Origin: an uncultured Lachnospiraceae bacterium
Lineage (GTDB): Bacteria > Bacillota > Clostridia > Lachnospirales > Lachnospiraceae
NCBI GenBank assembly: GCA_947628705.1
Contig: CANRAZ010000002.1
Coordinates: forward strand, 1,128-65,127
Length of the DNA stretch: 64,000 nucleotides
Direction of reading: 5' to 3'
Shown here: positions 1 to 64,000 of the stretch, in pieces
Layout of the letters: every line of letters begins with the position of its first letter
Numbering within the stretch: position 1 is the first letter of the stretch
Notes under the pieces: generated by a model
Database searches by the model: none
Told to the model about the DNA's origin: nothing
The model's input: the letters and a program-made list of their open reading frames with translations, nothing else
Program-made: the position numbers and the translations under genes

Positions 1-521
1 GCAGCGTTGCCGTCAGCCACTGAAGCAAAGCCATAATTCAGCCCTTGAAGCGACTGAAAAATTGCAGAATGTTCACTGTCAACCGGAAGGAGCCTTACGC
101 CATACTCTTTTACTAACGGCATAATTATATGGCCTGCCGTAACCAGTGTTTCCTTATTGGCAAGCGCAACATCCTTTCCCGATTTAATAGCAGCAATCGT
201 CGGATGTATGCCGACCATGCCGACAATTGCCATTACAACGGTATCCACATCGGGAACAGAGGCGCAGTCAGCCAGTCCGAACAGTCCCTCATAGACGGTA
301 ACATCCGTGTCTGCAAGCTTAGTTCTAAGGTCTTTTGCCGCACCGAAGGAATTCATGCAGACATACCGGGGCTTAAACTCCCTTACCTGTTTTTCCATCA
401 AATCAACATTTTTGTCCGCAGTCAGCGCAATAACACTAAATTTATCAGGATTTTGTCTTACAATATCAAGCGTCTGAGTGCCGATTGAGCCTGTAGAGCC
501 AAAAACAGCAAGTTTTTTCAT
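1..521 (-). CDS. dxr: 1-deoxy-D-xylulose-5-phosphate reductoisomerase, 5' part (gene continues past window start)
   Basis: Absent from the ORF track because it is open to the window edge. The reverse complement of 459-521 reads MKKLAVFGSTGSIGTQTLDIV (GSTGSIG NADPH-binding N-terminus). The reverse complement of 61-120 reads PLVKEYGVRLLPVDSEHSAI (Dxr signature). A GGAGA RBS lies upstream of the ATG at 519-521. It follows cdsA as in the conserved uppS-cdsA-dxr block. Confidence 0.9.
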   Translation of the reverse strand, partial: MKKLAVFGSTGSIGTQTLDIVRQNPDKFSVIALTADKNVDLMEKQVREFKPRYVCMNSFGAAKDLRTKLADTDVTVYEGLFGLADCASVPDVDTVVMAIVGMVGIHPTIAAIKSGKDVALANKETLVTAGHIIMPLVKEYGVRLLPVDSEHSAIFQSLQGLNYGFASVADGNA

Positions 522-713
522 ACATTTTTCTCCATATATCAAAACATTTATTTCAGGAAATATTTCACGAAACAAGCCATAAGCATCAAAACATTAGCAA
601 TCGGCAAAATCAGCGCCTGAAGCCTTATATAGGATATGACAAAAATCGTACAAATATTCTGTTATCTTATTCATGCAAATATACTATTCACTGCATCGGA
701 ACTTATTATCTGC

Positions 714-1538
714 CTACTTAAACAGTATAAGCATATAATAGACTACGGGCGCTACAAATATTACAGAATCGAAACGGTCCATTATTCCGCCGTGGCTCGG
801 TATAAGATTTCCGTAATCCTTAATTTTATAATCTCTCTTTATCGCAGAGGCTGCCAAATCTCCAAACATGGAAATTATTGCGCAAACCGCAACGGTTACC
901 GGAAGCGCAAGCTCAGGAAAACTCAAAAGCTCAAGCTTATCCGAAAAGATCAATGCAAAAACAAAGGCAACCAACACAGACGCAAGAACGCCTCCGACGC
1001 AGCCCTCCCATGTTTTTTTAGGACTTAATACGGGAAATGCTTTGTGCTTTCCGAAGAAAACACCTGAAAAATAAGCAAAGGTATCGCATATCCATGAAGC
1101 GATAAAAATTATCCATACAAGATAAATTCCGCTTTCAAGGGAACGAATAATGTAAACAAAGCCTAAAAGCACTCCTGCATAAAAAAGGCTGAAAAAACAC
1201 GACATGGTCTCCAACGCCTTGCATTTAGGAAATGAGATTACGTAGGACATCATCAAAACGATGAAAAAAAAGACGAGAAAAAGCATAAAAGCCGAAGTCT
1301 TAAGGTTTTCGCCCAGCAGCCTGTCTCCCATTGCAATAAGCCCGATATAGTACGCAATGTCAGCGGCATAGGTTATAAACCCCTGAACTGTTTTTTCCAT
1401 TTTGAATACTTTTAGAAGTTCATATATGCCGACAAGAGAAACCGCTCCAAGAACGACGCCTAAAAAAACTCCGCCGATAAGAAGAGTCGGGACTAAAATT
1501 ATTCCCAGTACGATTCCGCTGATAATTCTCTGTTTCAC
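714..1538 (-). CDS. cdsA: phosphatidate cytidylyltransferase (CDP-diglyceride synthase)
   Basis: 274-aa polytopic membrane ORF. The C-terminal KRDYKIKDYGNLIPSHGGIMDRFDS matches the CdsA signature. The GTG start overlaps the uppS stop (GTGA). Confidence 0.9.
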   Translation of the reverse strand: MKQRIISGIVLGIILVPTLLIGGVFLGVVLGAVSLVGIYELLKVFKMEKTVQGFITYAADIAYYIGLIAMGDRLLGENLKTSAFMLFLVFFFIVLMMSYVISFPKCKALETMSCFFSLFYAGVLLGFVYIIRSLESGIYLVWIIFIASWICDTFAYFSGVFFGKHKAFPVLSPKKTWEGCVGGVLASVLVAFVFALIFSDKLELLSFPELALPVTVAVCAIISMFGDLAASAIKRDYKIKDYGNLIPSHGGIMDRFDSVIFVAPVVYYMLILFK

Positions 1539-2272
1539 TTTACTCCCCCAAAACGCCTGTCCCGGCTGTTGTAATATTCGATGGCTTTTTTTAATTCTTC
1601 CTTGTTAAAGTCAGGCCACAGCACATCCGTAAAATAAAATTCGGAATATGCAAGCTGCCACGGAAGAAAGTTAGACGTGCGGTACTCTCCGCTTGTCCTT
1701 ATCAGTAGATCAGGATAAGGAATTCCGCAGGTGTCAAGATGAGAGCTTATGAGTTCCTCGTCAATCTGCTGCGGAGACAGCTTTCCGCTTACCGCTTCTT
1801 CGCATATTGTCCTGACAGCACGCACTATTTCATCTCTGCCGCCATAATTTATTGCGACCTGAAAATTAAGTCCCGTGTTATTTTTTGTCGCTTCCTCAAG
1901 TCTTAGTATTGACTTCCTAAGATCATCGTCCAGCCTTGATATGTCGCCGATAACACGGACCCTCATGTTGTTTTTTGAGCTTCTTTCTATACTGTCCTTC
2001 ATATACTTGCGCAGAAGATCCATAAGAGCCGAAACCTCGCTTTCAGGTCTCGCCCAGTTTTCGGTGGAAAAAGCATATATGGTAAGGTACTTGATGCCAA
2101 GGTCGTAAGCGTCCTCGCAGATCTGCTCTGCGGTTCTGCTTCCCTGCACATGTCCGGCAGTACGCGGAAGAAAACGTTTTTTTGCCCACCGTCCGTTTCC
2201 GTCCATTATTATAGCGACATGCTCCGGCGCAGTCAGGTTCTGTTCCGCAATATTTTTAGACGCTTTTGCCAT
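1535..2272 (-). CDS. uppS: undecaprenyl-diphosphate synthase (cis-prenyltransferase)
   Basis: Carries the HVAIIMDGNGRWAKKR and IRTSGEYRTSNFLPWQLAYSEFYF motifs. I moved the start to the ATG at 2270-2272, which is preceded by GGAGGA. The track ORF extends to 2326 with no RBS. Confidence 0.92.
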   Translation of the reverse strand: MAKASKNIAEQNLTAPEHVAIIMDGNGRWAKKRFLPRTAGHVQGSRTAEQICEDAYDLGIKYLTIYAFSTENWARPESEVSALMDLLRKYMKDSIERSSKNNMRVRVIGDISRLDDDLRKSILRLEEATKNNTGLNFQVAINYGGRDEIVRAVRTICEEAVSGKLSPQQIDEELISSHLDTCGIPYPDLLIRTSGEYRTSNFLPWQLAYSEFYFTDVLWPDFNKEELKKAIEYYNSRDRRFGGVK

Positions 2273-2340
2273 CTGAATCCTCCGAAATTTATAGTTGGCG
2301 CCGTCCTTGAGTATAAATGCCGGCAATAAAATTCTATTGA

Positions 2341-2409
2341 TAAAAACTAAAACTGTTGCGGAACAGACCTCTGCTCAATAAAACAGCCCCGAATCTGAAA
2401 CGCAACAGT
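2341..2409 (-). terminator. compound hairpin followed by a T-rich tract between frr and uppS (terminator or attenuator)
   Basis: A 9-bp outer stem (actgttgcg at 2352-2360 pairs with cgcaacagt at 2401-2409) encloses an inner near-palindrome (gaacagacctctgctc). On the minus strand it is followed by tttagttttt. Confidence 0.35.
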
Positions 2410-2417
2410 CCCGACAG

Positions 2418-2969
2418 TTATACAGTCATAATCTCCTTCGACTTGCTGTCAATCATTTTGTCAATTGTCTCAATATACTTGTCAGTAGTCTTCTGAACAT
2501 CATTCTCAAGCTTCTTGGACTCGTCCTCCGAAAGCTCGGCTTTTGACGCCTTCTTTATCGCATCGTTCGCATCACGTCTTATGTTTCTGATTGCGACCTT
2601 TGCAGCCTCACCCTTCTTTTTCACGTCCTTAACAAGCTCTTTACGTCTTTCCTCCGTAAGCTCAGGGAACGTAAGCCTGATGATCTTGCCGTCGTTGCTT
2701 GGGGTGATTCCGATGTCCGAAGCAAGTATTGCCTTTTCGATTTCCTTTATCATTCTGCTCTCCCATGGCTGTATCGCAATCACTCTTGCTTCCGGAACGC
2801 TTATGTTCGCAACGCTCTGAATGCTGGACGGAGTACCGTAGTAGTCAACGTGGAGCTTATCAAGGAGATGCGGATTTGCGCGCCCTGCACGTATGCTTGC
2901 ATACTCCTCGTCAAGATTGTTAATCGTTTTTGTCATTTTTGTGTCAAACGGTTCAATGATCGGATTCAT
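2418..2969 (-). CDS. frr: ribosome recycling factor
   Basis: MNPIIEPFDTKMTKTINNLDEEYASIRAGRANPHLLD... is typical of Frr. The ATG at 2967-2969 is preceded by AAGGAGA. The longer track ORF adds a poly-R/K artefact. Confidence 0.93.
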   Translation of the reverse strand: MNPIIEPFDTKMTKTINNLDEEYASIRAGRANPHLLDKLHVDYYGTPSSIQSVANISVPEARVIAIQPWESRMIKEIEKAILASDIGITPSNDGKIIRLTFPELTEERRKELVKDVKKKGEAAKVAIRNIRRDANDAIKKASKAELSEDESKKLENDVQKTTDKYIETIDKMIDSKSKEIMTV

Positions 2970-3045
2970 TCTTCTTCTCCTTTTTCTTCTCTTTTTTGTT
3001 ATTCGGCTTCCCGGCAATATAATTTACAGCTTTTCAGCCGGACTG

Positions 3046-3747
3046 TCAGTAAACTATCGTTCCGGTAATATTTCCCGAAACATTGTTTACAATGGCATTT
3101 TCCTCGTTGAGAGAAAACACCAGAGTGGAAACCCCATTTTCCATGCACATTACGGTCGCTGTAAGATCCAGAACCGAAAGCTTTTTGTCAAGAAGCTCCT
3201 GATAGGTAACCTTTGAATACTTTTTCGCATCAGGATTAACTTTAGGGTCGCTGTCATAAACTCCGTCTACAGCCCTTGCCATAACGATTACCTCGCATTC
3301 AAGCTCAATCGCACGCAAAGCAGTCGTAGTATCCGTTGAAAAATACGGATGACCTGTGCCGCCCGCAAGAAAAACGACCTTTCCTGCCTCCATGTCGCCA
3401 ACGGCTTTGTCCTTGGAAAAGAGTTCGGTAAAGCTTCCGCATGCAAAAGGAGTGTAAATTGCGGTTTCCATTCCGACGTATCTGCAAATCTCAGACATGT
3501 AAATACAGTTCATTACCGTTCCCAGCATTCCAATTGAATCAGCCTTTGTCCTGTCGATCGTGTGAGAGCTTCTGCCCCTCCAGAAATTTCCGCCGCCGGT
3601 AACTACCGCAACCTGAATTCCCTTTTCCGTAATCTGTTTTATTTGCTTTGCAACAGCTATGCAGGTTTCTTCATCAAAGCCCGTCTTTTTTTCACCTGCC
3701 AAGGCTTCGCCGCTGAGTTTTAACAAAACCCTCTTAAATTCTGACAT
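3046..3747 (-). CDS. pyrH: UMP kinase
   Basis: KRVLLKLSGEAL and GGGNFWRG motifs. 233 aa. Canonical position upstream of frr. Confidence 0.95.
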   Translation of the reverse strand: MSEFKRVLLKLSGEALAGEKKTGFDEETCIAVAKQIKQITEKGIQVAVVTGGGNFWRGRSSHTIDRTKADSIGMLGTVMNCIYMSEICRYVGMETAIYTPFACGSFTELFSKDKAVGDMEAGKVVFLAGGTGHPYFSTDTTTALRAIELECEVIVMARAVDGVYDSDPKVNPDAKKYSKVTYQELLDKKLSVLDLTATVMCMENGVSTLVFSLNEENAIVNNVSGNITGTIVY

Positions 3748-3795
3748 TTTGCCTCCGATTCCGTTTTTACGGAAACTGTAAAATTTCTCCTTGTA

Positions 3796-3824
3796 ATTTT
3801 AGCACATAAAGAAAGGATTATCAA
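3796..3824 (-). promoter_or_regulatory. putative sigma-A promoter for pyrH
   Basis: Minus strand: TTGATA (3824-3819), 17-nt spacer, TAAAAT (3801-3796). It lies directly after the adhesin terminator hairpin. Confidence 0.45.
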
Positions 3825-3828
3825 GCAG

Positions 3829-3872
3829 AAAACGGCACTGCAGGCTAAATGTCGCCTGCCGTACCGTTTTTT
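3829..3872 (-). terminator. intrinsic terminator-like hairpin downstream of the adhesin gene (bidirectional shape)
   Basis: acggcactgcaggc (3832-3845) pairs with gcctgccgtaccgt (3854-3867), giving 12 of 14 positions paired and an 8-nt loop. It is flanked by an A-run on one side and a T-run on the other. Confidence 0.55.
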
Positions 3873-3955
3873 CAGCTTTATCAACCGATTCGCCCCTTCC
3901 GCTGACGCCAACGTCCTTCAGGGCTTTGTACCAATATTCTATCAGTATGAAAATA

Positions 3956-6900
3956 CTAAGCTTCTTCCTCTTTACGTTTTCTGCAAGCCGCAGCAAAGCA
4001 TATTGCAGATGTTACTGCAAGGAACGCCCAAGCCGCAGGGAATGAAGAATCGCCTGTTTTCGGAGTGTCAGGAACATCAGGAGCGTCCTGCTTGATATCC
4101 GCGTATACGTTCGTAAAAGCAAGCTCTTCCTTTGAATTGCCCGACACCGTCACGGTATAAATTCCGTCAAAGCTCTCATCAACGACATTAACGGCTATCT
4201 TCCGTACCTTTGTATCATAGGTCATGCCCTTCTCGCTTCCTTCAATCTCGTAAATCACGAAGTTCCACAGCCCTTCTTCGTTAAACACAATGTCTCCGAA
4301 CGCAGCGGCATAGCCCTCTGTAAGCTGCGTAATTTCAAGCTGCGTGATTTCCGGAAGAATAATCCTTCCTTCCTCAATCGCATCAAGGGTCGCGTCGTCA
4401 CCGCCTTCAAGAACAAACAGGAATTTATCGTTGCCGTTCCACTGTCTGCCGGACAGCTTCTTTGAGACGACAAGATTTGCAGAACCGTTAAGAGTTCCTG
4501 TCGCACGGTAGCTGTTCGTAAAGGTAATCTCAACATCTTCCATATCGACATATGTCTTCTGAACCTTCACGCCGTCGTCGCCGATTTCCTCACCCGTCTG
4601 TACTTTGACGGTCACTGTGTACACGCTGTTATCGTAGGTTACGCCCTTGTAAACCCATCTGCCGTCTACAAGCACTGCGCCGTCAAGAGCTTCGCCGTCA
4701 AACGTTCCGTCCGCCGTCGGCTGCTTTTCTCTTACGGTATAGGTGTAAACCGCTGCGTCCTCCGCAGAAGCGCCCGCATTTTCAGGAGTAAAGACAATTC
4801 CGTCAAACAATACGCCTCCGTCCGAAAGGTTATGAGCCTCAAATCCGACAAGACCGTCGGCAGTCTTTTCAGAACCTTCAGGCATCGGAACGCCTTCTTC
4901 CGCCTCAAGAACAAACGTAAACTCTCCTTCATTGAGCTGTCTGCCTGTCAGCGCCTTTAACGCATCTATAACAACAGAATCCACATCAAAGAAATAGGTA
5001 TTTGTAAAGTCCGCATTGGAAGCATCGGCGGACGTCCATTCTTCTCCGGAACCGTCGCTGCTCACTTCAAATTTACTGCTTTCAACAGACATTGTGCCGT
5101 CACCGTTATCTTTAACGTTAACCGTAAGCCTGTATACCGCCGCGTCATAATTAACGCCCTCAATATTTGCAACTCCCGGCATGTCAGAGGAAAGCTCATA
5201 TATCAGGTATTCGTAGCTGCCCGGCTCTGTAAAGACAATCGGGTCGTCTTTACCGCCAAAGCAGAACAATGAACCGCTTCCGTCAGGAGAAGGCGTAAGA
5301 ATTGCCAATGATTTCTTAGGGAGCGGCGCACCGTCCTTCGCTGTCATTGCAAAGTAGAATTTGTCGCCGTCCTTAAATTCACGTCCCTTAAGGACCTTGC
5401 TTCCGGAAACGCTTATGTCTGCTTCCAGTTCGTCAACCGTATAGGTATTGGCAAATTCAAATCTGCCGTCTGCTTCCGCTCCCTCGGCCTTAACGGTAAA
5501 CGTACCGTTGAAATCCTCGTCAGTTACGGTAACCGTAAACACGTAAGCCTCACCGTCATACGTCACTCCGTCAATTCTGCTTCCGCCGTTCAATTCGCTG
5601 ACCCTAAACCTGTACTTGCCCTCTGCATAGAATTTAATATTTCCGAAAGCCTCGGTAAGAGCCGCCGTCCTGAAGTTTATCTTAATCTCCGTATTTGACG
5701 GAAGAACAACGCTGCCGTCTTTTACGGCGCTTTCCGTGTCCGCATCGTAAGGAGCAAGAACAAAAGCAAACTCATCGTTTTCGTTCCATTCCCTTCCCGT
5801 AAGAGATTTCGAAACCTTAAGATACGTCTCGCCCTCAAGAGTTCCCTCGGCGCTGTAGCTGTTGCGGAAAGCAAATTCATTTCCCTTAACATCTGCAAAT
5901 ACCGTTTGGGTAACAATTCCATTGGAATCGACGATATCCTCAGTCCATACCGAAACGCTGACGGTCTTTACCGAGCTGTCATAGGTTACGCCTCTGTAAA
6001 CCCATCTGCTGTCTTCAAGCACCGCGCCGTCAAGAGCCTTGCCCTCGAAAGTACCGTCATCAGTAGGCTGCTTTTCAGTCACCGTGTAAACATATGTTTT
6101 GGCAGCCGCCTTTCCGACTCCGGCATCAGCCACCGTAAATTTGATATCGCCGAAGTGGATTATTCCGCCTGCTCCATTGACAATATCCTTGCGTGCGACG
6201 CCGTCTTTCGAAGTAAATCCCTCCGGCATCGGAGTACCGTCCTCAGCCTCAAGCACGAACCCGAACTCACCGGCAGAGAGCTCTTTTCCGTCAAGTGCTT
6301 TGATTCCGTCGATTTCCGCTAACGCTTCTTTAGAATTGTAGGTATTTGTAAAGTCAGCGGAGTCCGCTTCATTTCCTGCCGTGCCGCCTGCTTCCGGAAG
6401 GACGCTGAGGCTCTGGGAAGCCGTCATCGTACCGTCATTGTTGTCTGTTACGCTGACCGTAAGAACATAAATCCGACTGTCATAATTCATTCCCGGAATA
6501 AGATCCTTTACAGGCTTTTCCTCTCTTATGAGGTAGAAATATGTTCCCGGAGCAGCATATGTTATCTTGTCATTCTCGCCTCCGAAGGTAAAGCTGTTGT
6601 TTACGACCCTGCCTTCAGAATCCGTTTCAGGCTTAACTGTAACGCTTGTCGTTTTCGGGAGAGGCGCACCGTCAAGCGACGTCATTGTAAAGGTAAACTC
6701 ATCTCCCGGCATAAAAGTGCGGTCGCCCGTAAGAGTCTTTGTTCCCGAAACGGTTATATCCGCTTCAAGCTCGTCGACTGTGTAGGTGTTTGTAAACACG
6801 TAAGGCTTGGCGCTGCTTCCGTCCTGTGCGGCGGTCGTGTTTGTCACAGCGGCACTAAGCTCACCCGTTCCAGTATCCGTCACTGTAACCTTGATTTCAA

Positions 6901-9900
6901 GAGGCGCTGCAAAGGTGATCCCGTCAATCCTGTCCTTATCGTCAACAGGCTTTCCGTTTCTGTATTCGGTTACCGTGAATACATAATCCCCTGCTTTGCT
7001 GAAGGTAATGTCTCCGAAAGCAGCCGTGTGCCTGCCGGAAGCGTCCGTCGTTTTGCTGTTAATCACTACGGACGGCGGAAGCATAACGGTTCCGTCTGCT
7101 ACTCCGTCAACTGTAGCACTATCGCCTGCTTTTGCCGAAAGGACAAATTCAAACTCGTCTGTCTCAAGCCATTGATCGTCCTTCCTGCCCTTAAGAACCT
7201 TGTCAATATTAAGGCTTGCCGAGCCTGAAAGCTTTCCGTCAGCCTTATAATCATTGATAAAATCAACTCTGTCTCCCGAAGCATTTGACGCATGAATCTC
7301 TGTAGACAGCTCAGCCTTTCTTGCAGTGTAGCCGTCGTCCGCAGTTTCTTCCTCTGTTACGGTACATTGTGTTCCGTTCGGAAGTCCGTTGATTTTAGCG
7401 GTCTGACCGTGGCTCAGATATATGCTGCCGCCGGATTTAACGCTGCCGCTTGCAACCGTTCCCTCCGAATCGGTTACAACGTAGGTATATACCTCATCTG
7501 CATCGGTAAGCTCTTCACCGTAACCGTCGCTAAATTTCAAAGTAAACTTAAACGATTTGTCGCGGTTTATAACTCCTGTCGTGCTTTCAATTGTTTTGGT
7601 TATTACAAGAGAGCCCTCGTCTCTGCTGTTAATGAACTCCGCAGCTGCATTTTGGCCGTCGATGGTTCCTTCAGCACTCTTAGGGACTTCAGTTTCATAA
7701 CCGTTTTTATCGGCATCTGTTTCCGTAACCTCATAACTGTAACCGTCAGGCAGCTTGTAGATAACTGCGCTCTCATCTGCCTTGAGACTGAATTCCGCTT
7801 TGCCTGAAGCGTTGAATTTAATTGTTTCCGTGCCGAGAACCGGAGTCCCCTTTCCTTTTGCAAACGGGAATTCGCCGCTTACAGGATTGCCTTCCGCGTC
7901 CTCAAGATAAACGCTGAAGCCGAAGTCAACGTCCGTTTCTCCTGCTTCTCCGTCGACACCCTTGCTCACGGTAAGAGTGTGAAGGGTACTGTTGTTGAAG
8001 ATGACGGCATCTGACGCAGTCTCATTTAAAAATGCTTCAGTCGTAACTTCATAATCCGTTGCATTACGCACGACATTTACTCTAACGATATATTCCGAAT
8101 CATCTAACTCATAATTTAAAGTGTCGCCCTTCTCTTTAACTTCATATATCTTAAAGTAGTATACTCCTTCTCCCAGGTAATCGGTTTCTTTGAAGTATAT
8201 ATATCCATCTTCACCGTTTTGGGCTTCGTCACTGTAACCATCCTCAACAGGAGTTGTCAGGTCTTCATCAACCTGTACTGCCTTAAATGAGAATATCTGA
8301 TTTGCAGACGGCGAAACAAGAAGCGTTCCGTCGATATATTTCTGGGCTTCAAAGGAAATTTTTTGCTTGGAAACCGAGTAAACCGTTCCAGACTGCATCT
8401 TGAGGAATACGCCTGTGATATTTTTCGATTCGGTTCCTGCTGTCTTTCCTGCGATTTCAACGGTTACCGAGTTCTTAACATTATCAAGACTTGCATACGC
8501 CGCAGTGTTAAATTCGAGACGCACGTCCATATGTTCAGACGGATTCCTGAGAGTAATTACAAAGTCCCTTCCTATACTTGTTATATTGTATTCGTCCGCA
8601 GGAATAGGAGCAGCACTCTTTGTAAACCCGCTCTTTCCGGCAGTCAAATCATAAAGTACAATGCTGTCTTCAAGACACCGCAGACCAAACGGAAGATTAT
8701 CCGTAACTGTTGCTGCGGCTTCACTTCCCAGCTCGGCAATTTCGCCCTGAGACGCTATTTCTTCAAGATGGAAATCAACGCTCCACTTTATAATCGGTTC
8801 GCCGTTGTCAGTGTATACCTGCTCATTTCTTTCCTTAAGCAATTCTCCTGATTTGCTTACAGCATCGGTGTAGACAACTTTCCCAGTGCTTTTGCTTGTC
8901 ATGTTATCCCAGCCGTACCTGCTAAACGCAGCACTGTTGCTCAAGCTGTAGGAAGAATCTTTTTTAATCGAGCTATCGCCGACAGCTTCCATATCAAGAG
9001 ATGTAACATAGTCCAAAACAATGGCGGTTCCCTTTTCAAGAGAATCGAATCTAAGCGTAAAATCCGTCTCTCCGTTTGTTTTAACAGAATATTTCTCCCA
9101 TTCGCCCGAATATGCGCTAAGCTCATCAATTCCTGCTTCAGAGTCAAAAATTACTGTTGAAACCGAATCTTTGTATAAAGTAACCTTCATTGACGAAAGG
9201 TTAAGGTATTTTTTAATCGAAGAATCCGCTGTAAGGCTATCGCTTATGGTAATGTCTTCTGCATCGTTACTGCCTGTTTCGGCCCTAAGTCTCCAAGCCT
9301 GTTCATGTGCTAATCCGGTATCTTCTGCCGTCTTTTCGAACAATGAGTCCTCTTCCTTTTTCACGTTTCCGCTTGTTTCTATATCAAGCATTCCGCCCGG
9401 CAGTCCGGCATTGGCAAAATTTGTAACGCTGTAACCTTCGCTTAGATTTCCGCCGTTTGCTAAAAACTGCTTTTCATCAAGACCAGTCGTGTAAACTATC
9501 TTAAGAGAGCTCTTCATCAGCTGTGCAAATTCAAGACAAAATCCTATGCCCTCGTCATTCAGCGTTAATTTCGCGCCTTTGTAGCAGCCTGCCGCGTCTC
9601 TAATAGTTACAGACGTACCGGGTTCGAAAGAGCCGTCGTAAGAATAAAGCAAATGCGGATTCTCAGGATCACTGTTGTCATAGATTTCAAAAGTTCTGAA
9701 CTCTGTTATGGCAAAAGCGATCTTATCATTTTCAGTCACTTTCTTTCCGTCTCCGGCACTCATTGAATCCTCTACCGAATAGTTATCGATATCGCCGTTG
9801 ACATTAAGCTCCAGACTCCATGTGATTTCATTGTTTTTCACATCAACATCTGCATTTTTTCCGATGGTTCCAAGAAGGTCTATAGGATTTTTAAATTCGT

Positions 9901-12900
9901 AGCTTGAACCTGTATCAGGGAAATTGCCGTCAAATTTATTAAGCGTACCTATAGTAAGAACTTCACCGTTTTTCAGTAAGCCTTCCTTTGCCGCTTCCAT
10001 CATTACAGCGACCCAATCTATGTTAAACCTGTATGTAAAATACACATCTGCATTCCAAGGAAAATGTTCTCCGGAAACAGAAAACATCTCTTTTACCGCC
10101 TCGCCATAGCCTTTCAGTTCGGATTCATCAAGGTCGGTATAATTTTCATCCGCAGGAATGTAAACAATTTCTGAATCTGACGGTATTGTAAACCTGTACT
10201 CAGGATTATTATCCACACGTTCGTCCTTTGGATAAAGCTCGGTTTCCGTGCCGTTTTCCTCGACAAGATACTCTCTAATACGTTCAACCGTAGTGTGCTT
10301 CAGTATCAGTTCCGAAAGCTTCCTGTTAAGCTCGTCATCTGTAACAGCCTTTCCGTCAATCAGCGCATGAACATAAAAACTGTCCGTAGCATAAATAGGA
10401 GCATCGTTTTCATCACCTATGTTGCCTGTATGTACCTTCGCAGTGTAAACATTGGTTTCTGCATTAAAGCCTTTAACGCCGGTCGCCGGTTCAAGGAAGG
10501 CATTACCCATTATAGCCGCCCCTGCACTCACCCAGCTCTCGCTAGGACCTGCTATAGGCATTGTTTTTTTGCTTAACGGATGGCGTGCCGCCGAATACAT
10601 AGCCTTAACCGTAGGTACTGTATTCTTTACGGAAGGATCGGCGGAATATAGCGAAATCGACGAGCCGGCATCAACCTTGCCCGGATATGCAATTGCCGCC
10701 TGACTGTCTATTTCATAGTACCCTTTGTGATAAATTTCGCTGTCCGTTCGGAAGCTGACATTAACCTCGTTTTCTCCTAACAAAAGCGTATATGTTATCA
10801 CAAAATAAAGCTCGTTGGAGAGAGCCGTCCCGTCGGTCTTTGAGACTTCAAAAGCATACAGATTTCCGGTTAAATTCTGAAATTTTTCATTATCTGTTGT
10901 CTTTTCAGGAACTTCTACGCCCAAAGACAGCAGCTGATTTTTTCTTTCCTCCGCTGTATTACCCAAAGAGGATATGCTATAGCCTGTTCCCGGCACAGCT
11001 TTTTCATTTTCATATATCGTAACGAGTTTATTAGGATTGTCCTCGTCAAACAATGTGAGCCTGTTGTCACCGACCTGTATCTTGATATTCTCAACAGTCA
11101 CATAGGAGAGGAACTTGCTGAGAAGCGCCTGCGTTTTAGGGTCATCAGCATCAAAAAGATAATCAGGCGCTCCGCTTCCCGAAACAGCGCTTCCGGAAGT
11201 GTAATATTCCTTGACTCTGTTAATCTGGTCGACAAGGTAAACTTTTTTCTGACCCTGCGGGCCGACGTCCGCAGTTACCCGATAATCATTTTTATAATGA
11301 CCCTTTCCTTTGTCGCTTCCCGTCCACTCTTTTTTAAGTACCGGAGAGGCAGAATAACTGAAGCTCTTTAAGCTTGCAGAATAGGCTCTTCCATTATTGT
11401 TTATCGCCCTGTAGCTTCTCGCTGCCGCATTTTTCAGCTCTATTTTCAGCAATCCTCTAAGACCGTTATCTTCACTGTACTTTTTTATGTCAAAAATTCC
11501 GTTGTAGGCAACCGTCACGCTTCTTACTACACTATTCGCTTCATATCCGTTCTTTCTTGCAGTAAGACCATATATTGTTACCGTAAATCCGCGCTCCATA
11601 TCGCCGGAATATTCCAGCCTTACTTTTACGCTGTCATCTCCAAATTGGCTCCCTGCTACACTGCTCAGCGGACCATAAAACGCGTTATAGGGTGTAACGT
11701 CCTTTTCAACATGCCCGGTTGTTTTTGCTGTTTCAAAGTCACTTTCATCAAAAAGAACCGTATTATAATTTTCACCCGGTCCGCTATCATACGCAAATGA
11801 AACCTTCATGTCAGTAAGCGTAATATATTTAGCCGGAGAAAAGGCAAGTGTTTTACCGCTGTCGTCCTTAACCGTCGTCTGCGACATATTGTCGCTTATT
11901 TTATAGACTCCGGAAAAGCCTTTCTGACCGGCAAAAGTTGACGAAACAGTTGCAACAAACTTATTAAGTTCATTATCGGCATTATTTTCTGTAGAGACAT
12001 TCATTGTCTTACCGCTTATGCCGGGCACAACAGCACTTCCGCTTCCCACTACATCATAAACAGGAGCTTCAAGATGTCCGTCGTAAATCTGAAAATCTGC
12101 ATAATTATTATACGTAAGATTTCCGATATCACTTACAGAATAGTTAGGCATGGTTATATAACGGATCCTCAGTACGGTTTTATCACTGTTGCTATTAAGC
12201 ATATTCCTAATATAATATGACAGGTATCCGTCATAAAAAATCCATCTGGCTCCGCCGCTATTTCTCGAAATAGTTTCCAGGTATTTATTAGGAATTGCAT
12301 TTCCGGCATTGTCATAATACCACGAGGCTGACGCATAACTCCAACCGTCAGCAGGTACAGAATCAATATGAGGCGCTCCAGATATCTCTCCTTGGGTATA
12401 CGGTGTAGGTTTAACGGCGGCAAGATATATGTATCCGCCTTGGAAAACATTGGAAGAACTTCCTGACGTAACCAACATTCCGTTTTCGTCATATGCAGAA
12501 CCTCCCCAAGAATAGCCTGATGGAAGAACGTCATATAATGCTGCTTTGATGCTATCAATCGGAGCGGCAGTACCTGTACTCTGTCTCCACTTGTACCAGT
12601 CAATAAAAGCGGTCAGGTCAATAGACAAATCCCAGCGGATGCTGCCGTCCTCCTGGACAAATCCGTTTTTGTTCAGAACATACGCAGGTCCTTTACTGAG
12701 AGGATGTGAAATACTGCTTTTATATAGAGTGCAAGCATTTTCCACTGCTAAATATGTAGCAAAATTATAATTGTACGGTGACTTGTTTTCGACTGTATTT
12801 TCACCGTTTGGTCCCGTGCTCTCAATAACCTTGCGAAGGTATTTGCTATACGAAACGGAAGCATTGTAGCTGCCCTGATTTTCCGGGAGATTAAACATGT

Positions 12901-15103
12901 AAAGCTCAAATCCCAAAGGGCTTCCCAGAAGCTCCTTATTTCCGTTACCGGCTAAGCCTAAGTTTGTGCTGTTATAGCTTAGAGAGGCATTTGCGCCGGC
13001 ACTGGAAGAACAACAGTACGTTGCACCGTATACGGTTACGGGAGATATAAGCATATATATGTTTTTAGAACGGCTCCCATATGATACTAACTGATCCTGT
13101 TCAGCTGAATAAAGGACAACCCCTGTACTAGAATCAAAATTTGCCCAGCTTCTGTTTTGATTGTATATTTCCTGCATTTCCGCAGCGGCAACAGGGTCAT
13201 TATCACTATTTTTTACGTAATTTATAAGTCCTGAAAACGAACCTGAATAAACAGGTTTAGCTTTACTAATCAGGCTCTGATTCGAATATGTTCCGGCAGA
13301 AAAATCATTCTTTAAACTCAATCCGCTGTCATTCGTTCTTGAAAAGTTACAAGCATACAGGTACATGGAACTGATTTGATTTAGGCTGTCCGGATTAATC
13401 CCCGACTCAGTTACTTTAATCCAATCTTCACCTCCGGAATAGATGTAAGCAGAAACTTTTTCAGCTAAATCACCGCGACCTGAATATCCACTTGAAAAAG
13501 CGCTTGACTTGCAATCATTGTGGTTAAAACTAAAGCCAGGACTGCTAATATTTTTTGTGGCAGTAACCGGAACCTTGACCTCTTCGCCGTTTGATTCATA
13601 TGAAGTAACGGCTTTGTAAGAACGAGACGAGCCGCTCATAGCTGCCGTATAATAAACGTCAACTATATAGCTTAGCTCTACTTTATCTGCATTTATGTTT
13701 TCAATATTTATTTGAAGTTTATCAGCGGAAACAGTGCCGGAGCCTGCGGAAAATCCTCCTGTACTGCTTCCGTCAACAGTAATTTTTCCCGAACCGCTGC
13801 TTCCAGAAAACGAGAAATTTCCTACTCCATTTAAACTGACTGCGCTCTCAGATTTGCCGGAAACTGTCTTTACTTCTAAAAATTTTTCATATCCGCTTGA
13901 AGGAAGCAGCATGACCATTCCAGAGCTTTCAAGCGTTTCGGTAAGACTAATCGAGAGAGGCTGAGTCGGGTCCGGATTTAAAACAGTAAGCGTATACTTT
14001 ATCTGACGGTAAACATTACCGCCGACACTAGAATTCAACAAATTTCCTTCAGAATCAAGCCACTGTGCGTTTTTTTCAACGAGTAAAGGCTCAGCAGGAA
14101 CAACAAGAGGTATGGAATAGCTTCCATACTTTTCGAATTCGACCGGAACTGAGTCTTTTCCTTCAAAGGTATCAGGCAGCTTAGCGTTGTACTGATAGTC
14201 AGCTGTTATGTCTTCTTCTCCTTCTGTATCAAGGAAAAAAATCTGGAAATTGAAGTTCGAGCCTTCCAAAACAAGACGTCCCCACGCACGGGCTTTACCA
14301 AAAGACTGCTGCAACGGTATCCAAACGTTTAAAGGCTCGTCAGTTGCTTCGATACCGCACGGAATCAGATTATCAGGCAAACCAAAAGAATACACAGTAG
14401 CATCCTGAACACCGTTCGTCGGAACCTTAGGGTCATTTTCCTTAATACGAATATTAGAAAGTCTTACAAAGACTTCAGCGTTTTCACGTTCAACAGGTTT
14501 AAAATCACTGCTTTCGACAGAAAGCCCATTGACAAGAACTGCGGTTTCCATTCCGACATGAGTGGAATCTTCATCGAGAACGTCAACTAGCTTTAGCGGA
14601 GCCGAAGCATTTTTTAATGCAATGACCTCAAGCTTTACAGTAGATACTACCGGTGTAGAAACTGAGCTGTGGCTCGCCGAATATGTAACTGCATACGTCA
14701 TGCCGTCCTCAGATTCAGACGGGCTAATAAGATTCGTTCCCTCTATCCAACTATACCCTTCATCTACAGTAATGCCGTCAGCTAGAATTCTGTCTATATT
14801 TGTAACCGTAATAACGGCATCTTCCAATAGGCTACCGTCAGAATCGTATAACCCGACACCACCAAGCAAATCATTTTGGTAATCAGCCAAAAGTATTGAA
14901 AAAGGAACAGTAATCTTCAAACCGCTCTCATCGCTTGAGGCGATATTAGTCTCCTGTTTCTTCTGTTCCACCGAGGCACCTGTCGCAGCCTGTGAAACCC
15001 CTACTGTCTGGAATATCAAGCACAGACACAAAATCCATGACAAAACCCGTCCCGGAACGTCCCTGAACCTTCCAAAGATGTTTTTACCCGCACTTCTCAA
15101 CAT
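3956..15103 (-). CDS. giant cell-wall-anchored adhesin (3715 aa). Layout: signal peptide, about 2300-aa Cna-A/collagen-binding-like region, about 1400-aa stalk of Spy0128/FctA-like and Cna-B-like isopeptide-type domains, then a PKTG sorting signal.
   Basis: A single uninterrupted ORF. The N-terminal signal is ...WILCLCLIFQTVGVSQA|ATG. There are repeated 'x-I-x-W-x-[LV]...[VI]-x-D' segments (EITWSLELNVNG..VEDSM, IIKWSVDFHLE..VTDNL). The stalk domains are delimited by F-x-N-x-Y (FTNTY, FRNSY, FANTY, FTNSY, FTNVY, FINDY) and K-x-L-x-G motifs. The C-terminus is DTPKTGD, then a hydrophobic segment, then RKRKEEEA. Confidence 0.9.
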   Translation of the reverse strand: MLRSAGKNIFGRFRDVPGRVLSWILCLCLIFQTVGVSQAATGASVEQKKQETNIASSDESGLKITVPFSILLADYQNDLLGGVGLYDSDGSLLEDAVITVTNIDRILADGITVDEGYSWIEGTNLISPSESEDGMTYAVTYSASHSSVSTPVVSTVKLEVIALKNASAPLKLVDVLDEDSTHVGMETAVLVNGLSVESSDFKPVERENAEVFVRLSNIRIKENDPKVPTNGVQDATVYSFGLPDNLIPCGIEATDEPLNVWIPLQQSFGKARAWGRLVLEGSNFNFQIFFLDTEGEEDITADYQYNAKLPDTFEGKDSVPVEFEKYGSYSIPLVVPAEPLLVEKNAQWLDSEGNLLNSSVGGNVYRQIKYTLTVLNPDPTQPLSISLTETLESSGMVMLLPSSGYEKFLEVKTVSGKSESAVSLNGVGNFSFSGSSGSGKITVDGSSTGGFSAGSGTVSADKLQINIENINADKVELSYIVDVYYTAAMSGSSRSYKAVTSYESNGEEVKVPVTATKNISSPGFSFNHNDCKSSAFSSGYSGRGDLAEKVSAYIYSGGEDWIKVTESGINPDSLNQISSMYLYACNFSRTNDSGLSLKNDFSAGTYSNQSLISKAKPVYSGSFSGLINYVKNSDNDPVAAAEMQEIYNQNRSWANFDSSTGVVLYSAEQDQLVSYGSRSKNIYMLISPVTVYGATYCCSSSAGANASLSYNSTNLGLAGNGNKELLGSPLGFELYMFNLPENQGSYNASVSYSKYLRKVIESTGPNGENTVENKSPYNYNFATYLAVENACTLYKSSISHPLSKGPAYVLNKNGFVQEDGSIRWDLSIDLTAFIDWYKWRQSTGTAAPIDSIKAALYDVLPSGYSWGGSAYDENGMLVTSGSSSNVFQGGYIYLAAVKPTPYTQGEISGAPHIDSVPADGWSYASASWYYDNAGNAIPNKYLETISRNSGGARWIFYDGYLSYYIRNMLNSNSDKTVLRIRYITMPNYSVSDIGNLTYNNYADFQIYDGHLEAPVYDVVGSGSAVVPGISGKTMNVSTENNADNELNKFVATVSSTFAGQKGFSGVYKISDNMSQTTVKDDSGKTLAFSPAKYITLTDMKVSFAYDSGPGENYNTVLFDESDFETAKTTGHVEKDVTPYNAFYGPLSSVAGSQFGDDSVKVRLEYSGDMERGFTVTIYGLTARKNGYEANSVVRSVTVAYNGIFDIKKYSEDNGLRGLLKIELKNAAARSYRAINNNGRAYSASLKSFSYSASPVLKKEWTGSDKGKGHYKNDYRVTADVGPQGQKKVYLVDQINRVKEYYTSGSAVSGSGAPDYLFDADDPKTQALLSKFLSYVTVENIKIQVGDNRLTLFDEDNPNKLVTIYENEKAVPGTGYSISSLGNTAEERKNQLLSLGVEVPEKTTDNEKFQNLTGNLYAFEVSKTDGTALSNELYFVITYTLLLGENEVNVSFRTDSEIYHKGYYEIDSQAAIAYPGKVDAGSSISLYSADPSVKNTVPTVKAMYSAARHPLSKKTMPIAGPSESWVSAGAAIMGNAFLEPATGVKGFNAETNVYTAKVHTGNIGDENDAPIYATDSFYVHALIDGKAVTDDELNRKLSELILKHTTVERIREYLVEENGTETELYPKDERVDNNPEYRFTIPSDSEIVYIPADENYTDLDESELKGYGEAVKEMFSVSGEHFPWNADVYFTYRFNIDWVAVMMEAAKEGLLKNGEVLTIGTLNKFDGNFPDTGSSYEFKNPIDLLGTIGKNADVDVKNNEITWSLELNVNGDIDNYSVEDSMSAGDGKKVTENDKIAFAITEFRTFEIYDNSDPENPHLLYSYDGSFEPGTSVTIRDAAGCYKGAKLTLNDEGIGFCLEFAQLMKSSLKIVYTTGLDEKQFLANGGNLSEGYSVTNFANAGLPGGMLDIETSGNVKKEEDSLFEKTAEDTGLAHEQAWRLRAETGSNDAEDITISDSLTADSSIKKYLNLSSMKVTLYKDSVSTVIFDSEAGIDELSAYSGEWEKYSVKTNGETDFTLRFDSLEKGTAIVLDYVTSLDMEAVGDSSIKKDSSYSLSNSAAFSRYGWDNMTSKSTGKVVYTDAVSKSGELLKERNEQVYTDNGEPIIKWSVDFHLEEIASQGEIAELGSEAAATVTDNLPFGLRCLEDSIVLYDLTAGKSGFTKSAAPIPADEYNITSIGRDFVITLRNPSEHMDVRLEFNTAAYASLDNVKNSVTVEIAGKTAGTESKNITGVFLKMQSGTVYSVSKQKISFEAQKYIDGTLLVSPSANQIFSFKAVQVDEDLTTPVEDGYSDEAQNGEDGYIYFKETDYLGEGVYYFKIYEVKEKGDTLNYELDDSEYIVRVNVVRNATDYEVTTEAFLNETASDAVIFNNSTLHTLTVSKGVDGEAGETDVDFGFSVYLEDAEGNPVSGEFPFAKGKGTPVLGTETIKFNASGKAEFSLKADESAVIYKLPDGYSYEVTETDADKNGYETEVPKSAEGTIDGQNAAAEFINSRDEGSLVITKTIESTTGVINRDKSFKFTLKFSDGYGEELTDADEVYTYVVTDSEGTVASGSVKSGGSIYLSHGQTAKINGLPNGTQCTVTEEETADDGYTARKAELSTEIHASNASGDRVDFINDYKADGKLSGSASLNIDKVLKGRKDDQWLETDEFEFVLSAKAGDSATVDGVADGTVMLPPSVVINSKTTDASGRHTAAFGDITFSKAGDYVFTVTEYRNGKPVDDKDRIDGITFAAPLEIKVTVTDTGTGELSAAVTNTTAAQDGSSAKPYVFTNTYTVDELEADITVSGTKTLTGDRTFMPGDEFTFTMTSLDGAPLPKTTSVTVKPETDSEGRVVNNSFTFGGENDKITYAAPGTYFYLIREEKPVKDLIPGMNYDSRIYVLTVSVTDNNDGTMTASQSLSVLPEAGGTAGNEADSADFTNTYNSKEALAEIDGIKALDGKELSAGEFGFVLEAEDGTPMPEGFTSKDGVARKDIVNGAGGIIHFGDIKFTVADAGVGKAAAKTYVYTVTEKQPTDDGTFEGKALDGAVLEDSRWVYRGVTYDSSVKTVSVSVWTEDIVDSNGIVTQTVFADVKGNEFAFRNSYSAEGTLEGETYLKVSKSLTGREWNENDEFAFVLAPYDADTESAVKDGSVVLPSNTEIKINFRTAALTEAFGNIKFYAEGKYRFRVSELNGGSRIDGVTYDGEAYVFTVTVTDEDFNGTFTVKAEGAEADGRFEFANTYTVDELEADISVSGSKVLKGREFKDGDKFYFAMTAKDGAPLPKKSLAILTPSPDGSGSLFCFGGKDDPIVFTEPGSYEYLIYELSSDMPGVANIEGVNYDAAVYRLTVNVKDNGDGTMSVESSKFEVSSDGSGEEWTSADASNADFTNTYFFDVDSVVIDALKALTGRQLNEGEFTFVLEAEEGVPMPEGSEKTADGLVGFEAHNLSDGGVLFDGIVFTPENAGASAEDAAVYTYTVREKQPTADGTFDGEALDGAVLVDGRWVYKGVTYDNSVYTVTVKVQTGEEIGDDGVKVQKTYVDMEDVEITFTNSYRATGTLNGSANLVVSKKLSGRQWNGNDKFLFVLEGGDDATLDAIEEGRIILPEITQLEITQLTEGYAAAFGDIVFNEEGLWNFVIYEIEGSEKGMTYDTKVRKIAVNVVDESFDGIYTVTVSGNSKEELAFTNVYADIKQDAPDVPDTPKTGDSSFPAAWAFLAVTSAICFAAACRKRKEEEA
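3959..4066 (-). other. cell-wall sorting signal (TPKTG motif, TM segment, basic tail)
   Basis: ACT CCG AAA ACA GGC lies at 4066-4052 (minus strand). It is followed by SSFPAAWAFLAVTSAICFAAAC and RKRKEEEA. Confidence 0.75.
4100..7250 (-). repeat. in-frame domain super-repeat in the adhesin stalk, order C-A-B-C-A-B-C (period about 1.35 kb for A-B-C)
   Basis: A-type domains start YTVDELEADI[TS]VSG (near 6795 and near 5440). B-type domains contain GEF[GT]FVLEAE[DE]G[TV]PMPEG. C-type domains start Y[KSR]A[DET]G[KT]L.G...L.V.K.L.GR.W (near 7250, near 5890 and near 4530). Confidence 0.8.
4322..4351 (-). repeat. 15-bp in-frame tandem duplication (EITQL-EITQL)
   Basis: aagctgcgtaatttc (4322-4336) is followed directly by aagctgcgtgatttc (4337-4351), with one mismatch. 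Confidence 0.9.
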
Positions 15104-15258
15104 AGCAGCTCTCCCTTCAGACTCTTACATTTCGGTAATTGCGTCCTGTTTATATGATTGGTCTTCTGCTTTGAAAACAAACGCCGTTAGAACCGTATGG
15201 CGTCCTGCATGGAATCAATACAAATAAAACAGTTTTTTGCAAAACATAAGTAATGATT

Positions 15259-15267
15259 ATAATATCA
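15259..15267 (-). promoter_or_regulatory. possible extended -10 promoter element for the adhesin gene
   Basis: The minus strand reads TGATATTAT (TGn plus TATTAT). There is no good -35. It would give a leader of about 145 nt. Confidence 0.3.
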
Positions 15268-15478
15268 CAGCAGACTTAAAATAAAAAGATGCTCAAGAAA
15301 ATAAAATAAAAAGAAAGCATTAACTTCTGTAAAATGACGTTAAACATTACATAGATGCAAATTTTGCCAAAAAACAAGGCTTTGTAACGTAAAAGGCATC
15401 AAAGTAATTGCTAAGTAAGTGTTAAAATTGAATTATTTGAACTGAGAATTAAAATAATCACAGGAAAAAGCTATTGTT

Positions 15479-15585
15479 CTACAACTGTATTGCATGATTT
15501 TATACCATTGGGTTTTAACACTTCATTTGTACTACAAGTGTAGATTTTCAACCGAGTTCCAATATAATTTTATCTACATCTGTAG
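15479..15585. promoter_or_regulatory. three copies of the palindrome CTACA-N2-TGTAG upstream of the adhesin gene
   Basis: CTACAACTGTAT at 15479-15490, CTACAAGTGTAG at 15532-15543, CTACATCTGTAG at 15574-15585. Start-to-start spacing is 53 and 42 bp. The last two copies share a T-rich 3' flank. Confidence 0.5.
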
Positions 15586-15743
15586 TTTTCACTGCTTTTA
15601 TTTCCTTTTTCTAATTTAATTTTTATCAGTTTCATATTTTTAAAGCTTTTCTTTTTTAAGCTTCTCTTTTCCGATTTACTTTATGCGATTCACTTTATGT
15701 GATTCTTTTCAAATGATACTTTTTTACGATTCTTTTTTCACAC

Positions 15744-15775
15744 AAAAAAACATCGGGACAAATATTGTCCCGATG
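15744..15775 (-). terminator. Rho-independent terminator of tsf
   Basis: A perfect 10-bp stem (catcgggaca/tgtcccgatg, 15751-15775) with a 5-nt loop. On the minus strand it is followed by T7 (A-run 15744-15750). Confidence 0.85.
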
Positions 15776-15820
15776 TTTTACCTTTTCTTTTCATTTCAGC
15801 TAATTGCTTTGATAATGCAA

Positions 15821-16762
15821 TTACTGTCCCATCTGCTTTGCAACCTCTGCCGCAAAGTCCTCTTCCTTCTTTTCAATTCCTTCGCCTGTCTCAAAACGAA
15901 CAAACGATTTAATTGAAAGCGCCGAGCCGGAATCCTTGGCAACCTTTTCAACATACTTGGCAACCGTAAATTCTCCGTCCTTTACATATACCTGATCGAC
16001 AAGGCACATTTCCTTAAGCTCTTTATCAAGCCTGCCCGGAACGATTTTTTCAATCACGATATTCTCTGGCTTCGGCTTCTTGCTCTCTGCATTTTCCTTA
16101 AGAGCTTCCTTTGTAATAATCTCTGTTTCAGATGCGATAAAATCTGCCGGAACCTCATTCTTGTCAACGAAGGAAGGTTTCATTGCGCAAACCTGCATTG
16201 CGACGTTTTTAGCGCACTCAACAGCTGCTTCCGTAGCCTCTCCTGCCATCTCAACAAGGATTCCGAGTTTTCCTCCATTGTGAATGTAAGATACAACAAA
16301 TCCGTCATCGGCAACAATTTTTGAGAATCTTCTGATGTCAAGTTTTTCACCGATAACAGCAACAAGGTTTGCAAGCGCATCCTTAACCGTAATAGATGAA
16401 TCCTCACACCAAGGCTCTGCGAGGAACTCTCCGATGTCAGCCGAGCTTGTGTCAGCTGCCTGCTTTGCAACCTTTGCTACAAATGTCTGGAACTTTTCAT
16501 TCTTTGCAACAAAGTCTGTTTCTGAGTTGACCTCAACTACAGCCGCAATCTTGCTGTCCTCGCTTACATAAGCTGCACAGATGCCTTCTGCTGCAATTCT
16601 GCTTTCCTTCTTTGCAGCCTTTGCAAGTCCGTTTTCTCTAAGCCACTGTACCGACTTGTCCATGTCGCCGTCTGTAGCTGTAAGGGCTTTCTTACAGTCC
16701 ATCATTCCGGCTCCAGTCATTTCACGCAGTTCTTTTACCATTCCTGCCGTAATGTTAGCCAT
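15821..16762 (-). CDS. tsf: elongation factor Ts
   Basis: MANITAGMVKELREMTGAGMMDCKKAL N-terminal domain. 313 aa. Lies directly downstream of rpsB. Confidence 0.95.
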   Translation of the reverse strand: MANITAGMVKELREMTGAGMMDCKKALTATDGDMDKSVQWLRENGLAKAAKKESRIAAEGICAAYVSEDSKIAAVVEVNSETDFVAKNEKFQTFVAKVAKQAADTSSADIGEFLAEPWCEDSSITVKDALANLVAVIGEKLDIRRFSKIVADDGFVVSYIHNGGKLGILVEMAGEATEAAVECAKNVAMQVCAMKPSFVDKNEVPADFIASETEIITKEALKENAESKKPKPENIVIEKIVPGRLDKELKEMCLVDQVYVKDGEFTVAKYVEKVAKDSGSALSIKSFVRFETGEGIEKKEEDFAAEVAKQMGQ

Positions 16763-16785
16763 GTTAAATTACCTCCGATTTTAAT

Positions 16786-17547
16786 TTATGCTTCCTCAGC
16801 AGCTTCTTCAATGTCTTCTGCTTCTGCTGCTTCATCGGAAACCTCTTCCTCCTCTGCAAACGACTCGCCCTGATTTGCTTCAATAACGGCGTCAGCCATC
16901 TTTGAAACAATAAGCTTAACAGCACGTATTGCATCGTCATTTCCAGGGATTACATAATCAAGCTCATCAGGATCACAGTTAGTATCGGCAATTCCGATAA
17001 GAGGAATACCGAGCGAGTGAGCCTCCTGAACACAAATCCTTTCCTTCTTAGGGTCAACTACGAAAATCGCATCAGGAACATTCTTCATTTCCTTGATACC
17101 GCCAAGGTTTTTCTGAAGCTTTTCCATTTCCTTCTTTATTATAACGACTTCCTTCTTAGGGAGAACCTCAAATGTTCCGTCCTCCTCCATTTTTTCGTAA
17201 GCCTTAAGCTTTGCAATTCTCTTCTGGATCGTCTTGAAGTTTGTAAGCATTCCTCCAAGCCATCTCTCATTTACATAGAACATGCCGCAGCGCTCTGCCT
17301 CTGTCTTGACAGAATCCTGAGCCTGCTTCTTTGTACCGACAAAAAGAATTGTTCCTCCGTCAGCCGCGATGTTTTTAACTGCCTCATAGGCTTCATCTAC
17401 TTTTCCGACCGACTTTTGAAGGTCAATGATGTAAATGCCGTTTCTCTCCGTGTAAATGTACGGAGCCATCTTAGGGTTCCATCTTCTCGTCTGATGTCCG
17501 AAATGGACGCCTGCCTCAAGCAGCTGTTTCATTGAAATTACGCTCAT
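16786..17547 (-). CDS. rpsB: 30S ribosomal protein S2
   Basis: [27 protein letters not shown]. The ATG at 17545-17547 is preceded by GGAGGA. There is an acidic C-terminal tail. The track ORF extension to 17601 is rejected. Confidence 0.95.
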
Positions 17548-17657
17548 TTTAAATCCTCCGTGGTTTTGTTCTTCCATGCCGTCTGCTTCCGATAAAATCA
17601 CACGAGCGATGTGACACCGAACGGAAAGTCAAGCATGTGTTTTTTTCATACCGATAT

Positions 17658-17686
17658 AATATAACATATAATGTTAAAAAAGGCAA
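17658..17686 (-). promoter_or_regulatory. putative rpsB promoter
   Basis: Minus strand: TTGCCT (17686-17681), 17-nt spacer, TATATT (17663-17658). The leader would be about 105 nt. Confidence 0.45.
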
Positions 17687-17705
17687 GCACATTTTAGCGC
17701 CTGCC
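17676..17705 (-). terminator. possible codY terminator overlapping the rpsB -35
   Basis: On the minus strand, ggcagg pairs with cttgcc (6 bp including one G-U). The loop is 12 nt and the hairpin is followed by T6. Confidence 0.4.
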
Positions 17706-17793
17706 CCTAACTTGTATTTGAATCTTTTATCAATGCTTCGGTATGCTAACGTCCGGTGCATCGGCGGTATGCTCACGTTCTCTGCATCGTTTT

Positions 17794-18561
17794 TTACATA
17801 TCCTTAAGGTACTCGTAAACATACTCATTTACAACCTTAATGTAGGTTCCTCTCATACCTGACGAGCGCGTCTTTATGATTCCGGCGCTCTCAAATTTTC
17901 TAAGGGAGTTTACAATAATAGACCTTGTAATGCCGATTTCATCTGCTATTCTGCTTGCTACCAAAATTCCTTCACCGCCTTCAAGCTCCGAAATCACTCT
18001 TCTAATGGATTCAAGCTCTGAATTTGAAAGAGATTCAATTGCTGACTTTACAGTGTTCTTTTTGGTATTTTCAAGGTCGACCTCTTCCTTTTCGGAACGC
18101 ATTGTTTCAAGTCCCACTACCGTAGCGCCATATTCGGATAAAATAATGTCGTCAATCGAATAAACAATGCCTTCTCTGTAAACAAAAAGATGCCCCAGTC
18201 TCTGTCCTGAAATCAGTATCGGCGTAACGATTGCGGTAAAGTTTTTAACCATGGCACGGTCAAAGCCAAGCGTTTCAAGATTGACATTTTCCTTTGTTGA
18301 AAGAATATTGCTAAGACGCTTATTAAGATTATTATCTATCATCTCGCCGACATTTTCCGTGAGAAGACCGGTTATAACAGGCGTTCCCTCTTTGTTGCAT
18401 ATACCGAGTAGCTTCCCCTTTTTACTGATTACAAGCACGTTGGAATCAAGCGCATCGCTGAGTATCGAACAGAGGTCGTTAAATATCAGCCTGTTGCTGT
18501 CAAGTTTTTCCTGAAGAAGTTTGTTTATTGTTCTTGTTTTGTCTAAAAGTTCTACGCTCAT
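17794..18561 (-). CDS. codY: GTP/BCAA-sensing pleiotropic repressor CodY
   Basis: 255 aa. N-terminal GAF-like region. The C-terminal wHTH ASRIADEIGITRSIIVNSLRKFESAGIIKTRSSGMRGTYIKVVN closely matches the CodY DNA-binding motif. Confidence 0.93.
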   Translation of the reverse strand: MSVELLDKTRTINKLLQEKLDSNRLIFNDLCSILSDALDSNVLVISKKGKLLGICNKEGTPVITGLLTENVGEMIDNNLNKRLSNILSTKENVNLETLGFDRAMVKNFTAIVTPILISGQRLGHLFVYREGIVYSIDDIILSEYGATVVGLETMRSEKEEVDLENTKKNTVKSAIESLSNSELESIRRVISELEGGEGILVASRIADEIGITRSIIVNSLRKFESAGIIKTRSSGMRGTYIKVVNEYVYEYLKDM

Positions 18562-18664
18562 TTTTTTCTCCTTATTGTTGCCTTTCTTTTCTACTGCCTT
18601 TTAACGTCCACAATTTATATTTATCTGAAGCGTTCAAATAAATTTCATATTAATATTATTCTTT

Positions 18665-18800
18665 TTCCCGGCTGTTACTGCCCTTTCCAAGCTGTTAACA
18701 TTTTTTTCTCTGCCTGCCTGTTAACATTTTCGTTTTTCCTAACTGTTAACACTTTCCGCCTCCTTTTCCATGCTGCTGACATTTTCTGCCTTTTCCGTAT
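18665..18800 (-). repeat. degenerate tandem repeat of about 21-30 bp (minus strand: GAAAA..ATGTTAACAG) spanning the topA stop codon
   Basis: Plus-strand copies are ctgttac (18672), ctgttaaca (18692), ctgttaaca (18718), ctgttaaca (18743) and ctgctgaca (18772). Each is followed by a T-rich run. Confidence 0.55.
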
Positions 18801-20772
18801 CGGTCGGCTTCTGCCAGCTCATATACTCACACTCCGGATAATTTTCGCATCCGAAATACCTTCTCCCCTTTTTTGTTTTTCTGATAACAAGCTCTCCTCC
18901 GCACTGAGGGCATTTTATGCCTGTTTTTTCAAGAAATGTTTTGGTATTCCTGCATTCGGGAAAACCGGGGCACGCAAGGAATTTTCCGTGAGGCCCGTAT
19001 TTTATCACCATGTTTCTTCCGCATAGTTCACAGACTACGTCCGAAACCTCATCCTGAATCTTAACGTTCTCGATTTCCTTGTTTGCCTTCTCAACAGCCT
19101 CGTTAAAATCAGGATAAAAGTTAGATATTATGCTCTTCCAATTTACTGTTCCTTCCTCTACTCCGTCTAAAAGCGTTTCCAAGCTTGCGGTAAAGTCGGT
19201 TGCTACTATTGTAGGAAAGGATTTTTTAAGAATGCTGTTGACCGCTTCGCCAAGGTCGGTCATATAAAGGTTTTTCTTTTCTTTTGTAATATAATGCCTC
19301 GACAGCAGGGTTGAAATTGTCGGAGCATAGGTGCTCGGACGTCCGATTCCAAGCTCCTCCATCATTTTTACCATCGACGCCTCCGTATAATGCGCCGGCG
19401 GCTGCGTAAAATGCTGTTCAGGTATTATTTCCTGCTTCTCAAGAATTTCGCCTTTTTTCGGGAGATTAAGCTGCTTTACCGGCTTGTTCTCGTCTTCACT
19501 GTCGTTATAGACGCTAAGATAGCCTTCAAAAAGAATCTTTGAAGCAGAGGCTTTAAATTCATAGCTTCCTGCGTTAACGGTAATAGACGCGGTCTCAAAC
19601 TTGGCAGGAGCCATCATAGAGGCCGTAAATCTTTTCCAGATGAGCTGATAGAGCCTGAACTGGTCTCTGGTAAGGTCGTCCTTAACGGAAGCCGGAGTAA
19701 TATCGATATATGTCGGTCTAATCGCCTCGTGAGCGTCTTGGATTTTTTTACTGTCTTTGCCGACTGTCTTTGAAGGCGCTCCGACATATTCCTCGCCGTA
19801 GCTTTCTTTTATAAACTTTGCGGCAGACGCCGAAGCCTCGTCTGAAATCCTTACGGAATCGGTACGAAGGTAGGTTATAAGACCTACCGTTCCATGTCCC
19901 CTGACCTTCACGCCTTCATAAAGCTGCTGGGCAACTCTCATCGTTTTTATTGTTGAAAAGGCCAGAACCTTTGACGCCTCCTGCTGAAGCGTGCTTGTGG
20001 TAAACGGCAGAGGCTGTTTATTGATTCTTTCGCCTGTCTTAACATCGCCTGCGGCAAAATCAAGCGATTCAAGCTCTTTTAATATACTGTCGGCTTCCTT
20101 TTGGTTTGTTATGTTTATCTTTTTTCCGTTTTTAGAACTAAGCTTAGCCTCTATCGGTTTTGCAAAGGAAGCCGATTTAAGCTTAACTGTAACGGTCCAA
20201 TATTCGTCGGCTTTAAACTCTGAAATCTCCTCTTCCCTGTCGGAAATCAGCCTTAAAACTACTGATTGGACGCGTCCTGCGCTCAGTCCGCGCTTTATTT
20301 TTGCCCATAAAAGAGGACTGATTTTATATCCGACGATTCTGTCAAGAACTCTGCGGCACTGCTGAGAATCCACAAGGTTCATGTCAATATCCCTTGCTCC
20401 TGAAATTGACCGTTTAACCGCATTCTGCGTGATTTCGTTAAATGTTATTCTGTAGCATTTTTTATCGTCAAGCTTAAGAACATGCTTTAAATGCCACGAA
20501 ATCGCTTCTCCCTCACGGTCGGGGTCTGTTGCGAGGTAGATTTTATTTGATTTTTTAACCTCCTTACGAAGCTGTGCAAGCACATCTCCCTTTCCTCTGA
20601 TAGTTATGTATTGAGGTTCAAACGTTCCGTTTTCAACATCAATGCCAAGCTTGCTTACCGGCAAATCCCTTACATGACCGCCGCTGGCTATAACCGAATA
20701 ATTTGAGCCAAGGAATTTCTGAATTGTTTTTGCCTTTGCAGGCGACTCCACTATTACAAGATTTTTGGCCAT
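18739..20772 (-). CDS. topA: DNA topoisomerase I
   Basis: MAKNLVIVESPAKAKTIQKFLG Toprim N-terminus. C-terminal CxxC zinc ribbons (CELCGRNM..CPGFPEC, CPQCGGEL..CENYPEC). The start is set at the ATG at 20770-20772. The track ORF extension overlaps dprA. Confidence 0.95.
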   Translation of the reverse strand: MAKNLVIVESPAKAKTIQKFLGSNYSVIASGGHVRDLPVSKLGIDVENGTFEPQYITIRGKGDVLAQLRKEVKKSNKIYLATDPDREGEAISWHLKHVLKLDDKKCYRITFNEITQNAVKRSISGARDIDMNLVDSQQCRRVLDRIVGYKISPLLWAKIKRGLSAGRVQSVVLRLISDREEEISEFKADEYWTVTVKLKSASFAKPIEAKLSSKNGKKINITNQKEADSILKELESLDFAAGDVKTGERINKQPLPFTTSTLQQEASKVLAFSTIKTMRVAQQLYEGVKVRGHGTVGLITYLRTDSVRISDEASASAAKFIKESYGEEYVGAPSKTVGKDSKKIQDAHEAIRPTYIDITPASVKDDLTRDQFRLYQLIWKRFTASMMAPAKFETASITVNAGSYEFKASASKILFEGYLSVYNDSEDENKPVKQLNLPKKGEILEKQEIIPEQHFTQPPAHYTEASMVKMMEELGIGRPSTYAPTISTLLSRHYITKEKKNLYMTDLGEAVNSILKKSFPTIVATDFTASLETLLDGVEEGTVNWKSIISNFYPDFNEAVEKANKEIENVKIQDEVSDVVCELCGRNMVIKYGPHGKFLACPGFPECRNTKTFLEKTGIKCPQCGGELVIRKTKKGRRYFGCENYPECEYMSWQKPTDTEKAENVSSMEKEAESVNS

Positions 20773-20803
20773 TCTTTTCTCAATCCTCTGCTTAAAGTTA
20801 ATT

Positions 20804-21928
20804 TCAAGGCTCTGACACTGAACGTGAAACATAGCTGCCCGCTTCAATTTCAACAGCAAATCCCTTTTCACACAGACCGTTCAAAGCATCAAAAAGCGTA
20901 AAGTAATCCAATCCGCTCTCAATCATCAGTTCCTCAAAATGTTTTGCACTAAAACTTAACAAAGCATACACTATTATTTCATTGTTTTCAAGTGTATTTT
21001 TCCCAAACTTAAAACTTTTTTTATTTTTGTCATTCTTTTCTTTAAAGAACTTATTAAAGTTTCTACTTTTTAAAGAGAAAATAATATCCTCTGCGGACGT
21101 TGCGATTCCGGCTCCCTGTTTTGCAAGATACAGGCAGCCCTCGCTCAGAACATCGCCGATTCTTCCCGGTACTACAAAGACTTCCTTCCCCTGTTCAAGA
21201 GCCCTGTCGGTCGTTGTCATTGTTCCGCTTTTCATTTTCGCCTCTACAACCAGCAGACAGTCAGCCAGTCCTGCGATTATCCTGTTTCTTTCTGGAAAAT
21301 GTTTTTTTAATCCCTTTACTCCAAGAAAATATTCCGAAATTACCCCTCCTTTTTCATACATCTCATAAAATAAAGGAGAATTCTCAGCCGGATATATTAT
21401 ATCGGCCCCGGTTCCAAGCACTCCAAAAGTTTTACCTCCATTTTTAAGAGCGCTTTTGTGCGCCTGACCGTCGATTCCGTAAGCAAGTCCGCTTATAATC
21501 TGCACGCCGTTTTCAATAAGCTCGCTGACTATGTAATCTGTCGCAGAGCTGCCGTAGCTGCTGCACGTTCTCGCTCCTATAACAGCCACGGAAGGAACTC
21601 CGCCGCTTGGAAGCTTTCCTTTGTAAAACAGCCCCAGAGGCGGTGATGGAATGTACCTCAGCTTATCAGGATATTGACTGTCGCAGATTGCGGTAAATTT
21701 TATTCCTGATTTGCGGAGCCTGTCGTATACCATGTCCGGATTGAAAATCTTTTTATAAGCAATAAGAGAAGATGCCACTCTTGGAGTGAAGCCTGCTTTA
21801 TACAGGCTTTCTTCGTCTGTCTCCCAAATTTGAAGCGGACTTCCGTAATATCTCATAAGATTCTCCTTATCGGAAATTTCAAGGCATCTGTTGGCGGCAA
21901 GCCATAGAAACAAATCTTTCTCCGTCAT
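20804..21928 (-). CDS. dprA: DNA processing protein DprA (Smf)
   Basis: GLAYGIDGQAHKSALKNGGKTFGVLGTGADIIYPAEN core. C-terminal wHTH-like tail. RBS AGGAGAG. Conserved dprA-topA adjacency. Confidence 0.9.
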   Translation of the reverse strand: MTEKDLFLWLAANRCLEISDKENLMRYYGSPLQIWETDEESLYKAGFTPRVASSLIAYKKIFNPDMVYDRLRKSGIKFTAICDSQYPDKLRYIPSPPLGLFYKGKLPSGGVPSVAVIGARTCSSYGSSATDYIVSELIENGVQIISGLAYGIDGQAHKSALKNGGKTFGVLGTGADIIYPAENSPLFYEMYEKGGVISEYFLGVKGLKKHFPERNRIIAGLADCLLVVEAKMKSGTMTTTDRALEQGKEVFVVPGRIGDVLSEGCLYLAKQGAGIATSAEDIIFSLKSRNFNKFFKEKNDKNKKSFKFGKNTLENNEIIVYALLSFSAKHFEELMIESGLDYFTLFDALNGLCEKGFAVEIEAGSYVSRSVSEP

Positions 21929-21950
21929 ATTTCTCTCCTGTCTCTATTTT

Positions 21951-23495
21951 TTAAATTTTTTCATAAGTCATTCTGTACATAACGGATTCTCTTACGTGTC
22001 TGTCTTGTATTTCTTCACTTTCTTCAAGGTCTGCGATAGTTCTTGAAAGCTTCAGCACCCTGTAATAAGTTCTGATGCTGAAATCAAAGCGTTTATATGC
22101 CTCTTCCAAAATCTTTGATGAGGAAGGCTTAAGACGGCAGTAAAACTCAGCCTCTTTGCTTGTAAGAAGCGCATTGTTTCTTATATTTTTTCCTGCATAG
22201 CGTTTTTTCTGCATATTAACGGCTCTCATCACCCTCTCCGCTATCTGAGAGGAGCTTTCCTCTTTTTGAGCGTTTTTCAGCTCGTCAAATTTAATGAGAG
22301 GCATATTTACATTCAAATCGATTCTGTCAAGTATCGGCTGGCTGATTTTTGACATATATCTGTTTATCTCCTGCTGGGTACATCTGCATTTGCTTCTGTC
22401 AGGATAATAACCGCAGGGGCATCTGTTCATCGCCGCGACAAGAATAAAATCCGCAGGATATACTGCTGTTCCGCTGATTCTGTTGATAACTATCCGGCGT
22501 TCCTCAAGCGGCTCTCTGAGCACCTCGATATTTTCACGCTTAAATTCAGTAAATTCATCTAAAAACAGGATTCCGAAATTTGCATAGCTGATTTCCCCCG
22601 GCATCGGGTAGCTTCCTCCTCCGGCAAGTCCTGCCACGGAAATCGTGTGGTGAGGCGAACGGAACGGTCTTTTTGATATCAGCCCGCTGTTTCCGAGCCT
22701 TCCTGCCGCCGAATAAATTTTGGTGAGCTCAACCTGTTCGTCATAAGTTAAAGGCGGCATTATTCCCGGCATACATTTTGCAAGCATTGTTTTTCCCGTT
22801 CCCGGAGGGCCCGAAAGAATCAGGTTATGGCCTCCTGCAGCTGCAATTTCAGCTGCTCTCTTTGCCATAGACTGACCTTTTATTTCTGAAAAATCAGGAT
22901 AGGACTGTATTCTGCACGGCTCGGATCCTATTTGATTTTGTATTGCCGTTGAGCCGTCTTTTTCACCGTCGCCTCCGTCGTCTGCTTTTATGCCGAGAAA
23001 ATGAACAGCTTCCTTTATTGTTCTGACTGGAATTATGCTTATTCCTTTTATGGCGCTGGCCTCTCTGTAATTTTCTTCCGGAACGATAACATATTTCATT
23101 TTGTTTTCTACGGCTTTAATTACGCATGATATAACGCCTTTAACAGCGCATATTTTTCCGTCAAATTTTACTTCGCCCAAAATGCACGTGTCTGCAAGAC
23201 GCTCTGAGTTTTCCTTTTCCTTACAAGCTAATATTCCTGCCGCAATTGCAAGATCGTACTGTGTTCCGGATTTTTTAAAATCCGCCGGAGAAATATTGAC
23301 TGTTATTTTTTTGCTTGGAATTTCATAACCTGAATTTTTCAGGGCGATTTTAACCCTTTCTCTCGCTTCCTTGACCTCGCCCGTAATGTTTCCTACAATC
23401 TCTATCCCGGGCAAGCCGTTGCTTAAATCCGTCTCAACTCTTACGCATCTGGCTTCAATTCCGTATAAATACACACTGTTGGTAATTCTCAGCAT
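21951..23495 (-). CDS. comM: Mg-chelatase-like AAA+ protein YifB/ComM
   Basis: N-terminal Lon-S5-like domain (ITVNISPADFKKSGTQYDLAIAAGILA). Walker A SGPPGTGKTM. CPCGYYPDRSKCRC zinc motif. 514 aa. Confidence 0.9.
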   Translation of the reverse strand: MLRITNSVYLYGIEARCVRVETDLSNGLPGIEIVGNITGEVKEARERVKIALKNSGYEIPSKKITVNISPADFKKSGTQYDLAIAAGILACKEKENSERLADTCILGEVKFDGKICAVKGVISCVIKAVENKMKYVIVPEENYREASAIKGISIIPVRTIKEAVHFLGIKADDGGDGEKDGSTAIQNQIGSEPCRIQSYPDFSEIKGQSMAKRAAEIAAAGGHNLILSGPPGTGKTMLAKCMPGIMPPLTYDEQVELTKIYSAAGRLGNSGLISKRPFRSPHHTISVAGLAGGGSYPMPGEISYANFGILFLDEFTEFKRENIEVLREPLEERRIVINRISGTAVYPADFILVAAMNRCPCGYYPDRSKCRCTQQEINRYMSKISQPILDRIDLNVNMPLIKFDELKNAQKEESSSQIAERVMRAVNMQKKRYAGKNIRNNALLTSKEAEFYCRLKPSSSKILEEAYKRFDFSIRTYYRVLKLSRTIADLEESEEIQDRHVRESVMYRMTYEKI

Positions 23496-23609
23496 AACCG
23501 ATTCTCCTTTATTTTGATAATTACAAATAAAAATACAACGATAAAAGACATTTTCGTTTTACTCATAAAGAATACTACTTTCAGGCAAAAAATGCTATGT
23601 GCAAAATAC

Positions 23610-23642
23610 AAAAAAAGCACCTTCCAAATTTTCGGAAAGTGC
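23610..23642 (-). terminator. Rho-independent terminator of nrdR
   Basis: Hairpin gcaccttcc/ggaaagtgc at 23617-23642 (8 of 9 positions paired, 8-nt loop). On the minus strand it is followed by T7. Confidence 0.65.
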
Positions 23643-23776
23643 CTAAATTAAATCCATTTCAAATTTTCCTTACTGTGAAAAATACACAGAAAACGCCTGC
23701 TTCAAGGAACCAAAATTTTATGCCGCAGATTGCAGAAAAATTTTATCTTTTATAATCCGTCTACAGCCGCGACGCT

Positions 23777-24232
23777 TTATTTCGTCTGAAGCATTGCCTT
23801 AAGCTCGTCCATAAAGGTGTTCACGTCCTTGAATTCTCTGTAAACGGAGGCAAACCTTACATATGCAACGTCGTCAAGTGTTTTAAGCTTGTCCATAACA
23901 ATTTCGCCCACAACACTGCTGCTTATCTCTCTTTCCTCTCGGTTATAAATTGCGGCCTCGATCTGGTCGACCAGATTTGTAATCTGCTCAACTGAAATCG
24001 GACGTTTATGACACGCCTTAAAAACACCCTTTTCAATTTTGGAACGGTCATACGGCTCCCTGATATTGTCCTTTTTAATAATAACCAAAGGAAGCGTTTC
24101 GACCTTTTCATAGGTTGTAAACCGCCTGTTACAGCAGTCGCACTGCCTCCTGCGTCTGATCGATGCGTTATCGTCCGCAGGTCTCGAATCAATCACTTTG
24201 GTGTTGTCGTCACCGCAATACGGGCATTTCAT
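23777..24232 (-). CDS. nrdR: transcriptional repressor NrdR
   Basis: [18 protein letters not shown] zinc ribbon plus ATP-cone. 151 aa. RBS AGGAGGA. Confidence 0.95.
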
Positions 24233-24290
24233 ATGTAATCCTCCTGTTATAATTCTCTGAAACGTATATTCTGAACGACCTGAAATTTTT

Positions 24291-24935
24291 CTAAATAAGC
24301 TCGGCTATATCTACGTTTTCTCCGGTAATCGCAACTACCGCCCCGTCCTGTACCTCTGACGCCTCCGGGTGAGCGATGAGCCACTTGTTCCTCGCAAAGA
24401 GCCTCTTATCCTCTTCACAGCAGATTTTTATTTCAGGCTTAGCGGTATTGGTTCCTTTTGGAAGAACTATTCCAACCTTAAACTGCTCTCCCCTTCTTGC
24501 TGAGCACGGAGCATAGTGAAGCGTTGTCGCATAAAGCTCAACGGCAGTTCCGGCAGGGCAGAAAAATGCCTCCACCTCAGATGTGTCGATTGACTGAACC
24601 ATACAGTCCTGCTGCGGAGCAAGAAGAAAAACGCAGTCCGTTGCGCATACGTCTATTTCAGAGTCTCTGTGGTACTCCAAGCAGTTCAGCTTAGTGTTTG
24701 TCCCGTTGCAATAGCCTATCTGAATCGGCATTCCTCCGTAAAGGTTATCGGAATATTCCTTCATTGCAGGCGTGTCTTCAAGCACCTGCACGGACGGAAA
24801 ATAATCGACGGCGTCTGTCGGAGCAAAGGTCTTATTTAAAAGACGGTCAAGCAATTCCTTAATGTCATAGCCCTCCACTATTCTTCCGTAACGGCTGAAT
24901 TCCTTATCGGAAACAGATTTGATTGTTAAACCCAT
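24291..24935 (-). CDS. cupin-fold protein of unknown function (DUF4867-like, distantly ureidoglycolate-lyase-like)
   Basis: 214 aa from the ATG at 24933-24935 (RBS GGAGGT). It begins [24 protein letters not shown] and contains [11 protein letters not shown]. The family assignment is from memory only. Confidence 0.7.
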
Positions 24936-25079
24936 AGCATTATACCTCCGTTGTACAAATTTAAACGATAAAGCTGTACTGGAAACAGTATACCATAGCA
25001 TAAAAAAGCTTTCAATAAAAAACTTATCAAGATAATGCCGCTTATATCGTGAAAATACGCTCAAAAACACAAAATGTTG

Positions 25080-25108
25080 TTGTTAGCAGTAAAAAAGTGG
25101 TGTATACT
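25080..25108 (+). promoter_or_regulatory. putative pyrBI promoter
   Basis: TTGTTA (25080-25085), 17-nt spacer, TATACT (25103-25108). The leader is about 35 nt, with no PyrR-type attenuator visible. Confidence 0.5.
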
Positions 25109-25146
25109 GTTCTAGGATAAAATCAATAATAAACGGAGGAAATGTC

Positions 25147-26076
25147 ATGAGACACTTACTTAGTCCGCTGGACTTTTCGCTTGAAGAGGTTTCTCACATG
25201 CTTAAGCTGGCGCAGGACATTATGCGTAACCCCGAAAAGTACTCGCATGTGTGCGACGGCAAAAAGCTTGCCACCCTTTTCTATGAACCAAGTACAAGAA
25301 CCAGACTCAGCTTTGAGGCGGCAATGTTAAATCTTGGCGGAAAAACCCTTGGCTTCCAATCCGCCGATTCTTCCTCGGCATCAAAGGGAGAAAGCGTTGC
25401 AGACACAATAAGAGTTGTTTCCTGCTACGCTGACATCTGTGCGATGAGGCATCCAAAGGAGGGAGCTCCTCTCGTTGCATCTCATTACTCAAGAATACCT
25501 GTTATCAACGCCGGCGACGGCGGACACAATCACCCGACTCAGACATTTACCGATCTTCTTACAATACTTGAACTGAAAGGACGCCTTGACAACATGACCA
25601 TCGGCCTTTGCGGAGACCTTAAATTCGGGCGGACGGTTCACTCTCTAATCAACGCCATGAAGCGTTATCCTAACGTAAGTTTTATTTTAATATCTCCTGA
25701 GGAGCTTAAGATCCCTCAGTATCTTAGAGACGAATTACTCAGCGAAAATTACAACTTTAAAGAGGTCAGCAATCTTGACGACGTAATGGGCGAGCTTGAC
25801 ATTCTCTATATGACCCGTGTTCAAAAGGAACGTTTCTTCAATGAAGAAGAATACATCAGACTTAAAAACAGCTTCATTCTAGACTGCAAAAAGCTTGAAA
25901 ATGCGAAAAAAGATATGTATATCCTGCATCCTCTCCCGCGTGTCAACGAAATTGCGGTTGAGGTTGACGATGACCCCAGAGCAGCCTATTTTAAACAGGT
26001 TCAGAATGGCGTATATGTAAGAATGGCTCTTATACTCATTCTTCTTGGTCTTGATAAAGGAATGCTGGAACAATAA
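25147..26076 (+). CDS. pyrB: aspartate carbamoyltransferase catalytic subunit
   Basis: [13 protein letters not shown] and HPLPRV motifs. 309 aa. Confidence 0.95.
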
Positions 26077-26086
26077 GGAGGTAAAG

Positions 26087-26518
26087 ATGTTAAGTATAGG
26101 CGGAATAACCGAAGGCGTCGTAATCGACCACATTAAAGCCGGCGGCGCAATGAAAATTTACAACTACCTTGAAATGGACAAGTGGGACACACAGGTTGCA
26201 ATCATAAAAAATGCCACGAGTCAAAAAATGGGACGTAAGGACATCATAAAGGTTGAGGGAAGCATTGACGTTGACCTTGACATGCTCGGCGTTCTTGACC
26301 CGAACATAACCTTCAACATAATAAAAAACAACGAAATTGTAGAAAAAAGACACGTAAGAATGCCTGAAGAGGTGGTAAACATTCTGCAATGCGTAAATCC
26401 GCGCTGCATTACCTCCGTTGAACAGGAGCTGCCCCACATTTTCAGACTTGCAGACAAGGATAAAATGACCTACAGGTGCATTTACTGCGAGCAGAAGTAC
26501 AAGGAAAAAAATCTGTAA
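26087..26518 (+). CDS. pyrI: aspartate carbamoyltransferase regulatory subunit
   Basis: MLSIGGITEGVVIDHI... with the C-terminal zinc site CVNPRC...CIYCE. RBS AAGGAGG precedes the ATG at 26087. Confidence 0.92.
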   Translation: MLSIGGITEGVVIDHIKAGGAMKIYNYLEMDKWDTQVAIIKNATSQKMGRKDIIKVEGSIDVDLDMLGVLDPNITFNIIKNNEIVEKRHVRMPEEVVNILQCVNPRCITSVEQELPHIFRLADKDKMTYRCIYCEQKYKEKNL

Positions 26519-26659
26519 ACGATTTATATCCGGCAGCTGCGGCTTAATGTCCTGCGGCTGTCGCCATAATTAAATAAGGAATGCTTCCTGCCTGTAACCG
26601 CTTACGCCCGACTGCTCCGCTTTGCAGATTAAATCTGCTGCGGCGCACGTTAAGTACCG

Positions 26660-26698
26660 GCGGCGGGTTTTCCCCGCAGGAAACATTCCTTCTTTTTG
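26660..26698 (+). terminator. possible pyrBI terminator (two short hairpins plus a T-run)
   Basis: gcggg/cccgc at 26663-26677 and aggaa/ttcct at 26678-26690, then tcttttt. Confidence 0.4.
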
Positions 26699-26802
26699 TT
26701 GATAAAACCACTTTCAAAAATATATCAAACCACCGTCAAAAATATATCCTAACTGCTTTCTTTACTGAAGCAGCCCGTAAACGGCTGTTAATCCGTACTG
26801 TC

Positions 26803-27795
26803 TCACGGCTTTGAAATAATAATCTTACCGTCCTTAACCTCAAGCTTAACCCGATTTCCTGTAATTCCTATTTCCTCCAGAGCCTCTCTCGGGAGCTGCA
26901 GCCGTCCGACCCTGTCAAGAATTACATATTCCTCGTGACTAATACCGCCGTCTGCTCCGTATGCTCCTTCTGCTCCTTTTTCCGTCTCGTCCTCTGCAAA
27001 TGCCGCCGTTCCAACAGCCGTGTCCTGCCTGATTACCCTTTCACTGCTTGTTTTGCCGTCACGTATCATAATGACACGGTTGACCTTCTGTGCAAGGTTT
27101 ACGTCGTGCGTAACGATGACTATCGTCGTGCCGAGCTCTGTGTTGAGCTTTCTGAAAACCTCAAGGATCTGATCCGAGGTTCTCTGGTCAACGGAACCCG
27201 TAGGCTCATCGGCAAGCAGAAGCTTTGGATTGTTTGCAAGCGCGATTGCAATTGCAATTCTCTGCTGCTCGCCTCCTGACAGCTGATTGAGCTTTGAATT
27301 GATCCTGTGACCCATTCCGACCATTTCAAGCAGCGACAGCGCACGTTTACGCTTATCCTCCTTATTATTTGTAAAAAGCATAGGGAGCATTACATTTTCA
27401 ATTGCGGTCAGATAAGGGAAAAGGTTTCTGGCATTGTTCTGCCAGACAAAACCTACCGTCTCCTGTTTATACTGTACATATTCCTTTTCATTCAGCTTAA
27501 AAAGATCCTTGCCGTCAACATAAAGCTTTCCGGCTGACGGTCTGTCGAGACCGCCGATCATGTTAAGAAATGTAGACTTGCCTGAACCGGAGCTGCCAAT
27601 AATGGCAATAAACTCTCCTTTTTTTACAGAAAGCTCAAGTCCCTGAAGAGCAAGGACTTCCGTGTCCTTCGTTTTATAAATCTTAACCAGATTTTCGCAA
27701 AGTATCATCACGTCATCGGTAAGGAAATCTTCAAGCTCCTTATCAGTCGACGCCGTATAGGCAGACGTAAAAGCATTTGCACCTTCATCACTCAT
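26803..27795 (-). CDS. MacB/LolD-type ABC ATPase with a C-terminal SpoVT/AbrB-like domain
   Basis: Walker A GSSGSGKST, signature LSGGEQQR, Walker B LLLADEPTG, H-loop VTHD. The C-terminus YVILDRVGRLQLPREALEEIGITGNRVKLEVKDGKIIISKP resembles the AbrB N-domain. The ATG at 27793-27795 has GGAGGTG 8 nt upstream and overlaps the upstream stop. Confidence 0.9.
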   Translation of the reverse strand: MSDEGANAFTSAYTASTDKELEDFLTDDVMILCENLVKIYKTKDTEVLALQGLELSVKKGEFIAIIGSSGSGKSTFLNMIGGLDRPSAGKLYVDGKDLFKLNEKEYVQYKQETVGFVWQNNARNLFPYLTAIENVMLPMLFTNNKEDKRKRALSLLEMVGMGHRINSKLNQLSGGEQQRIAIAIALANNPKLLLADEPTGSVDQRTSDQILEVFRKLNTELGTTIVIVTHDVNLAQKVNRVIMIRDGKTSSERVIRQDTAVGTAAFAEDETEKGAEGAYGADGGISHEEYVILDRVGRLQLPREALEEIGITGNRVKLEVKDGKIIISKP

Positions 27796-28693
27796 TGCCT
27801 TCACCTCCGTTCAAGCCCTTCCGGGCGGATTCCGCACTTTCCTTAGAAGCTACATATGCAGGCTCTGTGCCTTCCTCAGAAGCCTCATGTGCAGGCTTTG
27901 TGCTTTCATCTGAAGCCTCATGCGCAGGCTCTTCGCTTTCCTTGGAAGCCTCTCCTTCCGTCTCCGGCTGTATATCAATATTTATATCGTAAGCTGCCGT
28001 TTCGCCGGTCAAATTGTTTTTATAGGACAGAATCTGTCCGTCAAGGATTTCATAAACCACGTCGCCGTATTCCATCATTTTCGGGTCATGCGTGGTCATT
28101 ACAATCGTAATGCCTTCCTTTGCTATCAGCTCCTTAAAGAGAGTGATTACCTTAAGGCTTGTGTAGGAATCAAGCTCGCCCGTCGGCTCATCCGCAAAGA
28201 TTACCTTCGGCTTATGGGCTATTGCTCTTGCAATTGCAACTCTTTGCTGTTCACCGCCCGACAGTTCCTCTGGCATATGCGAAGCTCTTTTTGTAAGATT
28301 AACCATGGCAAGACATTCCTTGACCCTCTCGTCTCTGTCGCCCTCGTAGCCCGAAATTCTAAGAGAATATTCTACATTCTGGTATGCGCTCATTACCGGT
28401 ATAAGCGCGACAGACTGAAATATGAAGCCAATCTCATTTCTTCTTATCTTTTCAAGCTGCTTTTCAGTGTAGTCGGTTATGTCAACGCCGTCAAAAACAA
28501 GCGTGCCGTCCGTCTGCTTGTCAAGGCAGCCGATAATATTGAGTAGCGTCGTTTTACCTGAACCCGACCTGCCCTTTAAGATCGTAAGAGAATTTTTAGG
28601 AACCGCAATATCAATTCCTTTAAGGGCATAAAAGTCATTTCCGGCAATTTTAAAACATCTTTTTATTCCTTCTGCTTTTATAATTTCACTCAT
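27788..28693 (-). CDS. MacB/LolD-type ABC ATPase with an acidic repeat tail
   Basis: Walker A GRSGSGKTT, LSGGEQQRVAIARA, IFADEPTG, TTHD. The C-terminal tail consists of 11-aa repeats (EASKESEEPAH / EASDESTKPAH / EASEEGTEPAY / VASKESAESAR). Confidence 0.9.
   Translation of the reverse strand: MSEIIKAEGIKRCFKIAGNDFYALKGIDIAVPKNSLTILKGRSGSGKTTLLNIIGCLDKQTDGTLVFDGVDITDYTEKQLEKIRRNEIGFIFQSVALIPVMSAYQNVEYSLRISGYEGDRDERVKECLAMVNLTKRASHMPEELSGGEQQRVAIARAIAHKPKVIFADEPTGELDSYTSLKVITLFKELIAKEGITIVMTTHDPKMMEYGDVVYEILDGQILSYKNNLTGETAAYDINIDIQPETEGEASKESEEPAHEASDESTKPAHEASEEGTEPAYVASKESAESARKGLNGGEGNE
27812..27960 (-). repeat. 33-bp tandem repeat, about 4 units, coding
   Basis: Plus-strand units lie at 27845-27877, 27878-27910 and 27911-27943, with degenerate flanking units. 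All are in frame. Confidence 0.85.
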
Positions 28694-28705
28694 ATCGCTA
28701 CCTCA

Positions 28706-31552
28706 CTAATCCTCTCCAAGCTTAAGAGCCTGCGCTATCTTCATTCTTGACAGCAGCCTGCCGATTACGGCAAAGCAGATCACAAGCATCAGAGCCACGC
28801 ACACGCCAAGCCCAAGCATATCCCTTGCCGACGTAATTACAATTGTGTCAAGCGTGGAGTGCTTTGGCGAGTATGCAAGCTGAATCAAAGGAACAAACAT
28901 ATGTGCTGAAAGGATTCCGGCAAGGACACCGTAAATAATCGGTATGACCGAACCGAACAGATGCTCGTAAACTAGCATCTGAATTATTTCCTTCATTGAA
29001 AGTCCCATCGCTCTGTAAATGCCGAAAAGCAGTTCTCTTGACTTTATGGAGGTTACCCAGTAAATAAGGAAGCCGATAAGGCTGAGCACCAAAATAACCA
29101 GAAATGCGAGCGTCAGCATTCCGCTTGTTACCTGGAAGAAAGGCTGCTCCTTCATCTCGTCCGTCTCGTAAACGGAATCCTTAAAGGTGGTATAGACAAG
29201 ATTGTTCTTTTCAGCAAAATCATAGAAAAATTCCGTGCCGTCCTTTGCGTCGATCCAAATCTGATAAGGCTCCGGACTGGAAAAAGTACTGTAGGTTCTG
29301 TGGGCGGTATCATAGTTTGCAACTACAAGATAATTATCCGTGTAGGTCTCCTTTCCGTCCTTGCCCTCGGACAAAACAGAGTCCTCATAGCCCGGCCATG
29401 CGTCAACAATGGCAACTACGGTGAGATTAAATACCGGCTTGTTAGTGCCGATAATCTGGTCGGTTCTCTGCAGATTGAACGTGTCCCCAACCTTAAGCCC
29501 TGCAACCTCGGCGTAATTTCTGGAAATAATTGCGCCATAAGGCTCTTTTGCAAGCGCATTAAGGTAATAATACCAGTGAAATTTAGTAACGCCCTCCGGC
29601 ATATACGCAATCTTGCCGAATTCATCAGTAACCACAGCCATAAAGAGCGTGCAATCCTTTTTTATTTCATTTCCTATTTTTACTCCTGCCTTATCATCGT
29701 AAATAACCTTAGTAATTCCGTTTGTCTTGTCTCTTATCTGGTTGTAAACTGTAAAATCAGGCTCGTAATACACAAGCTCCGTTTCATTTGACATTCCGCT
29801 GAAAAGTATGTCGCTGTTGTTTTCCCATTCCTGCATTAAAACAAGGTCGGCGCCGTTTTCATAATTAAGCCTTCTTTCCTCATTGTCATTAATCGAACGC
29901 GCCGTCGTGGCGTTAAAAATACCCAACGCAAGAGTGAGAACAAGGAATACGATAATAAAGCTTTGCTTCCTGATATTTTTATTTATCTGCATGAAAGCGG
30001 CGAAGGTGGCAGGCTTCCATTTCCTTGCTCCAATTTTATATATAAGAGTCGTCAACAGAGGTATTATCCTCAGGAATATAAGCGCAATCGACAAAATAAA
30101 AATTGTAGAGCTGAAATAAAGCATCGGGTCTATCGTGCTGCCCTCCGTGATATTGCTTATTATCACTTCCCTCTGCTTTTCGTAGGAATAAAAACCGTAA
30201 AGAGAAACCGCCAGCAGGATAAAGTCAAGATATACCATCTGCCAAAGAGGCTTTTTGTGTTTCTTCTTGTTTGCTTTTTGCTCAACGATAGAGAAATTCG
30301 CATACTTGAATACCGGAATAGTCATAAATATGATCGAAGCGGCAGTTGCAGCCAGTGCAAACAGTATCGACGTAAACGTTATCTTAACTTCAATAGTGGT
30401 CAGGACGGAAAATTCAAGGAATGACCTTGTGGCTCCGAACAGCGTACAGAACAGATAACCGAGAGGGATTCCTAAAATCAAAGCCGCAAAGGAAATGATC
30501 CCGCTCTGCAAAAAATATGCTGAAATGAGCTGGCGTTTGCTTACGCCCCTGCTTTTAAGCATTGCAATTTCGCTCTGTTCAATGGAAATAATCTGGTTGG
30601 AAACCATAAATATGAAAACACAGAGCAGAATAATAACGGGAGTCTGGAAAACCCACATTGTTACGTTTGTCTTATTTGTTCCGCTTCTGTAGCTGAGGAA
30701 AGGCTCCTCGTAAGGAAACTCATAAGAGTAAAGACCTGTTTTTTTGCAATCCTCTCTGATTTTATTATCAGAAATAATAAAATCGTTGATCTCGTCCATT
30801 TTGATCGACCTGTAATCGAAAACGGCATAATGGTCGCAGAAAACCGTGAACGGCATTTTGCCCTCAATAAAAAGCCTGTCAAAATTTTCAGGGGAAATAA
30901 AAAGGTTTGCGTTATAGCTTAACGGATCGTTCACCCAATAAAGATCATTCTTTTCCGCCGCGGTAAAAACTCCGGCAACAACAAAGGTCTGGCTGAATCC
31001 CGGAATTTTCAGCTCGTCGCCGATAATAAGGCTGGAATTGATCATCATGTTTTCATTAATGATACATTCAATCCTGTCTGAACTCCCGTCATTACCGTAC
31101 ATGCTGCCAAACACGATTTTTGCATGATCCTCAATACCGTACATTGAATTTACGGCAAGCGAAATCTTTGAAGAAATGACGTCAGATCTGACATCGACCC
31201 TTTCCGCATCAATTTCAGAGGTGGAAAGTATCGTTAATTTTTCCACTGCTTCGTGCTTAAACTGCGAAGCAAGGGATTCGGCGCCCGTTTTGTAGTCTGG
31301 GAACATATCGGTACCCAGATTATACTTGTCTTTGCTTGTCTGTGAAAAATGACCGCTGACAATAGCCATTGAAGGATAGCGGTTATTATCAATCAGACTC
31401 TGTTCAAGCTCATCAGTAAGAGTTTTCTGCAGCGCCGCATGAGTATACATAGGATTGCATGCAGCAATCGCAATAAGAAGCAACGCTCCGGCAAAGAGAC
31501 AGGACACAAGCCATTTTTTATTCATTATCTTTTGCCATATAAATCTAAACAT
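28706..31552 (-). CDS. fused double FtsX-domain ABC permease (948 aa)
   Basis: Two repeats of TM, about 250-aa extracytoplasmic domain, then FtsX helices (..AMLKSRGVSKRQL.. and ..YRAMGLSMKEII..). RBS GGAGAGG. Confidence 0.88.
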   Translation of the reverse strand: MFRFIWQKIMNKKWLVSCLFAGALLLIAIAACNPMYTHAALQKTLTDELEQSLIDNNRYPSMAIVSGHFSQTSKDKYNLGTDMFPDYKTGAESLASQFKHEAVEKLTILSTSEIDAERVDVRSDVISSKISLAVNSMYGIEDHAKIVFGSMYGNDGSSDRIECIINENMMINSSLIIGDELKIPGFSQTFVVAGVFTAAEKNDLYWVNDPLSYNANLFISPENFDRLFIEGKMPFTVFCDHYAVFDYRSIKMDEINDFIISDNKIREDCKKTGLYSYEFPYEEPFLSYRSGTNKTNVTMWVFQTPVIILLCVFIFMVSNQIISIEQSEIAMLKSRGVSKRQLISAYFLQSGIISFAALILGIPLGYLFCTLFGATRSFLEFSVLTTIEVKITFTSILFALAATAASIIFMTIPVFKYANFSIVEQKANKKKHKKPLWQMVYLDFILLAVSLYGFYSYEKQREVIISNITEGSTIDPMLYFSSTIFILSIALIFLRIIPLLTTLIYKIGARKWKPATFAAFMQINKNIRKQSFIIVFLVLTLALGIFNATTARSINDNEERRLNYENGADLVLMQEWENNSDILFSGMSNETELVYYEPDFTVYNQIRDKTNGITKVIYDDKAGVKIGNEIKKDCTLFMAVVTDEFGKIAYMPEGVTKFHWYYYLNALAKEPYGAIISRNYAEVAGLKVGDTFNLQRTDQIIGTNKPVFNLTVVAIVDAWPGYEDSVLSEGKDGKETYTDNYLVVANYDTAHRTYSTFSSPEPYQIWIDAKDGTEFFYDFAEKNNLVYTTFKDSVYETDEMKEQPFFQVTSGMLTLAFLVILVLSLIGFLIYWVTSIKSRELLFGIYRAMGLSMKEIIQMLVYEHLFGSVIPIIYGVLAGILSAHMFVPLIQLAYSPKHSTLDTIVITSARDMLGLGVCVALMLVICFAVIGRLLSRMKIAQALKLGED

Positions 31553-31570
31553 CTATCCTCTCTCCTCTCC

Positions 31571-33715
31571 TTATCTCTTTATGCAGACGTCGCCTGCTTC
31601 AAGACCTGCAGTTATCCAACTGACGTTTTCCGCATTAGTTGCATCGGTTGCGACCTGAACATACCTTGTAATTACATTATCTCCTGACTGAAGCAGAACG
31701 TATTTTTTATTTGTTGCGGTTTCATTAAAGATAAATGACGAATCCAGCAGCAAAACATTATCCGCCTCTATATCGACAGCCTCTACGGATAAATAAACCG
31801 GGTCTATTTTAGAGATATCCTCCTGATTGGAAAGCCTGACTCCAATAAGACCCCATTTACTGTAAGGCATTACATTCTTTGAAGATACTACCAATGCGTC
31901 GCTCTCGGTTGCAGTCCCTGAAACGCCTGACTTCAAAGTAACCTTATTGCCAAAATTCAGAAAGACATCATTCAGGTCCTCTTGGTCCGCCGGCTGTTCT
32001 TCCCCGGAATCGCTGTCGTCAACTGCCATGGCGTTTTCATTAACAAAAAACATCGCCGTATCTGATAAAGCAATAACCGCATAGTTAAAATTCTTTTCAA
32101 TGCCTGTTCCGTCAATTATTGTTGTAGAAGCATTAAAAAAGCCTGTTGCCGGCGCATTAACGGTAAACGCTCCGTTTTCCTTACAGTAGTCATATACGGT
32201 AATGACTTCGTTAACGTCCTCCGCCTGCTCTTTCAAATCATTTATTACATTCTCTTTTTCCTGTTTCAAATCCTCAAGCTCATATTCTGCTGCCTTCTTA
32301 TCTCCAACCTTTGATGTTGTGTCAACGGTATTTTGCTTGGACGTAATAAGGTCGTCATAATAATCAGTCTGTGTGGACACGGATTCCAAAAGCTCCTCGT
32401 GCTGCGAAACCAGCTCCTCATATTCTTCCTCGCTGATATCCGGAACAACGGATAATATCGGCGTTCCCTCTTCCACATAAATACCGGACGTTTTCGGTAT
32501 AAACACTTCCGAAACCACAGCATCATAATTAAACATTAAATTCGTCTGCTCTGCGGAGCGGAGGCTAACCGCTTCAAACTTGGCTTCATGCTTATAATTG
32601 CTTATATAGGCTTCCGCTGTCGACATTTCCTTGTTCCATGAAGAAGCATCTTCAGCGAAGTACACCTGATCTCCCTCTTCAAGCCCTGATTTTATCTCGG
32701 TATAGTAATCGCTTGACATGCCTACCATGACTTCCGCCTTCTCGTTGCCGCCGTTTTCGGAAGCGACAAGGCAGTAGTAGGACTCTCCGCCATTTTCCGT
32801 TTTCAGTGCGGAATTCGGCACATAGAGAACATTATCAACTGTTTTGGAAACCGTTTTTATCACGCAGGTAGTACCAAAAGCGACGTCCTCCGGAAGACCT
32901 TCAACAACTGCTCTTGAGTACGGCTTCTCGCCTTGGTTTTCGAGTATGTACAGCTCGTCGCTTGAATATGTCAGAAATGAGACGTCCGTGTAATCCACCC
33001 CGTCGATCTGTACGGTAATCGACTCAAGACCGTCAAAAAAGGTACTTGGATTATAGTCGAATTTAACTATTTTCTGGCTTGTGTCAGCTATTACAAACGC
33101 AATATCGCCGACATCTACATAAGAACCGTTTTCAATGTTGTTCATGTAAACGACGGTGCCGTCAAACGGCGCGGTCAGCACGGATTTTTCCAATGCCTCC
33201 TGTGCAGCGTCGTACTGCGACTGCAAAACAGCCTCCTGACTGGCTCTTTCCGAATTAAAAGAATTATTTTCAAGCTCCTTTTCCTTAATGGAAAGCTCAT
33301 AGAGGTCTCTTTCAAAACCGGACATGCCGCCGGCGGAGGCTTTCATCTCCGCAAGCTCGGCATCATGCTGCTGCTTATACAGTTCCGTAAGCGTCTTGTA
33401 TCTTGTAAGCTCCTTTTCTTTGTTTGCAAGATTTTCCTCCGCCAGCTTATCTATTCTGTATATAACGTCTCCTGCCTTAACCTCATCTCCCGGTAAAACA
33501 GGCACGTCATAAATACTGCCGCCGTAGCCAAACGTCACTGTTTCCGTGGCAGGCGCAAGAGTTCCAACAAAAATTTTTTCATCAGAAACCGTTCCTCTTT
33601 CCACAGTAAAGTAAAGCTCAACCGTTCTTGCCGGCTCAAGCAGCTCCGGAATATCGGAACCGCAGCCTGTCAAAAACAGCACTGCCACTAAAAGAACAGA
33701 AAAAATTTTTTTCAT
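31571..33715 (-). CDS. lipoprotein with two tandem membrane-fusion-protein (HlyD/MacA-like) modules (714 aa)
   Basis: Lipobox LFLTGCGS. Each half has a lipoyl-like segment, a long coiled coil, an 'APxxG' segment (LTAPFDGTV; VNAPATGFF) and a terminal G-L-x-x-G-D (SGLEEGDQV; AGLEAGDVC). Confidence 0.85.
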   Translation of the reverse strand: MKKIFSVLLVAVLFLTGCGSDIPELLEPARTVELYFTVERGTVSDEKIFVGTLAPATETVTFGYGGSIYDVPVLPGDEVKAGDVIYRIDKLAEENLANKEKELTRYKTLTELYKQQHDAELAEMKASAGGMSGFERDLYELSIKEKELENNSFNSERASQEAVLQSQYDAAQEALEKSVLTAPFDGTVVYMNNIENGSYVDVGDIAFVIADTSQKIVKFDYNPSTFFDGLESITVQIDGVDYTDVSFLTYSSDELYILENQGEKPYSRAVVEGLPEDVAFGTTCVIKTVSKTVDNVLYVPNSALKTENGGESYYCLVASENGGNEKAEVMVGMSSDYYTEIKSGLEEGDQVYFAEDASSWNKEMSTAEAYISNYKHEAKFEAVSLRSAEQTNLMFNYDAVVSEVFIPKTSGIYVEEGTPILSVVPDISEEEYEELVSQHEELLESVSTQTDYYDDLITSKQNTVDTTSKVGDKKAAEYELEDLKQEKENVINDLKEQAEDVNEVITVYDYCKENGAFTVNAPATGFFNASTTIIDGTGIEKNFNYAVIALSDTAMFFVNENAMAVDDSDSGEEQPADQEDLNDVFLNFGNKVTLKSGVSGTATESDALVVSSKNVMPYSKWGLIGVRLSNQEDISKIDPVYLSVEAVDIEADNVLLLDSSFIFNETATNKKYVLLQSGDNVITRYVQVATDATNAENVSWITAGLEAGDVCIKR

Positions 33716-33743
33716 TTCTTACCTCCTCTTAATTAAGGAAAAG

Positions 33744-34868
33744 CTATCTGACTATCTTATCTCCCGGTTTAAGTCCGCTTTTGACCTCGACCGTATCACT
33801 TCCTACTACTCCGACTTCAATTTCCTGAATAAACCGCGAGCCGTCCTCTCCAACCATATAAACCATATTCTTATCGCCTGAGGTAATAAGAGCCTCCGCC
33901 GGAATCACGGTCACGTTTTCAACCCTGCTGAGTGGAATGACAATGCGGGAATAATTCAGACTTAGACCCTCCGTCTGCGGAAAATCGTCCTTAACTTCAA
34001 ATTTTATCTGATAAGCGTCTGAATTTTCGTTGACAGGCTCTATTGATTCGCATACTACTGTGTAGCTGCCGTACACCGTCTGAGTTGAGTGGCCCATATT
34101 TCCCTCGCTGTCCTCGACTATTTCATTGATCTTGCCTGAATATTCAACAGAATACTCCTCGCCGACGTCAAAATACCCGGTCTTATCGGTTGTAGCGGTA
34201 ACATAAAGATTACTCTGCGATACCGTTGCCACCGGCAGACCCTTCATGTAAGAGCCTCCCATCTCGGCGAGATAGGTTACGACGCCGTCAAAAGGAGCAT
34301 ATATGCGGCAGGCATCTAAATTAGCCTGTGCCTCTTCAAGCTGTTTTTTTACGACCTCCAACGCCTTTTTGTTGTTATCAAGTTCAACATTATAGCTTGA
34401 CAGGACATCGCTTTCATATGTCAGTCCATAATTGGCATATACAGTCTTCTTTTCATCTTCAATGTCGATTAATCCCGAATAATAATCTATATGAGCTAAA
34501 TAGCTGTCATACGCCTTTTGATACTCGTTAACAGTGTTCCGAAGCTCATCGCTTTTTGCCTCGAGAAGCAAATCTCCCTTTTTAACCTCTGCTCCAACCT
34601 CGGTATATACCTTTTCGACAACAAAATCTCCGTATTCAAAGAACATCTGCTCTGCGTCACTGTAATTAACCGTAACATTAAGCAGGAAATCATCCTCTGC
34701 GTCTCCGGTAACTACAGTGTAGGTCGTCATGGAAACCTCGTCCGCGCTTTGGGCAATAGGAGCGACCCTATTTTCTTCTCTTACAGGCAGCAGGCTGCAG
34801 CCTGAACCCATTGCGAGCGCGGCACAAAGCGTAAAAGCCAAAATAACCTTTCTGCGATTTCCTTTCAT
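33744..34868 (-). CDS. membrane-fusion (HlyD/MacA-like) lipoprotein (374 aa)
   Basis: Lipobox MGSGCS. Also GAEVKKGDLLLE, a coiled coil, IYAPFDGVV and a terminal SGLKPGDKIV. RBS AAGGAGG. Confidence 0.85.
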   Translation of the reverse strand: MKGNRRKVILAFTLCAALAMGSGCSLLPVREENRVAPIAQSADEVSMTTYTVVTGDAEDDFLLNVTVNYSDAEQMFFEYGDFVVEKVYTEVGAEVKKGDLLLEAKSDELRNTVNEYQKAYDSYLAHIDYYSGLIDIEDEKKTVYANYGLTYESDVLSSYNVELDNNKKALEVVKKQLEEAQANLDACRIYAPFDGVVTYLAEMGGSYMKGLPVATVSQSNLYVTATTDKTGYFDVGEEYSVEYSGKINEIVEDSEGNMGHSTQTVYGSYTVVCESIEPVNENSDAYQIKFEVKDDFPQTEGLSLNYSRIVIPLSRVENVTVIPAEALITSGDKNMVYMVGEDGSRFIQEIEVGVVGSDTVEVKSGLKPGDKIVR

Positions 34869-34895
34869 TGTAACCTCCTTAAATCTGCGGCAGGA

Positions 34896-36563
34896 TCAAA
34901 AAAGTCCGTCTATCCTTCCGTCAATTACGTCTACGTGCTCCGCCGCCGGAACCTTAGGCAGTCCGGGCATCGTCATAATATTGCCGGTAAGAACCACTAT
35001 AAATCCCGCTCCTGCGCTGACATAGATATCGGATACCGAAACGGTAAATCCCTCCGGTCTTCCGAGAAGGGAAGGATTGTCCGAAAACGAATACTGAGTT
35101 TTTGCGATGCAGACCGGAAATCTCGCAAAGCCGTCGTCTTCCAGCTTTTTCAGCTTATTTCTCGCCTCCGGGCTGTAGCTTACCGAGGACGCCCCGTAAA
35201 TTTCCCTGCATACAGTTTCGATTTTTTCTTCAACAGGCATTTCCGACGGATAAAGAGGTTCAAACAAGGAAGCGTCTTCGTCTAATGTCTGAAGAACCTT
35301 ATGCGCAAGCTCCAGTCCGCCCTCGCCGCCTTTTTCCCAAACATCGGAAAGCGCAAACCGGCAGCCGTGGGATTCGCAAAATCCCTTTACATAATCAAGC
35401 TCCGCATCGGTATCGTCTGAAAAACGGTTCAAAGTAACGACAACAGGGACCTTATATTTATTCAAATTTTCAATGTGTTTTTCAAGATTTACAATGCCCT
35501 TTTTAAGCGCGTTGAGATTTTCGGTTTTAAGTCCGTCCTTCGGCACTCCGCCGTTATATTTAAGCGCTCTTACCGTAGCGACAAGAACAACCGCATCCGG
35601 CTTGAGCCCTCCCTGCCTGCATTTTATGTCAAAAAATTTTTCGGCTCCAAGATCAGCTCCGAAGCCTGCCTCCGTAACAACTACGTCGCAAAGCTTTAAG
35701 GCTGTTTTGGTTGCGATAAGCGAATTGCAGCCATGTGCGATATTGGCAAACGGACCCCCGTGAACAATTACCGGAGTGTTTTCAACAGTCTGGACAAGGT
35801 TAGGCTTAAAAGCGTCTTTTAAAAGAGCCGCCATGGCTCCCACAGCCTTAAGGTCGGCTGCCGTAACCGGCTTTCCGTCATAGGTGTAGGCAACTATTAT
35901 TTTTGAAAGTCTTGATTTTAAATCTTCAAAATCAGATGCAAGGCAGAGGATCGCCATTATTTCAGAAGCAACGGTTATAATGAAATGGTCTTCTCTAACC
36001 TGACCGTTTGCCTTGGAGCCGAGACCGATAACAATGTCTCTGAGCGCCCTGTCGTTCATGTCAAGACACCGTTTCCACGTTACCTGTTTAGGGTCTATGT
36101 TAAGAATGTTCCCCTGATGAATGTGATTGTCAAGCATGGCGGCAAGCAGATTGTTGGCAGATGTGATTGCATGGAAGTCACCCGTAAAATGCAGGTTAAG
36201 GTCTTCCATAGGAACGACCTGCGCATAGCCTCCGCCGGCAGCGCCTCCTTTTACGCCAAAGCACGGTCCCAGAGAAGGTTCTCTAAGCACTATCGTTGAT
36301 TTTACCTTAAGCCTCCCCAGAGCTTCCCCCAAACCAACGGTAACGGTCGTTTTTCCTTCTCCTGCCGGAGTAGGATTTATTGCAGTTACCAGAACCAGCT
36401 TTCCGTCCTTGTAAGATTTAATTTTATCTATAAATTCCTCGGAAAATTTTGCCTTGTATTTTCCGTAAAGCTCAATATCTTCTTCATCTGCACCAAGCAT
36501 TTCCGCTATTTTTTTGATATGTAGAAGCTCGGCCTCCTGAGCAATCTTAATATCCGTTTTCAC
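34896..36563 (-). CDS. fhs: formate--tetrahydrofolate ligase
   Basis: 555 aa. [11 protein letters not shown]..., [10 protein letters not shown]-loop, and [19 protein letters not shown] start with a GGAGGGG RBS. Confidence 0.95.
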
Positions 36564-36596
36564 AAGTCCCCTCCTGTGCGTACATATAGTCAGTTA

Positions 36597-36625
36597 ATTA
36601 TACCATTCTAGTTAAATGTTGGAAA
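36597..36625 (-). promoter_or_regulatory. putative fhs promoter (extended -10)
   Basis: Minus strand: TTTCCA (36625-36620), 17-nt spacer, TGgTATAAT (-10 at 36602-36597). Confidence 0.5.
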
Positions 36626-36760
36626 GTGATTTCATAAAAAATACACAAATTAATTATTAAAGCGGAATAATTCCTGTACAAAAAAAGGAAGGAGCTTTTA
36701 ATTTTAGAGCCGGCATAGAGCCGGCATATCCGGTAAAAAAGCCGCATCTTTAAATTTTTA

Positions 36761-36789
36761 TTGAAAATAAAAATCTTTTATTGTATTAT
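36761..36789 (+). promoter_or_regulatory. putative promoter of the HAD gene
   Basis: TTGAAA (36761-36766), 17-nt spacer, TATTAT (36784-36789). The -35 sits inside an A/T-only 8-bp inverted repeat. Confidence 0.45.
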
Positions 36790-36830
36790 CATATCCGTGA
36801 CTAATCCCGACGCTTTGGAGGAACCAAAAT

Positions 36831-37511
36831 TTGAACTCAGAAAGAAAAGCTGATAAAAGCAATAAATATACCACTTTAATATACGACCTTGACGGCACTT
36901 TGCTTGACACGCTTGCCGACCTTATGAACAGCGTAAATCATGCGCTTGACTTTTACGGTTACCCTCACCGCAGTCTTGACGAAATAAGACGTTTTATCGG
37001 AAACGGCGTCGCCGTGCTTATGAGGCGCAGCGCTCCGAAAGACTGTCCTCAGGATAAGGTTGACAGAATGCTCGATATTTTCAGGCCGTACTACATGGAG
37101 CACATGTATGACAACACCCGTCCCTATGAGGGCGTTTTAAACATGATGGAGACGGTTCATCTTCTCGGGTATAAGTCTGCAATCGTTTCAAACAAGCTTG
37201 ACGCCGCCGTAAAGGAGCTTGACAAAAGGTACTTCCACGGTCTCACTGAGCTTGCACTTGGCACTCCGAAGGACGCAAAAAAACCCGATCCGACAGGCGT
37301 TTTCATGGCGCTTGAGCGGCTCGGGTCTTCTAAGAACGAATCAATTTATATCGGAGACACTGATATCGACATTGAAACGGCTCATAATGCCGGACTAAAA
37401 TGCATCGGCGTCTCATGGGGATTCAGAGGAAGGCAGTTCCTTGAAGACAATAAATGCGACTACATTATTGACACTCCTGAGGAGCTGGCTAAGCTTCTTA
37501 AAGAATTATAA
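36831..37511 (+). CDS. HAD-superfamily phosphatase (phosphoglycolate phosphatase/PpaX-like)
   Basis: LIYDLDGTLLDT motif I, SNK motif II, and GDTDIDIETAHNAG motifs III/IV. TTG start after GGAGGA. Confidence 0.85.
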   Translation: MNSERKADKSNKYTTLIYDLDGTLLDTLADLMNSVNHALDFYGYPHRSLDEIRRFIGNGVAVLMRRSAPKDCPQDKVDRMLDIFRPYYMEHMYDNTRPYEGVLNMMETVHLLGYKSAIVSNKLDAAVKELDKRYFHGLTELALGTPKDAKKPDPTGVFMALERLGSSKNESIYIGDTDIDIETAHNAGLKCIGVSWGFRGRQFLEDNKCDYIIDTPEELAKLLKEL

Positions 37512-37562
37512 ACAAAGCGTTATATACTAAAGTCTTAAGCTAAAGTCTTTACAGGACTGTTT

Positions 37563-38492
37563 TTACTCCACATAGCTTCTTATAAGCATCATATTTCCTG
37601 AAAGCGTATACTCTCCGAAGCCGTAAGGGATAATGAAGTGGTCGCCCTTTTTCACCGGCGTTCCGTTTACTTTGCCCTCTCCTTCAAGTATGCTGTAGTT
37701 CTGGAAATAATCTTCCATGTCAAAAGTAACTTCTCCGTTCACCTCAAGCTTTTCAACCGAATAGTAATCACAGGAAATAAAATGCGTTATTTTACAGCCT
37801 CCAAGGTCGCTTACGACGGGCTCGGTCATCTCCGGCGTAAAAGGAGCTTTGATAACGTCAATGCTCTGTTTTACATGAAGCTGTCTCGGCTTTCCGTCCT
37901 GAAGCCTGTCATAGTCATAAACTCGGTAGGTTATGTCGCTGTTCTGCTGGGTTTCCAGAATAACGGTCCCGCCCTTTATCGCATGCAGGCAGCCCGGATT
38001 GATTTGAAAGAAATCTCCCTTTTTAACGGGAATCTCCCTGATAAATTCCTTCCATCTGGCATTTTTTATCATGTCGGCGAGCTCGTCGCTGTCCTTCGCA
38101 TTGTGACCGATAACGATAGTAGTGTTTTCTTCACAGTCAAGTATGTACCAGCACTCGGTCTTTCCAAGAGAGCCGTTTTCGTTAACCCTTGCATAGCTGT
38201 CGTCAGGATGTACCTGAATGCTCAAATCGTCCTTCGCGTCGATAATCTTAATAAGAAGCGGAAACCTGTCGCCCTCAAGATTACCGAAAAGCTCTCTGTG
38301 GGAATCCCAAAGCTCGCTCAGACTTTTGCCTGCATATTCTCCGTTCTTAACTATGCAGTCTCCGTTCGGGTGAGCGCTTATTGCCCAGCATTCGCCGGTA
38401 TTGTCACCCGGAATATCATAGCCGAAGTCCCTCAGCTTGCTTCCGCCCCAGATCATCTGTTTAAAAACAGGATTCAAAAAAATAATATCCAT
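37563..38492 (-). CDS. manA: class I mannose-6-phosphate isomerase
   Basis: MDIIFLNPVFKQMIWGGSKL, ECWAISAHPNG, LSIQVHPDD and PGCLHAI motifs typical of Firmicute ManA. ATG at 38490-38492. Confidence 0.88.
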   Translation of the reverse strand: MDIIFLNPVFKQMIWGGSKLRDFGYDIPGDNTGECWAISAHPNGDCIVKNGEYAGKSLSELWDSHRELFGNLEGDRFPLLIKIIDAKDDLSIQVHPDDSYARVNENGSLGKTECWYILDCEENTTIVIGHNAKDSDELADMIKNARWKEFIREIPVKKGDFFQINPGCLHAIKGGTVILETQQNSDITYRVYDYDRLQDGKPRQLHVKQSIDVIKAPFTPEMTEPVVSDLGGCKITHFISCDYYSVEKLEVNGEVTFDMEDYFQNYSILEGEGKVNGTPVKKGDHFIIPYGFGEYTLSGNMMLIRSYVE

Positions 38493-38517
38493 ATTTTCTT
38501 CCTCATTTTCTTTAATG

Positions 38518-39759
38518 TTATTCTTCACCGAATTTAATATCAGCGCCGTACCATGCGTTAAACATCGCTTCAATAATTCCGGGATATTCGCAGACGTTCG
38601 TGCCTCTTCTTATAAGTCCGAACGTTTCACCCTCATAAAAAGCGTTGTTATCCCACCACATTATCGGAACCTTGGCTTCAGCGGCTTTTTCTGCAAAATA
38701 CTGTGTGCATGCGATCCTGTCCTCGAGATTACCGTTTTTGGACATACAGCCGAACTCCCCTATCACGCACGCTATTCCGTTTTCGTGCAGAACAGACGAT
38801 ATGCCTGAAAAAAGATTGTCTATATCTCTCGTATCGTGAGAGTTCCCACGCCATTTATCCGTGCCGTAGATATTCAGGGCGAAGTCGTACGGAAGGTAGG
38901 CGTGTACCGAAAGAATAACTCTTTCGTCATCAGGCATTTTATAATGTTTCCAGACGTCTGAGTTTGAGGTCGCCGCATAGCAGGGTACCATCAAAAACCT
39001 CGTTGCATTGTTGCCGCCCAGTCCTCTTACCGTAGTCACAAAATCATTGCCAAGCTTATTGACGACGCTCTGCGAACGGTAATTTCCGTTCCAATCATCC
39101 TCGACCCTCGGCTCATTCATCGCTTCAAATACCAGACGTTCATCATAATCTGCAAAATAGTTCCCAATCTGCTCCCACATTCTGCAAAGCTTCTCTGAAA
39201 CCTGCGGATAATCCGCCTCTGTAGGCTTAAGCCAGTCCGTTTCATGGTGAGTGTTTATTATGACAAATAATCCCTCGTCAATAGCCCAATCGACGATCTG
39301 CTTCACGCGTTCCAAAAACGCTTCGTCTATGTTATTGTTTGAATCCACGAAATTGTACCATGTGATCGGGATCCGAAGCGTGGTAAATCCGTAATCTGCG
39401 ACCGCTTTTATCAACCCCTGCGTCGTTTCCGGATTTCCCCAGCTGGTTTCCTGAGCAATCGGGGACTGTCCCTCTCCGCCGGTCGCATCAAGGGTGTTTC
39501 CGAGATTCCACCCCAGACCGAGATTGGCAGCAAATTCTATTGCAGTCATCTGGTCAAAGTTATAATCATAGGCCCTTTTTTTAATTATGCCGTAAACAGC
39601 GCTTTCCCTTACGACAGTACTGCTTTCCTCAGGAAGTTCTTCCATGTTCTCCCCCGGCCTGTTTAGATCCGGGTCAGTATTCGGATCCGGCTTCCTGCCG
39701 CACGAAGCACATGCGGCAAGGAGACAGATCATAATAAATACTGCTATTAATCTTTTCAT
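38518..39759 (-). CDS. GH5 endo-beta-1,4-glycanase lipoprotein
   Basis: Lipobox LLAACASC. GWNLGNTLDA, TLRIPITW, FEAMNEP (acid/base), SVHAYLPYDF and VIGEFG (nucleophile). Confidence 0.85.
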   Translation of the reverse strand: MKRLIAVFIMICLLAACASCGRKPDPNTDPDLNRPGENMEELPEESSTVVRESAVYGIIKKRAYDYNFDQMTAIEFAANLGLGWNLGNTLDATGGEGQSPIAQETSWGNPETTQGLIKAVADYGFTTLRIPITWYNFVDSNNNIDEAFLERVKQIVDWAIDEGLFVIINTHHETDWLKPTEADYPQVSEKLCRMWEQIGNYFADYDERLVFEAMNEPRVEDDWNGNYRSQSVVNKLGNDFVTTVRGLGGNNATRFLMVPCYAATSNSDVWKHYKMPDDERVILSVHAYLPYDFALNIYGTDKWRGNSHDTRDIDNLFSGISSVLHENGIACVIGEFGCMSKNGNLEDRIACTQYFAEKAAEAKVPIMWWDNNAFYEGETFGLIRRGTNVCEYPGIIEAMFNAWYGADIKFGEE

Positions 39760-39863
39760 TTATATACCCTTTATTTCAAGAAAAGGAATTTTATCTTTTC
39801 TATTTTGCCTCAATTGTTTGCCGAAGCCTTTTTTATGTGTTCAAAATAAAAGCACGGGCGTAA

Positions 39864-41588
39864 TTATTTTGCAAGCTCCATGAGAGCCGCCGTAAGAGCC
39901 GCAAGCTTTTCGTCGGCGTCCTCGAAGCTGCTTCCCTTTACGCCGATATAAAATTTGATTTTAGGTTCTGTGCCGGAAGGTCTCACGCAGACCCACGCAT
40001 CGCCGTTAAGATCAAAGTAAAGCACGTTGGATTTTCTGAGACCTGTAGGCTTTACTTCACCTGTTTCAAGATTCGTGACCGTGTCTTTGGAATAGTCTCT
40101 GAAAGAAACCACCTTATAGCCGCCAAGCTCCTTCGGAGGATTTGAACGAATTGCCTCCATCATGCTCTTTATCTTCTCTGCACCCTCAATTCCCTTAAGG
40201 GTAATGGTCTCAAGACCTTCTCTGAAGAAGCCGTACTTTTTGTAGATCTCCATCATCTGATCCCAAAGGCTGAGACCCTTTGTGTAATAGTAAGCAGCAG
40301 CCTCGCAAAGCTCCATGACCGCAACAATGGCATCTTTGTCGCGCGCATGCGTACCGACCAGACAGCCATAGCTCTCTTCAAAACCGAATTCAAAGGTTCC
40401 GTGACCGGTTTGCTCGGCGATTTTAATAAGCTCTCCGATGAACTTAAAGCCGGTCAGACATTCCTTAAGCTCGACTCCGTAGGCCTCAGCCACCTTATCA
40501 GCCATATTCGTTGAAACAATTGTCTTAACAATAAAGCTGTCGTCCTTAAGCTCATTCTTTGCCTTTTTCATGCTGAGAAGATATTCACAGATAACCATTC
40601 CCGACATATTTCCCGTAAAAGACATATACTCGCCTGTCGTACTGTCCTTAGCATAGACGCCAAGCCTGTCAGCATCTGGGTCGGTAGCAAGAACAAGGTC
40701 GGCTCCAACCTCGTCCGCAAGCTTAAGAGCAAGCTCAAACGCGCTCTTATTTTCCGGGTTAGGGCTAACTACCGTAGGGAAGTTTCCGTCAGGCTTTTCC
40801 TGTTCGGGAACGACATATACATTTTCAAAACCGATTTCCTTAAGAATCCTTCTTGCCGGTATATTTCCCGTTCCGTGAAGCGGAGTGTAAACAATTTTAA
40901 GAGTCTTTCCGACTTCCCTCACAAGCTCAGGCTGTACGATAAGCTTCTTAAGCTCCTCCATATATCTGTCGTCAATTTCTTTTCCTATAACGTGATAAAG
41001 ACCGGCAGCCTCTGCATCGGCGCGGCTCATAATTTTAACCATGTTCCAATCAGAAACAGCATTTACCTCGTCAATGATTTCAGTATCCTTAGGAGGCGTG
41101 ATCTGCGCTCCGTCTTCCCAGTAAACCTTGTAGCCGTTATATTCGGCAGGGTTATGGCTTGCAGTAACAACTATGCCTGCAATGCAGCCCAGTTCGCGAA
41201 GAGCAAACGAAAGCTCAGGAGTCGGTCTGAGCGATTCAAAACGGTATGCCTTAATGCCGTTTGCACAAAGACACAGTGCAGCCTCCTCAGAAAATTCGAT
41301 TGACATATTTCTTGAGTCGTATGCGATTGCAACGCCTCTGTCCTGTCCGCCTTCTTTGATAATGAAGTTGGCAAGACCCTGAGTTGCCTTTCTTACCGTG
41401 TAAAGGTTCATTCTGTTCGTGCCGGCTCCGATTATTCCTCTAAGACCGCCCGTACCGAACTCAAGCTCACGGTAAAATCTTTCTTTAATCTCCTTCTCAT
41501 CGTTTTCGATGCTCTTAAGCTCTTTCTTTGTTTCGGCGTCGAAGTAATCGTTTTCGCACCAAAACCTGTAGGTTTCCATGTAATCCAT
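39864..41588 (-). CDS. alpha-D-phosphohexomutase (PgcA-type phosphoglucomutase/phosphomannomutase)
   Basis: ELEFGTGGLRGIIGAGTNRMN, active-site TASHNPAEYNGYKV, and TDPDADR. 574 aa. Confidence 0.9.
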   Translation of the reverse strand: MDYMETYRFWCENDYFDAETKKELKSIENDEKEIKERFYRELEFGTGGLRGIIGAGTNRMNLYTVRKATQGLANFIIKEGGQDRGVAIAYDSRNMSIEFSEEAALCLCANGIKAYRFESLRPTPELSFALRELGCIAGIVVTASHNPAEYNGYKVYWEDGAQITPPKDTEIIDEVNAVSDWNMVKIMSRADAEAAGLYHVIGKEIDDRYMEELKKLIVQPELVREVGKTLKIVYTPLHGTGNIPARRILKEIGFENVYVVPEQEKPDGNFPTVVSPNPENKSAFELALKLADEVGADLVLATDPDADRLGVYAKDSTTGEYMSFTGNMSGMVICEYLLSMKKAKNELKDDSFIVKTIVSTNMADKVAEAYGVELKECLTGFKFIGELIKIAEQTGHGTFEFGFEESYGCLVGTHARDKDAIVAVMELCEAAAYYYTKGLSLWDQMMEIYKKYGFFREGLETITLKGIEGAEKIKSMMEAIRSNPPKELGGYKVVSFRDYSKDTVTNLETGEVKPTGLRKSNVLYFDLNGDAWVCVRPSGTEPKIKFYIGVKGSSFEDADEKLAALTAALMELAK

Positions 41589-41648
41589 AGTTTCCGCCTC
41601 CTAAAATTTATTTTGTGTTTCTATAAATTTATGCTTTATATTCAGCAT

Positions 41649-41749
41649 TTTTTAACCTTGCATTTAACGAAGCATTTAAGCATTTATGAATTTTTAACTT
41701 TGCTATTAACAAAGCATTTAAGCATTTATAAATTTTTAACTTTATAAGC
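41649..41749. repeat. 42-bp tandem repeat, 2.4 copies, intergenic
   Basis: Units at 41649-41690 and 41691-41732, plus a partial unit at 41733-41749. The unit is TTTTTAACyTTGCwwTTAACrAAGCATTTAAGCATTTATrAA and contains the doubled octamer AAGCATTT. Confidence 0.9.
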
Positions 41750-41774
41750 TCTATGAAGTTTAAACCCGTAGCCT

Positions 41775-42947
41775 TTATTTCCGGTTAAGCAGCTTCAGGT
41801 TTTTCTCAATAAGCTCGCATCTCTGCTTAACGCAGTCCGGGCTTCTGAGCGGATCCTGAGGCGTATTAAAAATGTAGTCCTCAAGCTTCTTAACGGTTGT
41901 TTTTGCAACGTGCATTCTGGTATCGGAGGACGCATAATAAATAAATACGTCGCCGTTGTCATCAACAATTGCACCGTTTGTAAACACAACATTGGAAACA
42001 TCTCCGACTCTTTCTTCTTCCCTTGGGCCGAGAAGCATTCCTGAAGGCTCTGCAATAACCTTTGACGGGTCGTTTAAATCCGTAGCAAAAGCATAAAGCA
42101 CGTATCTGAGTCCTGCCGCCGTATTACGCACGCCGTGCGCGATATGGAGCCAGCCCTTCTCAGATTTTATCGGCACTGCGCCGGCGCCGTTTTTAGCCTC
42201 GGTAATCGTGTGGTATTTTCTCTGGCTGGTGATGATCTCCTCGTCAATTACGGCGTGTTCAATGTCATCACATAAGCCGAAGCCGATCCCTCCGCCCGAA
42301 CCGGTATCGATAAAATCGTCCATAGGACGCGTATAAAAGGCATATTTTCCGTCTACAAACTCAGGATGTAGCACCACATTCCTCTGCTGCGGAGAATTGA
42401 GCGTTACAAGATTATCCAGTCTTTCCCACGTAACCAAATCCTTCGTCCTTACAATGCCTGCCGCAGCAACCGCCGCCGAAAGGTCATTAACGGACGTGTC
42501 ATTGCTTTCCGAACAGAAAACTCCGTAAATCCACCCGTCCTCATGCTGCGTCAGCCTCATGTCATATACATTGGTCTCCTCCGCGCAGGTGTCCGGAAGA
42601 ACGACGGGATAATCCCTGAATCTGAAATTATCTATTCCGTTCGGACTTTCGGCTACTGCAAAAAAGGATTTTCTGTCATTTCCCTCGACCCTTACCACAA
42701 GACAGTATTTGTCATTAAGCTTGATGGCTCCCGAGTTCATTGTGGCGTTTACGCCAAGCCTTTCCATAAAATCGGGGTTAGTGTCGGCATCAAGGTCATA
42801 TTTCCAGAAAAGCGGGATATAATCTCTTGTTATTACCGGATACTTATATTTTGTATAAATACCGTTATAAAATTCAGAAGGCTCATTTTTTCTCTTTATG
42901 ATCTCCTCCTGTTTTTTTAATTCTTCATAGTATTTCGGATGTATCAA
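41775..42947 (-). CDS. GH130 4-O-beta-D-mannosyl-D-glucose phosphorylase
   Basis: 390 aa. [34 protein letters not shown]..., [40 protein letters not shown] and [14 protein letters not shown] track the Bacteroides fragilis and Ruminococcus albus MGP sequences as I recall them. TTG start after GGGAGGA. Confidence 0.88.
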
Positions 42948-43026
42948 TGCTCTAATCCTCCCTTATAATATTTTTAATGCCGCACCGGCGCCGTCGGCAC
43001 GGCCGGTCAAAGCCTCCAACCGTAAA

Positions 43027-44196
43027 TCAGTCCGCCCTGTTCATCAGCTCCATGCACATTCTTCCATTGTGATACGGGCATTTCCATGGCTCAACTATCG
43101 GCTGTTTTGACGTCGGAAGGAAATTTTCCTCTGCATTAAGGCACCAGTACCACTCAGAGCCGACTCTTTTGTCCGTAAGCTTATCTTCAATAAAGCAGAA
43201 AATATCTTCGGAAGCCTTTTTATATTTTTCATCGCCGGTTCTCTGATAACCGTTGTAAAATCCAACCACCGCCTCAGCCTGAACCCACCATATCCTCTTG
43301 GTATCGTCAACACCGTTCTCACATTCATTCAAAAGGGAATGTTCCCTGTAAGCCCGTTCATATATTTTCTCCGTCAAAGCTTTCGTTATCGGAGAAATCT
43401 TCTCCTTTAATCCGTCGTCCTTAAGAACGTCAAGACACCTGTCAACAAGCCATGCGCTCTCGATATCATGGCCGTAAGAGTGAAGGTCTATCAAAGGTCT
43501 ATACTCTCTGTCGAAAAAAACCTCCTGTCTTTTAAGTTCAGGATTATAGATTTTCTCCGCAATTATGTCCAACATAAAGTAAAGCTGTTTCCTCATTCCT
43601 TCATGACCCGAAACGCGGACACATTCGGTATAGGCTTCAAAAACATGGAGAAGCGTGTTCATTGTTTTCTCAGCCATTACGCCGTTTTCCGACAGCTTCT
43701 CATTGGACTCTGGAGCAAAATCAATTGTAAAGGCTTCAAGATATCCGAGCTCGTCCTTCATCTTGTTTTCAATAATGTTATACAGTCCGTCCGCCAGCGC
43801 AAGAGCTTCCTTGTCGCCGCTTGCAGCATAGTAGGTCGAAAGCGCATAAATTGCAAAAGCCTGATTATAGGTATGCTTCGTAGTATCGCAAGGAGTTCCG
43901 TCATAGTTTAACGACCAGAATATTCCGCCGTTTTCCGTGTCAAAACAATGATTTTTCATAAAATCATAAGCGTGCTCTGCGTATTTAAGCAAAGAACCGT
44001 CCTTAAGCGTTAAACAGGCATTTGAAAAAAACCAGAGGATCCTGCTGTTGAGTATACAGCCCTTTACGGCTTTTTTATCAACATTCAAATCAAAATCGAC
44101 GTACCCGTAGTAACCGCCGAATTCATCGTCCTTCAGCTTTTTCCAAAATGGAAGGATCACATTCCTAAGATGCTCCTCCGCTCTTTTTTTTAACAT
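43027..44196 (-). CDS. cellobiose 2-epimerase (AGE superfamily; mannobiose 2-epimerase role)
   Basis: 389 aa. ILPFWKKLKDDEFGGYYGY, ILNSRILWFFSNA, HTYNQAFAIYALS, HSYGHDIESAWL, WWVQAEAVVGF and PWKCPYHNGRMCME closely parallel R. albus CE. Confidence 0.87.
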   Translation of the reverse strand: MLKKRAEEHLRNVILPFWKKLKDDEFGGYYGYVDFDLNVDKKAVKGCILNSRILWFFSNACLTLKDGSLLKYAEHAYDFMKNHCFDTENGGIFWSLNYDGTPCDTTKHTYNQAFAIYALSTYYAASGDKEALALADGLYNIIENKMKDELGYLEAFTIDFAPESNEKLSENGVMAEKTMNTLLHVFEAYTECVRVSGHEGMRKQLYFMLDIIAEKIYNPELKRQEVFFDREYRPLIDLHSYGHDIESAWLVDRCLDVLKDDGLKEKISPITKALTEKIYERAYREHSLLNECENGVDDTKRIWWVQAEAVVGFYNGYQRTGDEKYKKASEDIFCFIEDKLTDKRVGSEWYWCLNAEENFLPTSKQPIVEPWKCPYHNGRMCMELMNRAD

Positions 44197-44304
44197 TTGC
44201 CCACCTCCAAAATGCTGCTGATTGCGTTTTTTAATCAGTCTTTTTTATCATTAAACATTTATATTTTCAGAAAACAGATAAGCCTTCCGCAGCCCTGCGC
44301 CTGT

Positions 44305-45423
44305 TTAACAGGTTATAATTGATACAAGGTAAAATTTCTGAGTGCAGTCTGCCGGAATATTATCTGTTTCGATCCTTATGCTGTGTTCCTCCTCCGTTTC
44401 AAAGCAGCAGATATCGTGCAGGTACAGACAGTCCCAATTTTCATCAAAATTCCCGTCTAATACAGCCATTTTTTTACCGTCAACGTAAACGGCCGCCAAA
44501 GGCATGCGCTCCGCGAATTTTTTTAAATACTGCAGGCTTAATTTTTTAAAGGTGAGTTTTAGACTAACATAAGAATCCTCTGAATTGAAAAAAATTCCCT
44601 TTTTAAAACAGTCGCGCGCGCCGTTCTGCACTCTGTCATCAACAGTAACGTCCTTGGACGTAAAGGATCCCAGAAGCGTCATTTCATTTCTGATGCGTTT
44701 TGAATCGGCATATCCGGCTTCCGTAACTGTGGCGTCAGGAACAGCATAAGGCTGCGATTCAATGTTTCCTAAAGCATACTGGTCAAAAATGGTCTCAAGC
44801 AGATTACAGATTACATCCGCCAGTAAACCGTGCCCGACATCGTTAGGATGAAGATTGTCCGTGGAAACATCTTCTGAGGTAAAATGACCCAAAAGTATTT
44901 CTCTGTATATACTGTCCTTCATGCTTACAATCGGGAGCGAGTAATGCCTCGCCACCTCATTATGGACGTCCTGTGCGTTTACGCCGTCATCATACTGCAC
45001 ATTATTAAACGTAAACACGGCAGGCTCTGTCTTATAAAGCAAAATTTTTCTCAAAAGGGATTCATAGGTTTCTTCAAACTTTTTATTATTTGAATCGTTA
45101 ACACTAAATTCAACAAAGACCGCATCGGGATCATGACTGAGCACGTCGTCTTCAACCCTTGCGACTCCAAACTGTGACGTCGTTCCGCCGATTCCGGCAT
45201 TAACATAATTGATTTTTGCGGACGGAAATTTCCTTCTGAACCAGTCATAAGTCCTGAATGCGTAACATAACTCGTGCATTGACGCATTACAGTCCTGAGT
45301 AATAGAACCGCCTAAAAAAACGATAGTGGTTTCTTTACCTGCGTCAAGCCTTTCGAAAACCTTATGAAAGCGGTACATATTTCCTACGTTAACAATACCT
45401 CTGTCTAAATCTGAACGTACCAT
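44305..45423 (-). CDS. SGNH/GDSL-type carbohydrate esterase with a C-terminal beta-sandwich-like domain
   Basis: Blocks FLGGSITQD, GIGGTTS, FSVNDS and DNLHPND. The start is set at the ATG at 45421-45423 (RBS GGAGGGAGGAAG). The longer track ORF would run through a strong terminator. Confidence 0.8.
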   Translation of the reverse strand: MVRSDLDRGIVNVGNMYRFHKVFERLDAGKETTIVFLGGSITQDCNASMHELCYAFRTYDWFRRKFPSAKINYVNAGIGGTTSQFGVARVEDDVLSHDPDAVFVEFSVNDSNNKKFEETYESLLRKILLYKTEPAVFTFNNVQYDDGVNAQDVHNEVARHYSLPIVSMKDSIYREILLGHFTSEDVSTDNLHPNDVGHGLLADVICNLLETIFDQYALGNIESQPYAVPDATVTEAGYADSKRIRNEMTLLGSFTSKDVTVDDRVQNGARDCFKKGIFFNSEDSYVSLKLTFKKLSLQYLKKFAERMPLAAVYVDGKKMAVLDGNFDENWDCLYLHDICCFETEEEHSIRIETDNIPADCTQKFYLVSIITC

Positions 45424-45462
45424 ACTTCCTCCCTCCGCAATACGCATTTGCAGCATAACCTG

Positions 45463-45471
45463 ATTATAGCA
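45463..45471 (-). promoter_or_regulatory. possible extended -10 promoter for the esterase-to-manA gene string
   Basis: The minus strand reads TGCTATAAT. The -35 (TAGAAT) is weak. Confidence 0.4.
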
Positions 45472-45546
45472 ACTTATAGAAACATATTCTAGTTTTTTAT
45501 CTGCAAAAAATATTACAAATATATTTTTATAAGTATCTATAATTTT

Positions 45547-45576
45547 CAAAAAGGCGGTTTTTACACCGCCTTTTTG
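45547..45576 (-). terminator. strong bidirectional intrinsic terminator after the SBP gene
   Basis: aggcggt/accgcct 7-bp stem (45552-45571) with a 6-nt loop, flanked by A5 and T5. Confidence 0.8.
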
Positions 45577-45597
45577 ATTAACTAAATTATCCAAATA

Positions 45598-47079
45598 TTA
45601 GTTGGACTTGTTGAAGTTCTGATCAAGATAATCCTGAACAAGCTGCTTATTAGCCTGCTGGAACTCAGCTACGGTAATAGGAGTTGCATCAGCGCCTGTT
45701 TCGATGATACCTCTGATCTGATATTCCTCAGCAAAAGTAATCTGCTGCCACAAATCAAATACATAATCACTCTCAGAATCGCCCATGCTCTTAAGAACCT
45801 CAAAGTTCTGCTCATTGTAGCACCACTCTTCAAACCATGTTGTGTTGTCACGGATTGAAAGGTCATCATTGTACCAGTTGAAGTAATCGTACAGTACGCA
45901 GAAGATAAGGGCCGGATTCTCTATTCCTGCAGGAATCATGTAATATGTACCGGTTGTGGAGTTGATATTAGGATTGGTCTCTGCGTTTCCGCTAGGACCC
46001 GTAGGCCATGTAACCATTCCCATGCTGTTGATAAGATTCTGATCCGGGTCAGCTTCCTGTGTAATCCAGCATGCACTGTTCCAGAAGCCGATATTACCGC
46101 TTGCGAAAGCATAAACGTTATCGTTCCAGTCAGCATCGCAGTCAGCATCCCAGAAGGATACGCCGTATGTCTGATACATATCATACAGGAAATTAAGAAC
46201 TTCCGTAGCAGGCTTACTTGTAAGCTGCTCCGTAATCTTTCCTGAACCGTCATCTTTAAGCGAAGCGATTGTAGCGTTATTTGACATGAGGAGCTGAATC
46301 AAAAGGTTGGTCCAAGCGCCTCTGTAGCCCCACATATCATCAGGAGACATTGCACCGTCGCTGTTAGTATCCTGTGTGAGAGTCTGCATTTCTGCAAGCC
46401 AGTTGTCCCAGTTCCACTGTCCGTTAAGGAAATACTCGTAAGGATCGGTAAGGCCGTACTGGCTAATTAAATCCATGTTGTAACCAAGAGCCATACCGCC
46501 AAGGTCGATAGCATTTGCACCGAAAAGATAATGCTTTCCATCAGTAGTAAACTGAATCGTCTTTACGATGTTTGAACCTGCATCCGTAAGAATGTCCTTA
46601 TACTTATCTTCAATCATTCCGTTCTGAGCTTCAGGACTTTCATTGAGGATGTACTCAAGGTCATAAGCATATCCGGCAAGCACAGCCGGAAGACCGAACT
46701 GCATATCTACCATGTAAACATCGCTCTCAGGAGAGCCTGCCATGATAGATGTGTTAATTGACTCAATTACGCCGTTCCATGTAAGGTTGTCGTAATAGAG
46801 CTCAATGTTGTACTTCTGCTCAATCGTTCTCATGTTGTTGAGATTCATCTCAGCTTCTGCGATGTTATCAACGTTTGGATTGTCGTTAATATCGTCGTGA
46901 GCGGAAGTGTAGTAGGATTCATACCAGGTTCCGATGTAGATTGCTCTTGTTTCTTCCTGGTACAGCTTTGATTTTGTTACTTCATTGTTTGGATTCTCCT
47001 CTTTTTTGCCGCAAGCAACAATTCCGAGCGCCATCACAGCAACAAGAAGTACGGCTACAGTTTTCTTAAAATAGCTCAT
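45598..47079 (-). CDS. LplA-like extracellular solute-binding lipoprotein (sugar ABC importer)
   Basis: Lipobox LGIVACGK. 493 aa, rich in W/Y/N/D as is typical of oligosaccharide SBPs. RBS AAGGAGG. Confidence 0.85.
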   Translation of the reverse strand: MSYFKKTVAVLLVAVMALGIVACGKKEENPNNEVTKSKLYQEETRAIYIGTWYESYYTSAHDDINDNPNVDNIAEAEMNLNNMRTIEQKYNIELYYDNLTWNGVIESINTSIMAGSPESDVYMVDMQFGLPAVLAGYAYDLEYILNESPEAQNGMIEDKYKDILTDAGSNIVKTIQFTTDGKHYLFGANAIDLGGMALGYNMDLISQYGLTDPYEYFLNGQWNWDNWLAEMQTLTQDTNSDGAMSPDDMWGYRGAWTNLLIQLLMSNNATIASLKDDGSGKITEQLTSKPATEVLNFLYDMYQTYGVSFWDADCDADWNDNVYAFASGNIGFWNSACWITQEADPDQNLINSMGMVTWPTGPSGNAETNPNINSTTGTYYMIPAGIENPALIFCVLYDYFNWYNDDLSIRDNTTWFEEWCYNEQNFEVLKSMGDSESDYVFDLWQQITFAEEYQIRGIIETGADATPITVAEFQQANKQLVQDYLDQNFNKSN

Positions 47080-47114
47080 TTCTACCTCCTTGATTATTGT
47101 AATTTTTAATTATC

Positions 47115-48506
47115 TTACTGGTTTGTTGCTTTTCCGACCGTTACAGCATCAATTTTAAGAAGAAGACCTCTGTCAGCAACACCGCAGAAATCAGCAAACT
47201 TGAAGATTTGATTAACATCCATTCCATCTTCTGCAAAAATGCCTGCGTTTACGGTTGCACAATCTGTAAAGAACTCATACGGATACTGAACAATTGTGTA
47301 AGAATCATTAATCATTACTGTTTCAGCAGGAGTATTGTCTTCATCGAGACCGACAGCAGCGCCGGCGCCATTGTCATAATAGAAAGCGCGTGAAGCGTCA
47401 GTTGTCATTCCATCCTTCCAGTCAGTCCATGAAACATCAAGGATTGTACCCGAAGGCCATTCAGGATCATCAACTTTGGAGCCGTCCTCAAGCGTGGTCT
47501 GCCAGTTCTGGATTCTGAAGTAAGGGAAGCACTGGAACTGCTTATCTGTTGTTGTAACGTCAATTTCAGGGTCAGCAACTCTGTAATAAATTGTAATTAC
47601 GTCTCCAGGTCCGAAGGTGAAGTCCTTAATATAATTTCCGTTACCAGTATTAGCTTCGTCGAATACAAAAGAGTTAGCGGCTTCAGGCCACCAACTGGTA
47701 CCGGTATTAGCGCCTGCATAAAGAAGCACTTCATTTTCAGGCTGGCTTGTTGCATTAGACCAGTCATACTCTCCTACGCCTTCTACAGCAAACTCAACAC
47801 CGGAATTAAGCGGAAGCGCGCTGCCCGATGCGTCATAACAAATGATGTTATCAAGGTAAACAAGCGTAGGCGTGCTTGACGAATCATCAAGATCAATGAT
47901 CGTAAGGTAATTTGTGGCAGCCGGATCGATTCCGTTTGTTCCTAAATCAATCTCAACCGTCTTCATTGCTGCGGTAGCCTTGTAAATTGCGAAAGTGCTC
48001 TTGCACTCTGTGTTTGCTTCGCCGGCATAAACTACAGCGCTTCCTGATACGGCATTAAACACCCCGTTAGTAGGGTCAACACCGATATCAACGGAAACCT
48101 TAGCACATTTAGAAGCATTGTCGCCGAGCAATGAAGCAAGGTCAACTGCAACTGCCGGATTTCCTGCAGACGTTCTGTTCACGCAGAGCGCTTTTCCGTC
48201 AAGCTTATCAGCAACGGAAAGAGTAGCTCCTTTAGAACCCGACCAGTCAGCTTCATTATACTTTGCAAAAGCGTAATTGCCGTCTTCAAAGTTTACGATG
48301 CTGCCTGCATCAACGCCGCTGTGATCCTTTATGCCGCTTGCTGCTTCTTCTTTTTCTTTTTCATTATGGTTCGGAGCCGGAGCTTTTGTAGCAGTTCCTG
48401 CCGATGCGCCTTTATCAGGATCAGTATTTCCTTTATCGCCGCATGCAACCAACGAACAAAGCATTGCAGACACAAGACCCGCTGCAATCAATTTCTTTCT
48501 AAACAT
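47115..48506 (-). CDS. surface lipoprotein of unknown function (463 aa)
   Basis: Lipobox CSLVACGD, then a low-complexity linker, then a sequence rich in beta-strand-like segments. RBS AGGAGGA. I recognise no motif. Confidence 0.8.
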   Translation of the reverse strand: MFRKKLIAAGLVSAMLCSLVACGDKGNTDPDKGASAGTATKAPAPNHNEKEKEEAASGIKDHSGVDAGSIVNFEDGNYAFAKYNEADWSGSKGATLSVADKLDGKALCVNRTSAGNPAVAVDLASLLGDNASKCAKVSVDIGVDPTNGVFNAVSGSAVVYAGEANTECKSTFAIYKATAAMKTVEIDLGTNGIDPAATNYLTIIDLDDSSSTPTLVYLDNIICYDASGSALPLNSGVEFAVEGVGEYDWSNATSQPENEVLLYAGANTGTSWWPEAANSFVFDEANTGNGNYIKDFTFGPGDVITIYYRVADPEIDVTTTDKQFQCFPYFRIQNWQTTLEDGSKVDDPEWPSGTILDVSWTDWKDGMTTDASRAFYYDNGAGAAVGLDEDNTPAETVMINDSYTIVQYPYEFFTDCATVNAGIFAEDGMDVNQIFKFADFCGVADRGLLLKIDAVTVGKATNQ

Positions 48507-48533
48507 AATTTCCTCCTTTTAGAAATTTTTATC

Positions 48534-48558
48534 TGTAACAATAACAGACACTGTTACA
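48534..48558. promoter_or_regulatory. inverted repeat TGTAACA-N11-TGTTACA at the predicted transcript start of the lipoprotein gene
   Basis: Arms at 48534-48540 and 48552-48558. It sits between the predicted -10 and the RBS. Confidence 0.5.
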
Positions 48559-48565
48559 CGCTGTA

Positions 48566-48594
48566 ATTATATATTAAAACTTCAAAATAATCAA
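48566..48594 (-). promoter_or_regulatory. putative promoter for the lipoprotein-SBP genes
   Basis: Minus strand: TTGATT (48594-48589), 17-nt spacer, TATAAT (48571-48566). Confidence 0.55.
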
Positions 48595-48713
48595 TATATA
48601 TTAGGCTCATTTTGTTACTTTTTTATTAACATATTTTTAATTTTGACGAATTGCAAATTTGTTTTTTTATGTTGATTCCTAATTTGATTTTATTCGCCGT
48701 GAGACATTATAAA

Positions 48714-48742
48714 CAAAAAGAGCGGGAAAGCCTTTACGCTCC
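48714..48742 (-). terminator. weak terminator-like hairpin after the LplC-like permease gene
   Basis: gagcg/cgctc stem (48720-48741), followed by T5 on the minus strand. Confidence 0.35.
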
Positions 48743-48773
48743 TCCGCCCTTTTTATTTTAAATTTAATGTCGT

Positions 48774-49760
48774 TTATCCTACAATACCGCTTCGTTCAAC
48801 GCCTTCAACAAAGTATTTCTGAAGTACGGCATAAATCAGAAGCACCGGAACGAGGTCAAGCACTACGGCTGCATAAAGGTACAGCTGTGTAATCGTCGGC
48901 GAGTTTATGTCATAAATCGCCGCAACCTGTTCATAAACCGTCGAAATTTTCATCGACATCCATGAGGATATGTTAAACAGCTTTGTGAAGAAGTAATCGT
49001 TATACTGCCATACGAGCGAGAAAACCGCAACCGTAATAACGGAAGGCATCGCATTTACAAGCATTATCCTGAAATATGTGTAATAAGCCCCTGCGCCGTC
49101 AACAAACGCCGCTTCTTCAATTTCCTTAGGCAGGCCTCTGAAGAACTGGTTGAACAGGTAAATGTAAATACCCGAATTCAGTCCGCAGCCTAAGAATGTA
49201 AGCAAATACAGCGGGCTCATCGTCTTCATAAGGTTTATCGGACCGCCTTTTACAAGAGAAACAATTCCGAATACGTCAAACTCCTTAAACTCAATGTAAA
49301 GAGGAAGCATAATTACATGAAGCGGAATAACAATCATTATTACAACACATGCAAAAAGCACCTTTTTGAGCGGGAAGTTGAACCTTGCGAATCCGTAGCC
49401 GACCATTGAGCAGATAAGTATCTGCAGTCCCATCAGCACAACATCGTGGAGCAGCGTCGTCGCAAGCACGCCCCAGTATTTAATCGTTTTGATTACCGCA
49501 CTGTACTTTTCAAGCGTCGGACGCTTAGGAATGATGTAGACCATCGGATCCGTCGCATCCGTATCTGCGAACAGCGAATTTGAAACGACTTCTATAATCG
49601 GGCTAAGAATAACATAGGATATTCCTACCAGAACACACAGTCTGAAAAGGGCAAAGATAAGATTTTTTGCGGATTTCAGCATTCTTCTTCTTTCATTTGA
49701 AATCTGCTGGTCGCTTTTAAGAAGCTCAGCCGATTCGTTTTTATGCCTAAAATATTTCAT
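48774..49760 (-). CDS. carbohydrate ABC transporter permease (LplC/MalG-like)
   Basis: 328 aa with 6 predicted TM segments. The EAA-type loop is EIEEAAFVDGAGAYYTYFRIMLVNAMP. Confidence 0.88.
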   Translation of the reverse strand: MKYFRHKNESAELLKSDQQISNERRRMLKSAKNLIFALFRLCVLVGISYVILSPIIEVVSNSLFADTDATDPMVYIIPKRPTLEKYSAVIKTIKYWGVLATTLLHDVVLMGLQILICSMVGYGFARFNFPLKKVLFACVVIMIVIPLHVIMLPLYIEFKEFDVFGIVSLVKGGPINLMKTMSPLYLLTFLGCGLNSGIYIYLFNQFFRGLPKEIEEAAFVDGAGAYYTYFRIMLVNAMPSVITVAVFSLVWQYNDYFFTKLFNISSWMSMKISTVYEQVAAIYDINSPTITQLYLYAAVVLDLVPVLLIYAVLQKYFVEGVERSGIVG

Positions 49761-49776
49761 CTTTTTTACCCCCTTC

Positions 49777-50691
49777 CTAGTTATAGTAGAATGTGTGCTT
49801 TTGTATCCAAGCTACTACAATGAACAGTATCAGACAGACGACAACCATGCTGGTCAGCGCCATTGCGCTTCCGTAGTCATACGAATTCGATGAAAAAATC
49901 ATATCGTAAGAATACTGAACGATTTCACTGGAAGCAAACGCGTCAACGACCGTGTACACAAGGCAGGTTATTATGTGAGGCATAACCATCGGGAAGGTAA
50001 CCTTCCAGAAGGTTTCATAGCTTGTCGCACCTTCAATTTTCGCAACCTCATAAAGCGAGGAAGGAATCGACTGAAGGGCGGCTATGAATATGACTATCTG
50101 TACGCCTGCAAGATCCACGACCTCTGCGATTCGGTCGACAGCCCCGACGACGTAATCGATTATCGAGGAGGGCAATCCAATATCCTTGAATAGCGCAACA
50201 TAGTAATCAAGATTGACCGTAGATGCGGAGGACTCGGTTATTGCAGCGGAGGTAGAGCTTATACCTCCGACTGCCGCCTGTCTTGCCTGTGCAATTGCGT
50301 CTGAAATCGCATCGCAGCCCATTATTACAGGAATAAAGAAAATCGCCCTGAAAATTGTTCTTCCGATAAACTTTTGGTTAAGAAGCATTGCCATCAAAAG
50401 CGCAAACGTCAGTACCAGAGGCACATCAATGACGATATCCCTGAGAGATGTTACCAGAATCTTGTTAAATTTGCCGTCTTCCAGAAGGATGTACTTGAAG
50501 TTTCTCAGTCCGGCAAACGCTGCGCTGTAACCGGATTTCGGATCAACGCTTACATTTGAAAGAGAGAACTGAATGGTCATAAACAAGCTTTTAATGTAGT
50601 ATACACAAAAGCCAACCAGCCACGGCATAATGAATAAGTAGCCTGTTATGGCTCTTCTGCGAGCCAGCGTCATCTTCTTTTTCTTCTTCAT
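49777..50691 (-). CDS. carbohydrate ABC transporter permease (LplB/MalF-like)
   Basis: 304 aa. EAA-type loop YEVAKIEGATSYETFWKVTFPMVMP. The ATG overlaps the upstream stop (TAATG). Confidence 0.88.
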   Translation of the reverse strand: MKKKKKMTLARRRAITGYLFIMPWLVGFCVYYIKSLFMTIQFSLSNVSVDPKSGYSAAFAGLRNFKYILLEDGKFNKILVTSLRDIVIDVPLVLTFALLMAMLLNQKFIGRTIFRAIFFIPVIMGCDAISDAIAQARQAAVGGISSTSAAITESSASTVNLDYYVALFKDIGLPSSIIDYVVGAVDRIAEVVDLAGVQIVIFIAALQSIPSSLYEVAKIEGATSYETFWKVTFPMVMPHIITCLVYTVVDAFASSEIVQYSYDMIFSSNSYDYGSAMALTSMVVVCLILFIVVAWIQKHTFYYN

Positions 50692-53600
50692 TATTCAGCC
50701 ACCTCCACAACGTAATTCTTCGGTGAAACGGATGTGTTACCGAGACTGAAGCTTTCGTCAGAGTAGTTTACCACTATTACAACACCGTTACTGTAAGTAA
50801 TCCTCCTTACTTCATTCGCGTCATCCAGTACCTCATGATTTACAATCTTGGCATCTGAAACCAGTGACAGCGTTTCGTTAACCTGATTGTAAATATCAAC
50901 CGCCTCGTCAACCCAGTTTACATAATTTGTAGCATACATATCGTTGAGAGCCGTATATTTCATTTCAGTAGCAGGCACATAGGTAAATGTGAAATGAGGG
51001 CTTGCGCCGTATTCAATACACTCAAGAATGTTTTCAACCGTCGTCGTATCCGCACTGAGGTTAATCGGGCTTCCTGAATAATCAACATAACCGTGAACAA
51101 CCATTTCGTAGAACGGTACTCCGCAGTCCACATAGATATAGTTGTTATCTCCTATCGGAGCATTGATTATATCGTCACAGTACCCGATTGCATATGCAAG
51201 CGGAGCGTTTAACATCACCGAACCGTTTGCGTCTGCAGCCTTCTTAAGCTGAGCAAGAGTAATTTCCTTTGCGCGCTCTCTGTGAAGAATTGAGGTCTTC
51301 TTCATATCGGAGTAAAGGTAAGTTCCAAGGTCACGGTAAGAGGTTCCCGAAACGCCTATGTCCTCCATTTCCTCTATCGCGCTGTCAACATATCTTGACA
51401 TGTACTTAGGCGAAAGCACATCGTAAAGATTTGAAACGTAACCGAGAGAAGCCCCGTTCGAATACGTCGTCGGACTTGTTTTTCCGAAGCCGGCAACATA
51501 GCCTGCTCCGAAGATTCTTGAGGATTCAAGGGTGTAAGGGAAGTCGGTAGCCGAATAGGTTACACGGTTGATTGCCATATCGCCGTAAACCTTGCCGCCC
51601 TTGCTTTCAACCAGGTCAGTAAACTCAGACAGTCCCTTCTTTCCGCCAAGCTTACGGATTACTTTAATATCGCTGACGGTATCGTGATAATAGCCGTCAT
51701 TCATCCAGCCCTGGTAGTTAACAACAAGATTATTGACATTATTCTTATAAAATGCGTCAACAATTTCCTTTGCCTGTTCAAAGGTCGTAAGAGGAATAAC
51801 CGTTTCATAGGCAAATCCAAGGAAATCTCCGTCTCCGTATACTGCGCCAAGAAGGTCCATGTACATCTTGATGCTGCCTGCCTGAAGCGTTTCGGATTTT
51901 TTAAGCATACCGTTGGCTTCAAGATAATCCCTGTAATACGACGCCATACCCGAATAACCCTGGTGTTCACCGTCAAGGAAGCAGTACTGCTGCGTTATCT
52001 GAGTGTCAAAGATGTCGTCTGTCCAGACGGTAAAAGAGTCCGTCGTAGACATGGATATCGTATTCTCGCCTCGGACATAGTATCTGCAATATGCCGTATT
52101 GTAATTTGCAAGCGAATTTGATATCTTGCATGTCTTATCGTTTGCGGTCTGAACCCTAAGCTCTGCAAGCGACTCGCCTCTGGAGAGAATTACAAAAGTT
52201 GTTTTCTTACCGTCATAGCAGCCGTATACAGGCAGCTTTGAATCAACCGTATTCTGAACTTTGGTTTCCGTATCGAACAATACGTCGTCACGGCCGTAAA
52301 TCAACTCGCTGTAGCCGGCAAGAGAATCCGTGTTAGGACTGTTTAACGAAATCAAAGAACCCGATGCGTTAGGAACGAGATAATAGCCTTCGGCAGGGAC
52401 TTTTTCATGCCTGATGACGAACTTTAAGGTTTTGTCAATCGGTTCAGACGAGCTGCTTCCTGAAATCGAAAGTATATAGTCGTTTTCCGGCACAAGTGAA
52501 AGCTTATTGCTTCCACCCATTGAGTTCCATGTTCCGACAACGGCTCCCTGAGCCTCTTTACCGTTTTCATCTACAGCAGTTTCATAAACCGTGAAGCTTG
52601 CGAAATCGTACTCGCCTGCTATAGCATTGTCAACCGTCACATCCGCCTTCTCACCGTCAAATTCAACGGTAAAGAAATCGGACATTTCCTCAACGGCTCC
52701 TGCTGCGGTTGCTTTTTCGTCAACAGTATAAATATAACCTGCATAATTTTCCGTTTCGCAGCTGTGATATGTTGCATCAAAATAAGGAAGCACATCCATG
52801 TAGATAAGACTTCCGGAACCGGTTTCCTCAATATGGTCCGTGCAGATGTTTACCTGAAGCTTACCGTCAACAAGAGTATACTCTAAAGGAATGGTAAAGC
52901 TTGTCGGCAAATCAACCTCTGCTCCTGAGCCTTCCATTTCACGGACAAAATCGTCTTCCGTCCAGCCTATGGATTCAAGAGCTTTCTGCATGTTCTTTAA
53001 CTGTCCTTTTCTAACGCCGGCGCTGATTTGAACGTAACCGTCAACGTCGCTGCCTTTTTCGCTGTATCGGTTTTCAACCATTTCACGGTACCTTGTTTTA
53101 TTCTCGGCATCATACTCGCCAAGCTTTTCTACAACTTCCTTAAATGTGTCAACCGACATATAAATCGGGACCGTGCCCGTTTCCGACGACATATCGCCTA
53201 TCGTATACTTAACACGGATTCCGTTTTCAATTGATTCAACGCTAAACTGCTTTTCGGCAGTTCCTTCCTCATCCTCTTCTTTATTGGCGTTTATGTTCAC
53301 GCAATACTGATATGAATTCATTTCAGATATTGATGAAGCGCTCAGATTCGGATAATAGTAAAGAACAAGCTGTGACATCATCCTGTTGAGATAAATAGGG
53401 TTGTCATAGTCTTCTTCCTGAAGGTTCTGCGGATTTGAGTAAACGAGCCTTGAGGTCGTTTTGTCATATACTGCGACCTGAGTAGTCGTCTGGTCGTAGT
53501 ACAGCTTAAGTCCGTCCGATTCGGCTGCAAGGACATACTGCTCTGCAAGTCCTTCCGGCCTGTCATTATCAGGAAGCGCCTTGAATTCCTTACCCTCTGC

Positions 53601-53756
53601 GTATGTTATAGGAGCATAATCATCCTTATAATCATCATAGAAAGTATATCTTATAAGGTAATATGCAAGATAGGACAACCCGATTCCAAGGGCTACCACC
53701 AAGCAGGAGGCAATAATTTTAAAGCCGACTGTTTTTTTCTTTTTAATCTTCTTCAT
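50691..53756 (-). CDS. N-terminally membrane-anchored extracytoplasmic protein of unknown function (1021 aa; possibly DUF5696-like)
   Basis: Starts MKKIKKKKTVGFKIIASCLVVALGIGLSYLAYYLI (anchor). RBS GGAGGAGG. I recognise no catalytic motif. The family name is from memory of similar gene contexts. Confidence 0.8.
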   Translation of the reverse strand: MKKIKKKKTVGFKIIASCLVVALGIGLSYLAYYLIRYTFYDDYKDDYAPITYAEGKEFKALPDNDRPEGLAEQYVLAAESDGLKLYYDQTTTQVAVYDKTTSRLVYSNPQNLQEEDYDNPIYLNRMMSQLVLYYYPNLSASSISEMNSYQYCVNINANKEEDEEGTAEKQFSVESIENGIRVKYTIGDMSSETGTVPIYMSVDTFKEVVEKLGEYDAENKTRYREMVENRYSEKGSDVDGYVQISAGVRKGQLKNMQKALESIGWTEDDFVREMEGSGAEVDLPTSFTIPLEYTLVDGKLQVNICTDHIEETGSGSLIYMDVLPYFDATYHSCETENYAGYIYTVDEKATAAGAVEEMSDFFTVEFDGEKADVTVDNAIAGEYDFASFTVYETAVDENGKEAQGAVVGTWNSMGGSNKLSLVPENDYILSISGSSSSEPIDKTLKFVIRHEKVPAEGYYLVPNASGSLISLNSPNTDSLAGYSELIYGRDDVLFDTETKVQNTVDSKLPVYGCYDGKKTTFVILSRGESLAELRVQTANDKTCKISNSLANYNTAYCRYYVRGENTISMSTTDSFTVWTDDIFDTQITQQYCFLDGEHQGYSGMASYYRDYLEANGMLKKSETLQAGSIKMYMDLLGAVYGDGDFLGFAYETVIPLTTFEQAKEIVDAFYKNNVNNLVVNYQGWMNDGYYHDTVSDIKVIRKLGGKKGLSEFTDLVESKGGKVYGDMAINRVTYSATDFPYTLESSRIFGAGYVAGFGKTSPTTYSNGASLGYVSNLYDVLSPKYMSRYVDSAIEEMEDIGVSGTSYRDLGTYLYSDMKKTSILHRERAKEITLAQLKKAADANGSVMLNAPLAYAIGYCDDIINAPIGDNNYIYVDCGVPFYEMVVHGYVDYSGSPINLSADTTTVENILECIEYGASPHFTFTYVPATEMKYTALNDMYATNYVNWVDEAVDIYNQVNETLSLVSDAKIVNHEVLDDANEVRRITYSNGVVIVVNYSDESFSLGNTSVSPKNYVVEVAE

Positions 53757-53767
53757 TTTACCTCCTC

Positions 53768-54397
53768 CTACCTGAAATACAGTTCAAGGTATACACTCTG
53801 GAAGAATGTTATTACCTGTCCGACTAAGCTGTAAACCATCATTATTACGAAAAGAATTACAAGCAGCGCAAAGAACGTCAGCAAAATCGTAATAAGCGTT
53901 TTGCCAAGCGTGTAGTTGTGTATAATCATTATTCCGATAAGCATTATGATTATAGAATAGGCTACCGAAAGCCAGATTATAATGTTGTAGAACACTTCCT
54001 CGTTCTGAGCAACGAACTGTGAAACAATCGTTGCAGGGATAAAGCAAAGCACGCAAGGCGTCATGGAATATCCCATGATGGTCATTATGTCTTTAAGCCT
54101 GCCCTCTCCGTTCAACAGACAGGTAACAGACCAATTGGCAATCGACAAAAGAAGGAAAAGCAGCAGAACGCCTTCAATTTCCATTAGCGTGTCAACGCTT
54201 CTCGGATCGGTATCGTTCACGATGAAACTGGCGCAAAGCCTGTTAATGGTGTAAGAAATACCGAAAAGAAGAATCATCACCCATGCAATGGCAACGCTGC
54301 CCCTTTCTCTGTGTCTTACTTCATAAAAACCGTCTGAAGGATGAGAGACACAGTAAAATACATATTTCCATTTTTCAGCAGAAAATAAATCTTTCAT
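53768..54397 (-). CDS. Yip1-like five-TM membrane protein
   Basis: 209 aa. N-terminal HPSDGFYEV segment followed by five hydrophobic helices. RBS GGGGAGG. Confidence 0.75.
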   Translation of the reverse strand: MKDLFSAEKWKYVFYCVSHPSDGFYEVRHRERGSVAIAWVMILLFGISYTINRLCASFIVNDTDPRSVDTLMEIEGVLLLFLLLSIANWSVTCLLNGEGRLKDIMTIMGYSMTPCVLCFIPATIVSQFVAQNEEVFYNIIIWLSVAYSIIIMLIGIMIIHNYTLGKTLITILLTFFALLVILFVIMMVYSLVGQVITFFQSVYLELYFR

Positions 54398-54412
54398 TTC
54401 ATGTCCTCCCCT

Positions 54413-55909
54413 TTAATCATCATCATATTTTCTGTTCTTCACCTTCTTGTAAAACCTGAATCCAAGAATTCCGACAAGTAATACAAGTATAGTTCCGAAA
54501 ATCCAGTTGAAGTTATCCTTAAGCAATTCATTTCTGAACCGCTTATACGCTATCGAATAATAGGAGCGGCTCATTCCGAGACTAAGGTAATCCATTGCGG
54601 TCTTATAATCGCCGCTGTTGAGATAAGCCTTTCCTATACCGATATACGCCTGTTCAAAATTCTCATTAAGAACAAGTACCTCGGACCACTTTTCCACCGC
54701 CTGCGATTCGTCCCCGTCATAACGGCAGGCAACCGCCTCGTTAATAAGCCTTCCGTATTCAGTAGGCGAGAAGATGTAAACTTCATTTCTGTTAATATCG
54801 CATACAAGCCTCTGGCTGCCGTTCGCCTCTATTGACCTTGGAGATGAAAACGTTCCGTCCTGAGCTCCCATTCCGCCGTAAATGTAGAGGAGGTTCCCTT
54901 CAGAGTCATATGTGAAAATACGTCCTCTCAGATTGTCAAGAATGGAATACATTCCTTCTCCGCAATAAACCACATCCTGAATTTTATTGGTACCGCAGTA
55001 AAGGTTTATTGCTGCGCCCGTTCCGACAATATCGCCTCCGACATTTTCATTGGCGCCCTTTCTGATAACGTCTCCGCCCTTTGAATTCAGCCTCATGACA
55101 GCCTGCATACCGGTCGTATCAAGATAGCTTGCATAGAGGAATCCGTCATCGTCAATGTCGATTCCCGTATATTCTGTAGGAACATACATTGAACCCTTTG
55201 AACGCTGTGCCTGAGTGGATATGGTTTTCCAAAACTTATCCCAAAGACTTATATTTACATTGATTGTACCGAAGTAACCGTTAAAGGTTCCGTCTCTCTC
55301 AAGCTGGAGAATTCCCTGAAACTCGTTGAGGTTGATAATGTAGATTCTTTCGGCGGAGTCTACGCACACCTTAAGCGGTTCAAACGCATAGTTTTCAGGA
55401 AGAATATCCGATTTAATCATTGACGATTCAAGATGACCGGCATAGACAAAATCCTTATCCTGTTTTTCAAAGTACAGCAGCCTGTGGTTTCCTGTATCGC
55501 AAACATAAAGGTAACCGCTGTCTGAAAAATAAACACCCTGAGGATTAAGGAGCGTATCCGTAGAACCCGTCTCCGAATTATAGAACTCGTCAATTACGGT
55601 AATAAGAGAATAATCCTTACCGTCTACAACCACTATGCAGTTATTTGTGTAATCGCACAAATATATCGTTTTGTCTTCAGGACTAACAAATATATCGTAG
55701 ATCGCACCGAGAGGGGCGTCAAGACCAAGCGAATCGCCTGTTATGCTTCCGTCAGGGACATATGCCGCTGGGGTATAAACCACGTCCTCCCAGTAATCAA
55801 AGTTATATGTTACATACGGCAGAGTGTCCGCCAATGCAGTCTGCACCATAACTGAAAGAACCAGAACTACGACTATGAATTTAGATATAAGATTGCTTTT
55901 TGAATTCAT
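54413..55909 (-). CDS. secreted NHL-repeat beta-propeller protein with TPR-like segment and C-terminal TM anchor
   Basis: Has a signal peptide. Repeated blades follow D-x-x-N-x-R/x-[ILV]-x-x-[FY] (YVCDTGNHRLLYF, LCDYTNNCIVVVD, VCDINRNEVYIF). Also AYIGIGKAYLNSGDYKTAMDYL, and the C-terminal WIFGTILVLLVGILGFRFYKK. Confidence 0.8.
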   Translation of the reverse strand: MNSKSNLISKFIVVVLVLSVMVQTALADTLPYVTYNFDYWEDVVYTPAAYVPDGSITGDSLGLDAPLGAIYDIFVSPEDKTIYLCDYTNNCIVVVDGKDYSLITVIDEFYNSETGSTDTLLNPQGVYFSDSGYLYVCDTGNHRLLYFEKQDKDFVYAGHLESSMIKSDILPENYAFEPLKVCVDSAERIYIINLNEFQGILQLERDGTFNGYFGTINVNISLWDKFWKTISTQAQRSKGSMYVPTEYTGIDIDDDGFLYASYLDTTGMQAVMRLNSKGGDVIRKGANENVGGDIVGTGAAINLYCGTNKIQDVVYCGEGMYSILDNLRGRIFTYDSEGNLLYIYGGMGAQDGTFSSPRSIEANGSQRLVCDINRNEVYIFSPTEYGRLINEAVACRYDGDESQAVEKWSEVLVLNENFEQAYIGIGKAYLNSGDYKTAMDYLSLGMSRSYYSIAYKRFRNELLKDNFNWIFGTILVLLVGILGFRFYKKVKNRKYDDD

Positions 55910-55919
55910 ACCACGCCTC

Positions 55920-56816
55920 CTATTCTTTCATACCTGACGACGTCATGGTCTCAATAATCTGAGACTGGCAGATCAGGAAGAATGTGATCGGAACAAGTGC
56001 GATAACGAAAGCAACCGCACAGGCAACACCTGCTCTTGCTGCGCCGCCGCCGGCAATCTGCTGGAGTGCGAACTGCATAGGCTTAAGCTTCTCGCTTCGC
56101 AGGAACATGGAACCTGTATTGCCCCACATCTGCTGGAACTGCAGTACCGCAAGCGTCAGCCATGCAGGCTTTACGTTCGGCATGAAGATTTTCCAGAAAA
56201 TCGTGAACTCGGAAGCGCCGTCCAGCTTTGCGGATTCCATCAGAGAATCAGGTATCTGCTCCATGAACTGTTTCATGAGGTACAGACCCATACCGAACTG
56301 CCACGACGGAAGTATGAGCGCCAGGTATGTATTGTTGATCCCTAAATAAGAAATGATCATGTAGTTAGGGATCTGCGTAACGTTGTATGAGAACATCATG
56401 GAGAGCACTACGATGCTGAAAAGGATGTTCTTTCCGGGGAACTTGTGCTTTGCAAGCGGATAAGCCGCAAGAGATGCAACAACAACGTGACCGACCGTAC
56501 CGAAGCCTGTGATGATAAGGGTGTTAAAAATGTACCTTGAGAACGGAACCCACGAATCGCTCATTACGACAAAGAGGTCTTTAAAGTTTTCAAAGGTAGG
56601 ATTCTTAACAAATATCGTCTGAGGATACTGGAAAATTTCATCCAGAGGCTTCAGCGCGTTATTTATAAGAATTACAAGCGGCAGCGCCATGAACACGCCG
56701 CAGAACGCCATGAAGAAGAACAACAGTCCGTTGCCTGCTGCGGAACGGTTAAGCTGTTTTTCTCTGTGGAACCATCTTTTTTTCACACGGGTCTTTTCTT
56801 TAGCCATACTACTCAC
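55920..56816 (-). CDS. carbohydrate ABC transporter permease (MalG-like)
   Basis: EAA-type loop LMESAKLDGASEFTIFWKIFMPNVKP. The start is either GTG at 56816 or ATG at 56807. Both abut the upstream stop at 56809-56811. Confidence 0.88.
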   Translation of the reverse strand: MSSMAKEKTRVKKRWFHREKQLNRSAAGNGLLFFFMAFCGVFMALPLVILINNALKPLDEIFQYPQTIFVKNPTFENFKDLFVVMSDSWVPFSRYIFNTLIITGFGTVGHVVVASLAAYPLAKHKFPGKNILFSIVVLSMMFSYNVTQIPNYMIISYLGINNTYLALILPSWQFGMGLYLMKQFMEQIPDSLMESAKLDGASEFTIFWKIFMPNVKPAWLTLAVLQFQQMWGNTGSMFLRSEKLKPMQFALQQIAGGGAARAGVACAVAFVIALVPITFFLICQSQIIETMTSSGMKE

Positions 56817-57738
56817 CCACCCTTCTCAAGAGTGCCTGAACAAGCTTGTTTGTTCCAACCATGAGCAAGAAGAGAATGGTTGCAATAGCCGAGGCATAAC
56901 CCATTTCAAATCTGAACGTACCGTAGTCAATCAGGTGAGTGACGATCGTCGTACCTGCATAGTTGATCGACGGATTACCTGCAAGCTGTATGGATATATC
57001 ACCGACAGCAAATGACTGCGTAATCTGCATAACGGCGCCGAACATGAGCTGAGGCTTCATTGCAGGAAGCGTGACGTACCAAAGCTCCTGCCAACGGTTT
57101 TTAATTCCGTCCATAGCCGCAGCCTCGTACATCGACCTGTCGATCGTCTGAAGACCTGCTATGAAGGAAAGGAAGCCGGTACCAAGCGACAGCCAGAGCT
57201 GAACGACTATCAGACAAGGCATTACGAGCTTTTCCGTCTGGAACCACAGCACAGCATTGTTTACAAAGCCCCATCTAAGGAGTATTGAGTTCAAGTAACC
57301 GTATCTGTCTGAGCTTAAGATAAGGGACCATACGTAATATGCGTTACCGCAGATAGACGGAGCATAGAATATAAGGGTAAGAAAAGCTCTCATCTTACCG
57401 TGGAATTCATTGATGATCCACGCAAACAGCAGACACATGAGGTAAGATGCCGGTCCTGTTATTACCGCAAAGAGCAATGTGTTCTTCAAAGCGATAAGGA
57501 ATATCTCGTCATCAAGGAAAAGCCTTGCATAGTTATTGAATCCGACCCATGAAGGGAAGCTCAGCATATCAAAGTAGGTAAAGCTGAGCACGATGGACGC
57601 AAGGACCGGCAGCACCGTAAAGAAGAAGAAAAAGAGGAAATACGGAGCAATCATCGCATAAGACGCTCTGCTTCTGTAAATCTTCTGTTTTAATGTCAGC
57701 CTGTGAACTATCGGCTGTGTCTGATTAGCAGAATCCAT
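56809..57738 (-). CDS. carbohydrate ABC transporter permease (MalF-like)
   Basis: EAA-type loop YEAAAMDGIKNRWQELWYVTLPAMKP. The ATG at 57736-57738 follows AGGAGGAAAC. Confidence 0.88.
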   Translation of the reverse strand: MDSANQTQPIVHRLTLKQKIYRSRASYAMIAPYFLFFFFFTVLPVLASIVLSFTYFDMLSFPSWVGFNNYARLFLDDEIFLIALKNTLLFAVITGPASYLMCLLFAWIINEFHGKMRAFLTLIFYAPSICGNAYYVWSLILSSDRYGYLNSILLRWGFVNNAVLWFQTEKLVMPCLIVVQLWLSLGTGFLSFIAGLQTIDRSMYEAAAMDGIKNRWQELWYVTLPAMKPQLMFGAVMQITQSFAVGDISIQLAGNPSINYAGTTIVTHLIDYGTFRFEMGYASAIATILFLLMVGTNKLVQALLRRVGE

Positions 57739-57754
57739 ATTGTTTCCTCCTTTC

Positions 57755-60700
57755 CTATTCAAGTCCAAGCTCTTTGCGCTTGGATGCAATTTCGTCGTCA
57801 ATATAGGTTACACGGTCCATAAGTTCCTCTCTTGGAGTGGAGGAGTCCATATCGGCCGTAACCGCATAATAAGCATTGTTAATGTAACGGAAGGTAAAGT
57901 AGCTGCCTGCAACCTGTCTTATGCCGCGTACATTGTTTCTCTGCTTATTAATCGTGTTTGTGAATGCAACCGGATAACCGATCTGCTGGAAGGCTTCCGT
58001 GTTTGCGGTTGCAACCTTTGCAGATGCGCCGTTGATTGATTCCATCTCATGAGAGTACTGAACCTGCGTATCAGCTTCCGTCCACCACTTGATGAATTCC
58101 CATGCCGCTTCCTTATCTTCACATGCGGACATTATAATGCAGGCATTGCCCACGCTCGCTATCGTGTGGTCAACATAGGTTTCTCCTGCCTTTGCAACAA
58201 GCTCGCCGTCTGAGTTGTAAATGTTTTCCGTCGCTACTCTTTCCGTGCCCGGAACCTGTGTTACGCCCCAGAGACCGTTAATATCAGGCGCCGATACCTG
58301 CAAGGTGTTGTAGTAACCGAAGTTATAAATTATGATTGGAGCCTCGCCTGTACGGAAACGCTGTTCCACGTTGGTCGTTTTATCAACGCCGTAATCCGTG
58401 TACCATTCGCAATACTGCGTGAAGGAGTTGATCGCTTCCTCCGAGTCAAGAAGCGTCTTTGAACCCTCTTCATTGTAGTACTCTCCTCCGTGCTGAAGAA
58501 GATGCATAAGGAATATTTCTTCACCCGGAAGCATTCCAAGATCCATGTTGTTCTGACTCATTACCGTAAGAGCGGTGATCATCTGATCCCATGTTTCAGG
58601 CGGCTCAATGCCAAGCTCCTGAAGAATATCCTTTCTGTAGAACATTACAAGGAATGTCTGCTGACAAGGGAGTGCAAATGTCGAATCGCCATACTGATAT
58701 GCTTCATATGCGCTGTCGTCAAATCTGGCAAGCACCTCATCCAAATCGTCAAAATTGGAGAGATCGTAAACCGCATGACGCAAGCCGTAGTTAACAGGGA
58801 GGTCATAGTTTACCTCAATTGCAACGTCAGGTCCCTGACCTGCCAGAGTCGCCTGAAGAAGCGTGTTAATGTCTACAAGCATTACGGTTACGTTTATGCC
58901 GTACTTGCTCGTAAACTGTTCCGAAATCATCGTCTTGATAACGTTCGACTGGTCACGCCCCGTACCTACCCAAAGAAGGAGCTCTCTATGCTCTGCGTTA
59001 GGGTCGGAAACGTCGCCAACTATATCATAATCAATAATAAACGAATAGAACAACCTCTTTATCTCATGGATAAGCTTCGTCCAAAAGCTGTTCTTAACAT
59101 GCTTGATTTCGCTGTCTGTTGAATGAATGTAAATCGAATCCAGAGCCAGAGGCTGACCGATAACGTCTGCGATCCACGTACCGCAGGCACGAACGTTGGT
59201 TCTGTAATCGGAAACGACCTTTACGAAGTATTCATTGTCTTCAATAAGCTCTCCGAGCTGAGTACGCATTGTAGTAAGCGCACGTTCCTTATCGCTTCCA
59301 GTTCCTACAAGTTCTTCAAACTCCTTAATAATTATATCGAGCTTATCATAAGCAGCCTGAAGCTCTTCCGTAAGTCCCGGCAATGACGCCTTAATCTGGT
59401 AGTCACGCCAAACGTCCGGAGCGATACCTGTAACACAGATAACCTCACGGTAAATCTGGTTAAGGTCATCGGTAACATCTGAAACCTTTCCTACAATGTC
59501 GCCGAACTCGCCGAGCACAACCGACATACGAAGCTTATGGTCTCCCTCTGTCAGATAAATCTTGTAGGCGCCGTCAGAATTTCCAAGCTTTTCGTAATAC
59601 CATGTACTGTCATAAGAGAAGCCGTACTCGTTAAACTCCTCAAAAGGAACCGTACCGTCAATCATTATCTTTCTCGATACATATATACCTTTTACGAAGT
59701 TCTGCTTGCAAAGAAGTTCTATATTGTAATAACCGCTTTTATCAACGTGGAAATCCCACTCAAGCCAGTCTCCTACAAGCCTCCAGCTGTTGCCTCCTAT
59801 CGTATTGTTAAGAAGAAGCTTCGCGCTGTAAGGCCTGACTGCCGCAGAGGACTGATCCTGCTGAGGATAAAGCATCTGAGACGACTTAAGGTCAGCGTTC
59901 TCCGCCTGAATCTCAATTACGCTTCCCGACGAAGAATTTTCAAGCGATGAAGTACTGTTAAGATAATCCTTATAGGAAGGAACAGACGCAACATGCTCAA
60001 ATCTCAGCGAATAAAGAACCATTGACTCAGTGATCGAGAAAAGAGTCACCGTGTTGACGCCCGCCTCAAGATAAACTCCAAGCTCGCCGGTATAGTAGCC
60101 CTGGCTGTCATAAAGATATGTAGACTGCCAATCGTGAACCTCGGTCTGTGAGGTTTTAAGATCGTTGCCCTGATTATCCTTATTCCATTTAATGTTTCCG
60201 TCCTCGTCAAGAACAGGGGAGCCGTCCGCATTTGTTTCGTAGTGGTTCGGATTATTTACCCACATACGTCTGAGCTCGATGTTGGAAAACTCAGCAAACG
60301 GAAGCTCTCCATTTATAAAGATACCTCTTCTGATGTTGGAGTTTTTAGACTGAATATTGTAATAATCAAGCCCGATGTGATAAAACCCGCTTTCAGGAAC
60401 GGTTATCTGGAAATCGACAAAACCCGTTTCATCAATCAAAAGAGATTTTGGATATTCACTGAATGTGCCGTAAGGATTACTGTCTCCGTAAACCTCTCTG
60501 GGCAGAGAAGATGTATCCACCACCTCAGGAGCCTTACCCTCATAATGATTGGCAGCAAGATAAGCGTCATATGCCGAAACCTGGAAGCTGGAAGCTGCGG
60601 CCTTTCCGCCGTACTTCTCCAGATATTCAGTATATGTAAGCGTACTGTCATCAATATTGTAGTAATCAAGAATATACTGATAGTAATCCGTTGTACACGT

Positions 60701-60907
60701 TGAAGGATCAACAGGCCCTGCCGTATCGGAGCCATCGCCTGCTTCTGGCACATCTGCATCCGAAGCGTCGCCGCCGGCAGCATCTTCCGTCTGGGTTCCG
60801 TCCGCCGCATCAGCGTCCGCAGGAGCAGACAATGCAAAAGACTGAAAAACCATTGTCAGAATCAAGGCAAAAACGATTATACGTTTTAATAAAACCTTTG
60901 CGTGCAT
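57755..60907 (-). CDS. about 1050-aa extracellular protein: two CBM6/35-like modules, a coiled coil and a family-1 solute-binding domain
   Basis: The ATG at 60905-60907 follows AAGGAGG. Has a signal or anchor but no lipobox Cys. Duplicated segments are SGFYHIGLDYYN..RRGIFINGELPF and SGYYNIELLCKQ..SRKIMIDGTVPF. The C-terminal half (LLLWVGTGRDQSNV...DVAIEVN...) looks like an SBP. Confidence 0.82.
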   Translation of the reverse strand: MHAKVLLKRIIVFALILTMVFQSFALSAPADADAADGTQTEDAAGGDASDADVPEAGDGSDTAGPVDPSTCTTDYYQYILDYYNIDDSTLTYTEYLEKYGGKAAASSFQVSAYDAYLAANHYEGKAPEVVDTSSLPREVYGDSNPYGTFSEYPKSLLIDETGFVDFQITVPESGFYHIGLDYYNIQSKNSNIRRGIFINGELPFAEFSNIELRRMWVNNPNHYETNADGSPVLDEDGNIKWNKDNQGNDLKTSQTEVHDWQSTYLYDSQGYYTGELGVYLEAGVNTVTLFSITESMVLYSLRFEHVASVPSYKDYLNSTSSLENSSSGSVIEIQAENADLKSSQMLYPQQDQSSAAVRPYSAKLLLNNTIGGNSWRLVGDWLEWDFHVDKSGYYNIELLCKQNFVKGIYVSRKIMIDGTVPFEEFNEYGFSYDSTWYYEKLGNSDGAYKIYLTEGDHKLRMSVVLGEFGDIVGKVSDVTDDLNQIYREVICVTGIAPDVWRDYQIKASLPGLTEELQAAYDKLDIIIKEFEELVGTGSDKERALTTMRTQLGELIEDNEYFVKVVSDYRTNVRACGTWIADVIGQPLALDSIYIHSTDSEIKHVKNSFWTKLIHEIKRLFYSFIIDYDIVGDVSDPNAEHRELLLWVGTGRDQSNVIKTMISEQFTSKYGINVTVMLVDINTLLQATLAGQGPDVAIEVNYDLPVNYGLRHAVYDLSNFDDLDEVLARFDDSAYEAYQYGDSTFALPCQQTFLVMFYRKDILQELGIEPPETWDQMITALTVMSQNNMDLGMLPGEEIFLMHLLQHGGEYYNEEGSKTLLDSEEAINSFTQYCEWYTDYGVDKTTNVEQRFRTGEAPIIIYNFGYYNTLQVSAPDINGLWGVTQVPGTERVATENIYNSDGELVAKAGETYVDHTIASVGNACIIMSACEDKEAAWEFIKWWTEADTQVQYSHEMESINGASAKVATANTEAFQQIGYPVAFTNTINKQRNNVRGIRQVAGSYFTFRYINNAYYAVTADMDSSTPREELMDRVTYIDDEIASKRKELGLE

Positions 60908-60923
60908 ATAAACCTCCTTGTAA

Positions 60924-61559
60924 TTACTCATCATACCAAACCTCCTTACCCGCTTCAGGTTTAGGCATGTATTTTTTAAATACGTTCTCTATAAAATAAG
61001 AAATCCCCATGCATGCCATTCCCGGTACAAAGACCGCGGAAAGCGGAAACAGCAAAACCGCAAAAAACATTGCAGCGGAGACCGCCGCAAGGATCAGCGT
61101 CACGGGCAGATGCTTAAAGGTAAGAAAGGCAGAGAATCGGATAAGCTCTTTTACCGGATAAAGGAATCTTGACAGCGCCGCAAAACAAAAGCAGAGATAT
61201 GCTATGTAAAGTACCAGCAGCACCGCGCACAGACTCATGTTGAGGATAGAGAATACCGTTGCCTTTTTGTACCACACAATAATGTCAAGTATAAGCACAA
61301 GACACAGAACAACGGAAACAACGGAGCTGAGCGCCCCTTTTTTCAAAAGCCTCTTAAAGCATCTGAAAAATTCCCTCACTGTCGAGCTTCTGTCACGTCT
61401 GACCGTTTTTACCATACCATAGTAGAAAGCCGAGGAAGACGCCGCAACGGTCACTATCGGAACTGAACAGAGAAGCCATAGCAGCGTTAGAATTACAATT
61501 CTGCCGCATTTATCCAGAAAAGAAATAAACGGGCCTTCAAGGCTGAAGAACGAATTCAT
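60924..61559 (-). CDS. YesL/DUF624-like integral membrane protein
   Basis: 211 aa. It begins FFSLEGPFISFLDKCGRIVILTLLWLLCSVPIVT..AFYYGMVKTVRRDR, which is typical of YesL-family proteins in sugar ABC loci. Confidence 0.8.
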   Translation of the reverse strand: MNSFFSLEGPFISFLDKCGRIVILTLLWLLCSVPIVTVAASSSAFYYGMVKTVRRDRSSTVREFFRCFKRLLKKGALSSVVSVVLCLVLILDIIVWYKKATVFSILNMSLCAVLLVLYIAYLCFCFAALSRFLYPVKELIRFSAFLTFKHLPVTLILAAVSAAMFFAVLLFPLSAVFVPGMACMGISYFIENVFKKYMPKPEAGKEVWYDE

Positions 61560-61683
61560 TCATACCTTCCTTTCACTCTCATGCCTCTTGTAAAAAAGAC
61601 ATCAAATCATGCACAAAATGTATAATTTTCCGTAATTTTTTACAAAATGCCCCATGAAGACATAGTAAAACATATTTTGTATA

Positions 61684-61712
61684 ATAATATCATATCGCTT
61701 GGTAATATGCAA
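61684..61712 (-). promoter_or_regulatory. putative promoter of the yesL-to-permease operon
   Basis: Minus strand: TTGCAT (61712-61707), 17-nt spacer, TATTAT (61689-61684). Confidence 0.45.
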
Positions 61713-61864
61713 CAATCCGATAACATTTTTTTATGAGTTTTTTTGGCAATTTGTTATAAATCATGAACTGCGATTATCAATTTTTATATAATTTTTATTA
61801 ATTACCTTCAATATTTTTATCAATTTGTACAAAAAATAAAATGAAATGTACAAAAAAACGTATT

Positions 61865-61914
61865 AAAAAATAAAAACAGCGGCCACGGACATATTTAAAA
61901 CGTCCTGCCGCTGT
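61865..61914 (-). terminator. Rho-independent terminator after the 482-aa gene
   Basis: acagcggc/gccgctgt outer stem plus ggac/gtcc inner stem (61876-61914). On the minus strand it is followed by TTTTTATTTTTT. Confidence 0.7.
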
Positions 61915-61994
61915 TAAAGGCATATTCGCGGCCATCTTCCATAATTTTTTTTATGGCAATAATTAACCGAAAAATAATTTAAGATTATGCAATA

Positions 61995-63443
61995 TTATTT
62001 TACAATCGGAGCATATTTTATTCTCAACCTAGGAAGCTTCTCAAGCGTATAATAATAATTCATCTGCCAGTCCTCTCCTTGGGTCGGGTCATTTTCACCT
62101 GTCGCAGGCGGCGCAAAAATCTTAAGCGACATTTTTGCAGGGCCTTCCAGTTTTTTATAAAAGAACGCTGAAGAAAGGTCGACGCATTTTACGCCCGGCT
62201 TTTTGTAAAACCACTCTCCGTTCACTTCCATCATAAGATTAGCATTTTCAAGACCGTCTTCAAAATAAGCTTCAAAAAAGACAGGATTGGACTTTAATTC
62301 AAGCTCAACCGCAATTCCGTCTGAATCCTCAAAGGAGCCCCATCTGAGTTTTTTAGGGAAGACTGCCTCCGCCCCGTTTTCCATTGCAGGGCTGAAGAAA
62401 TCCTCATGTATCAGCTTGCGGTAGGTATCCATTAAGGGCTGCCTTATGCCTATATCCGAATTATTCGGGTCCTCAATTTCAAGTCCCAGCCTTCCTCTGT
62501 CCCTGAACATATACATCGTGAATGCGGAAAGCCAGTTTTCACCGTCTTCTTTAAGGAGGTCGGCAAACCTTCTGAACATCTCAGCCTGATCGTACGGTCC
62601 GGTTACGTCTGCGTCCGCATTGAGCTCGGAAAGAACCATAGGCTTATGCAGTCCGCCGTTGACATAGGCGTAGCGCTCATAGGACTTTTTACACATTGTA
62701 TAGATATCCTCTACCCTTGAGCGGGAAAAAGTGTTTCCTCCCTCTTCCGCTACGTCGACAGGCCAGCCCCAGTGCAGAGCCATGTAACGGTCAACCGATA
62801 CAATGTCGGCATGTCTTGCCGCTTCGGCAAAGACGTCCTCCATCTCCATTTTCTCATCGTCAGGATTTTTACAGCCGTCAAGGCAGAGTATTAATTTACA
62901 GTTAGGAGCTTCCTTGTGGAAAACATCGCACACATGCGTAAAAAAGTCCGCAACCTGCTCATAGCTTGCACGCTTGTTAAAGCTGAACCAGTTTCCTGTT
63001 GCCTCGTGATTTACTCTGACCAAAACGCGTCCGAAGGTTGAAAGGTCTTTGCATATTGCCACAAGATGTTCATCCGATACAAACGGGTCAATCGTAAGCG
63101 TAAGGCAGACATCCTGTCCGTGCCTTCTTACATCTCTCATGTAATTAAAAGGCTCGCCGTCAAGACTTCCGTTAAGGCCGCCCTTATATGTAAAATAATC
63201 GTCATACGGATAATCCCAGACATCGGTGATATTATCGTGTGCGTGCGCATCGTGCGCTCTTACCGGCCAGCCCTCGTCGTTAGGGTAATAACAATACATC
63301 AGGTTTATGCAGCGGTGCGGTCTTCCCAGCTGTCTCAGGATATAATCCTGATCAACATACTCTCCTCTTTCACTGCCGTCGGTAAGGTCTACGGCAGTTT
63401 TAGCAGGCCCCATATGCAAATCATAAATTTTATATTCGCTCAT
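61995..63443 (-). CDS. cytoplasmic protein, possible clan GH-A (TIM-barrel) glycoside hydrolase with C-terminal beta-sandwich (482 aa)
   Basis: No signal peptide. RVNHEATGNWFSF (E147) and PMVLSELNAD (E273) are spaced like the strand-4 acid/base and strand-7 nucleophile of clan GH-A. RBS GGAGGAGC. Confidence 0.75.
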   Translation of the reverse strand: MSEYKIYDLHMGPAKTAVDLTDGSERGEYVDQDYILRQLGRPHRCINLMYCYYPNDEGWPVRAHDAHAHDNITDVWDYPYDDYFTYKGGLNGSLDGEPFNYMRDVRRHGQDVCLTLTIDPFVSDEHLVAICKDLSTFGRVLVRVNHEATGNWFSFNKRASYEQVADFFTHVCDVFHKEAPNCKLILCLDGCKNPDDEKMEMEDVFAEAARHADIVSVDRYMALHWGWPVDVAEEGGNTFSRSRVEDIYTMCKKSYERYAYVNGGLHKPMVLSELNADADVTGPYDQAEMFRRFADLLKEDGENWLSAFTMYMFRDRGRLGLEIEDPNNSDIGIRQPLMDTYRKLIHEDFFSPAMENGAEAVFPKKLRWGSFEDSDGIAVELELKSNPVFFEAYFEDGLENANLMMEVNGEWFYKKPGVKCVDLSSAFFYKKLEGPAKMSLKIFAPPATGENDPTQGEDWQMNYYYTLEKLPRLRIKYAPIVK

Positions 63444-63525
63444 AGCTCCTCCAAATCAAGCTTTTAAAGCCGTGCGGACAAAAGCCGGAGCCTCTGCCCG
63501 CACATATAAGCTTTTTTAATTCAAA

Positions 63526-64000
63526 TCAAACCGTTACTGTTGTTTCCATGTCTCCTGCAAACGGAATTTCCTTATTTCCGATTACAACTTTTCCAAGAGC
63601 GTCGCCCTTGATTTTGACAGTATAATTGCTTCCGTTTCTTGAAACGCTGCAGCTTATCTTCTGGATTTTCTCCTTACCGTAAACCGTCGTTTCAGCAGTC
63701 CTGCCGTCCTGAAGCTCATAAACCTTAAGAGTAACGTTGTCCTCATAATCGTATACTGCTTTTTCCTCGTTTCCAAGGGCAATAATGGAGTTTTCTCTCA
63801 CATAAAGAGGAATCTGCGTGTAAGGAACGGTTTCCTTGTACCACTTGCCGCCCTCTTTTTTCTCTTCTGTAAAGAAGTTTGTCCATGTACCCTCCGGAAG
63901 ATAAAACTTGCCGAGGCTCTTATCGTTGAATATAGGAGCTACAAGAAGAGAATCGCCAAGCATATACTGCTTGTCAAGATAAGCGCAGGACGGGTCGTCC
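63526..64000 (-). CDS. GH31 glycosidase (YicI-like alpha-xylosidase/alpha-glucosidase), 3' end only
   Basis: The frame is open to the window edge (..DDPSCAYLDKQYMLGDSLLVAPIFN..FYLPEGTWTNFF..IPLYVRENSIIALG..). This matches the C-terminal part of YicI-type GH31 enzymes. Confidence 0.85.
   Translation of the reverse strand, partial: DDPSCAYLDKQYMLGDSLLVAPIFNDKSLGKFYLPEGTWTNFFTEEKKEGGKWYKETVPYTQIPLYVRENSIIALGNEEKAVYDYEDNVTLKVYELQDGRTAETTVYGKEKIQKISCSVSRNGSNYTVKIKGDALGKVVIGNKEIPFAGDMETTVTV

Follow-up and report, generated by a model that had tools for sequence, protein, structure and literature searches.

How did a gene for a 3715-aa surface protein come to lie between tsf and pyrH, two housekeeping genes that an earlier note on this DNA regarded as a near-universal pair? 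The question is raised by a stretch of 64,000 nucleotides from an uncultured Lachnospiraceae bacterium (the window hereafter, at its full length), in which the ORF list gives one uninterrupted frame of 3715 aa at 3956-15103 of the minus strand.

The giant gene, its product and its neighbours

The ORF list and the Pfam matches bore out the coordinates of the frame, its tsf and pyrH flanks and the common orientation of the genes, all of which are on the minus strand. Along the window, the locus reads as follows:

714-1538, minus strand: cdsA, named by Pfam
1535-2326, minus strand: uppS, named by Pfam
2418-3017, minus strand: frr, named by Pfam
3046-3747, minus strand: pyrH (UMP kinase; Pfam AA_kinase), which starts the pyrH-frr-uppS-cdsA unit
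3956-15103, minus strand: giant surface-protein gene, 3715 aa, intact (Pfam: FctA eight times, DUF7601 twice, DUF5979 twice, Collagen_bind)
15821-16762, minus strand: tsf (EF-Ts, 313 aa; Pfam EF_TS, E 1.9e-66), end of the rpsB-tsf unit
16786-17601, minus strand: rpsB, named by Pfam, in the same upstream unit as tsf
17794-18561, minus strand: codY, named by Pfam
18739-20871, minus strand: topA, named by Pfam

The gene is real, intact and monocistronic, and it encodes a giant Gram-positive surface protein (the adhesin hereafter). From the N- to the C-terminus, its product was divided into the following parts:

14984-15103, minus strand: putative signal peptide, about residues 1-40, recognised by eye from the translation (basic n-region, hydrophobic core VLSWILCLCLIFQTVGV, then SQA↓A)
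8206-14983, minus strand: N-terminal passenger region, about residues 41-2300, almost orphan and non-repetitive
9464-9865, minus strand: Collagen_bind-like domain, residues 1747-1880 (PF05737, 33.7 bits vs. a cut-off of 27.5, E 5e-8)
4067-8205, minus strand: stalk of about 11 CnaB/FctA-type domains (Pfam, NCBIfam and PDB matches, self-comparison)
3959-4066, minus strand: cell-wall sorting signal (TPKTGD, a 22-residue hydrophobic segment and RKRKEEEA, from the translation)

The stalk was matched by PF12892 (FctA) in eight stretches (401 bits, E 8.7e-122), by TIGR03786 of NCBIfam in five (175.7 bits) and, in the PDB, by T-antigen pilin structures of S. pyogenes (E 3.7e-17 to 4e-4). Self-comparison revealed two super-repeats of 450 aa, at residues 2695-3150 and 3152-3600, which are 42-53% identical and show no repeats at the DNA level. 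A Lys/YxYxVxE/FxNxY pattern recurs along the stalk, with nine Glu motifs and ten FxNxY-like motifs, one per domain, the Glu and Asn motifs each coming after a K-x-L-x-G-R/K strand. As judged from these motifs, the stalk domains have the Lys, Glu and Asn that an intramolecular isopeptide bond requires, the bond itself being predicted.

As for the N-terminal passenger region, self-comparison found no internal repeats, the PDB search returned no relative, and an AlphaFold2 model of residues 150-750, computed with no alignment, had a pLDDT of 35. The PF05737 match is a weak one, confined to one stretch about 1700 aa from the N-terminus. The label of a Cna-type MSCRAMM was not adopted, as the Collagen_bind domain lies 1700 aa inward and the remaining head belongs to no known family.

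Concerning the C-terminus, eight ORFs of the genome, i.e. the adhesin and seven others, end with xPxTGD, a membrane segment and a basic tail, and the predicted sorting motif of the adhesin is of the host's own type. Three sortases are present in the genome (PF04203 matches above cut-off). Two of them adjoin LPxTG pilins, one being of class C and the other unclassed, and the third is a class-B-like enzyme of 646 aa with a long acidic N-terminal extension, for which the TIGR03064 score of 125 bits falls under the equivalog cut-off of 153.75 (NCBIfam). The seven other xPxTGD proteins are probably also processed by this class-B-like sortase. The adhesin itself would be secreted through Sec by means of its signal peptide, cleaved at TPKT↓G and covalently linked to peptidoglycan, probably by the same class-B-like sortase. 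The stalk of about 11 CnaB/FctA domains would then hold the head off the cell and display a putative binding region of about 2300 aa, non-repetitive and including one Cna-type collagen-binding-like domain.

The tsf-pyrH interval in the genome and its relatives

Three signals and one spacer were delimited around the adhesin gene:

3796-3824, minus strand: pyrH promoter, TTGATA-17-TGcTAAAAT, with an extended -10 (sequence scan)
3823-3878, minus strand: terminator hairpin belonging to the adhesin gene, with UUUUCUGCUU after it (dG -31.2 kcal/mol, z -6.7)
15104-15820, minus strand: AT-rich spacer of 717 bp 5' of the adhesin gene, presumed to hold its promoter and leader (GC 0.294)
15747-15779, minus strand: Rho-independent terminator of tsf, with a perfect 15-bp stem followed by a T-run (dG -21.2 kcal/mol, z -5.3)

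The promoter-like element 5' of pyrH lies exactly where the earlier note had placed it (TTGATA-17-TAAAAT with an upstream TG). The strong tsf terminator that the note described also exists, at coordinates slightly different from the 15744-15775 first proposed, and the region upstream of the adhesin gene is indeed AT-rich, with a length of 717 instead of 716 bp. The strong terminator of the giant gene, at about 3823-3878, is an additional feature, missing from that note.

The pyrH promoter had been thought to be acquired, but the relatives show that neither it nor the tsf terminator was. An equivalent -35 and extended -10 precede pyrH in all eight genus relatives (8/8), regardless of the upstream content, and hairpins equivalent to the tsf terminator are found 3' of tsf in all relatives examined. 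Since the terminator and the promoter are also present in relatives with adjacent tsf and pyrH, they are ancestral and were not caused by the insertion. The rpsB-tsf and pyrH-frr-uppS-cdsA strings would represent two ancestral transcription units, divided by this terminator and this promoter.

The 717-bp spacer contains short ORFs of chance size only, with a GGGAG 8 nt 5' of the adhesin ATG. An Rfam scan of the spacer yielded no family (the best hit, at 20.9 bits vs. a threshold of 60, is a chance match), and no second copy was found in the genome, nor any copy in the loci of the relatives. Lying between the tsf terminator on its 5' side and a terminator of its own on the 3' side, the adhesin gene would be transcriptionally insulated and presumably transcribed from its own AT-rich region. 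The idea that it had been placed in a highly expressed neighbourhood finds little room here: as far as the sequence can tell, a benefit from read-through is not indicated, because two strong terminators and a spacer of its own surround the gene.

The tsf-pyrH interval was then compared using one genome per genus for the family, with adjacency defined as a distance within 600 bp. Of the 116 Lachnospiraceae genera, one has tsf next to pyrH and 92 have them demonstrably apart, while no call was made for 23; in other families of the order, 9 of the 15 genomes show the two genes side by side. The size of the gap, in 30 genera, ranges from 1.1 to 24.6 kb, and its content varies among relatives: an ABC sugar transporter (solute-binding protein and two permeases) at six loci, a Y-family (IMS-family) polymerase with a small ORF in G005 and G008, a bactofilin with a deacetylase in G013 and, as another cargo type, a chemotaxis-receptor-like gene. 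Empty sites also occur in close relatives (458 bp in L019, 251 bp in L020, 173 bp in G004 and 185 bp in G007). With respect to an ancestral adjacency of tsf and pyrH, these sites of 173-458 bp uphold the reading of the adhesin gene as an insertion. The pair can nevertheless not be called near-universal in Lachnospiraceae, in view of the above counts and of the unrelated cargo of close relatives, a routine separation of the kind that the earlier note itself had named as speaking against its reading. Since the gap is routinely filled by unrelated genes in this family, the placement of the adhesin is ordinary, and its framing as a giant gene breaking a conserved pair matters little, the pair being almost never intact here and the regulatory features being ancestral.

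Origin of the adhesin gene

The pattern among relatives suggests that, in Lachnospiraceae, the space between the two units is a recurrent variable slot with cargo differing by species. We consider it likely that the adhesin is such species-specific cargo, in a slot without mobile-element genes between two operons, and that it entered by recombination in the flanks. The gene would most probably have arrived without any mobile element, through recombination within the conserved genes on either side.

Giant wall-anchored proteins of this family are very rare, and the 2300-aa head of the present one has no known fold. Its first 1200 aa have eight relatives among 1.84 billion representatives, and scans of the GTDB genomes and JGI metagenomes with patterns back-translated from the same part detected no relative. 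In a word-indexed search for similarly sized relatives among 15 billion proteins, nothing but the protein itself was found, on one contig only; a query with a 500-aa fragment gave no match, and neither did the plasmid and phage collections. The N-terminal 2300 aa were found in 0 of the 40 relatives searched, eight congeners included, and the central 1201 aa of this region in 1 of 400 other genera. The head may serve as a species-specific attachment factor in Lachnospiraceae of the rumen or gut. The nearest relative in another Lachnospiraceae has a GC of 0.447, and a relative with 39% identity shares the architecture of the adhesin. A link between the adhesin family and the tsf-pyrH locus was considered and rejected, as both relatives with a known context sit at other loci; the site of the present genome that matches the adhesin locus of P0002 is occupied by another gene.

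The composition of the gene is that of its host. Its GC is 0.450 vs. a mean of 0.451 for the ORFs of the genome, its codon-usage distance falls between the 17th and 78th percentiles of the host genes and its tetranucleotide distance between the 72nd and 95th, so that the resemblance to the neighbours, at first judged by eye, is sustained by these tests. Together with the sorting motif of host type, the modest identity of the stalk super-repeats (42-53%, with no repeats left in the DNA) and the architecture held in common with the 39%-identical relative, this composition would suit a gene that had entered the gap long ago, become domesticated and been lost from the sampled relatives. The shared architecture does indicate that the adhesin gene family is old. 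An old residence at this site is, however, unlikely: none of the 40 relatives searched has the N-terminal region, the site is empty or filled with other cargo in congeners and in the sister clade, and the relatives of the adhesin sit at other loci. Furthermore, composition is uninformative where related donors have an equal GC, and host-like GC cannot date the gene because its nearest Lachnospiraceae relative has the same value. The description of the gene as old and domesticated, given by the earlier note, is thus at odds with the near-absence of its head, both among relatives (0/40) and, for the central 1201 aa, among other genera (1/400).

Marks of mobility were sought at several levels. 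The ORF list contains no integrase or transposase at the locus, no tRNA was found within positions 1-24000 of the window, and no direct repeat longer than 9 nt is common to both flanks, 9 nt being the expectation from shuffled sequences. The lack of all four features, as already reported for this DNA, was confirmed. A genomic island or integrative element was rejected as a candidate, none of an integrase or transposase, a tRNA target, flanking repeats or a deviant composition being present. Insertion by a transposon, an integrative element or a terminator-targeting cassette, the signatures of which would since have decayed, is a still less probable origin than old residence. Besides the missing ORFs, tRNA and above-chance flank repeats, the hairpin of the tsf terminator is perfect and undivided, no further copy of the spacer exists in the genome and no relatives occur among plasmids or phages. 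Finally, although the MAG is 86% complete and split into 89 contigs and the protein is known from a single contig among 15 billion proteins, an assembly artefact, in which a gene from elsewhere or from another organism would bridge the DNA of the tsf and pyrH sides, is very improbable, since the junctions have no repeats able to mislead an assembler, both flanks fall phylogenetically in the same genus, the composition and sorting motif of the adhesin fit the rest of the genome and the contig is continuous over 87.5 kb.

Entry of species-specific cargo by flank recombination can also be considered in the light of the flanking genes. In the tsf tree, G000, G005 and G008 were grouped with another clade (support 100/100); in the tree of pyrH, frr, uppS and cdsA, the genus was grouped (support 100/100), the identity of pyrH to its genus relatives being 77-89%. 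An AU test rejected the monophyly of the genus for tsf (delta lnL 230, p 0.006), in a tree that is affected by the long branches of G007 and G013 and that is compatible with more than one direction and number of replacements. The incongruence of tsf with its neighbouring genes is consistent with recombination in the core genes that flank the slot, and the same process would also have swapped whole tsf alleles between lineages. As a whole, the locus presents a clear, quantified example of a mobile-element-free slot of variable content between two housekeeping operons, flanked by an essential gene, tsf, that appears to have been replaced between genera.

Comparison with known systems

The stalk domains match pilus proteins of S. 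pyogenes, both of the Spy0128/T-antigen type (PDB 8f70, 6n0a and 6bbw) and of ancillary protein 1 (2xi9 and 4bug), and the Lys, Glu and Asn of the pilin isopeptide domains recur likewise in the adhesin. Whereas these pilins are subunits of 30-80 kDa polymerised by class C sortases, the adhesin is a single chain of 3715 aa, with about 11 tandem domains, no adjoining sortase and an unrelated head of 2300 aa.

Regarding its anchoring, the substrates of Clostridioides difficile SrtB carry (S/P)PXTG signals, and the collagen-binding protein CD630_33920 ends with SPKTGD (PMC4155245). The adhesin similarly shows xPKTGD, then a hydrophobic stretch and a basic tail, together with a collagen-binding-type domain, and a class-B-like sortase gene is located elsewhere in its genome. 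It differs in that its motif, for which cleavage is predicted, starts with Thr instead of Ser or Pro, and in that the sortase, with its 646 aa and acidic N-terminal extension, remains below the SrtB equivalog cut-off. The xPxTGD set and this sortase would carry the C. difficile type of sorting over to Lachnospiraceae.

As in the described tsf/pyrH arrangement, a Rho-independent terminator follows tsf and pyrH can be transcribed alone, which makes a neighbourhood and not a strict operon; in Lachnospiraceae, by contrast, this neighbourhood is itself usually broken. Hotspots of horizontal transfer that lack mobile elements and lie between recombining core genes have been reported (Oliveira, Touchon, Cury & Rocha 2017, PMC5635113). 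The tsf-pyrH gap resembles them in three ways: one core-gene interval with differing cargo among relatives, no integrase, tRNA or repeat, and a phylogenetically incongruent flanking core gene (tsf). It departs from them in that those hotspots were defined within species, whereas turnover here takes place between species and genera, and in that the replaced flanking gene is an essential translation factor. We tentatively put forward, at somewhat less than even confidence, that this terminator-promoter gap could be a lineage-wide, mobile-element-free hotspot in Lachnospiraceae, carrying cargo such as this adhesin gene, along with whole EF-Ts alleles, across genera. If true, EF-Ts would have been repeatedly replaced by foreign copies, together with niche-specific surface genes.

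The tsf-pyrH locus and its boundaries

The giant gene forms, as the earlier note had described, one frame between tsf and pyrH; its Pfam-identified neighbours and the regulatory features of the interval are as follows:

714-1538, minus strand, cdsA (Pfam)
1535-2326, minus strand, uppS (Pfam)
2418-3017, minus strand, frr (Pfam)
3046-3747, minus strand, pyrH (Pfam)
3796-3824, promoter-like site before pyrH, TTGATA-17-TAAAAT with TG in front
about 3823-3878, the giant gene's own terminator, strong (dG -31.2, z -6.7)
3956-15103, minus strand, giant ORF of 3715 aa, a single uninterrupted frame in the ORF list
15104-15820, spacer 5' of the giant gene, 717 bp, GC 0.294
15747-15779, tsf terminator, perfect 15-bp hairpin and T-run (dG -21.2 kcal/mol, z -5.3)
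15821-16762, minus strand, tsf (Pfam)
16786-17601, minus strand, rpsB (Pfam)
17794-18561, minus strand, codY (Pfam)
18739-20871, minus strand, topA (Pfam)

The terminator after tsf and, at identical coordinates, the promoter-like element were both found again, and the adhesin gene is placed exactly between them. Its 717-bp spacer matches no Rfam family, is not repeated anywhere else in the genome and contains no small ORF that would be credible. Near the start codon, its coding strand showed no strong promoter of the sigma-70 type, the best candidate (GTGAAA-17-TATCAT, 15741-15713) being located approximately 610 nt 5' of that codon.

In an alignment of the 130 bp 5' of pyrH, the window and 8/8 congeners share a -35 of the TTGA type and an extended -10 (TGnTAnAAT), which lie at a constant distance from the pyrH start codon regardless of the upstream DNA. 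Directly 3' of tsf, a GC-rich hairpin with a T-run is present in every relative examined, including four in which tsf and pyrH are adjacent (sister-clade loci L019 and L020, congeners G004 and G007). In E. coli, the annotated operon stops at a terminator 3' of tsf, with partial read-through (PMC6131387). The two signals are ancestral and form the normal border of two transcription units; they are not, as previously proposed, features gained through the insertion. A highly expressed neighbourhood is not supported either, the adhesin gene being bracketed by terminators.

Variation of the interval among relatives

The coordinates of both genes were parsed in one genome per Lachnospiraceae genus, each at least 90% complete, which gave 116 genomes with tsf and pyrH. 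Only one (G098) has them within 600 bp; in 30 they are colinear with 1.1-24.6 kb in between, in nine they share a contig but are far apart or on opposite strands, and in 53 they are on separate contigs and the side where the partner was expected carries over 1.5 kb of other DNA, the arrangement being not assignable in the remaining 23. In other families of the order, the two genes are adjacent in 9/15 genomes, and tsf-pyrH-frr is regarded as a common cluster (PMC2837039); on these grounds, the adjacency is ancestral, yet routinely lost in Lachnospiraceae. The pair had been considered near-universal, a view against which the earlier note had itself named routine separation by unrelated genes, and such separation is what the survey found.

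Contents of the tsf-pyrH gap, or of the DNA 5' of pyrH, in close relatives (G, genomes; L, loci)
Empty, 173-458 bp: L019, L020, G004, G007
Solute-binding protein and two ABC permeases: L016, L017, L021, L022, L029, L033
IMS (Y-family polymerase) gene and small ORF: G005, G008
Bactofilin and polysaccharide deacetylase: G013; similar ORFs in G018, L064
Chemotaxis-receptor-like gene: G017
Unrelated genes 5' of pyrH: G001, G002, G006

By these contents, the gap is a variable slot among the closest relatives. Comparison of the interval upholds an insertion, since empty sites exist, but not an intact pair elsewhere in the family, where the two genes are mostly apart.

Concerning the sister clade, the ABC module of six species consists of a lipoprotein solute-binding protein and two permeases, without ATPase, while in two further species, L019 and L020, the gap is empty (251-458 bp), which points to gain and loss of this cargo within the clade. 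As for G013 (L007, 5656-8188), the two proteins encoded directly 5' of pyrH were identified by Pfam, one with a bactofilin domain (about 500 aa) and the other a polysaccharide deacetylase (about 320 aa); ORFs with similar termini occupy the same place in two other genera, G018 (L005) and L064, and instead of random cargo the two genes may represent a conserved pair.

The giant protein and its origin

By eye, the translation begins with what looks like a signal peptide. The first 2300 aa or so are non-repetitive, with a weak Collagen_bind match (residues 1747-1880; 33.7 bits vs. a cut-off of 27.5) as sole family match. The stalk, which spans residues 2300-3675 or so, contains two DUF7601, two DUF5979 and eight FctA domains (FctA E 8.7e-122), and the PDB relatives, Streptococcus pyogenes T-antigen pilins and ancillary protein 1, are confined to it. 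Two 450-aa super-repeats within the stalk are 42-53% identical to each other, and no tandem repeats were found there at the DNA level. Every stalk domain has a first-strand Lys, the Glu of a YxYxVxE motif and the Asn of a last-strand FxNxY motif, which correspond to the triad of intramolecular isopeptide domains and would presumably form such bonds. At the C-terminus, TPKTGD is followed by a hydrophobic segment of 22 residues and then by RKRKEEEA.

Eight ORFs of the genome, the giant one among them, end with xPxTGD, a membrane segment and a basic tail, and three besides the giant ORF carry TPKTGD exactly; VPKTGD, TPPTGD, TPATGD, APQTGD and QPQTGD also occur. This set is close to the (S/P)PXTG of C. 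difficile, but with Thr mostly in first position. Of three sortase-domain proteins, two (one class C, one unclassed) adjoin two LPxTG pilin-like genes on contig C5, and the third, on contig C6, is class-B-like, at 125 bits under the equivalog cut-off of 153.75. This only class-B-like sortase (C6:23897-25837, outside the window; 646 aa) carries, ahead of its membrane segment, some 370 aa of additional N-terminal sequence that is acidic and rich in repeats. Domain content, the TPKTGD ending, the sortases and the shared sorting signal justify the designation sortase-type adhesin, and the host's general sorting system would serve the giant protein. As a whole, the protein is of a known type, with a head that is almost an orphan.

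Of 1.84 billion representative proteins, just eight are related to the first 1200 aa; those of full length are giants, several with sorting-type ends (SPKSG, SKTGD, SPTTG, LPDTG). The closest of the relatives is P0002 (3379 aa), which aligns colinearly over 3493 aa at 39% identity; its gene, on a related Lachnospiraceae contig, is flanked by EamA transporter and Na/Ala symporter genes, and the matching site in the window's genome holds another gene. Among 400 other Lachnospiraceae genera, one (G190) has a relative (3746 aa, C-terminus AKTGD), located among sugar-utilisation genes. On that contig (G190:C85, L096+L097), another giant ORF (2112 aa; 31284-37622) precedes the relative (19575-30815) on the same strand. 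This is an old and rare family scattered over different loci, without link to the tsf-pyrH gap.

The adhesin gene is host-like in composition: its GC is 0.450 vs. a mean of 0.451 for the genome's ORFs, its codon usage lies at the 17th-78th percentile of host genes, and its tetranucleotides at the 72nd-95th, with the peak in the compositionally biased stalk. Since P0002 has a similar GC (0.447), this gives no date for the insertion. An old resident of the gap, lost elsewhere, would fit such a composition, but is rather unlikely, the N-terminal 2300 aa being found in 0/40 relatives. A mobile element since decayed is more doubtful still: the tRNA search found no tRNA in 1-24000, the interval has no ORF of a size to encode an integrase or transposase, flank comparison found no common repeat above chance, and there were no plasmid or phage relatives. 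Misassembly is very improbable beside the gene's host-like composition.

We consider it likely that the adhesin gene, self-contained and specific to this species, landed between two housekeeping operons, in the neutral gap from the terminator of one to the promoter of the other. With less confidence, it probably arrived through recombination in the conserved flanks. Expression is presumed to start from its own AT-rich region, and terminators at both ends are predicted to insulate it. Of the earlier interpretation, the insertion, the lack of a mobility signature and the host adaptation stand; the near-universal pair, the gain of a promoter and a terminator and the high expression of the neighbourhood do not, and it was these three that had made the finding look special.

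Incongruent history of tsf

The window's tsf shares 79-81% identity with those of congeners G005 and G008 and of sister-clade loci L019-L022, L029 and L033, and only 42-51% with those of congeners G001, G004 and G007, while codY and topA are closer to G004 and G007 than to L019-L022 and L029. In maximum-likelihood trees, pyrH+frr+uppS+cdsA group the six genus members together (100/100), whereas tsf places the window's genome (G000), G005 and G008 with the sister-clade loci (100/100) and G001 with a Tyzzerella-labelled MAG and G017 (99/99). Genus monophyly of tsf was rejected by the AU test (delta lnL 230, p 0.006). The conflict is not a binning artefact, since both genes share one contig in G000, G001, G004, G005, G007 and G008.

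Inside this one genus, tsf falls into at least three deeply divided lineages (window 15821-16762; loci L001-L008, L016-L033), of which one is a long type (362-381 aa) that has about 55 inserted residues; the identities of rpsB, codY and topA are without this split.

The tree conflict suggests that the essential translation factor EF-Ts has been replaced repeatedly by foreign copies, and such replacement at a recurrent slot is the more interesting lead. For published hotspots without mobile elements, double recombination in flanking core genes has been proposed as the source of diversity (PMC5635113), and the locus matches them in its variable cargo, its absence of mobile-element genes and its incongruent flanking core gene.

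Follow-up and report, generated by a model that had tools for sequence, protein, structure and literature searches.

In MacAB-like pumps the transporter has two-fold and the adaptor ring six-fold symmetry and, as the six protomers are identical, the contribution of the three inequivalent adaptor positions is hard to study. The locus described here raises the question of whether such a machine can be built from subunits that all differ in sequence. It lies in a window of 64,000 nucleotides (the whole stretch of DNA that was analysed) from an uncultured Lachnospiraceae bacterium and encodes an uncharacterised ABC membrane machine, conserved across many Clostridia of gut and rumen, in which one fused permease is combined with a pair of unlike ATPases and three distinct adaptor modules. 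A literature search found no paper describing such a system. We lean, by a small measure, towards a type VII ABC machine of monoderm Clostridia that is chromosomal and inherited vertically, and in which distinct sequences take the place of every subunit that is normally repeated.

Organisation and genomic context of the cassette

The five genes listed in a preliminary description of this DNA were all found as ORFs on the minus strand, together with the 8-nt overlap that it had placed at 27788-27795 and intergenic gaps of 28, 18 and 12 nt, in agreement with the range of 12-28 nt given there. The features discussed below are the following.

34896..36563, minus strand: fhs (formate-tetrahydrofolate ligase), context and not part of the pump (ORF list)
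33744..34868, minus strand: M1, 374-aa membrane-fusion (adaptor) lipoprotein, first gene of the cassette (ORF list, TIGR01730, HlyD_D23)
31571-33715, minus strand: double MFP, 714 aa (ORF list)
32600..33715, minus strand: M2, N-terminal adaptor module, residues 1-372 of the 714-aa fusion (TIGR01730, hhalign)
31571..32599, minus strand: M3, C-terminal adaptor module, residues 373-714 of the 714-aa fusion (family profiles, hhalign)
28706..31552, minus strand: fused pseudo-dimeric type VII ABC permease, 948 aa, ~10 TM (FtsX, hydropathy, AF2, Foldseek)
30710-31384, minus strand: permease extracytoplasmic domain ECD1, ~residues 57-281 (AF2 model)
~residues 431-530 of the permease: TM5-6 linker
29144-29854, minus strand: permease ECD2, ~residues 567-803 (AF2 model)
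27788..28693, minus strand: ATPase A, 301 aa (ABC_tran, motifs)
27839-27952: 33-nt tandem repeat of the ATPase A acidic tail, encoding residues 236-301
26803..27795, minus strand: ATPase B, 330 aa from ATG 27795 (ABC_tran, LolD model, motifs)
26806-26937, minus strand: predicted SpoVT/AbrB-like C-terminal domain of ATPase B, residues 287-330 (PF04014)

The ATG of ATPase B at 27795 is preceded by GGAGGTG; the longest ORF begins at GTG 27804. The fhs gene is co-directional with the cassette and ends 27 nt before M1, and the best promoter-like site (36625-36597) was located upstream of fhs; co-transcription of fhs and the cassette is possible. FTHFS is directly upstream of the cassette in loci L001-L003, and an ORF of 555-611 aa occupies this place in most loci of the fused-type clade. 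The order fhs - cassette - pyrIB - DUF4867 - nrdR - comM - dprA persists even where the adaptors of two genomes share only 34-37% identity, while the neighbours differ in other clades. Neither a histidine kinase nor a response regulator was found among the neighbours scanned, and no immunity, bacteriocin or lantibiotic genes were adjacent to the cassette. The absence of adjacent peptide, lantibiotic or glycolipid biosynthesis genes, pointed out previously, was borne out, with no biosynthetic genes or regulator near the cassette. Judged solely from genomic context, three features suggest that the role in the envelope or in export is constitutive and that the cassette is not an acquired drug-resistance module: this housekeeping synteny, the fact that no regulator adjoins the genes, and the occurrence of the family in hundreds of species.

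Conservation of the five-gene unit

The same gene order was found again in 84 independent loci, and the five-gene set is far beyond chance. The architecture was surveyed in 75 related loci with enough flank; all 75 carried the unit, whose conservation the preliminary description had named as a point to check. M1, M2 and M3 follow one another in this fixed order in 75/75 loci, as three separate genes in 48 of them and as M1 plus a fused M2-M3, the window type, in the other 27. The adaptors are followed by a permease of ~940 aa and by two paralogous ATPases with canonical motifs. No locus of this census lacked an adaptor module. Only a much more distant relative (L088) has a single MFP, yet it already possesses two ATPases and the AbrB-like tail on ATPase B, which makes a stepwise evolutionary path plausible. 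Members of the family are common among Lachnospiraceae, Oscillospiraceae and related Clostridia of gut and rumen, under generic annotations only, and a related locus (L083) is present in a cultured isolate, Lachnospiraceae bacterium V9D3004.

Two non-identical ATPases

ATPases A and B are 34% identical, and both contain a Walker A motif, a Q-loop, the LSGGEQQR signature, the Walker B DE pair and an H-loop. The NBD of ATPase A extends from residue 1 to ~225 (Walker A 41-48, signature 144-151, Walker B 164-170, H-loop 200-203), and that of ATPase B (Walker A 67-74, signature 172-179, Walker B 192-198, H-loop 228-231) is followed by a linker and the tail. ATPase A matched ABC_tran with E = 1.2e-30, FtsE, DevA, LolD and MacB being its best NCBIfam models; ATPase B matched ABC_tran with E = 1e-33 and the LolD model with E = 1.4e-71. 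For both NBDs the top NCBIfam models (LolD, MacB, FtsE, DevA) all scored below their equivalog cut-offs. Canonical motifs were found in the window pair as well as in 77 orthologous A/B pairs, in line with the earlier reading of both ATPases as intact and non-degenerate. The further proposal that each carries a different C-terminal appendage held for ATPase B, whose putative SpoVT/AbrB-like domain is conserved family-wide, but not for ATPase A, whose acidic tail is a lineage-specific low-complexity repeat that is missing from the orthologues (224-262 aa). PF04014 was matched in 6/6 ATPase B tails tested (E = 1.7e-5 to 2.8e-3). The window tail reached E = 2.7e-4 and 21.3 bits, for a cut-off of 24.7 bits, and one of the five orthologous tails reached 25.1 bits.

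Structure prediction of the permease

The permease matched PF02687 (FtsX) in two stretches (E = 4.1e-20), and its AF2 model was obtained with a pLDDT of 90.4 and a pTM of 0.84. Hydropathy, the AF2 model and full-length Foldseek comparison indicated 10 TM, with extracytoplasmic domains between TM1-2 and TM7-8; in the model these are two alpha/beta domains with a MacB-PCD-like fold. The 948-aa chain is thus made of two halves, each with an ECD and an FtsX stretch, as first described, although they are not BLAST-similar to each other (21% identity, E = 0.12). The top Foldseek match was E. coli YbbP (9ge6_A, E = 6.5e-19 over 969 columns), and further matches included BceB, MacB, Spr0695, LolC/E, HrtB and YtrF, together with two single-domain structures, 3ftj for the periplasmic domain of MacB (E = 2.3e-4) and 5udf for that of LolE. 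Against PDB sequences the permease profile retrieved LolC as its best match (E = 6.6e-7); YbbP was not listed in this search at E <= 0.01, its sequence similarity being too low. The initial assignment to the MacB type stands for the superfamily fold, with its FtsX and MacB matches, but not for the topology of a MacB dimer, which is replaced by a YbbP-like fused chain of 10 TM. On the basis of this model, the permease is a member of the type VII ABC (MacB/FtsX) superfamily with YbbP-like topology.

YbbAP(-TesA) (PDB 9GE6-9GE8; PMC12646458) shares with the cassette a fused 10-TM permease, two MacB-like ECDs (TM1-2 and TM7-8), a TM5-6 linker and separate NBDs, the permease halves being ~21% identical here versus ~26% for the YbbP domains (PMC12646458). 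However, YbbAP uses one ATPase (YbbA) twice, lacks an MFP adaptor and has the hydrolase TesA as partner, whereas the cassette encodes two paralogous ATPases and three adaptor modules directly upstream of the permease. A YbbAP-type system in full was ruled out by the two ATPase genes (34% identical) and the three MFP modules. LolCDE, too, is a type VII transporter of asymmetric build, its permease halves LolC and LolE being different, and LolD models give the best scores with the cassette NBDs, but LolC and LolE are not fused, both NBDs are LolD, and the complex extracts lipoproteins in diderms without any adaptor. A BceAB-type transporter (10 TM, a single ECD at TM7-8 and a BceRS-like two-component system) was rejected in view of the two large ECDs and of the absence of a kinase or regulator among the neighbours scanned.

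Three distinct adaptor modules

M1 has a signal peptide and a Cys at the lipobox position. It matched TIGR01730 (RND_mfp) with E = 1.6e-26 and 93.1 bits, just under the curated cut-off of 94.9 bits, and HlyD_D23 with E = 5e-7; orthologues were present in 72 loci, with a lipobox in 61/72. M2 has a canonical LTGC lipobox, matched TIGR01730 over residues 36-351 (E = 1.6e-25, 89.8 bits, cut-off 94.9) with a helical hairpin at residues 90-176, and is orthologous to the free-standing second MFP gene of other loci (hhalign E = 4.3e-75). M3, without a signal peptide of its own, contains a second helical hairpin (residues 429-514). The window M3 had no match in Pfam or NCBIfam, but it aligned with the free-standing third MFP gene of other Clostridia (hhalign E = 4.6e-52, 309 columns) and end to end with the profiles of M1 (E = 8.5e-27) and of the N-terminal half, M2 (E = 1.2e-25). 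The M3 family profile (A4) also matched solved MacA (4dk0, E = 1.2e-26). Free-standing M3 orthologues matched TIGR01730 (E = 4e-20 to 7e-9) and have their own lipoprotein signal in most genomes. The two MFP modules attributed to the 714-aa protein were thus recovered, the N-terminal half by TIGR01730 and the C-terminal half by family profiles and hhalign, the stock libraries being blind to it. The AF2 model of this protein was of moderate quality (pLDDT 64.5), with the secondary-structure pattern repeated in the second half; its best matches were MacA 9qgy_G and 5nik_D (E ~1e-15, 2.8e-15 for 5nik_D), the output not stating which half was aligned. Judged from its alignments, M3 is a complete, fast-evolving MFP module. 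It is the fastest-evolving part of the cassette, with 20-30% identity within fused-type loci, which could reflect relaxed constraint. Across the family, M1, M2 and M3 are mostly lipoproteins, with hairpin regions of ~85, 92-106 and 93-96 residues, respectively; a test of hairpin-length covariation was informative for one genome only. Profile cross-scores between the three modules were 64-119 bits, versus ~400 bits for self-scores.

With MacAB-TolC (E. coli and A. actinomycetemcomitans; 5NIK, 4DK0) the cassette shares the adaptor fold (lipoyl, hairpin, beta-barrel and membrane-proximal segments), NBDs of the LolD/MacB clade, and MacB-type transmembrane and extracytoplasmic folds. MacB, however, is a homodimer of NBD-TMD fusions that works in diderms with six identical MacA protomers and with TolC as exit duct, whereas here both permease halves lie in one chain, the NBDs are two different proteins of their own, and three adaptor paralogues belong to a monoderm in which no outer-membrane partner is expected. 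A classic MacAB-type pump (homodimeric 4-TM permease, single adaptor species) was ruled out by the fused 10-TM chain and by the three adaptors in 75/75 loci. Spr0693-0694-0695 of S. pneumoniae and Bacillus YknWXYZ are closer in being monoderm systems with a lipid- or membrane-anchored, hexamer-forming MFP and a MacB-type ABC transporter (PMC5768738; PMC8277102), but they comprise one MFP, one ATPase and one 4-TM permease as homo-oligomers and have been associated with resistance to peptides; the cassette has no accessory protein of the YknW type. A precedent for more than one adaptor paralogue being needed in one assembly is TriABC-OpmH of P. aeruginosa (PMC8277102). An engineered tandem TriA-TriB fusion was used for the solved structure 6VEJ, and the M3 family profile (A4) matched its 695-aa chain with E = 3e-24. 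TriC is nevertheless a proton-driven RND trimer of a diderm, with two adaptors and a man-made fusion, in contrast to the ABC transporter, three adaptors and natural fusion found here.

A model for the assembly and its alternatives

In the machine that we propose, ATPases A and B would pair as a heterodimer that docks on both of the unlike coupling sites of the permease and holds two ATP. When this dimer closes, the movement would be transmitted through TM1/2 and TM7/8, the stalk helices, to both ECDs, as in MacB, LolCDE and YbbAP; the topology and mechanotransmission of YbbP have been described (PMC12646458). The three lipid-anchored adaptors would co-assemble, most simply as (M1-M2-M3) x 2, into a hexameric MacA-like ring with a hairpin tube above the permease, through which a substrate picked up at the outer leaflet or on the extracytoplasmic side would be pushed across the wall zone. 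The adaptors MacA, YknX and Spr0693 are hexamers, Gram-positive ones included (PMC8277102), and by analogy with them a hexameric ring would be expected on the permease. The M2-M3 fusion implies that M2 and M3 are neighbours at 1:1. Both an adaptor stoichiometry of 2 x 3 and a role in 'efflux' are presumed. Since the two ECDs are unlike, an (M1M2M3)2 ring would place each paralogue in two environments, which weakens the argument of one paralogue per inequivalent position.

The adaptors might instead form separate homo-oligomers that are exchanged on one transporter for different substrates or conditions, without co-assembling. RND pumps are known to share and exchange adaptors, and the high divergence of M1, M2 and M3 seen in their cross-scores would fit. 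However, all three modules are maintained in fixed order throughout the census, none having been lost except in the much more distant single-MFP relative, and the covalent linkage in 27 loci enforces a 1:1 proximity of M2 and M3 that is hard to square with separate homo-hexamers; we regard such exchange as distinctly unlikely. The loss of M3 as a working adaptor, by decay of a duplicate that would leave effectively two adaptors, appears highly improbable: M3 is indeed the least conserved part of the cassette and invisible to Pfam and NCBIfam in the window genome, but it is full length in 75/75 loci, fused or free, every MFP segment being alignable over ~300 columns, it shows no frameshifts or truncations, and its free-standing forms mostly retain a lipoprotein signal and match TIGR01730.

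Two further alternatives concern function. The complex could be an extractor or mechanotransducer like LolCDE, YbbAP-TesA or FtsEX, in which ECD motion hands a lipid or lipoprotein to a partner, or activates it, the adaptors being a wall-zone scaffold and not a tube pump. The permease's best structural match is indeed YbbP, from a lipid-extracting complex (PMC12646458), the genomic context looks constitutive and housekeeping, and a polysaccharide deacetylase gene is directly downstream in the sampled loci of a Eubacterium-like clade. We nevertheless consider it unlikely, as YbbAP, LolCDE and FtsEX work without MFP adaptors and no conserved partner enzyme was found across the family loci. DevBCA is a type VII exporter with a MacA-like adaptor. 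So are MacAB, Spr0693-0695 and YknXYZ (PMC8277102), and all characterised type VII systems with such an adaptor are exporters. A resistance module against antimicrobial peptides, bacteriocins or detergents, like Spr0693-0695, YknWXYZ or BceAB, would agree with the peptide protection conferred by the closest characterised Gram-positive MFP plus MacB-like systems (PMC5768738; PMC8277102) and with the fold and profile matches to Spr0695, Spr0693 and BceB/PsdB. It seems improbable given a permease with two large ECDs, unlike BceB, a strict vertical synteny with core metabolism genes instead of an accessory or mobile context, and no adjacent two-component system, immunity, bacteriocin or lantibiotic genes.

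The most specific form of the machine that we propose is fully heteromeric, with three adaptors present twice each in one ring above the pseudo-dimeric permease, an A/B heterodimer, a constitutive role in envelope export that is specific to gut and rumen Clostridia and not one in drug efflux, and the single SpoVT/AbrB-like tail, on ATPase B, acting as a regulatory or dimerisation element. We advance it tentatively, at somewhat less than even chances. If it is true, each symmetry-inequivalent position of a MacAB-like machine has its own sequence, and M2-M3 is a natural tandem-adaptor fusion. With adaptor positions, permease halves and ATP sites separately encoded, every position could be mutated on its own, two of the adaptors being covalently linked in loci of the window type, and the related locus in the cultured isolate V9D3004 makes experiments feasible. 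The system could reveal by what route pumps of this type pass from symmetry to full asymmetry, and the function of the family matters for a large group of commensals.

Gene organisation of the cassette

The cassette consists of five genes on the minus strand, from which the following ORFs were called.

33744-34868, minus strand: M1, adaptor (MFP), 374 aa
31571-33715, minus strand: double-MFP protein, 714 aa
28706-31552, minus strand: permease, 948 aa
27788-28693, minus strand: ATPase A, 301 aa
26803-27795, minus strand: ATPase B, 330 aa, ATG start with GGAGGTG just before it

The successive intergenic gaps measure 28, 18 and 12 nt, and the two ATPase genes share 8 nt, ATGAGTGA; the longest ORF of ATPase B starts from a GTG at 27804. 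The preliminary description had placed an asymmetric efflux cassette at 26803-34868, and its coordinates and its gap and overlap arithmetic match the ORFs exactly.

The 714-aa protein is a fusion of two adaptor modules

M1 and the N-half of the 714-aa protein (M2) both matched TIGR01730 (E 1.6e-26 and 1.6e-25, respectively), as well as HlyD_D23 and Biotin_lipoyl_2. No adaptor match was returned by Pfam or NCBIfam for residues 373-714, and BLASTP of the C-half (M3) against the N-half or M1 gave marginal matches restricted to the membrane-proximal segment (E 0.095 and 0.44). Full-length homologues of the 714-aa protein numbered only three, 34-37% identical and alignable end to end. Loci beyond the window's clade carry three separate adaptor genes 5' of the permease, encoding proteins of about 345-370, 375 and 385 aa, and hhalign identified the second as orthologous to the N-half (E 4.3e-75) and the third as orthologous to the C-half (E 4.6e-52 across 309 columns). 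End-to-end alignment of the C-half profile was likewise obtained with the profiles of M1 (E 8.5e-27), M2 (E 1.1e-27) and the N-half (E 1.2e-25), and the free-standing M3 proteins matched TIGR01730 with E-values of 4e-20 to 7e-9. When a profile of C-halves and M3 proteins, with the window sequence first, was searched against the PDB, solved MacA structures were matched from end to end (E 1.2e-26 for 4dk0 and 1.2e-20 for E. coli MacA); AcrA, EmrA, Spr0693 and 6vej, an engineered tandem fusion of TriA and TriB (E 3e-24), were matched as well. An AF2 model of moderate quality (pLDDT 64.5), for which the top Foldseek match was MacA, displayed two rounds of strand, long hairpin, strand and barrel, the hairpins falling at 90-176 and 429-514.

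The lack of a stock-library match had made a non-adaptor C-half a candidate, which the family-specific profiles overturned. Because these profiles, the free-standing orthologues and the repeated AF2 pattern agree, we conclude that two complete adaptor modules have fused naturally in the 714-aa protein, and that the second has lost the signal peptide it once had. The two modules proposed in the preliminary description are thus both present, but only the first is seen by stock HMMs, the second being detected by family profiles and hhalign.

Most M1, M2 and free-standing M3 proteins have a signal peptide and a lipobox. Hairpin lengths, examined for covariation among M1, M2 and M3 as a sign of co-assembly, are nearly constant across loci and confounded by phylogeny, and all three are shortened in one locus only (L077); such similar lengths are compatible with a single tube. 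In two genomes, M2 reaches 494-509 aa (L073:6415-7899 and L078:6366-7895) because about 135-140 extra residues are inserted in its hairpin region, which spans 230-243 residues versus about 99 in related loci. This insertion may form an extra domain.

A fused permease and two intact ATPases

Two FtsX stretches were recognised in the permease (E 4e-20). Its AF2 model, computed with 102 homologues (pLDDT 90.4, pTM 0.84), predicts 10 TM segments and two α/β extracytoplasmic domains (TM1-2 and TM7-8), with a pair of helical linkers between these domains. The top Foldseek match was E. coli YbbP (9ge6_A, E 6.5e-19, 969 aligned columns), followed by BceB, MacB, Spr0695, LolC/E, HrtB and YtrF. By sequence, the family is remote from every solved protein, the best match being LolC over the FtsX region only (E 6.6e-7), and similarity between the two permease halves is no longer detectable by BLAST (21% identity, E 0.12).

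The best models for ATPases A and B were LolD, MacB, FtsE and DevA, all with scores under the equivalog cut-offs, so that neither ATPase is an orthologue of these proteins. The two ATPases are 34% identical to each other and both contain Walker A, the Q-loop, LSGGEQQR, Walker B ADEP and the H-loop; the Walker B glutamate is E168 in A and E196 in B. Walker A, the (L/M)SGGEQQR signature, Walker B DEPT and the H-loop THD were likewise intact in both subunits of 77 A/B pairs, which bears out the earlier reading that neither ATPase is degenerate. The A-position ORF of one locus (L066) lacks the SGG signature and was probably mis-called.

ATPase tails

The two ATPases had been described as bearing different C-terminal appendages.

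27839-27952, minus strand: acidic tail of ATPase A (residues 236-301), 33-nt (11-aa) tandem repeat, 3.5 copies, 81% match
26806-26937, minus strand: putative SpoVT/AbrB-like domain of ATPase B (last 44 residues), PF04014 (SpoVT/AbrB, MazE)

The appendages do differ, but only that of ATPase B is conserved. The acidic tail of ATPase A, whose repeat lies just before the A/B overlap, is missing from all orthologues and is therefore a lineage-specific low-complexity expansion. PF04014 matched all six ATPase B tails tested (E 1.7e-5 to 2.8e-3, one above the gathering score), and this tail is kept family-wide, including in the single-adaptor relative L088. A phmmer search of a representative library with the 45-aa AbrB-like tail gave 141 matches. 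Almost every one placed the tail at the very C-terminal end, either of a protein no longer than 430 aa or of a fragment, as would fit ATPase B orthologues, whole or partial; this library-wide search revealed no new context for the tail, and full-text literature searches turned up no ABC ATPase with an AbrB tail. SpoVT/AbrB folds bind DNA or dimerise, and dimers are their usual state, yet each transporter is expected to have a single copy of the tail.

Conservation and evolution of the family

Relatives of the permease are many, with at least 580 pattern-matched stretches encoding one in a scan of GTDB species genomes. We called ORFs and built profiles for the best 80 of these and for four metagenomic loci. 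Every one of the 75 loci whose upstream flank reaches 3.6 kb or more has the adaptors in the order M1-M2-M3, as three genes in 48 and as M1 plus fused M2-M3 in 27. Lachnospiraceae bacterium V9D3004 carries the cassette in a six-gene form. Wherever the flank suffices, the permease is followed on its 3' side by ATPase A (about 225-250 aa), then by ATPase B (about 295-430 aa). The cassette is thus conserved as a unit; its parts list and the conservation of that list are what the analysis demonstrates.

Identity to the window in the five closest loci (L001-L008)
ATPases: 77-84%
Permease: 53-64%
M1: 29-38%
M2: 27-45%
M3: 26-30%

Within the window's clade, conservation therefore declines from the cytoplasm to the outside. 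A more distant relative (L088:6988-12403), with 29% identity in the permease, has only a single adaptor gene (331 aa) yet already possesses two ATPases and the AbrB-like tail on ATPase B, a layout that is possibly ancestral; relatives more distant still (22-24% identity) have other layouts. In one very distant case (L085:1315-18910), a permease of 22% identity adjoins a type I restriction-modification system. Encoded next are two unannotated proteins, some 800-900 aa long, then a pair of ATPases along with a two-component system, again a different layout. The comparison suggests that a permease already fused and served by two ATPases came first, followed by adaptor triplication, then by M2-M3 fusion in the window's clade. 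In a neighbour-joining tree of the permease, the fused forms make up one major clade with L056 outside it, indicating one or two fusion events. Fusion is favoured over fission of an originally double protein, the sole argument being the signal peptide kept by free-standing M3.

Genomic context

34896-36563, minus strand: fhs, co-directional, 27 nt upstream of M1

Within 34869-36625 (minus strand), the 27-nt gap between fhs and M1 is too short for a terminator and a promoter, and the best promoter-like site lies upstream of fhs. Since most members of the fused-type clade (L001-L025) maintain the linkage between fhs and the cassette, the two may share a transcript, which would tie the cassette to a gene of central one-carbon metabolism. 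On the downstream side of the cassette, pyrB and pyrI are convergent with it and are followed by DUF4867, nrdR, comM, dprA and topA. Between ATPase B and the convergent pyrI gene lies a 284-nt spacer (26519-26802) that folds at -92 kcal/mol, far more stably than shuffled versions (z -3.56); it probably holds bidirectional terminators, and no convincing small ORF was found in it. Rfam gave 0 matches over the whole window.

The order fhs, cassette, pyrIB, DUF4867, nrdR, comM, dprA is kept despite strongly diverged adaptors, which favours vertical inheritance and disfavours a mobile resistance module; an origin by mobile element or horizontal transfer was rejected on account of the strict synteny with fhs, pyrBI, nrdR, comM and dprA. 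No regulator, peptide or glycolipid genes were found adjacent, within about 8 kb downstream, about 7 kb upstream or among the ORFs of the 284-nt spacer, as the preliminary description had reported for peptide and glycolipid genes. No conserved neighbour was family-wide among the loci sampled. The only recurrent ones in other clades were an AI-2E family transporter upstream of M1 in two loci (L032, L058) and, in three sampled loci of a Eubacterium-like clade, a clade-specific polysaccharide deacetylase directly 3' of ATPase B.

L030:13512-14570: polysaccharide deacetylase, PF01522
L032:13582-14649: polysaccharide deacetylase, PF01522
L049:13583-14473: polysaccharide deacetylase, PF01522

These neighbours give a weak hint of a link to the cell wall.

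Elsewhere in the window, a giant ORF of 3715 aa (3956-15103, minus strand) presumably encodes a surface protein of the pilin or adhesin type; seven FctA/Spy0128-like isopeptide domains were recognised in it, along with DUF7601, DUF5979 and a collagen-binding domain. A further group of genes (37563-41588, minus strand), located upstream of fhs and of a divergent HAD hydrolase, looks like a small cluster for mannan/glucan utilisation and encodes a mannose-6-phosphate isomerase, a glycoside hydrolase of the GH5 cellulase/mannanase type and a phosphoglucomutase/phosphomannomutase.

Comparison with known systems and proposed mechanism

The cassette is a combination of features known separately. Its permease has the fused topology reported for YbbP in YbbAP, a system that lacks an adaptor and uses a single kind of ATPase in two copies (PMC12646458), and its unlike permease halves recall LolCE. 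The adaptors resemble MacA, Spr0693 and YknX, while the use of more than one adaptor is shared with TriAB. Full-text literature searches yielded no description of the family, nor of any system that unites three adaptors with two NBDs and a fused FtsX permease. Overall, our analysis supports the reading of the preliminary description, within which efflux and the 2 × 3 adaptor arithmetic are hypotheses. The fusion speaks for M2 and M3 being adjacent at 1:1. By analogy with MacAB, LolCDE and YbbAP (PMC8277102, PMC12646458), we infer that ATPases A and B, paired as a heterodimer whose two ATP sites are canonical, would drive mechanotransmission to the two unlike extracytoplasmic domains, and that the three lipoprotein adaptors would co-assemble, most simply with each present twice, into a ring and tube like those of MacA that cross the wall zone.

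Follow-up and report, generated by a model that had tools for sequence, protein, structure and literature searches.

Gene content and boundaries of the unit

The window is a stretch of 64,000 nt from an uncultured Lachnospiraceae bacterium (GCA_947628705.1, contig CANRAZ010000002.1, positions 1,128-65,127 of the forward strand). Its span 48774-61559 is composed of nine tightly coupled minus-strand genes, or eleven when the lipoprotein and second solute-binding protein (SBP) genes that follow are counted. They encode, in order, a DUF624 protein, a 1050-residue SBP, permeases A1 and A2, an NHL/TPR protein, a Yip1 protein, a DUF5696 protein and permeases B1 and B2. A preliminary description had counted ten genes in this span; its strand and coordinates for the open reading frames agree with ours. 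The features are the following:

61870..61915, minus strand: intrinsic terminator that ends the upstream gene unk482 and delimits the unit on its 5' side (hairpin and U-run, dG -25.4 kcal/mol, z -3.55)
61684..61712, minus strand: candidate promoter, TTGCAT, 17-nt spacer, TG-extended TATTAT (read from the sequence, below the consensus-scan threshold)
60924..61559, minus strand: DUF624/YesL/MusI-like polytopic membrane protein, 211 aa (Pfam PF04854, E 8.6e-13)
57755..60907, minus strand: giant SBP, 1050 aa (SBP_bac_1/8 in the C-terminal 40%)
56809..57738, minus strand: permease A1, MalF/UgpA-like TMD with EAA loop (BPD_transp_1 and sub-threshold NCBIfam permease matches)
55920..56807, minus strand: permease A2, MalG/UgpE-like TMD (BPD_transp_1, E 2e-14)
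54413..55909, minus strand: NHL beta-propeller and TPR ectoprotein, 498 aa (NHL PF01436, 39 bits, cut-off 20)
53768..54397, minus strand: Yip1-family 5-TM membrane protein, 209 aa (PF04893, E 3.6e-16)
50691..53756, minus strand: DUF5696 protein, 1021 aa, N-terminal TM anchor and predicted extracellular GH129-like body (PF18952, E 1e-159)
49777..50691, minus strand: permease B1 (BPD_transp_1, E 2e-13)
48774..49760, minus strand: permease B2 (BPD_transp_1, E 2.7e-12)
48714..48750, minus strand: intrinsic terminator ending the nine-gene unit (dG -26.2 kcal/mol, z -5.6, then UUUUUGUUU, the U-run)
48566..48594, minus strand: promoter-like site of the downstream unit, TTGATT, 17 nt, TATAAT (consensus match 10/12)
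47115..48506, minus strand: lipoprotein, 463 aa, lipobox LVAC (family not assigned)
45598..47079, minus strand: second SBP, a lipoprotein of 493 aa, lipobox IVAC (SBP_bac_1, E 7e-11)
37563..45594, minus strand: downstream catabolic genes (Pfam matches)

With the best start codons, the eight junctions of the unit measure 16, 16, 1, 10, 15, 11, -1 and 16 nt, and a GGAGG-like Shine-Dalgarno sequence precedes each of the nine genes. The head-to-tail coupling described previously is therefore real, with gaps of -1 to 16 nt. This includes the TAATG at 50689-50693, where the DUF5696 stop codon overlaps the start of permease B1, and the stop/start junction between the MalF-like and MalG-like permeases, which reads TAG-t-ATG at 56805-56811 with a one-nucleotide gap. 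The 267-nt spacer between the unit and the lipoprotein gene is likewise as described. The hairpin at 48714-48742 had been called weak; its folding energy and U-run are those of a strong terminator. At the other end, the proposed promoter can be read, TG extension included, and lies downstream of the preceding gene's terminator, although it falls short of the scan threshold.

Sequence analysis confirmed the families proposed earlier, namely DUF624, SBP_bac_1, four BPD_transp_1 permeases, NHL (the TPR matches being sub-threshold) and Yip1, together with the N-terminal anchor of the 1021-residue protein. The DUF624 protein also matches NCBIfam MusI_fam at 75 bits (E 5e-21), below the 160-bit cut-off. 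The giant SBP starts with a hydrophobic anchor or signal, an acidic linker and a small helical domain, followed by two beta-sandwiches, a long helical bundle and a MalE-type SBP domain; it has no lipobox. SBP_bac_1/8 covers residues 657-966 approximately in the model, which is numbered over 1050 aa, and about 666-975 in the 1059-aa ORF that uses the alternative start 60934. The AlphaFold2 model (pLDDT 79) matches only MalE-type SBPs in Foldseek. This SBP had been described as fused to a CBM; the sandwiches yielded no more than a weak match to a CBM6 motif (E 0.27). EAA loops can be read from the translations of all four permeases. The NHL/TPR protein combines a signal peptide with a C-terminal TM anchor (TM helices 7-25 and 469-487). 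No relative of the 463-residue lipoprotein was returned by Pfam and PDB searches.

The catabolic genes at 37563..45594 encode an SGNH esterase, an AGE-family 2-epimerase, a GH130_1 protein, a PGM/PMM, a GH5 lipoprotein and a phosphomannose isomerase. GH130_1 matches the Ruminococcus albus mannosylglucose phosphorylase 5ay9 with an E-value of 1.6e-193. The GH5 protein carries a lipoprotein signal and is nearest to GH5_4 endoglucanases. The GH5 lipoprotein, GH130 and a GH31 are located just outside the nine-gene block.

Conservation of the gene set

The eight-gene core, from the giant SBP to the last permease, lies on one strand in all 62 related loci with enough flank. Its gene order is identical in 61 of these 62, so the arrangement is not due to chance. 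The close loci are the best 79 of at least 559 matches, and the sample is therefore biased toward relatives of the window; over these 79, permease A1 is 68-92% identical, and 46-61% in distant loci. The core is also found in 12 of 12 distant loci, Paenibacillus included, with DUF5696 identities of 22-32%. Across all loci, permease B1 remains a separate orthology group. In each of the 62 close and 12 distant loci, the trio of NHL/TPR, Yip1 and DUF5696 proteins comes with the giant SBP and with permease pairs A and B, as anticipated by the earlier proposal that it works with ABC importers. Thousands of Bacillota from gut, rumen and soil carry the core as a fixed gene set.

The genes around the core are more variable. 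A tblastn match to the DUF624 protein exists in 60 related loci, mostly directly upstream of the giant SBP. Of 58 related loci, 52 have the lipoprotein (about 30% identity); the second SBP, which probably works with permease pair B, is present in all 58 close loci. Several distant modules have no second SBP within reach, and it may therefore be wrong to picture two independent importers with one SBP each. The small SBP gene lies upstream in the Paenibacillus module and permease pair B lies upstream in L083; the mirror-like layout put forward earlier is hence not conserved, gene content being the conserved feature. In four distant loci, the NHL/TPR and Yip1 proteins are encoded by one fused gene, as identified by BLAST and Pfam (L083, L086, L088) or by five extra TM helices (L085), in agreement with the predicted topology. 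No ABC ATPase gene was found at 86 of 87 loci, which is consistent with the earlier suggestion that the block, itself devoid of one, is served in trans. The core adjoins differing glycan pathways (mannan, GH18, sialic acid, MurNAc), and GH26 and GH113 come after the Paenibacillus module.

The DUF5696 protein

The DUF5696 family comprises about 7,000 clusters at 50% identity, with members of 780-1200 residues and clade-specific inserts. None of the three proteins of the trio could be assigned a characterised function, and our literature searches found no publication on DUF5696 or on the present gene set. The predicted DUF5696 body consists of a beta-sandwich, a (beta/alpha)8 barrel and a second beta-sandwich (AlphaFold2 pLDDT 85.6, pTM 0.83). 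In Foldseek, the model matches whole GH129 chains (E 7e-28, TM 0.71), then GH101, GH36 and GH31. The sequence profile independently matches GH129 PDB chains in three collinear stretches (E 3e-7 to 1.7e-6), which lie only in the two sandwiches and where the barrel begins; the barrel's catalytic half does not align with GH129 in the profile search, so that catalytic equivalence is unproven. No family member gives a significant match to any GH Pfam family. The earlier statement that the block encodes no recognisable glycoside hydrolase is thus true at the Pfam level, while the predicted fold of DUF5696 is that of GH129.

The three-domain architecture is common to GH129 enzymes such as the alpha-N-acetylgalactosaminidase NagBb (5wzn) and the 3,6-anhydro-D-galactosidase ZgGH129 (5opq, 8rzk). 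DUF5696 shares 12% sequence identity with GH129, has no Pfam cross-match to it and, unlike it, possesses an N-terminal membrane anchor and always lies within a transporter operon in the loci examined. Over 187 diverse family members, D817 and D877 are conserved at 95% and E915 at 97%, and R826, N899 and W684 are likewise conserved, a pattern typical of a preserved active site; D817, D877 and E915 are candidate catalytic residues. Only the mannan-type clade retains the RD809 motif, which lies where predicted barrel strand 4 ends, the canonical strand-4 position; from P0024 onward, every distant homologue sampled lacks it. From the model and profile matches, DUF5696 appears to be a remote relative of GH129-like three-domain glycosidases and a putative glycosidase.

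The nearest folds, GH129, GH101, GH36 and GH31, are those of retaining alpha-glycosidases; the pathways flanking the module mostly act on beta-linked glycans.

Proposed function and related systems

The best reading of the module is an uncharacterised Gram-positive surface system for the capture, trimming and import of glycans. We put at roughly 0.6 the probability that the block is an instance of a Bacillota module, widespread, conserved and hitherto undescribed, that takes up glycan fragments at the cell surface in the following way. The polymer would be cut by a surface endo-enzyme, here probably the GH5 lipoprotein and in Paenibacillus GH26/GH113. The oligosaccharides would be captured by the lipoprotein SBP and by the giant SBP, the latter presumably tethered to the membrane and presenting its two CBM-like sandwiches and MalE-type domain on a helical stalk. 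DUF5696 may trim or debranch them near the membrane, while the NHL/TPR protein, through its C-terminal anchor, would work with Yip1 as a membrane scaffold keeping the ectoproteins at the transporters, possibly in one complex. Two product classes would enter through a pair of importers of the CUT1 type, aided by DUF624/MusI-like accessory subunits, and a shared MsmX/MsmK-type ATPase encoded elsewhere would power both importers. In the source genome the cargo may be beta-mannan or glucomannan oligosaccharides, finished in the cytoplasm by the esterase, 2-epimerase, GH130 phosphorylase, PMM and PMI.

A cell-surface glycan capture or processing assembly had already been suggested in the preliminary description. 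Co-occurrence, gene fusions and flanking glycan-catabolic genes support that interpretation as far as function can be inferred from them, and the putative GH129-like glycosidase at the centre of the block strengthens its "processing" half.

A rather unlikely alternative, though the strongest one, keeps the module and takes DUF5696 as a non-catalytic pseudo-glycosidase, a membrane-anchored binding or docking protein holding oligosaccharides or SBPs at the permeases, with all cleavage left to other enzymes (GH5 lipoprotein, GH26, GH113). The loss of RD809 in distant homologues, the restriction of GH129 sequence similarity to the two sandwiches and the first part of the barrel, the association of the family with chemically different glycan pathways and the pairing of alpha-specific folds with beta-linked flanking substrates would all fit such a protein. 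The near-invariance of the candidate catalytic residues and of their three conserved companions argues against it, as does a 60-residue Asp-to-Asp spacing resembling that of GH36 (D327/D387 in TmGalA).

Improbable, by comparison, is a trio that takes no part in transport chemistry and serves instead in assembly, stability or signalling, for example by reporting extracellular glycan to regulators nearby or as a chaperone of the giant SBP. Several modules do lie directly downstream of a histidine kinase and an AraC-type response regulator, or of a LacI regulator; PknD, among the matches as PDB 1rwi, uses an NHL propeller as extracellular sensor domain; and conservation of the cytoplasmic N-terminal motif HPxDGFYExR of the Yip1 protein reaches 95% or more over 84 homologues. 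However, the window copy, like most close loci, lacks a neighbouring regulator, the trio is enclosed by the permease genes, through junctions that overlap or span 10-16 nt, and lies away from regulators, and the GH-like fold of DUF5696 would be left unexplained. A chance grouping, in which two ordinary ABC sugar importers happen to lie beside three unrelated genes for membrane proteins, is effectively refuted by synteny: SBP_bac_1, BPD_transp_1, NHL and Yip1 families also occur alone elsewhere, but content and order are identical in 61 loci out of 62, content is kept in all 12 distant ones down to 22% identity, some loci fuse NHL/TPR with Yip1, and the genes are translationally coupled.

The proposed uptake module has partial counterparts among known systems. 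The Sus-like systems of Bacteroidota follow an analogous logic, surface binding proteins and a surface enzyme being encoded with the transporter and, in the scheme proposed here, acting at it, and both sets attach to different glycan pathways in different loci. They are not homologous, since Sus relies on a TonB-dependent outer-membrane transporter and SusD, and the present module on cytoplasmic-membrane ABC importers in monoderms. In Bacillus subtilis YknWXYZ, the Yip1-family YknW is a subunit of an ABC transport system, which differs in being a MacB/FtsX-type exporter with a membrane-fusion protein involved in toxin resistance, in contrast to the SBP-dependent import proposed here.

MusI is an essential DUF624-type accessory polytopic membrane protein of a CUT1 importer (PMC13008276), the MusEFGK2I maltose importer of Corynebacterium glutamicum, to which the sub-threshold MusI_fam match of the block's first gene relates. 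The Mus system, unlike the block, has one permease pair, an ordinary SBP and its own ATPase, and lacks NHL, Yip1 and GH-like partners. The beta-mannan loci of Roseburia intestinalis and Faecalibacterium prausnitzii (PMC8262883) and the epimerase/GH130 pathway of R. albus share the cytoplasmic pathway of the window: acetyl esterase, mannobiose 2-epimerase, GH130 mannosylglucose phosphorylase, phosphomannomutase and phosphomannose isomerase. In the relevant passages of PMC8262883, import likewise relies on a CUT1 ABC importer that lacks an ATPase of its own, those loci have one ordinary ABC transporter, and NHL, Yip1 and DUF5696 partners are not mentioned. Compared with the loci as described in those passages, the window possesses an extra permease pair, the 1050-residue multi-domain SBP, a second SBP, the lipoprotein, DUF624 and the trio.

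Organisation and conservation of the module

The gene block at 48774-61559 is best read as encoding a cell-surface apparatus that would capture, trim and import glycans. The functional statements made here all derive from the sequence, the structure models and the gene neighbourhoods, and the topologies from hydropathy. That these genes belong together as a module is nearly certain, and that the module takes part in glycan uptake is very likely. Taking the likeliest start codons, the block holds nine genes, one fewer than counted in the preliminary description, all on the minus strand:

60924-61559, minus: DUF624 protein
57755-60907, minus: 1050-aa solute-binding protein (the "big SBP")
56809-57738, minus: permease A1
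55920-56807, minus: permease A2
54413-55909, minus: NHL/TPR protein
53768-54397, minus: Yip1 protein
50691-53756, minus: 1021-aa DUF5696 protein
49777-50691, minus: permease B1
48774-49760, minus: permease B2

In this order, the intergenic gaps are 16, 16, 1, 10, 15, 11, -1, and 16 nt, and a GGAGG-like ribosome-binding site lies 5' of every start. The TAATG overlap and the stop/start junction (TAG-t-ATG) described earlier are both read in the sequence. Because a consensus scan for promoters and terminators returned sites no more numerous than in shuffled sequence, the boundaries of the unit rest on two individually folded hairpins. The gene 5' of the unit closes with a hairpin and a U-run (dG -25.4 kcal/mol, z -3.55). 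The hairpin 3' of the unit, formerly labelled weak, is in fact a stable one, folding at -26.2 kcal/mol (z -5.6) with a U-run behind it. The proposed promoter element, TTGCAT-17-TATTAT with a TG extension, is plausible but falls under the threshold of the consensus scan. The 267-nt spacer reported 3' of the unit is present, followed by the genes of two lipoproteins, one of 463 aa and the other an SBP of 493 aa (SBP493), with a 10/12 promoter-like site in between.

The eight genes other than DUF624 form a core that recurs in other genomes. A scan with a set of 14 DUF5696 sequences found a relative in at least 559 species-level genomes, from which the 79 best loci were fetched. In those with enough flank, tblastn with the window's proteins placed all eight core genes on one strand (62/62), in the same order as in the window in all loci except one (61/62). 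SBP493 lies 3' of the core in 58/58 loci. These close loci are skewed to the window's relatives. A further 12 were picked for distance (22-32% DUF5696 identity), and all 12 have an identical core content. The trio formed by the NHL/TPR, Yip1, and DUF5696 proteins thus accompanies the permeases in 62/62 close and 12/12 distant loci, which answers the neighbourhood-conservation check proposed at the outset, and this synteny excludes a chance juxtaposition of the block's genes. The conserved trait is the gene content and not the mirror-like layout first emphasised, since the small SBP lies upstream in Paenibacillus aurantiacus and pair B (B1/B2) lies upstream in L083, one of the related loci. Clustered at 50% identity, the DUF5696 family itself has 7,080 representatives at E up to 1e-3, a number that falls to 4,123 at E up to 1e-30.

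Importer components and ATPase supply

The big SBP and SBP493 both match PF01547 and PF13416, with E-values of 2.5e-22 and 7e-11, respectively. In the former, the SBP_bac_1/8 match is confined to the C-terminal 40% of the chain. Its AlphaFold2 model (pLDDT 79) is divided as follows:

2-22: helix
23-63: disordered acidic linker
not delimited: small helical domain
154-304: beta-sandwich 1
330-464: beta-sandwich 2
467-583: long helical bundle
587-1046: MalE-type domain

In Foldseek, superpositions of the SBP domain on MalE-type SBPs reach TM-scores of 0.7-0.8. The whole model searched against the PDB returns MalE-type SBPs alone, leaving the N-terminal domains unmatched. Pfam detects no CBM family in this N-terminal part, and a dedicated profile reaches only CBM6 chains, at E 0.27 and over one 27-residue motif. 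With this sub-threshold motif, the term "CBM-fused" does not hold as a family assignment, and the modelled beta-sandwiches are CBM-like in shape only. Inspection of signals and hydropathy reveals a hydrophobic N-terminal segment devoid of lipobox in the big SBP, and a lipobox in both SBP493 and the 463-aa lipoprotein. The latter (47115-48506, minus) has no family in Pfam and no relative in a PDB sequence search. In 52/58 loci, a counterpart at ~30% identity separates B2 from the second SBP, and in many of these loci the distance between those two genes suggests a considerably longer lipoprotein.

Four genes of the block encode BPD_transp_1 permeases (Pfam), A1 scoring 24.9 bits, slightly below the cut-off of 26.4, and EAA-type coupling loops are legible in all four translations. 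SBPs and EAA-loop permeases being importer features, an exporter role for the block was rejected. The DUF624 protein scores 48.7 bits against its Pfam model (cut-off 24.2) and 75 bits against NCBIfam MusI_fam, under the cut-off of 160. The C. glutamicum system requires MusI (PMC13008276), and a DUF624/MusI-type subunit might possibly aid each importer.

As claimed earlier, the block is devoid of an ABC ATPase, no ORF combining Walker-A and LSGGQ motifs being found in it, and such an ORF is also missing from 86/87 related loci. The sole one near any related module, in locus L078 (535-1176, minus), is 214 aa long, on the opposite strand and at the locus edge, and is probably unrelated to the module. 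The window's only ABC ATPases belong to a MacB/FtsX-type exporter and are unlikely partners of sugar importers:

26803-34868, minus: MacB-type exporter with two ABC ATPases, a 948-aa FtsX-type permease, and two HlyD-like proteins

In the MsmX/MsmK precedent, a shared ATPase encoded elsewhere serves sugar importers. By analogy, we infer a supply in trans, in which one such ATPase would drive both CUT1-type importers, pair A (A1/A2) being served by the giant tethered SBP and pair B by the lipoprotein SBP.

The DUF5696, NHL/TPR and Yip1 proteins

The 1021-aa protein belongs to DUF5696 (PF18952; E 1e-159, 533 bits vs a cut-off of 25.6), a model matched by 38/38 aligned homologues. Hydropathy predicts a single N-in TM helix, with ~985 residues outside the cell. 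The model built from the 38 homologues (pLDDT 85.6, pTM 0.83) displays an overall fold like that of GH129, in which a (beta/alpha)8 barrel is flanked by two beta-sandwiches. The best Foldseek matches in the PDB are whole GH129 chains (ZgGH129, E 7e-28, TM 0.71; NagBb, E 1e-24), followed by GH101, GH36, and GH31. These GH129 chains are also matched independently by the sequence profile (E 3e-7 to 1.7e-6), through collinear stretches of the N-terminal sandwich, the barrel start, and the C-terminal sandwich, and the alignment ends before the catalytic strands. None of the 38 members matches a GH Pfam model or a second family at E up to 10, including the GH129 model, which we take to be PF11308, and a single-sequence PDB search retrieved no solved structure within the family. 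DUF5696 is therefore a separate family, a distant relative of GH129 and not a member of it.

Residues D817, D877, and E915 (numbering of the window's protein) are 95-97% conserved in 187 DUF5696 members, along with R826, N899, and W684. D809, considered because it sits in an RD motif where predicted strand 4 ends, was set aside as a family-wide catalytic nucleophile, being 55% conserved; the RD809 motif is retained only in the window's clade. The odds that DUF5696 is catalytic are about even. If so, it would be an ectoglycosidase anchored in the membrane; the main rival reading makes of it a non-catalytic binding or docking protein. An extra beta-sandwich is also predicted, limited to the eleven closest homologues (1015-1076 aa) and missing in the members of ~780-900 aa:

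52392-52769, minus: insert in the DUF5696 gene, residues ~330-455

The NHL/TPR protein scores 39.4 bits for NHL (cut-off 20) and 18-21 bits for TPR_1, TPR_2, and TPR_11 (cut-offs 27-28), and its best PDB sequence matches are TPR designs and TRIM-NHL domains. Hydropathy points to a signal peptide and, at the C-terminus, a TM helix followed by a basic tail, and therefore both the propeller and the TPR part are predicted to be extracellular. Its neighbour matches the Yip1 model PF04893 with 60 bits (cut-off 28.6) and has five predicted TM helices. Its cytoplasmic N-terminus (residues 19-33; gene 53768-54397, minus) harbors an HPxDGFYExR...G motif conserved at 95% or more among 84 homologues, which suggests a cytoplasmic partner.

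In the related loci L083, L086, and L088, BLAST and Pfam show NHL/TPR and Yip1 as a single ORF, and in L085 five extra TM helices are carried by the NHL/TPR gene, the separate Yip1 gene being absent. These fusions agree with the predicted topology and argue for a physical association of the two proteins, which would form a scaffold. The trio could also be viewed as a signalling or assembly device, a less likely reading than the main rival, the non-catalytic DUF5696.

Genomic context, substrate and wider significance

The substrate of the module is assigned from its flanking genes. In the window, its 3' neighbours are:

SGNH esterase
AGE-family 2-epimerase
GH130
PGM/PMM
GH5 lipoprotein
phosphomannose isomerase

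AGE 2-epimerase, PMM, and PMI are all present (PF07221, PF02878-80, PF20511), and the GH130_1 protein is, at family level, all but identical to the mannosylglucose phosphorylase of R. albus (5ay9, E 1.6e-193). These genes make up the epimerase/GH130 route for beta-mannan that is known in R. albus, Roseburia, and Faecalibacterium (PMC8262883). The polymer attacked by the GH5 may be glucomannan or another mixed beta-glucan, since among solved structures this enzyme (38518-39759, minus; lipoprotein signal) is closest to broad-specificity endoglucanases and xyloglucanases of GH5_4 and not to classic mannanases. Two mechanically called ORFs of this region, at 37563-38573 and 44305-45594 (minus), probably start too far upstream. 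The isomerase call begins with a TTG at 38573, overlapping the GH5 gene by 56 nt, and that of the SGNH esterase with a TTG at 45594; internal ATGs are likelier in both.

On the 5' side, the module is neighboured by a GH31 gene and by the gene of a cytoplasmic protein of no known family, a candidate for an uncharacterised intracellular glycan enzyme:

61995-63443, minus: 482-aa protein, no family in Pfam and no relative in a PDB sequence search

Copies 63-85% identical to it are located just upstream of the module in the related loci L001-L005 and L008, directly behind a GH31 gene in L001, L002, L004, and L005.

GH130, AGE, SGNH, and GH5 genes are carried by many related loci, and GH26 and GH113 come next downstream of a Paenibacillus copy. 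Other related loci have different surroundings:

L084 and L089: GH18 and acetyltransferase
L085: DHDPS and BNR
L087: NamZ, MupG, GH3, and NagB
L088: GH5-like gene

As its copies sit among such different neighbours, the core looks like a general uptake device joined to varying catabolic sets.

Assembly of the proteins into a supercomplex is plausible. A more elaborate version appears doubtful: the eight core proteins would constitute one membrane supercomplex, a monoderm counterpart of Sus-like machines reusable across glycans, in which NHL/TPR-Yip1 would bridge both importers and DUF5696 would pass products straight to pair B, doubling as a binding protein. This double role would explain the occurrence, in several modules, of two permease pairs with one SBP within reach.

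The component families and folds, as well as the downstream pathway, are already known, and the block falls among the ABC-importer-based glycan utilisation systems of Gram-positive bacteria. What appears new is the fixed set in which two permease pairs are joined by a multi-domain SBP of 1,000 residues and by the trio (NHL/TPR, Yip1, DUF5696); no description of the module or of this set was found in the searchable literature. Among the major degraders of fibre in guts, rumens, and soils are Lachnospiraceae, Oscillospiraceae, and Paenibacillus, and the way in which polysaccharide fragments are held, trimmed, and imported at the monoderm surface is far less understood than the Sus paradigm of Bacteroidota. 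The module offers a concrete handle on this process, being a large, strictly conserved and abundant set of eight to eleven genes attached to different glycan pathways in different genomes. If the proposed reading is true, DUF5696 would become a candidate for a new family of glycoside hydrolases with ties to GH129. Extracellular NHL/TPR proteins and the Yip1 proteins of bacteria would then have a first functional context, and the set would serve as marker genes to annotate glycan-uptake loci, in metagenomes as well as in the genomes of Bacillota. Several carriers open to genetics, Paenibacillus among them, put the hypothesis within direct testing reach.

Elsewhere in the window, a very long ORF is inserted among housekeeping genes, with pyrH, frr, uppS, and cdsA on one side and tsf, rpsB, and codY on the other:

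3956-15103, minus: 3715-aa ORF with seven FctA/Spy0128 isopeptide domains, DUF7601, DUF5979, and a collagen-binding domain

Its product resembles a giant surface protein of the pilin or adhesin type.
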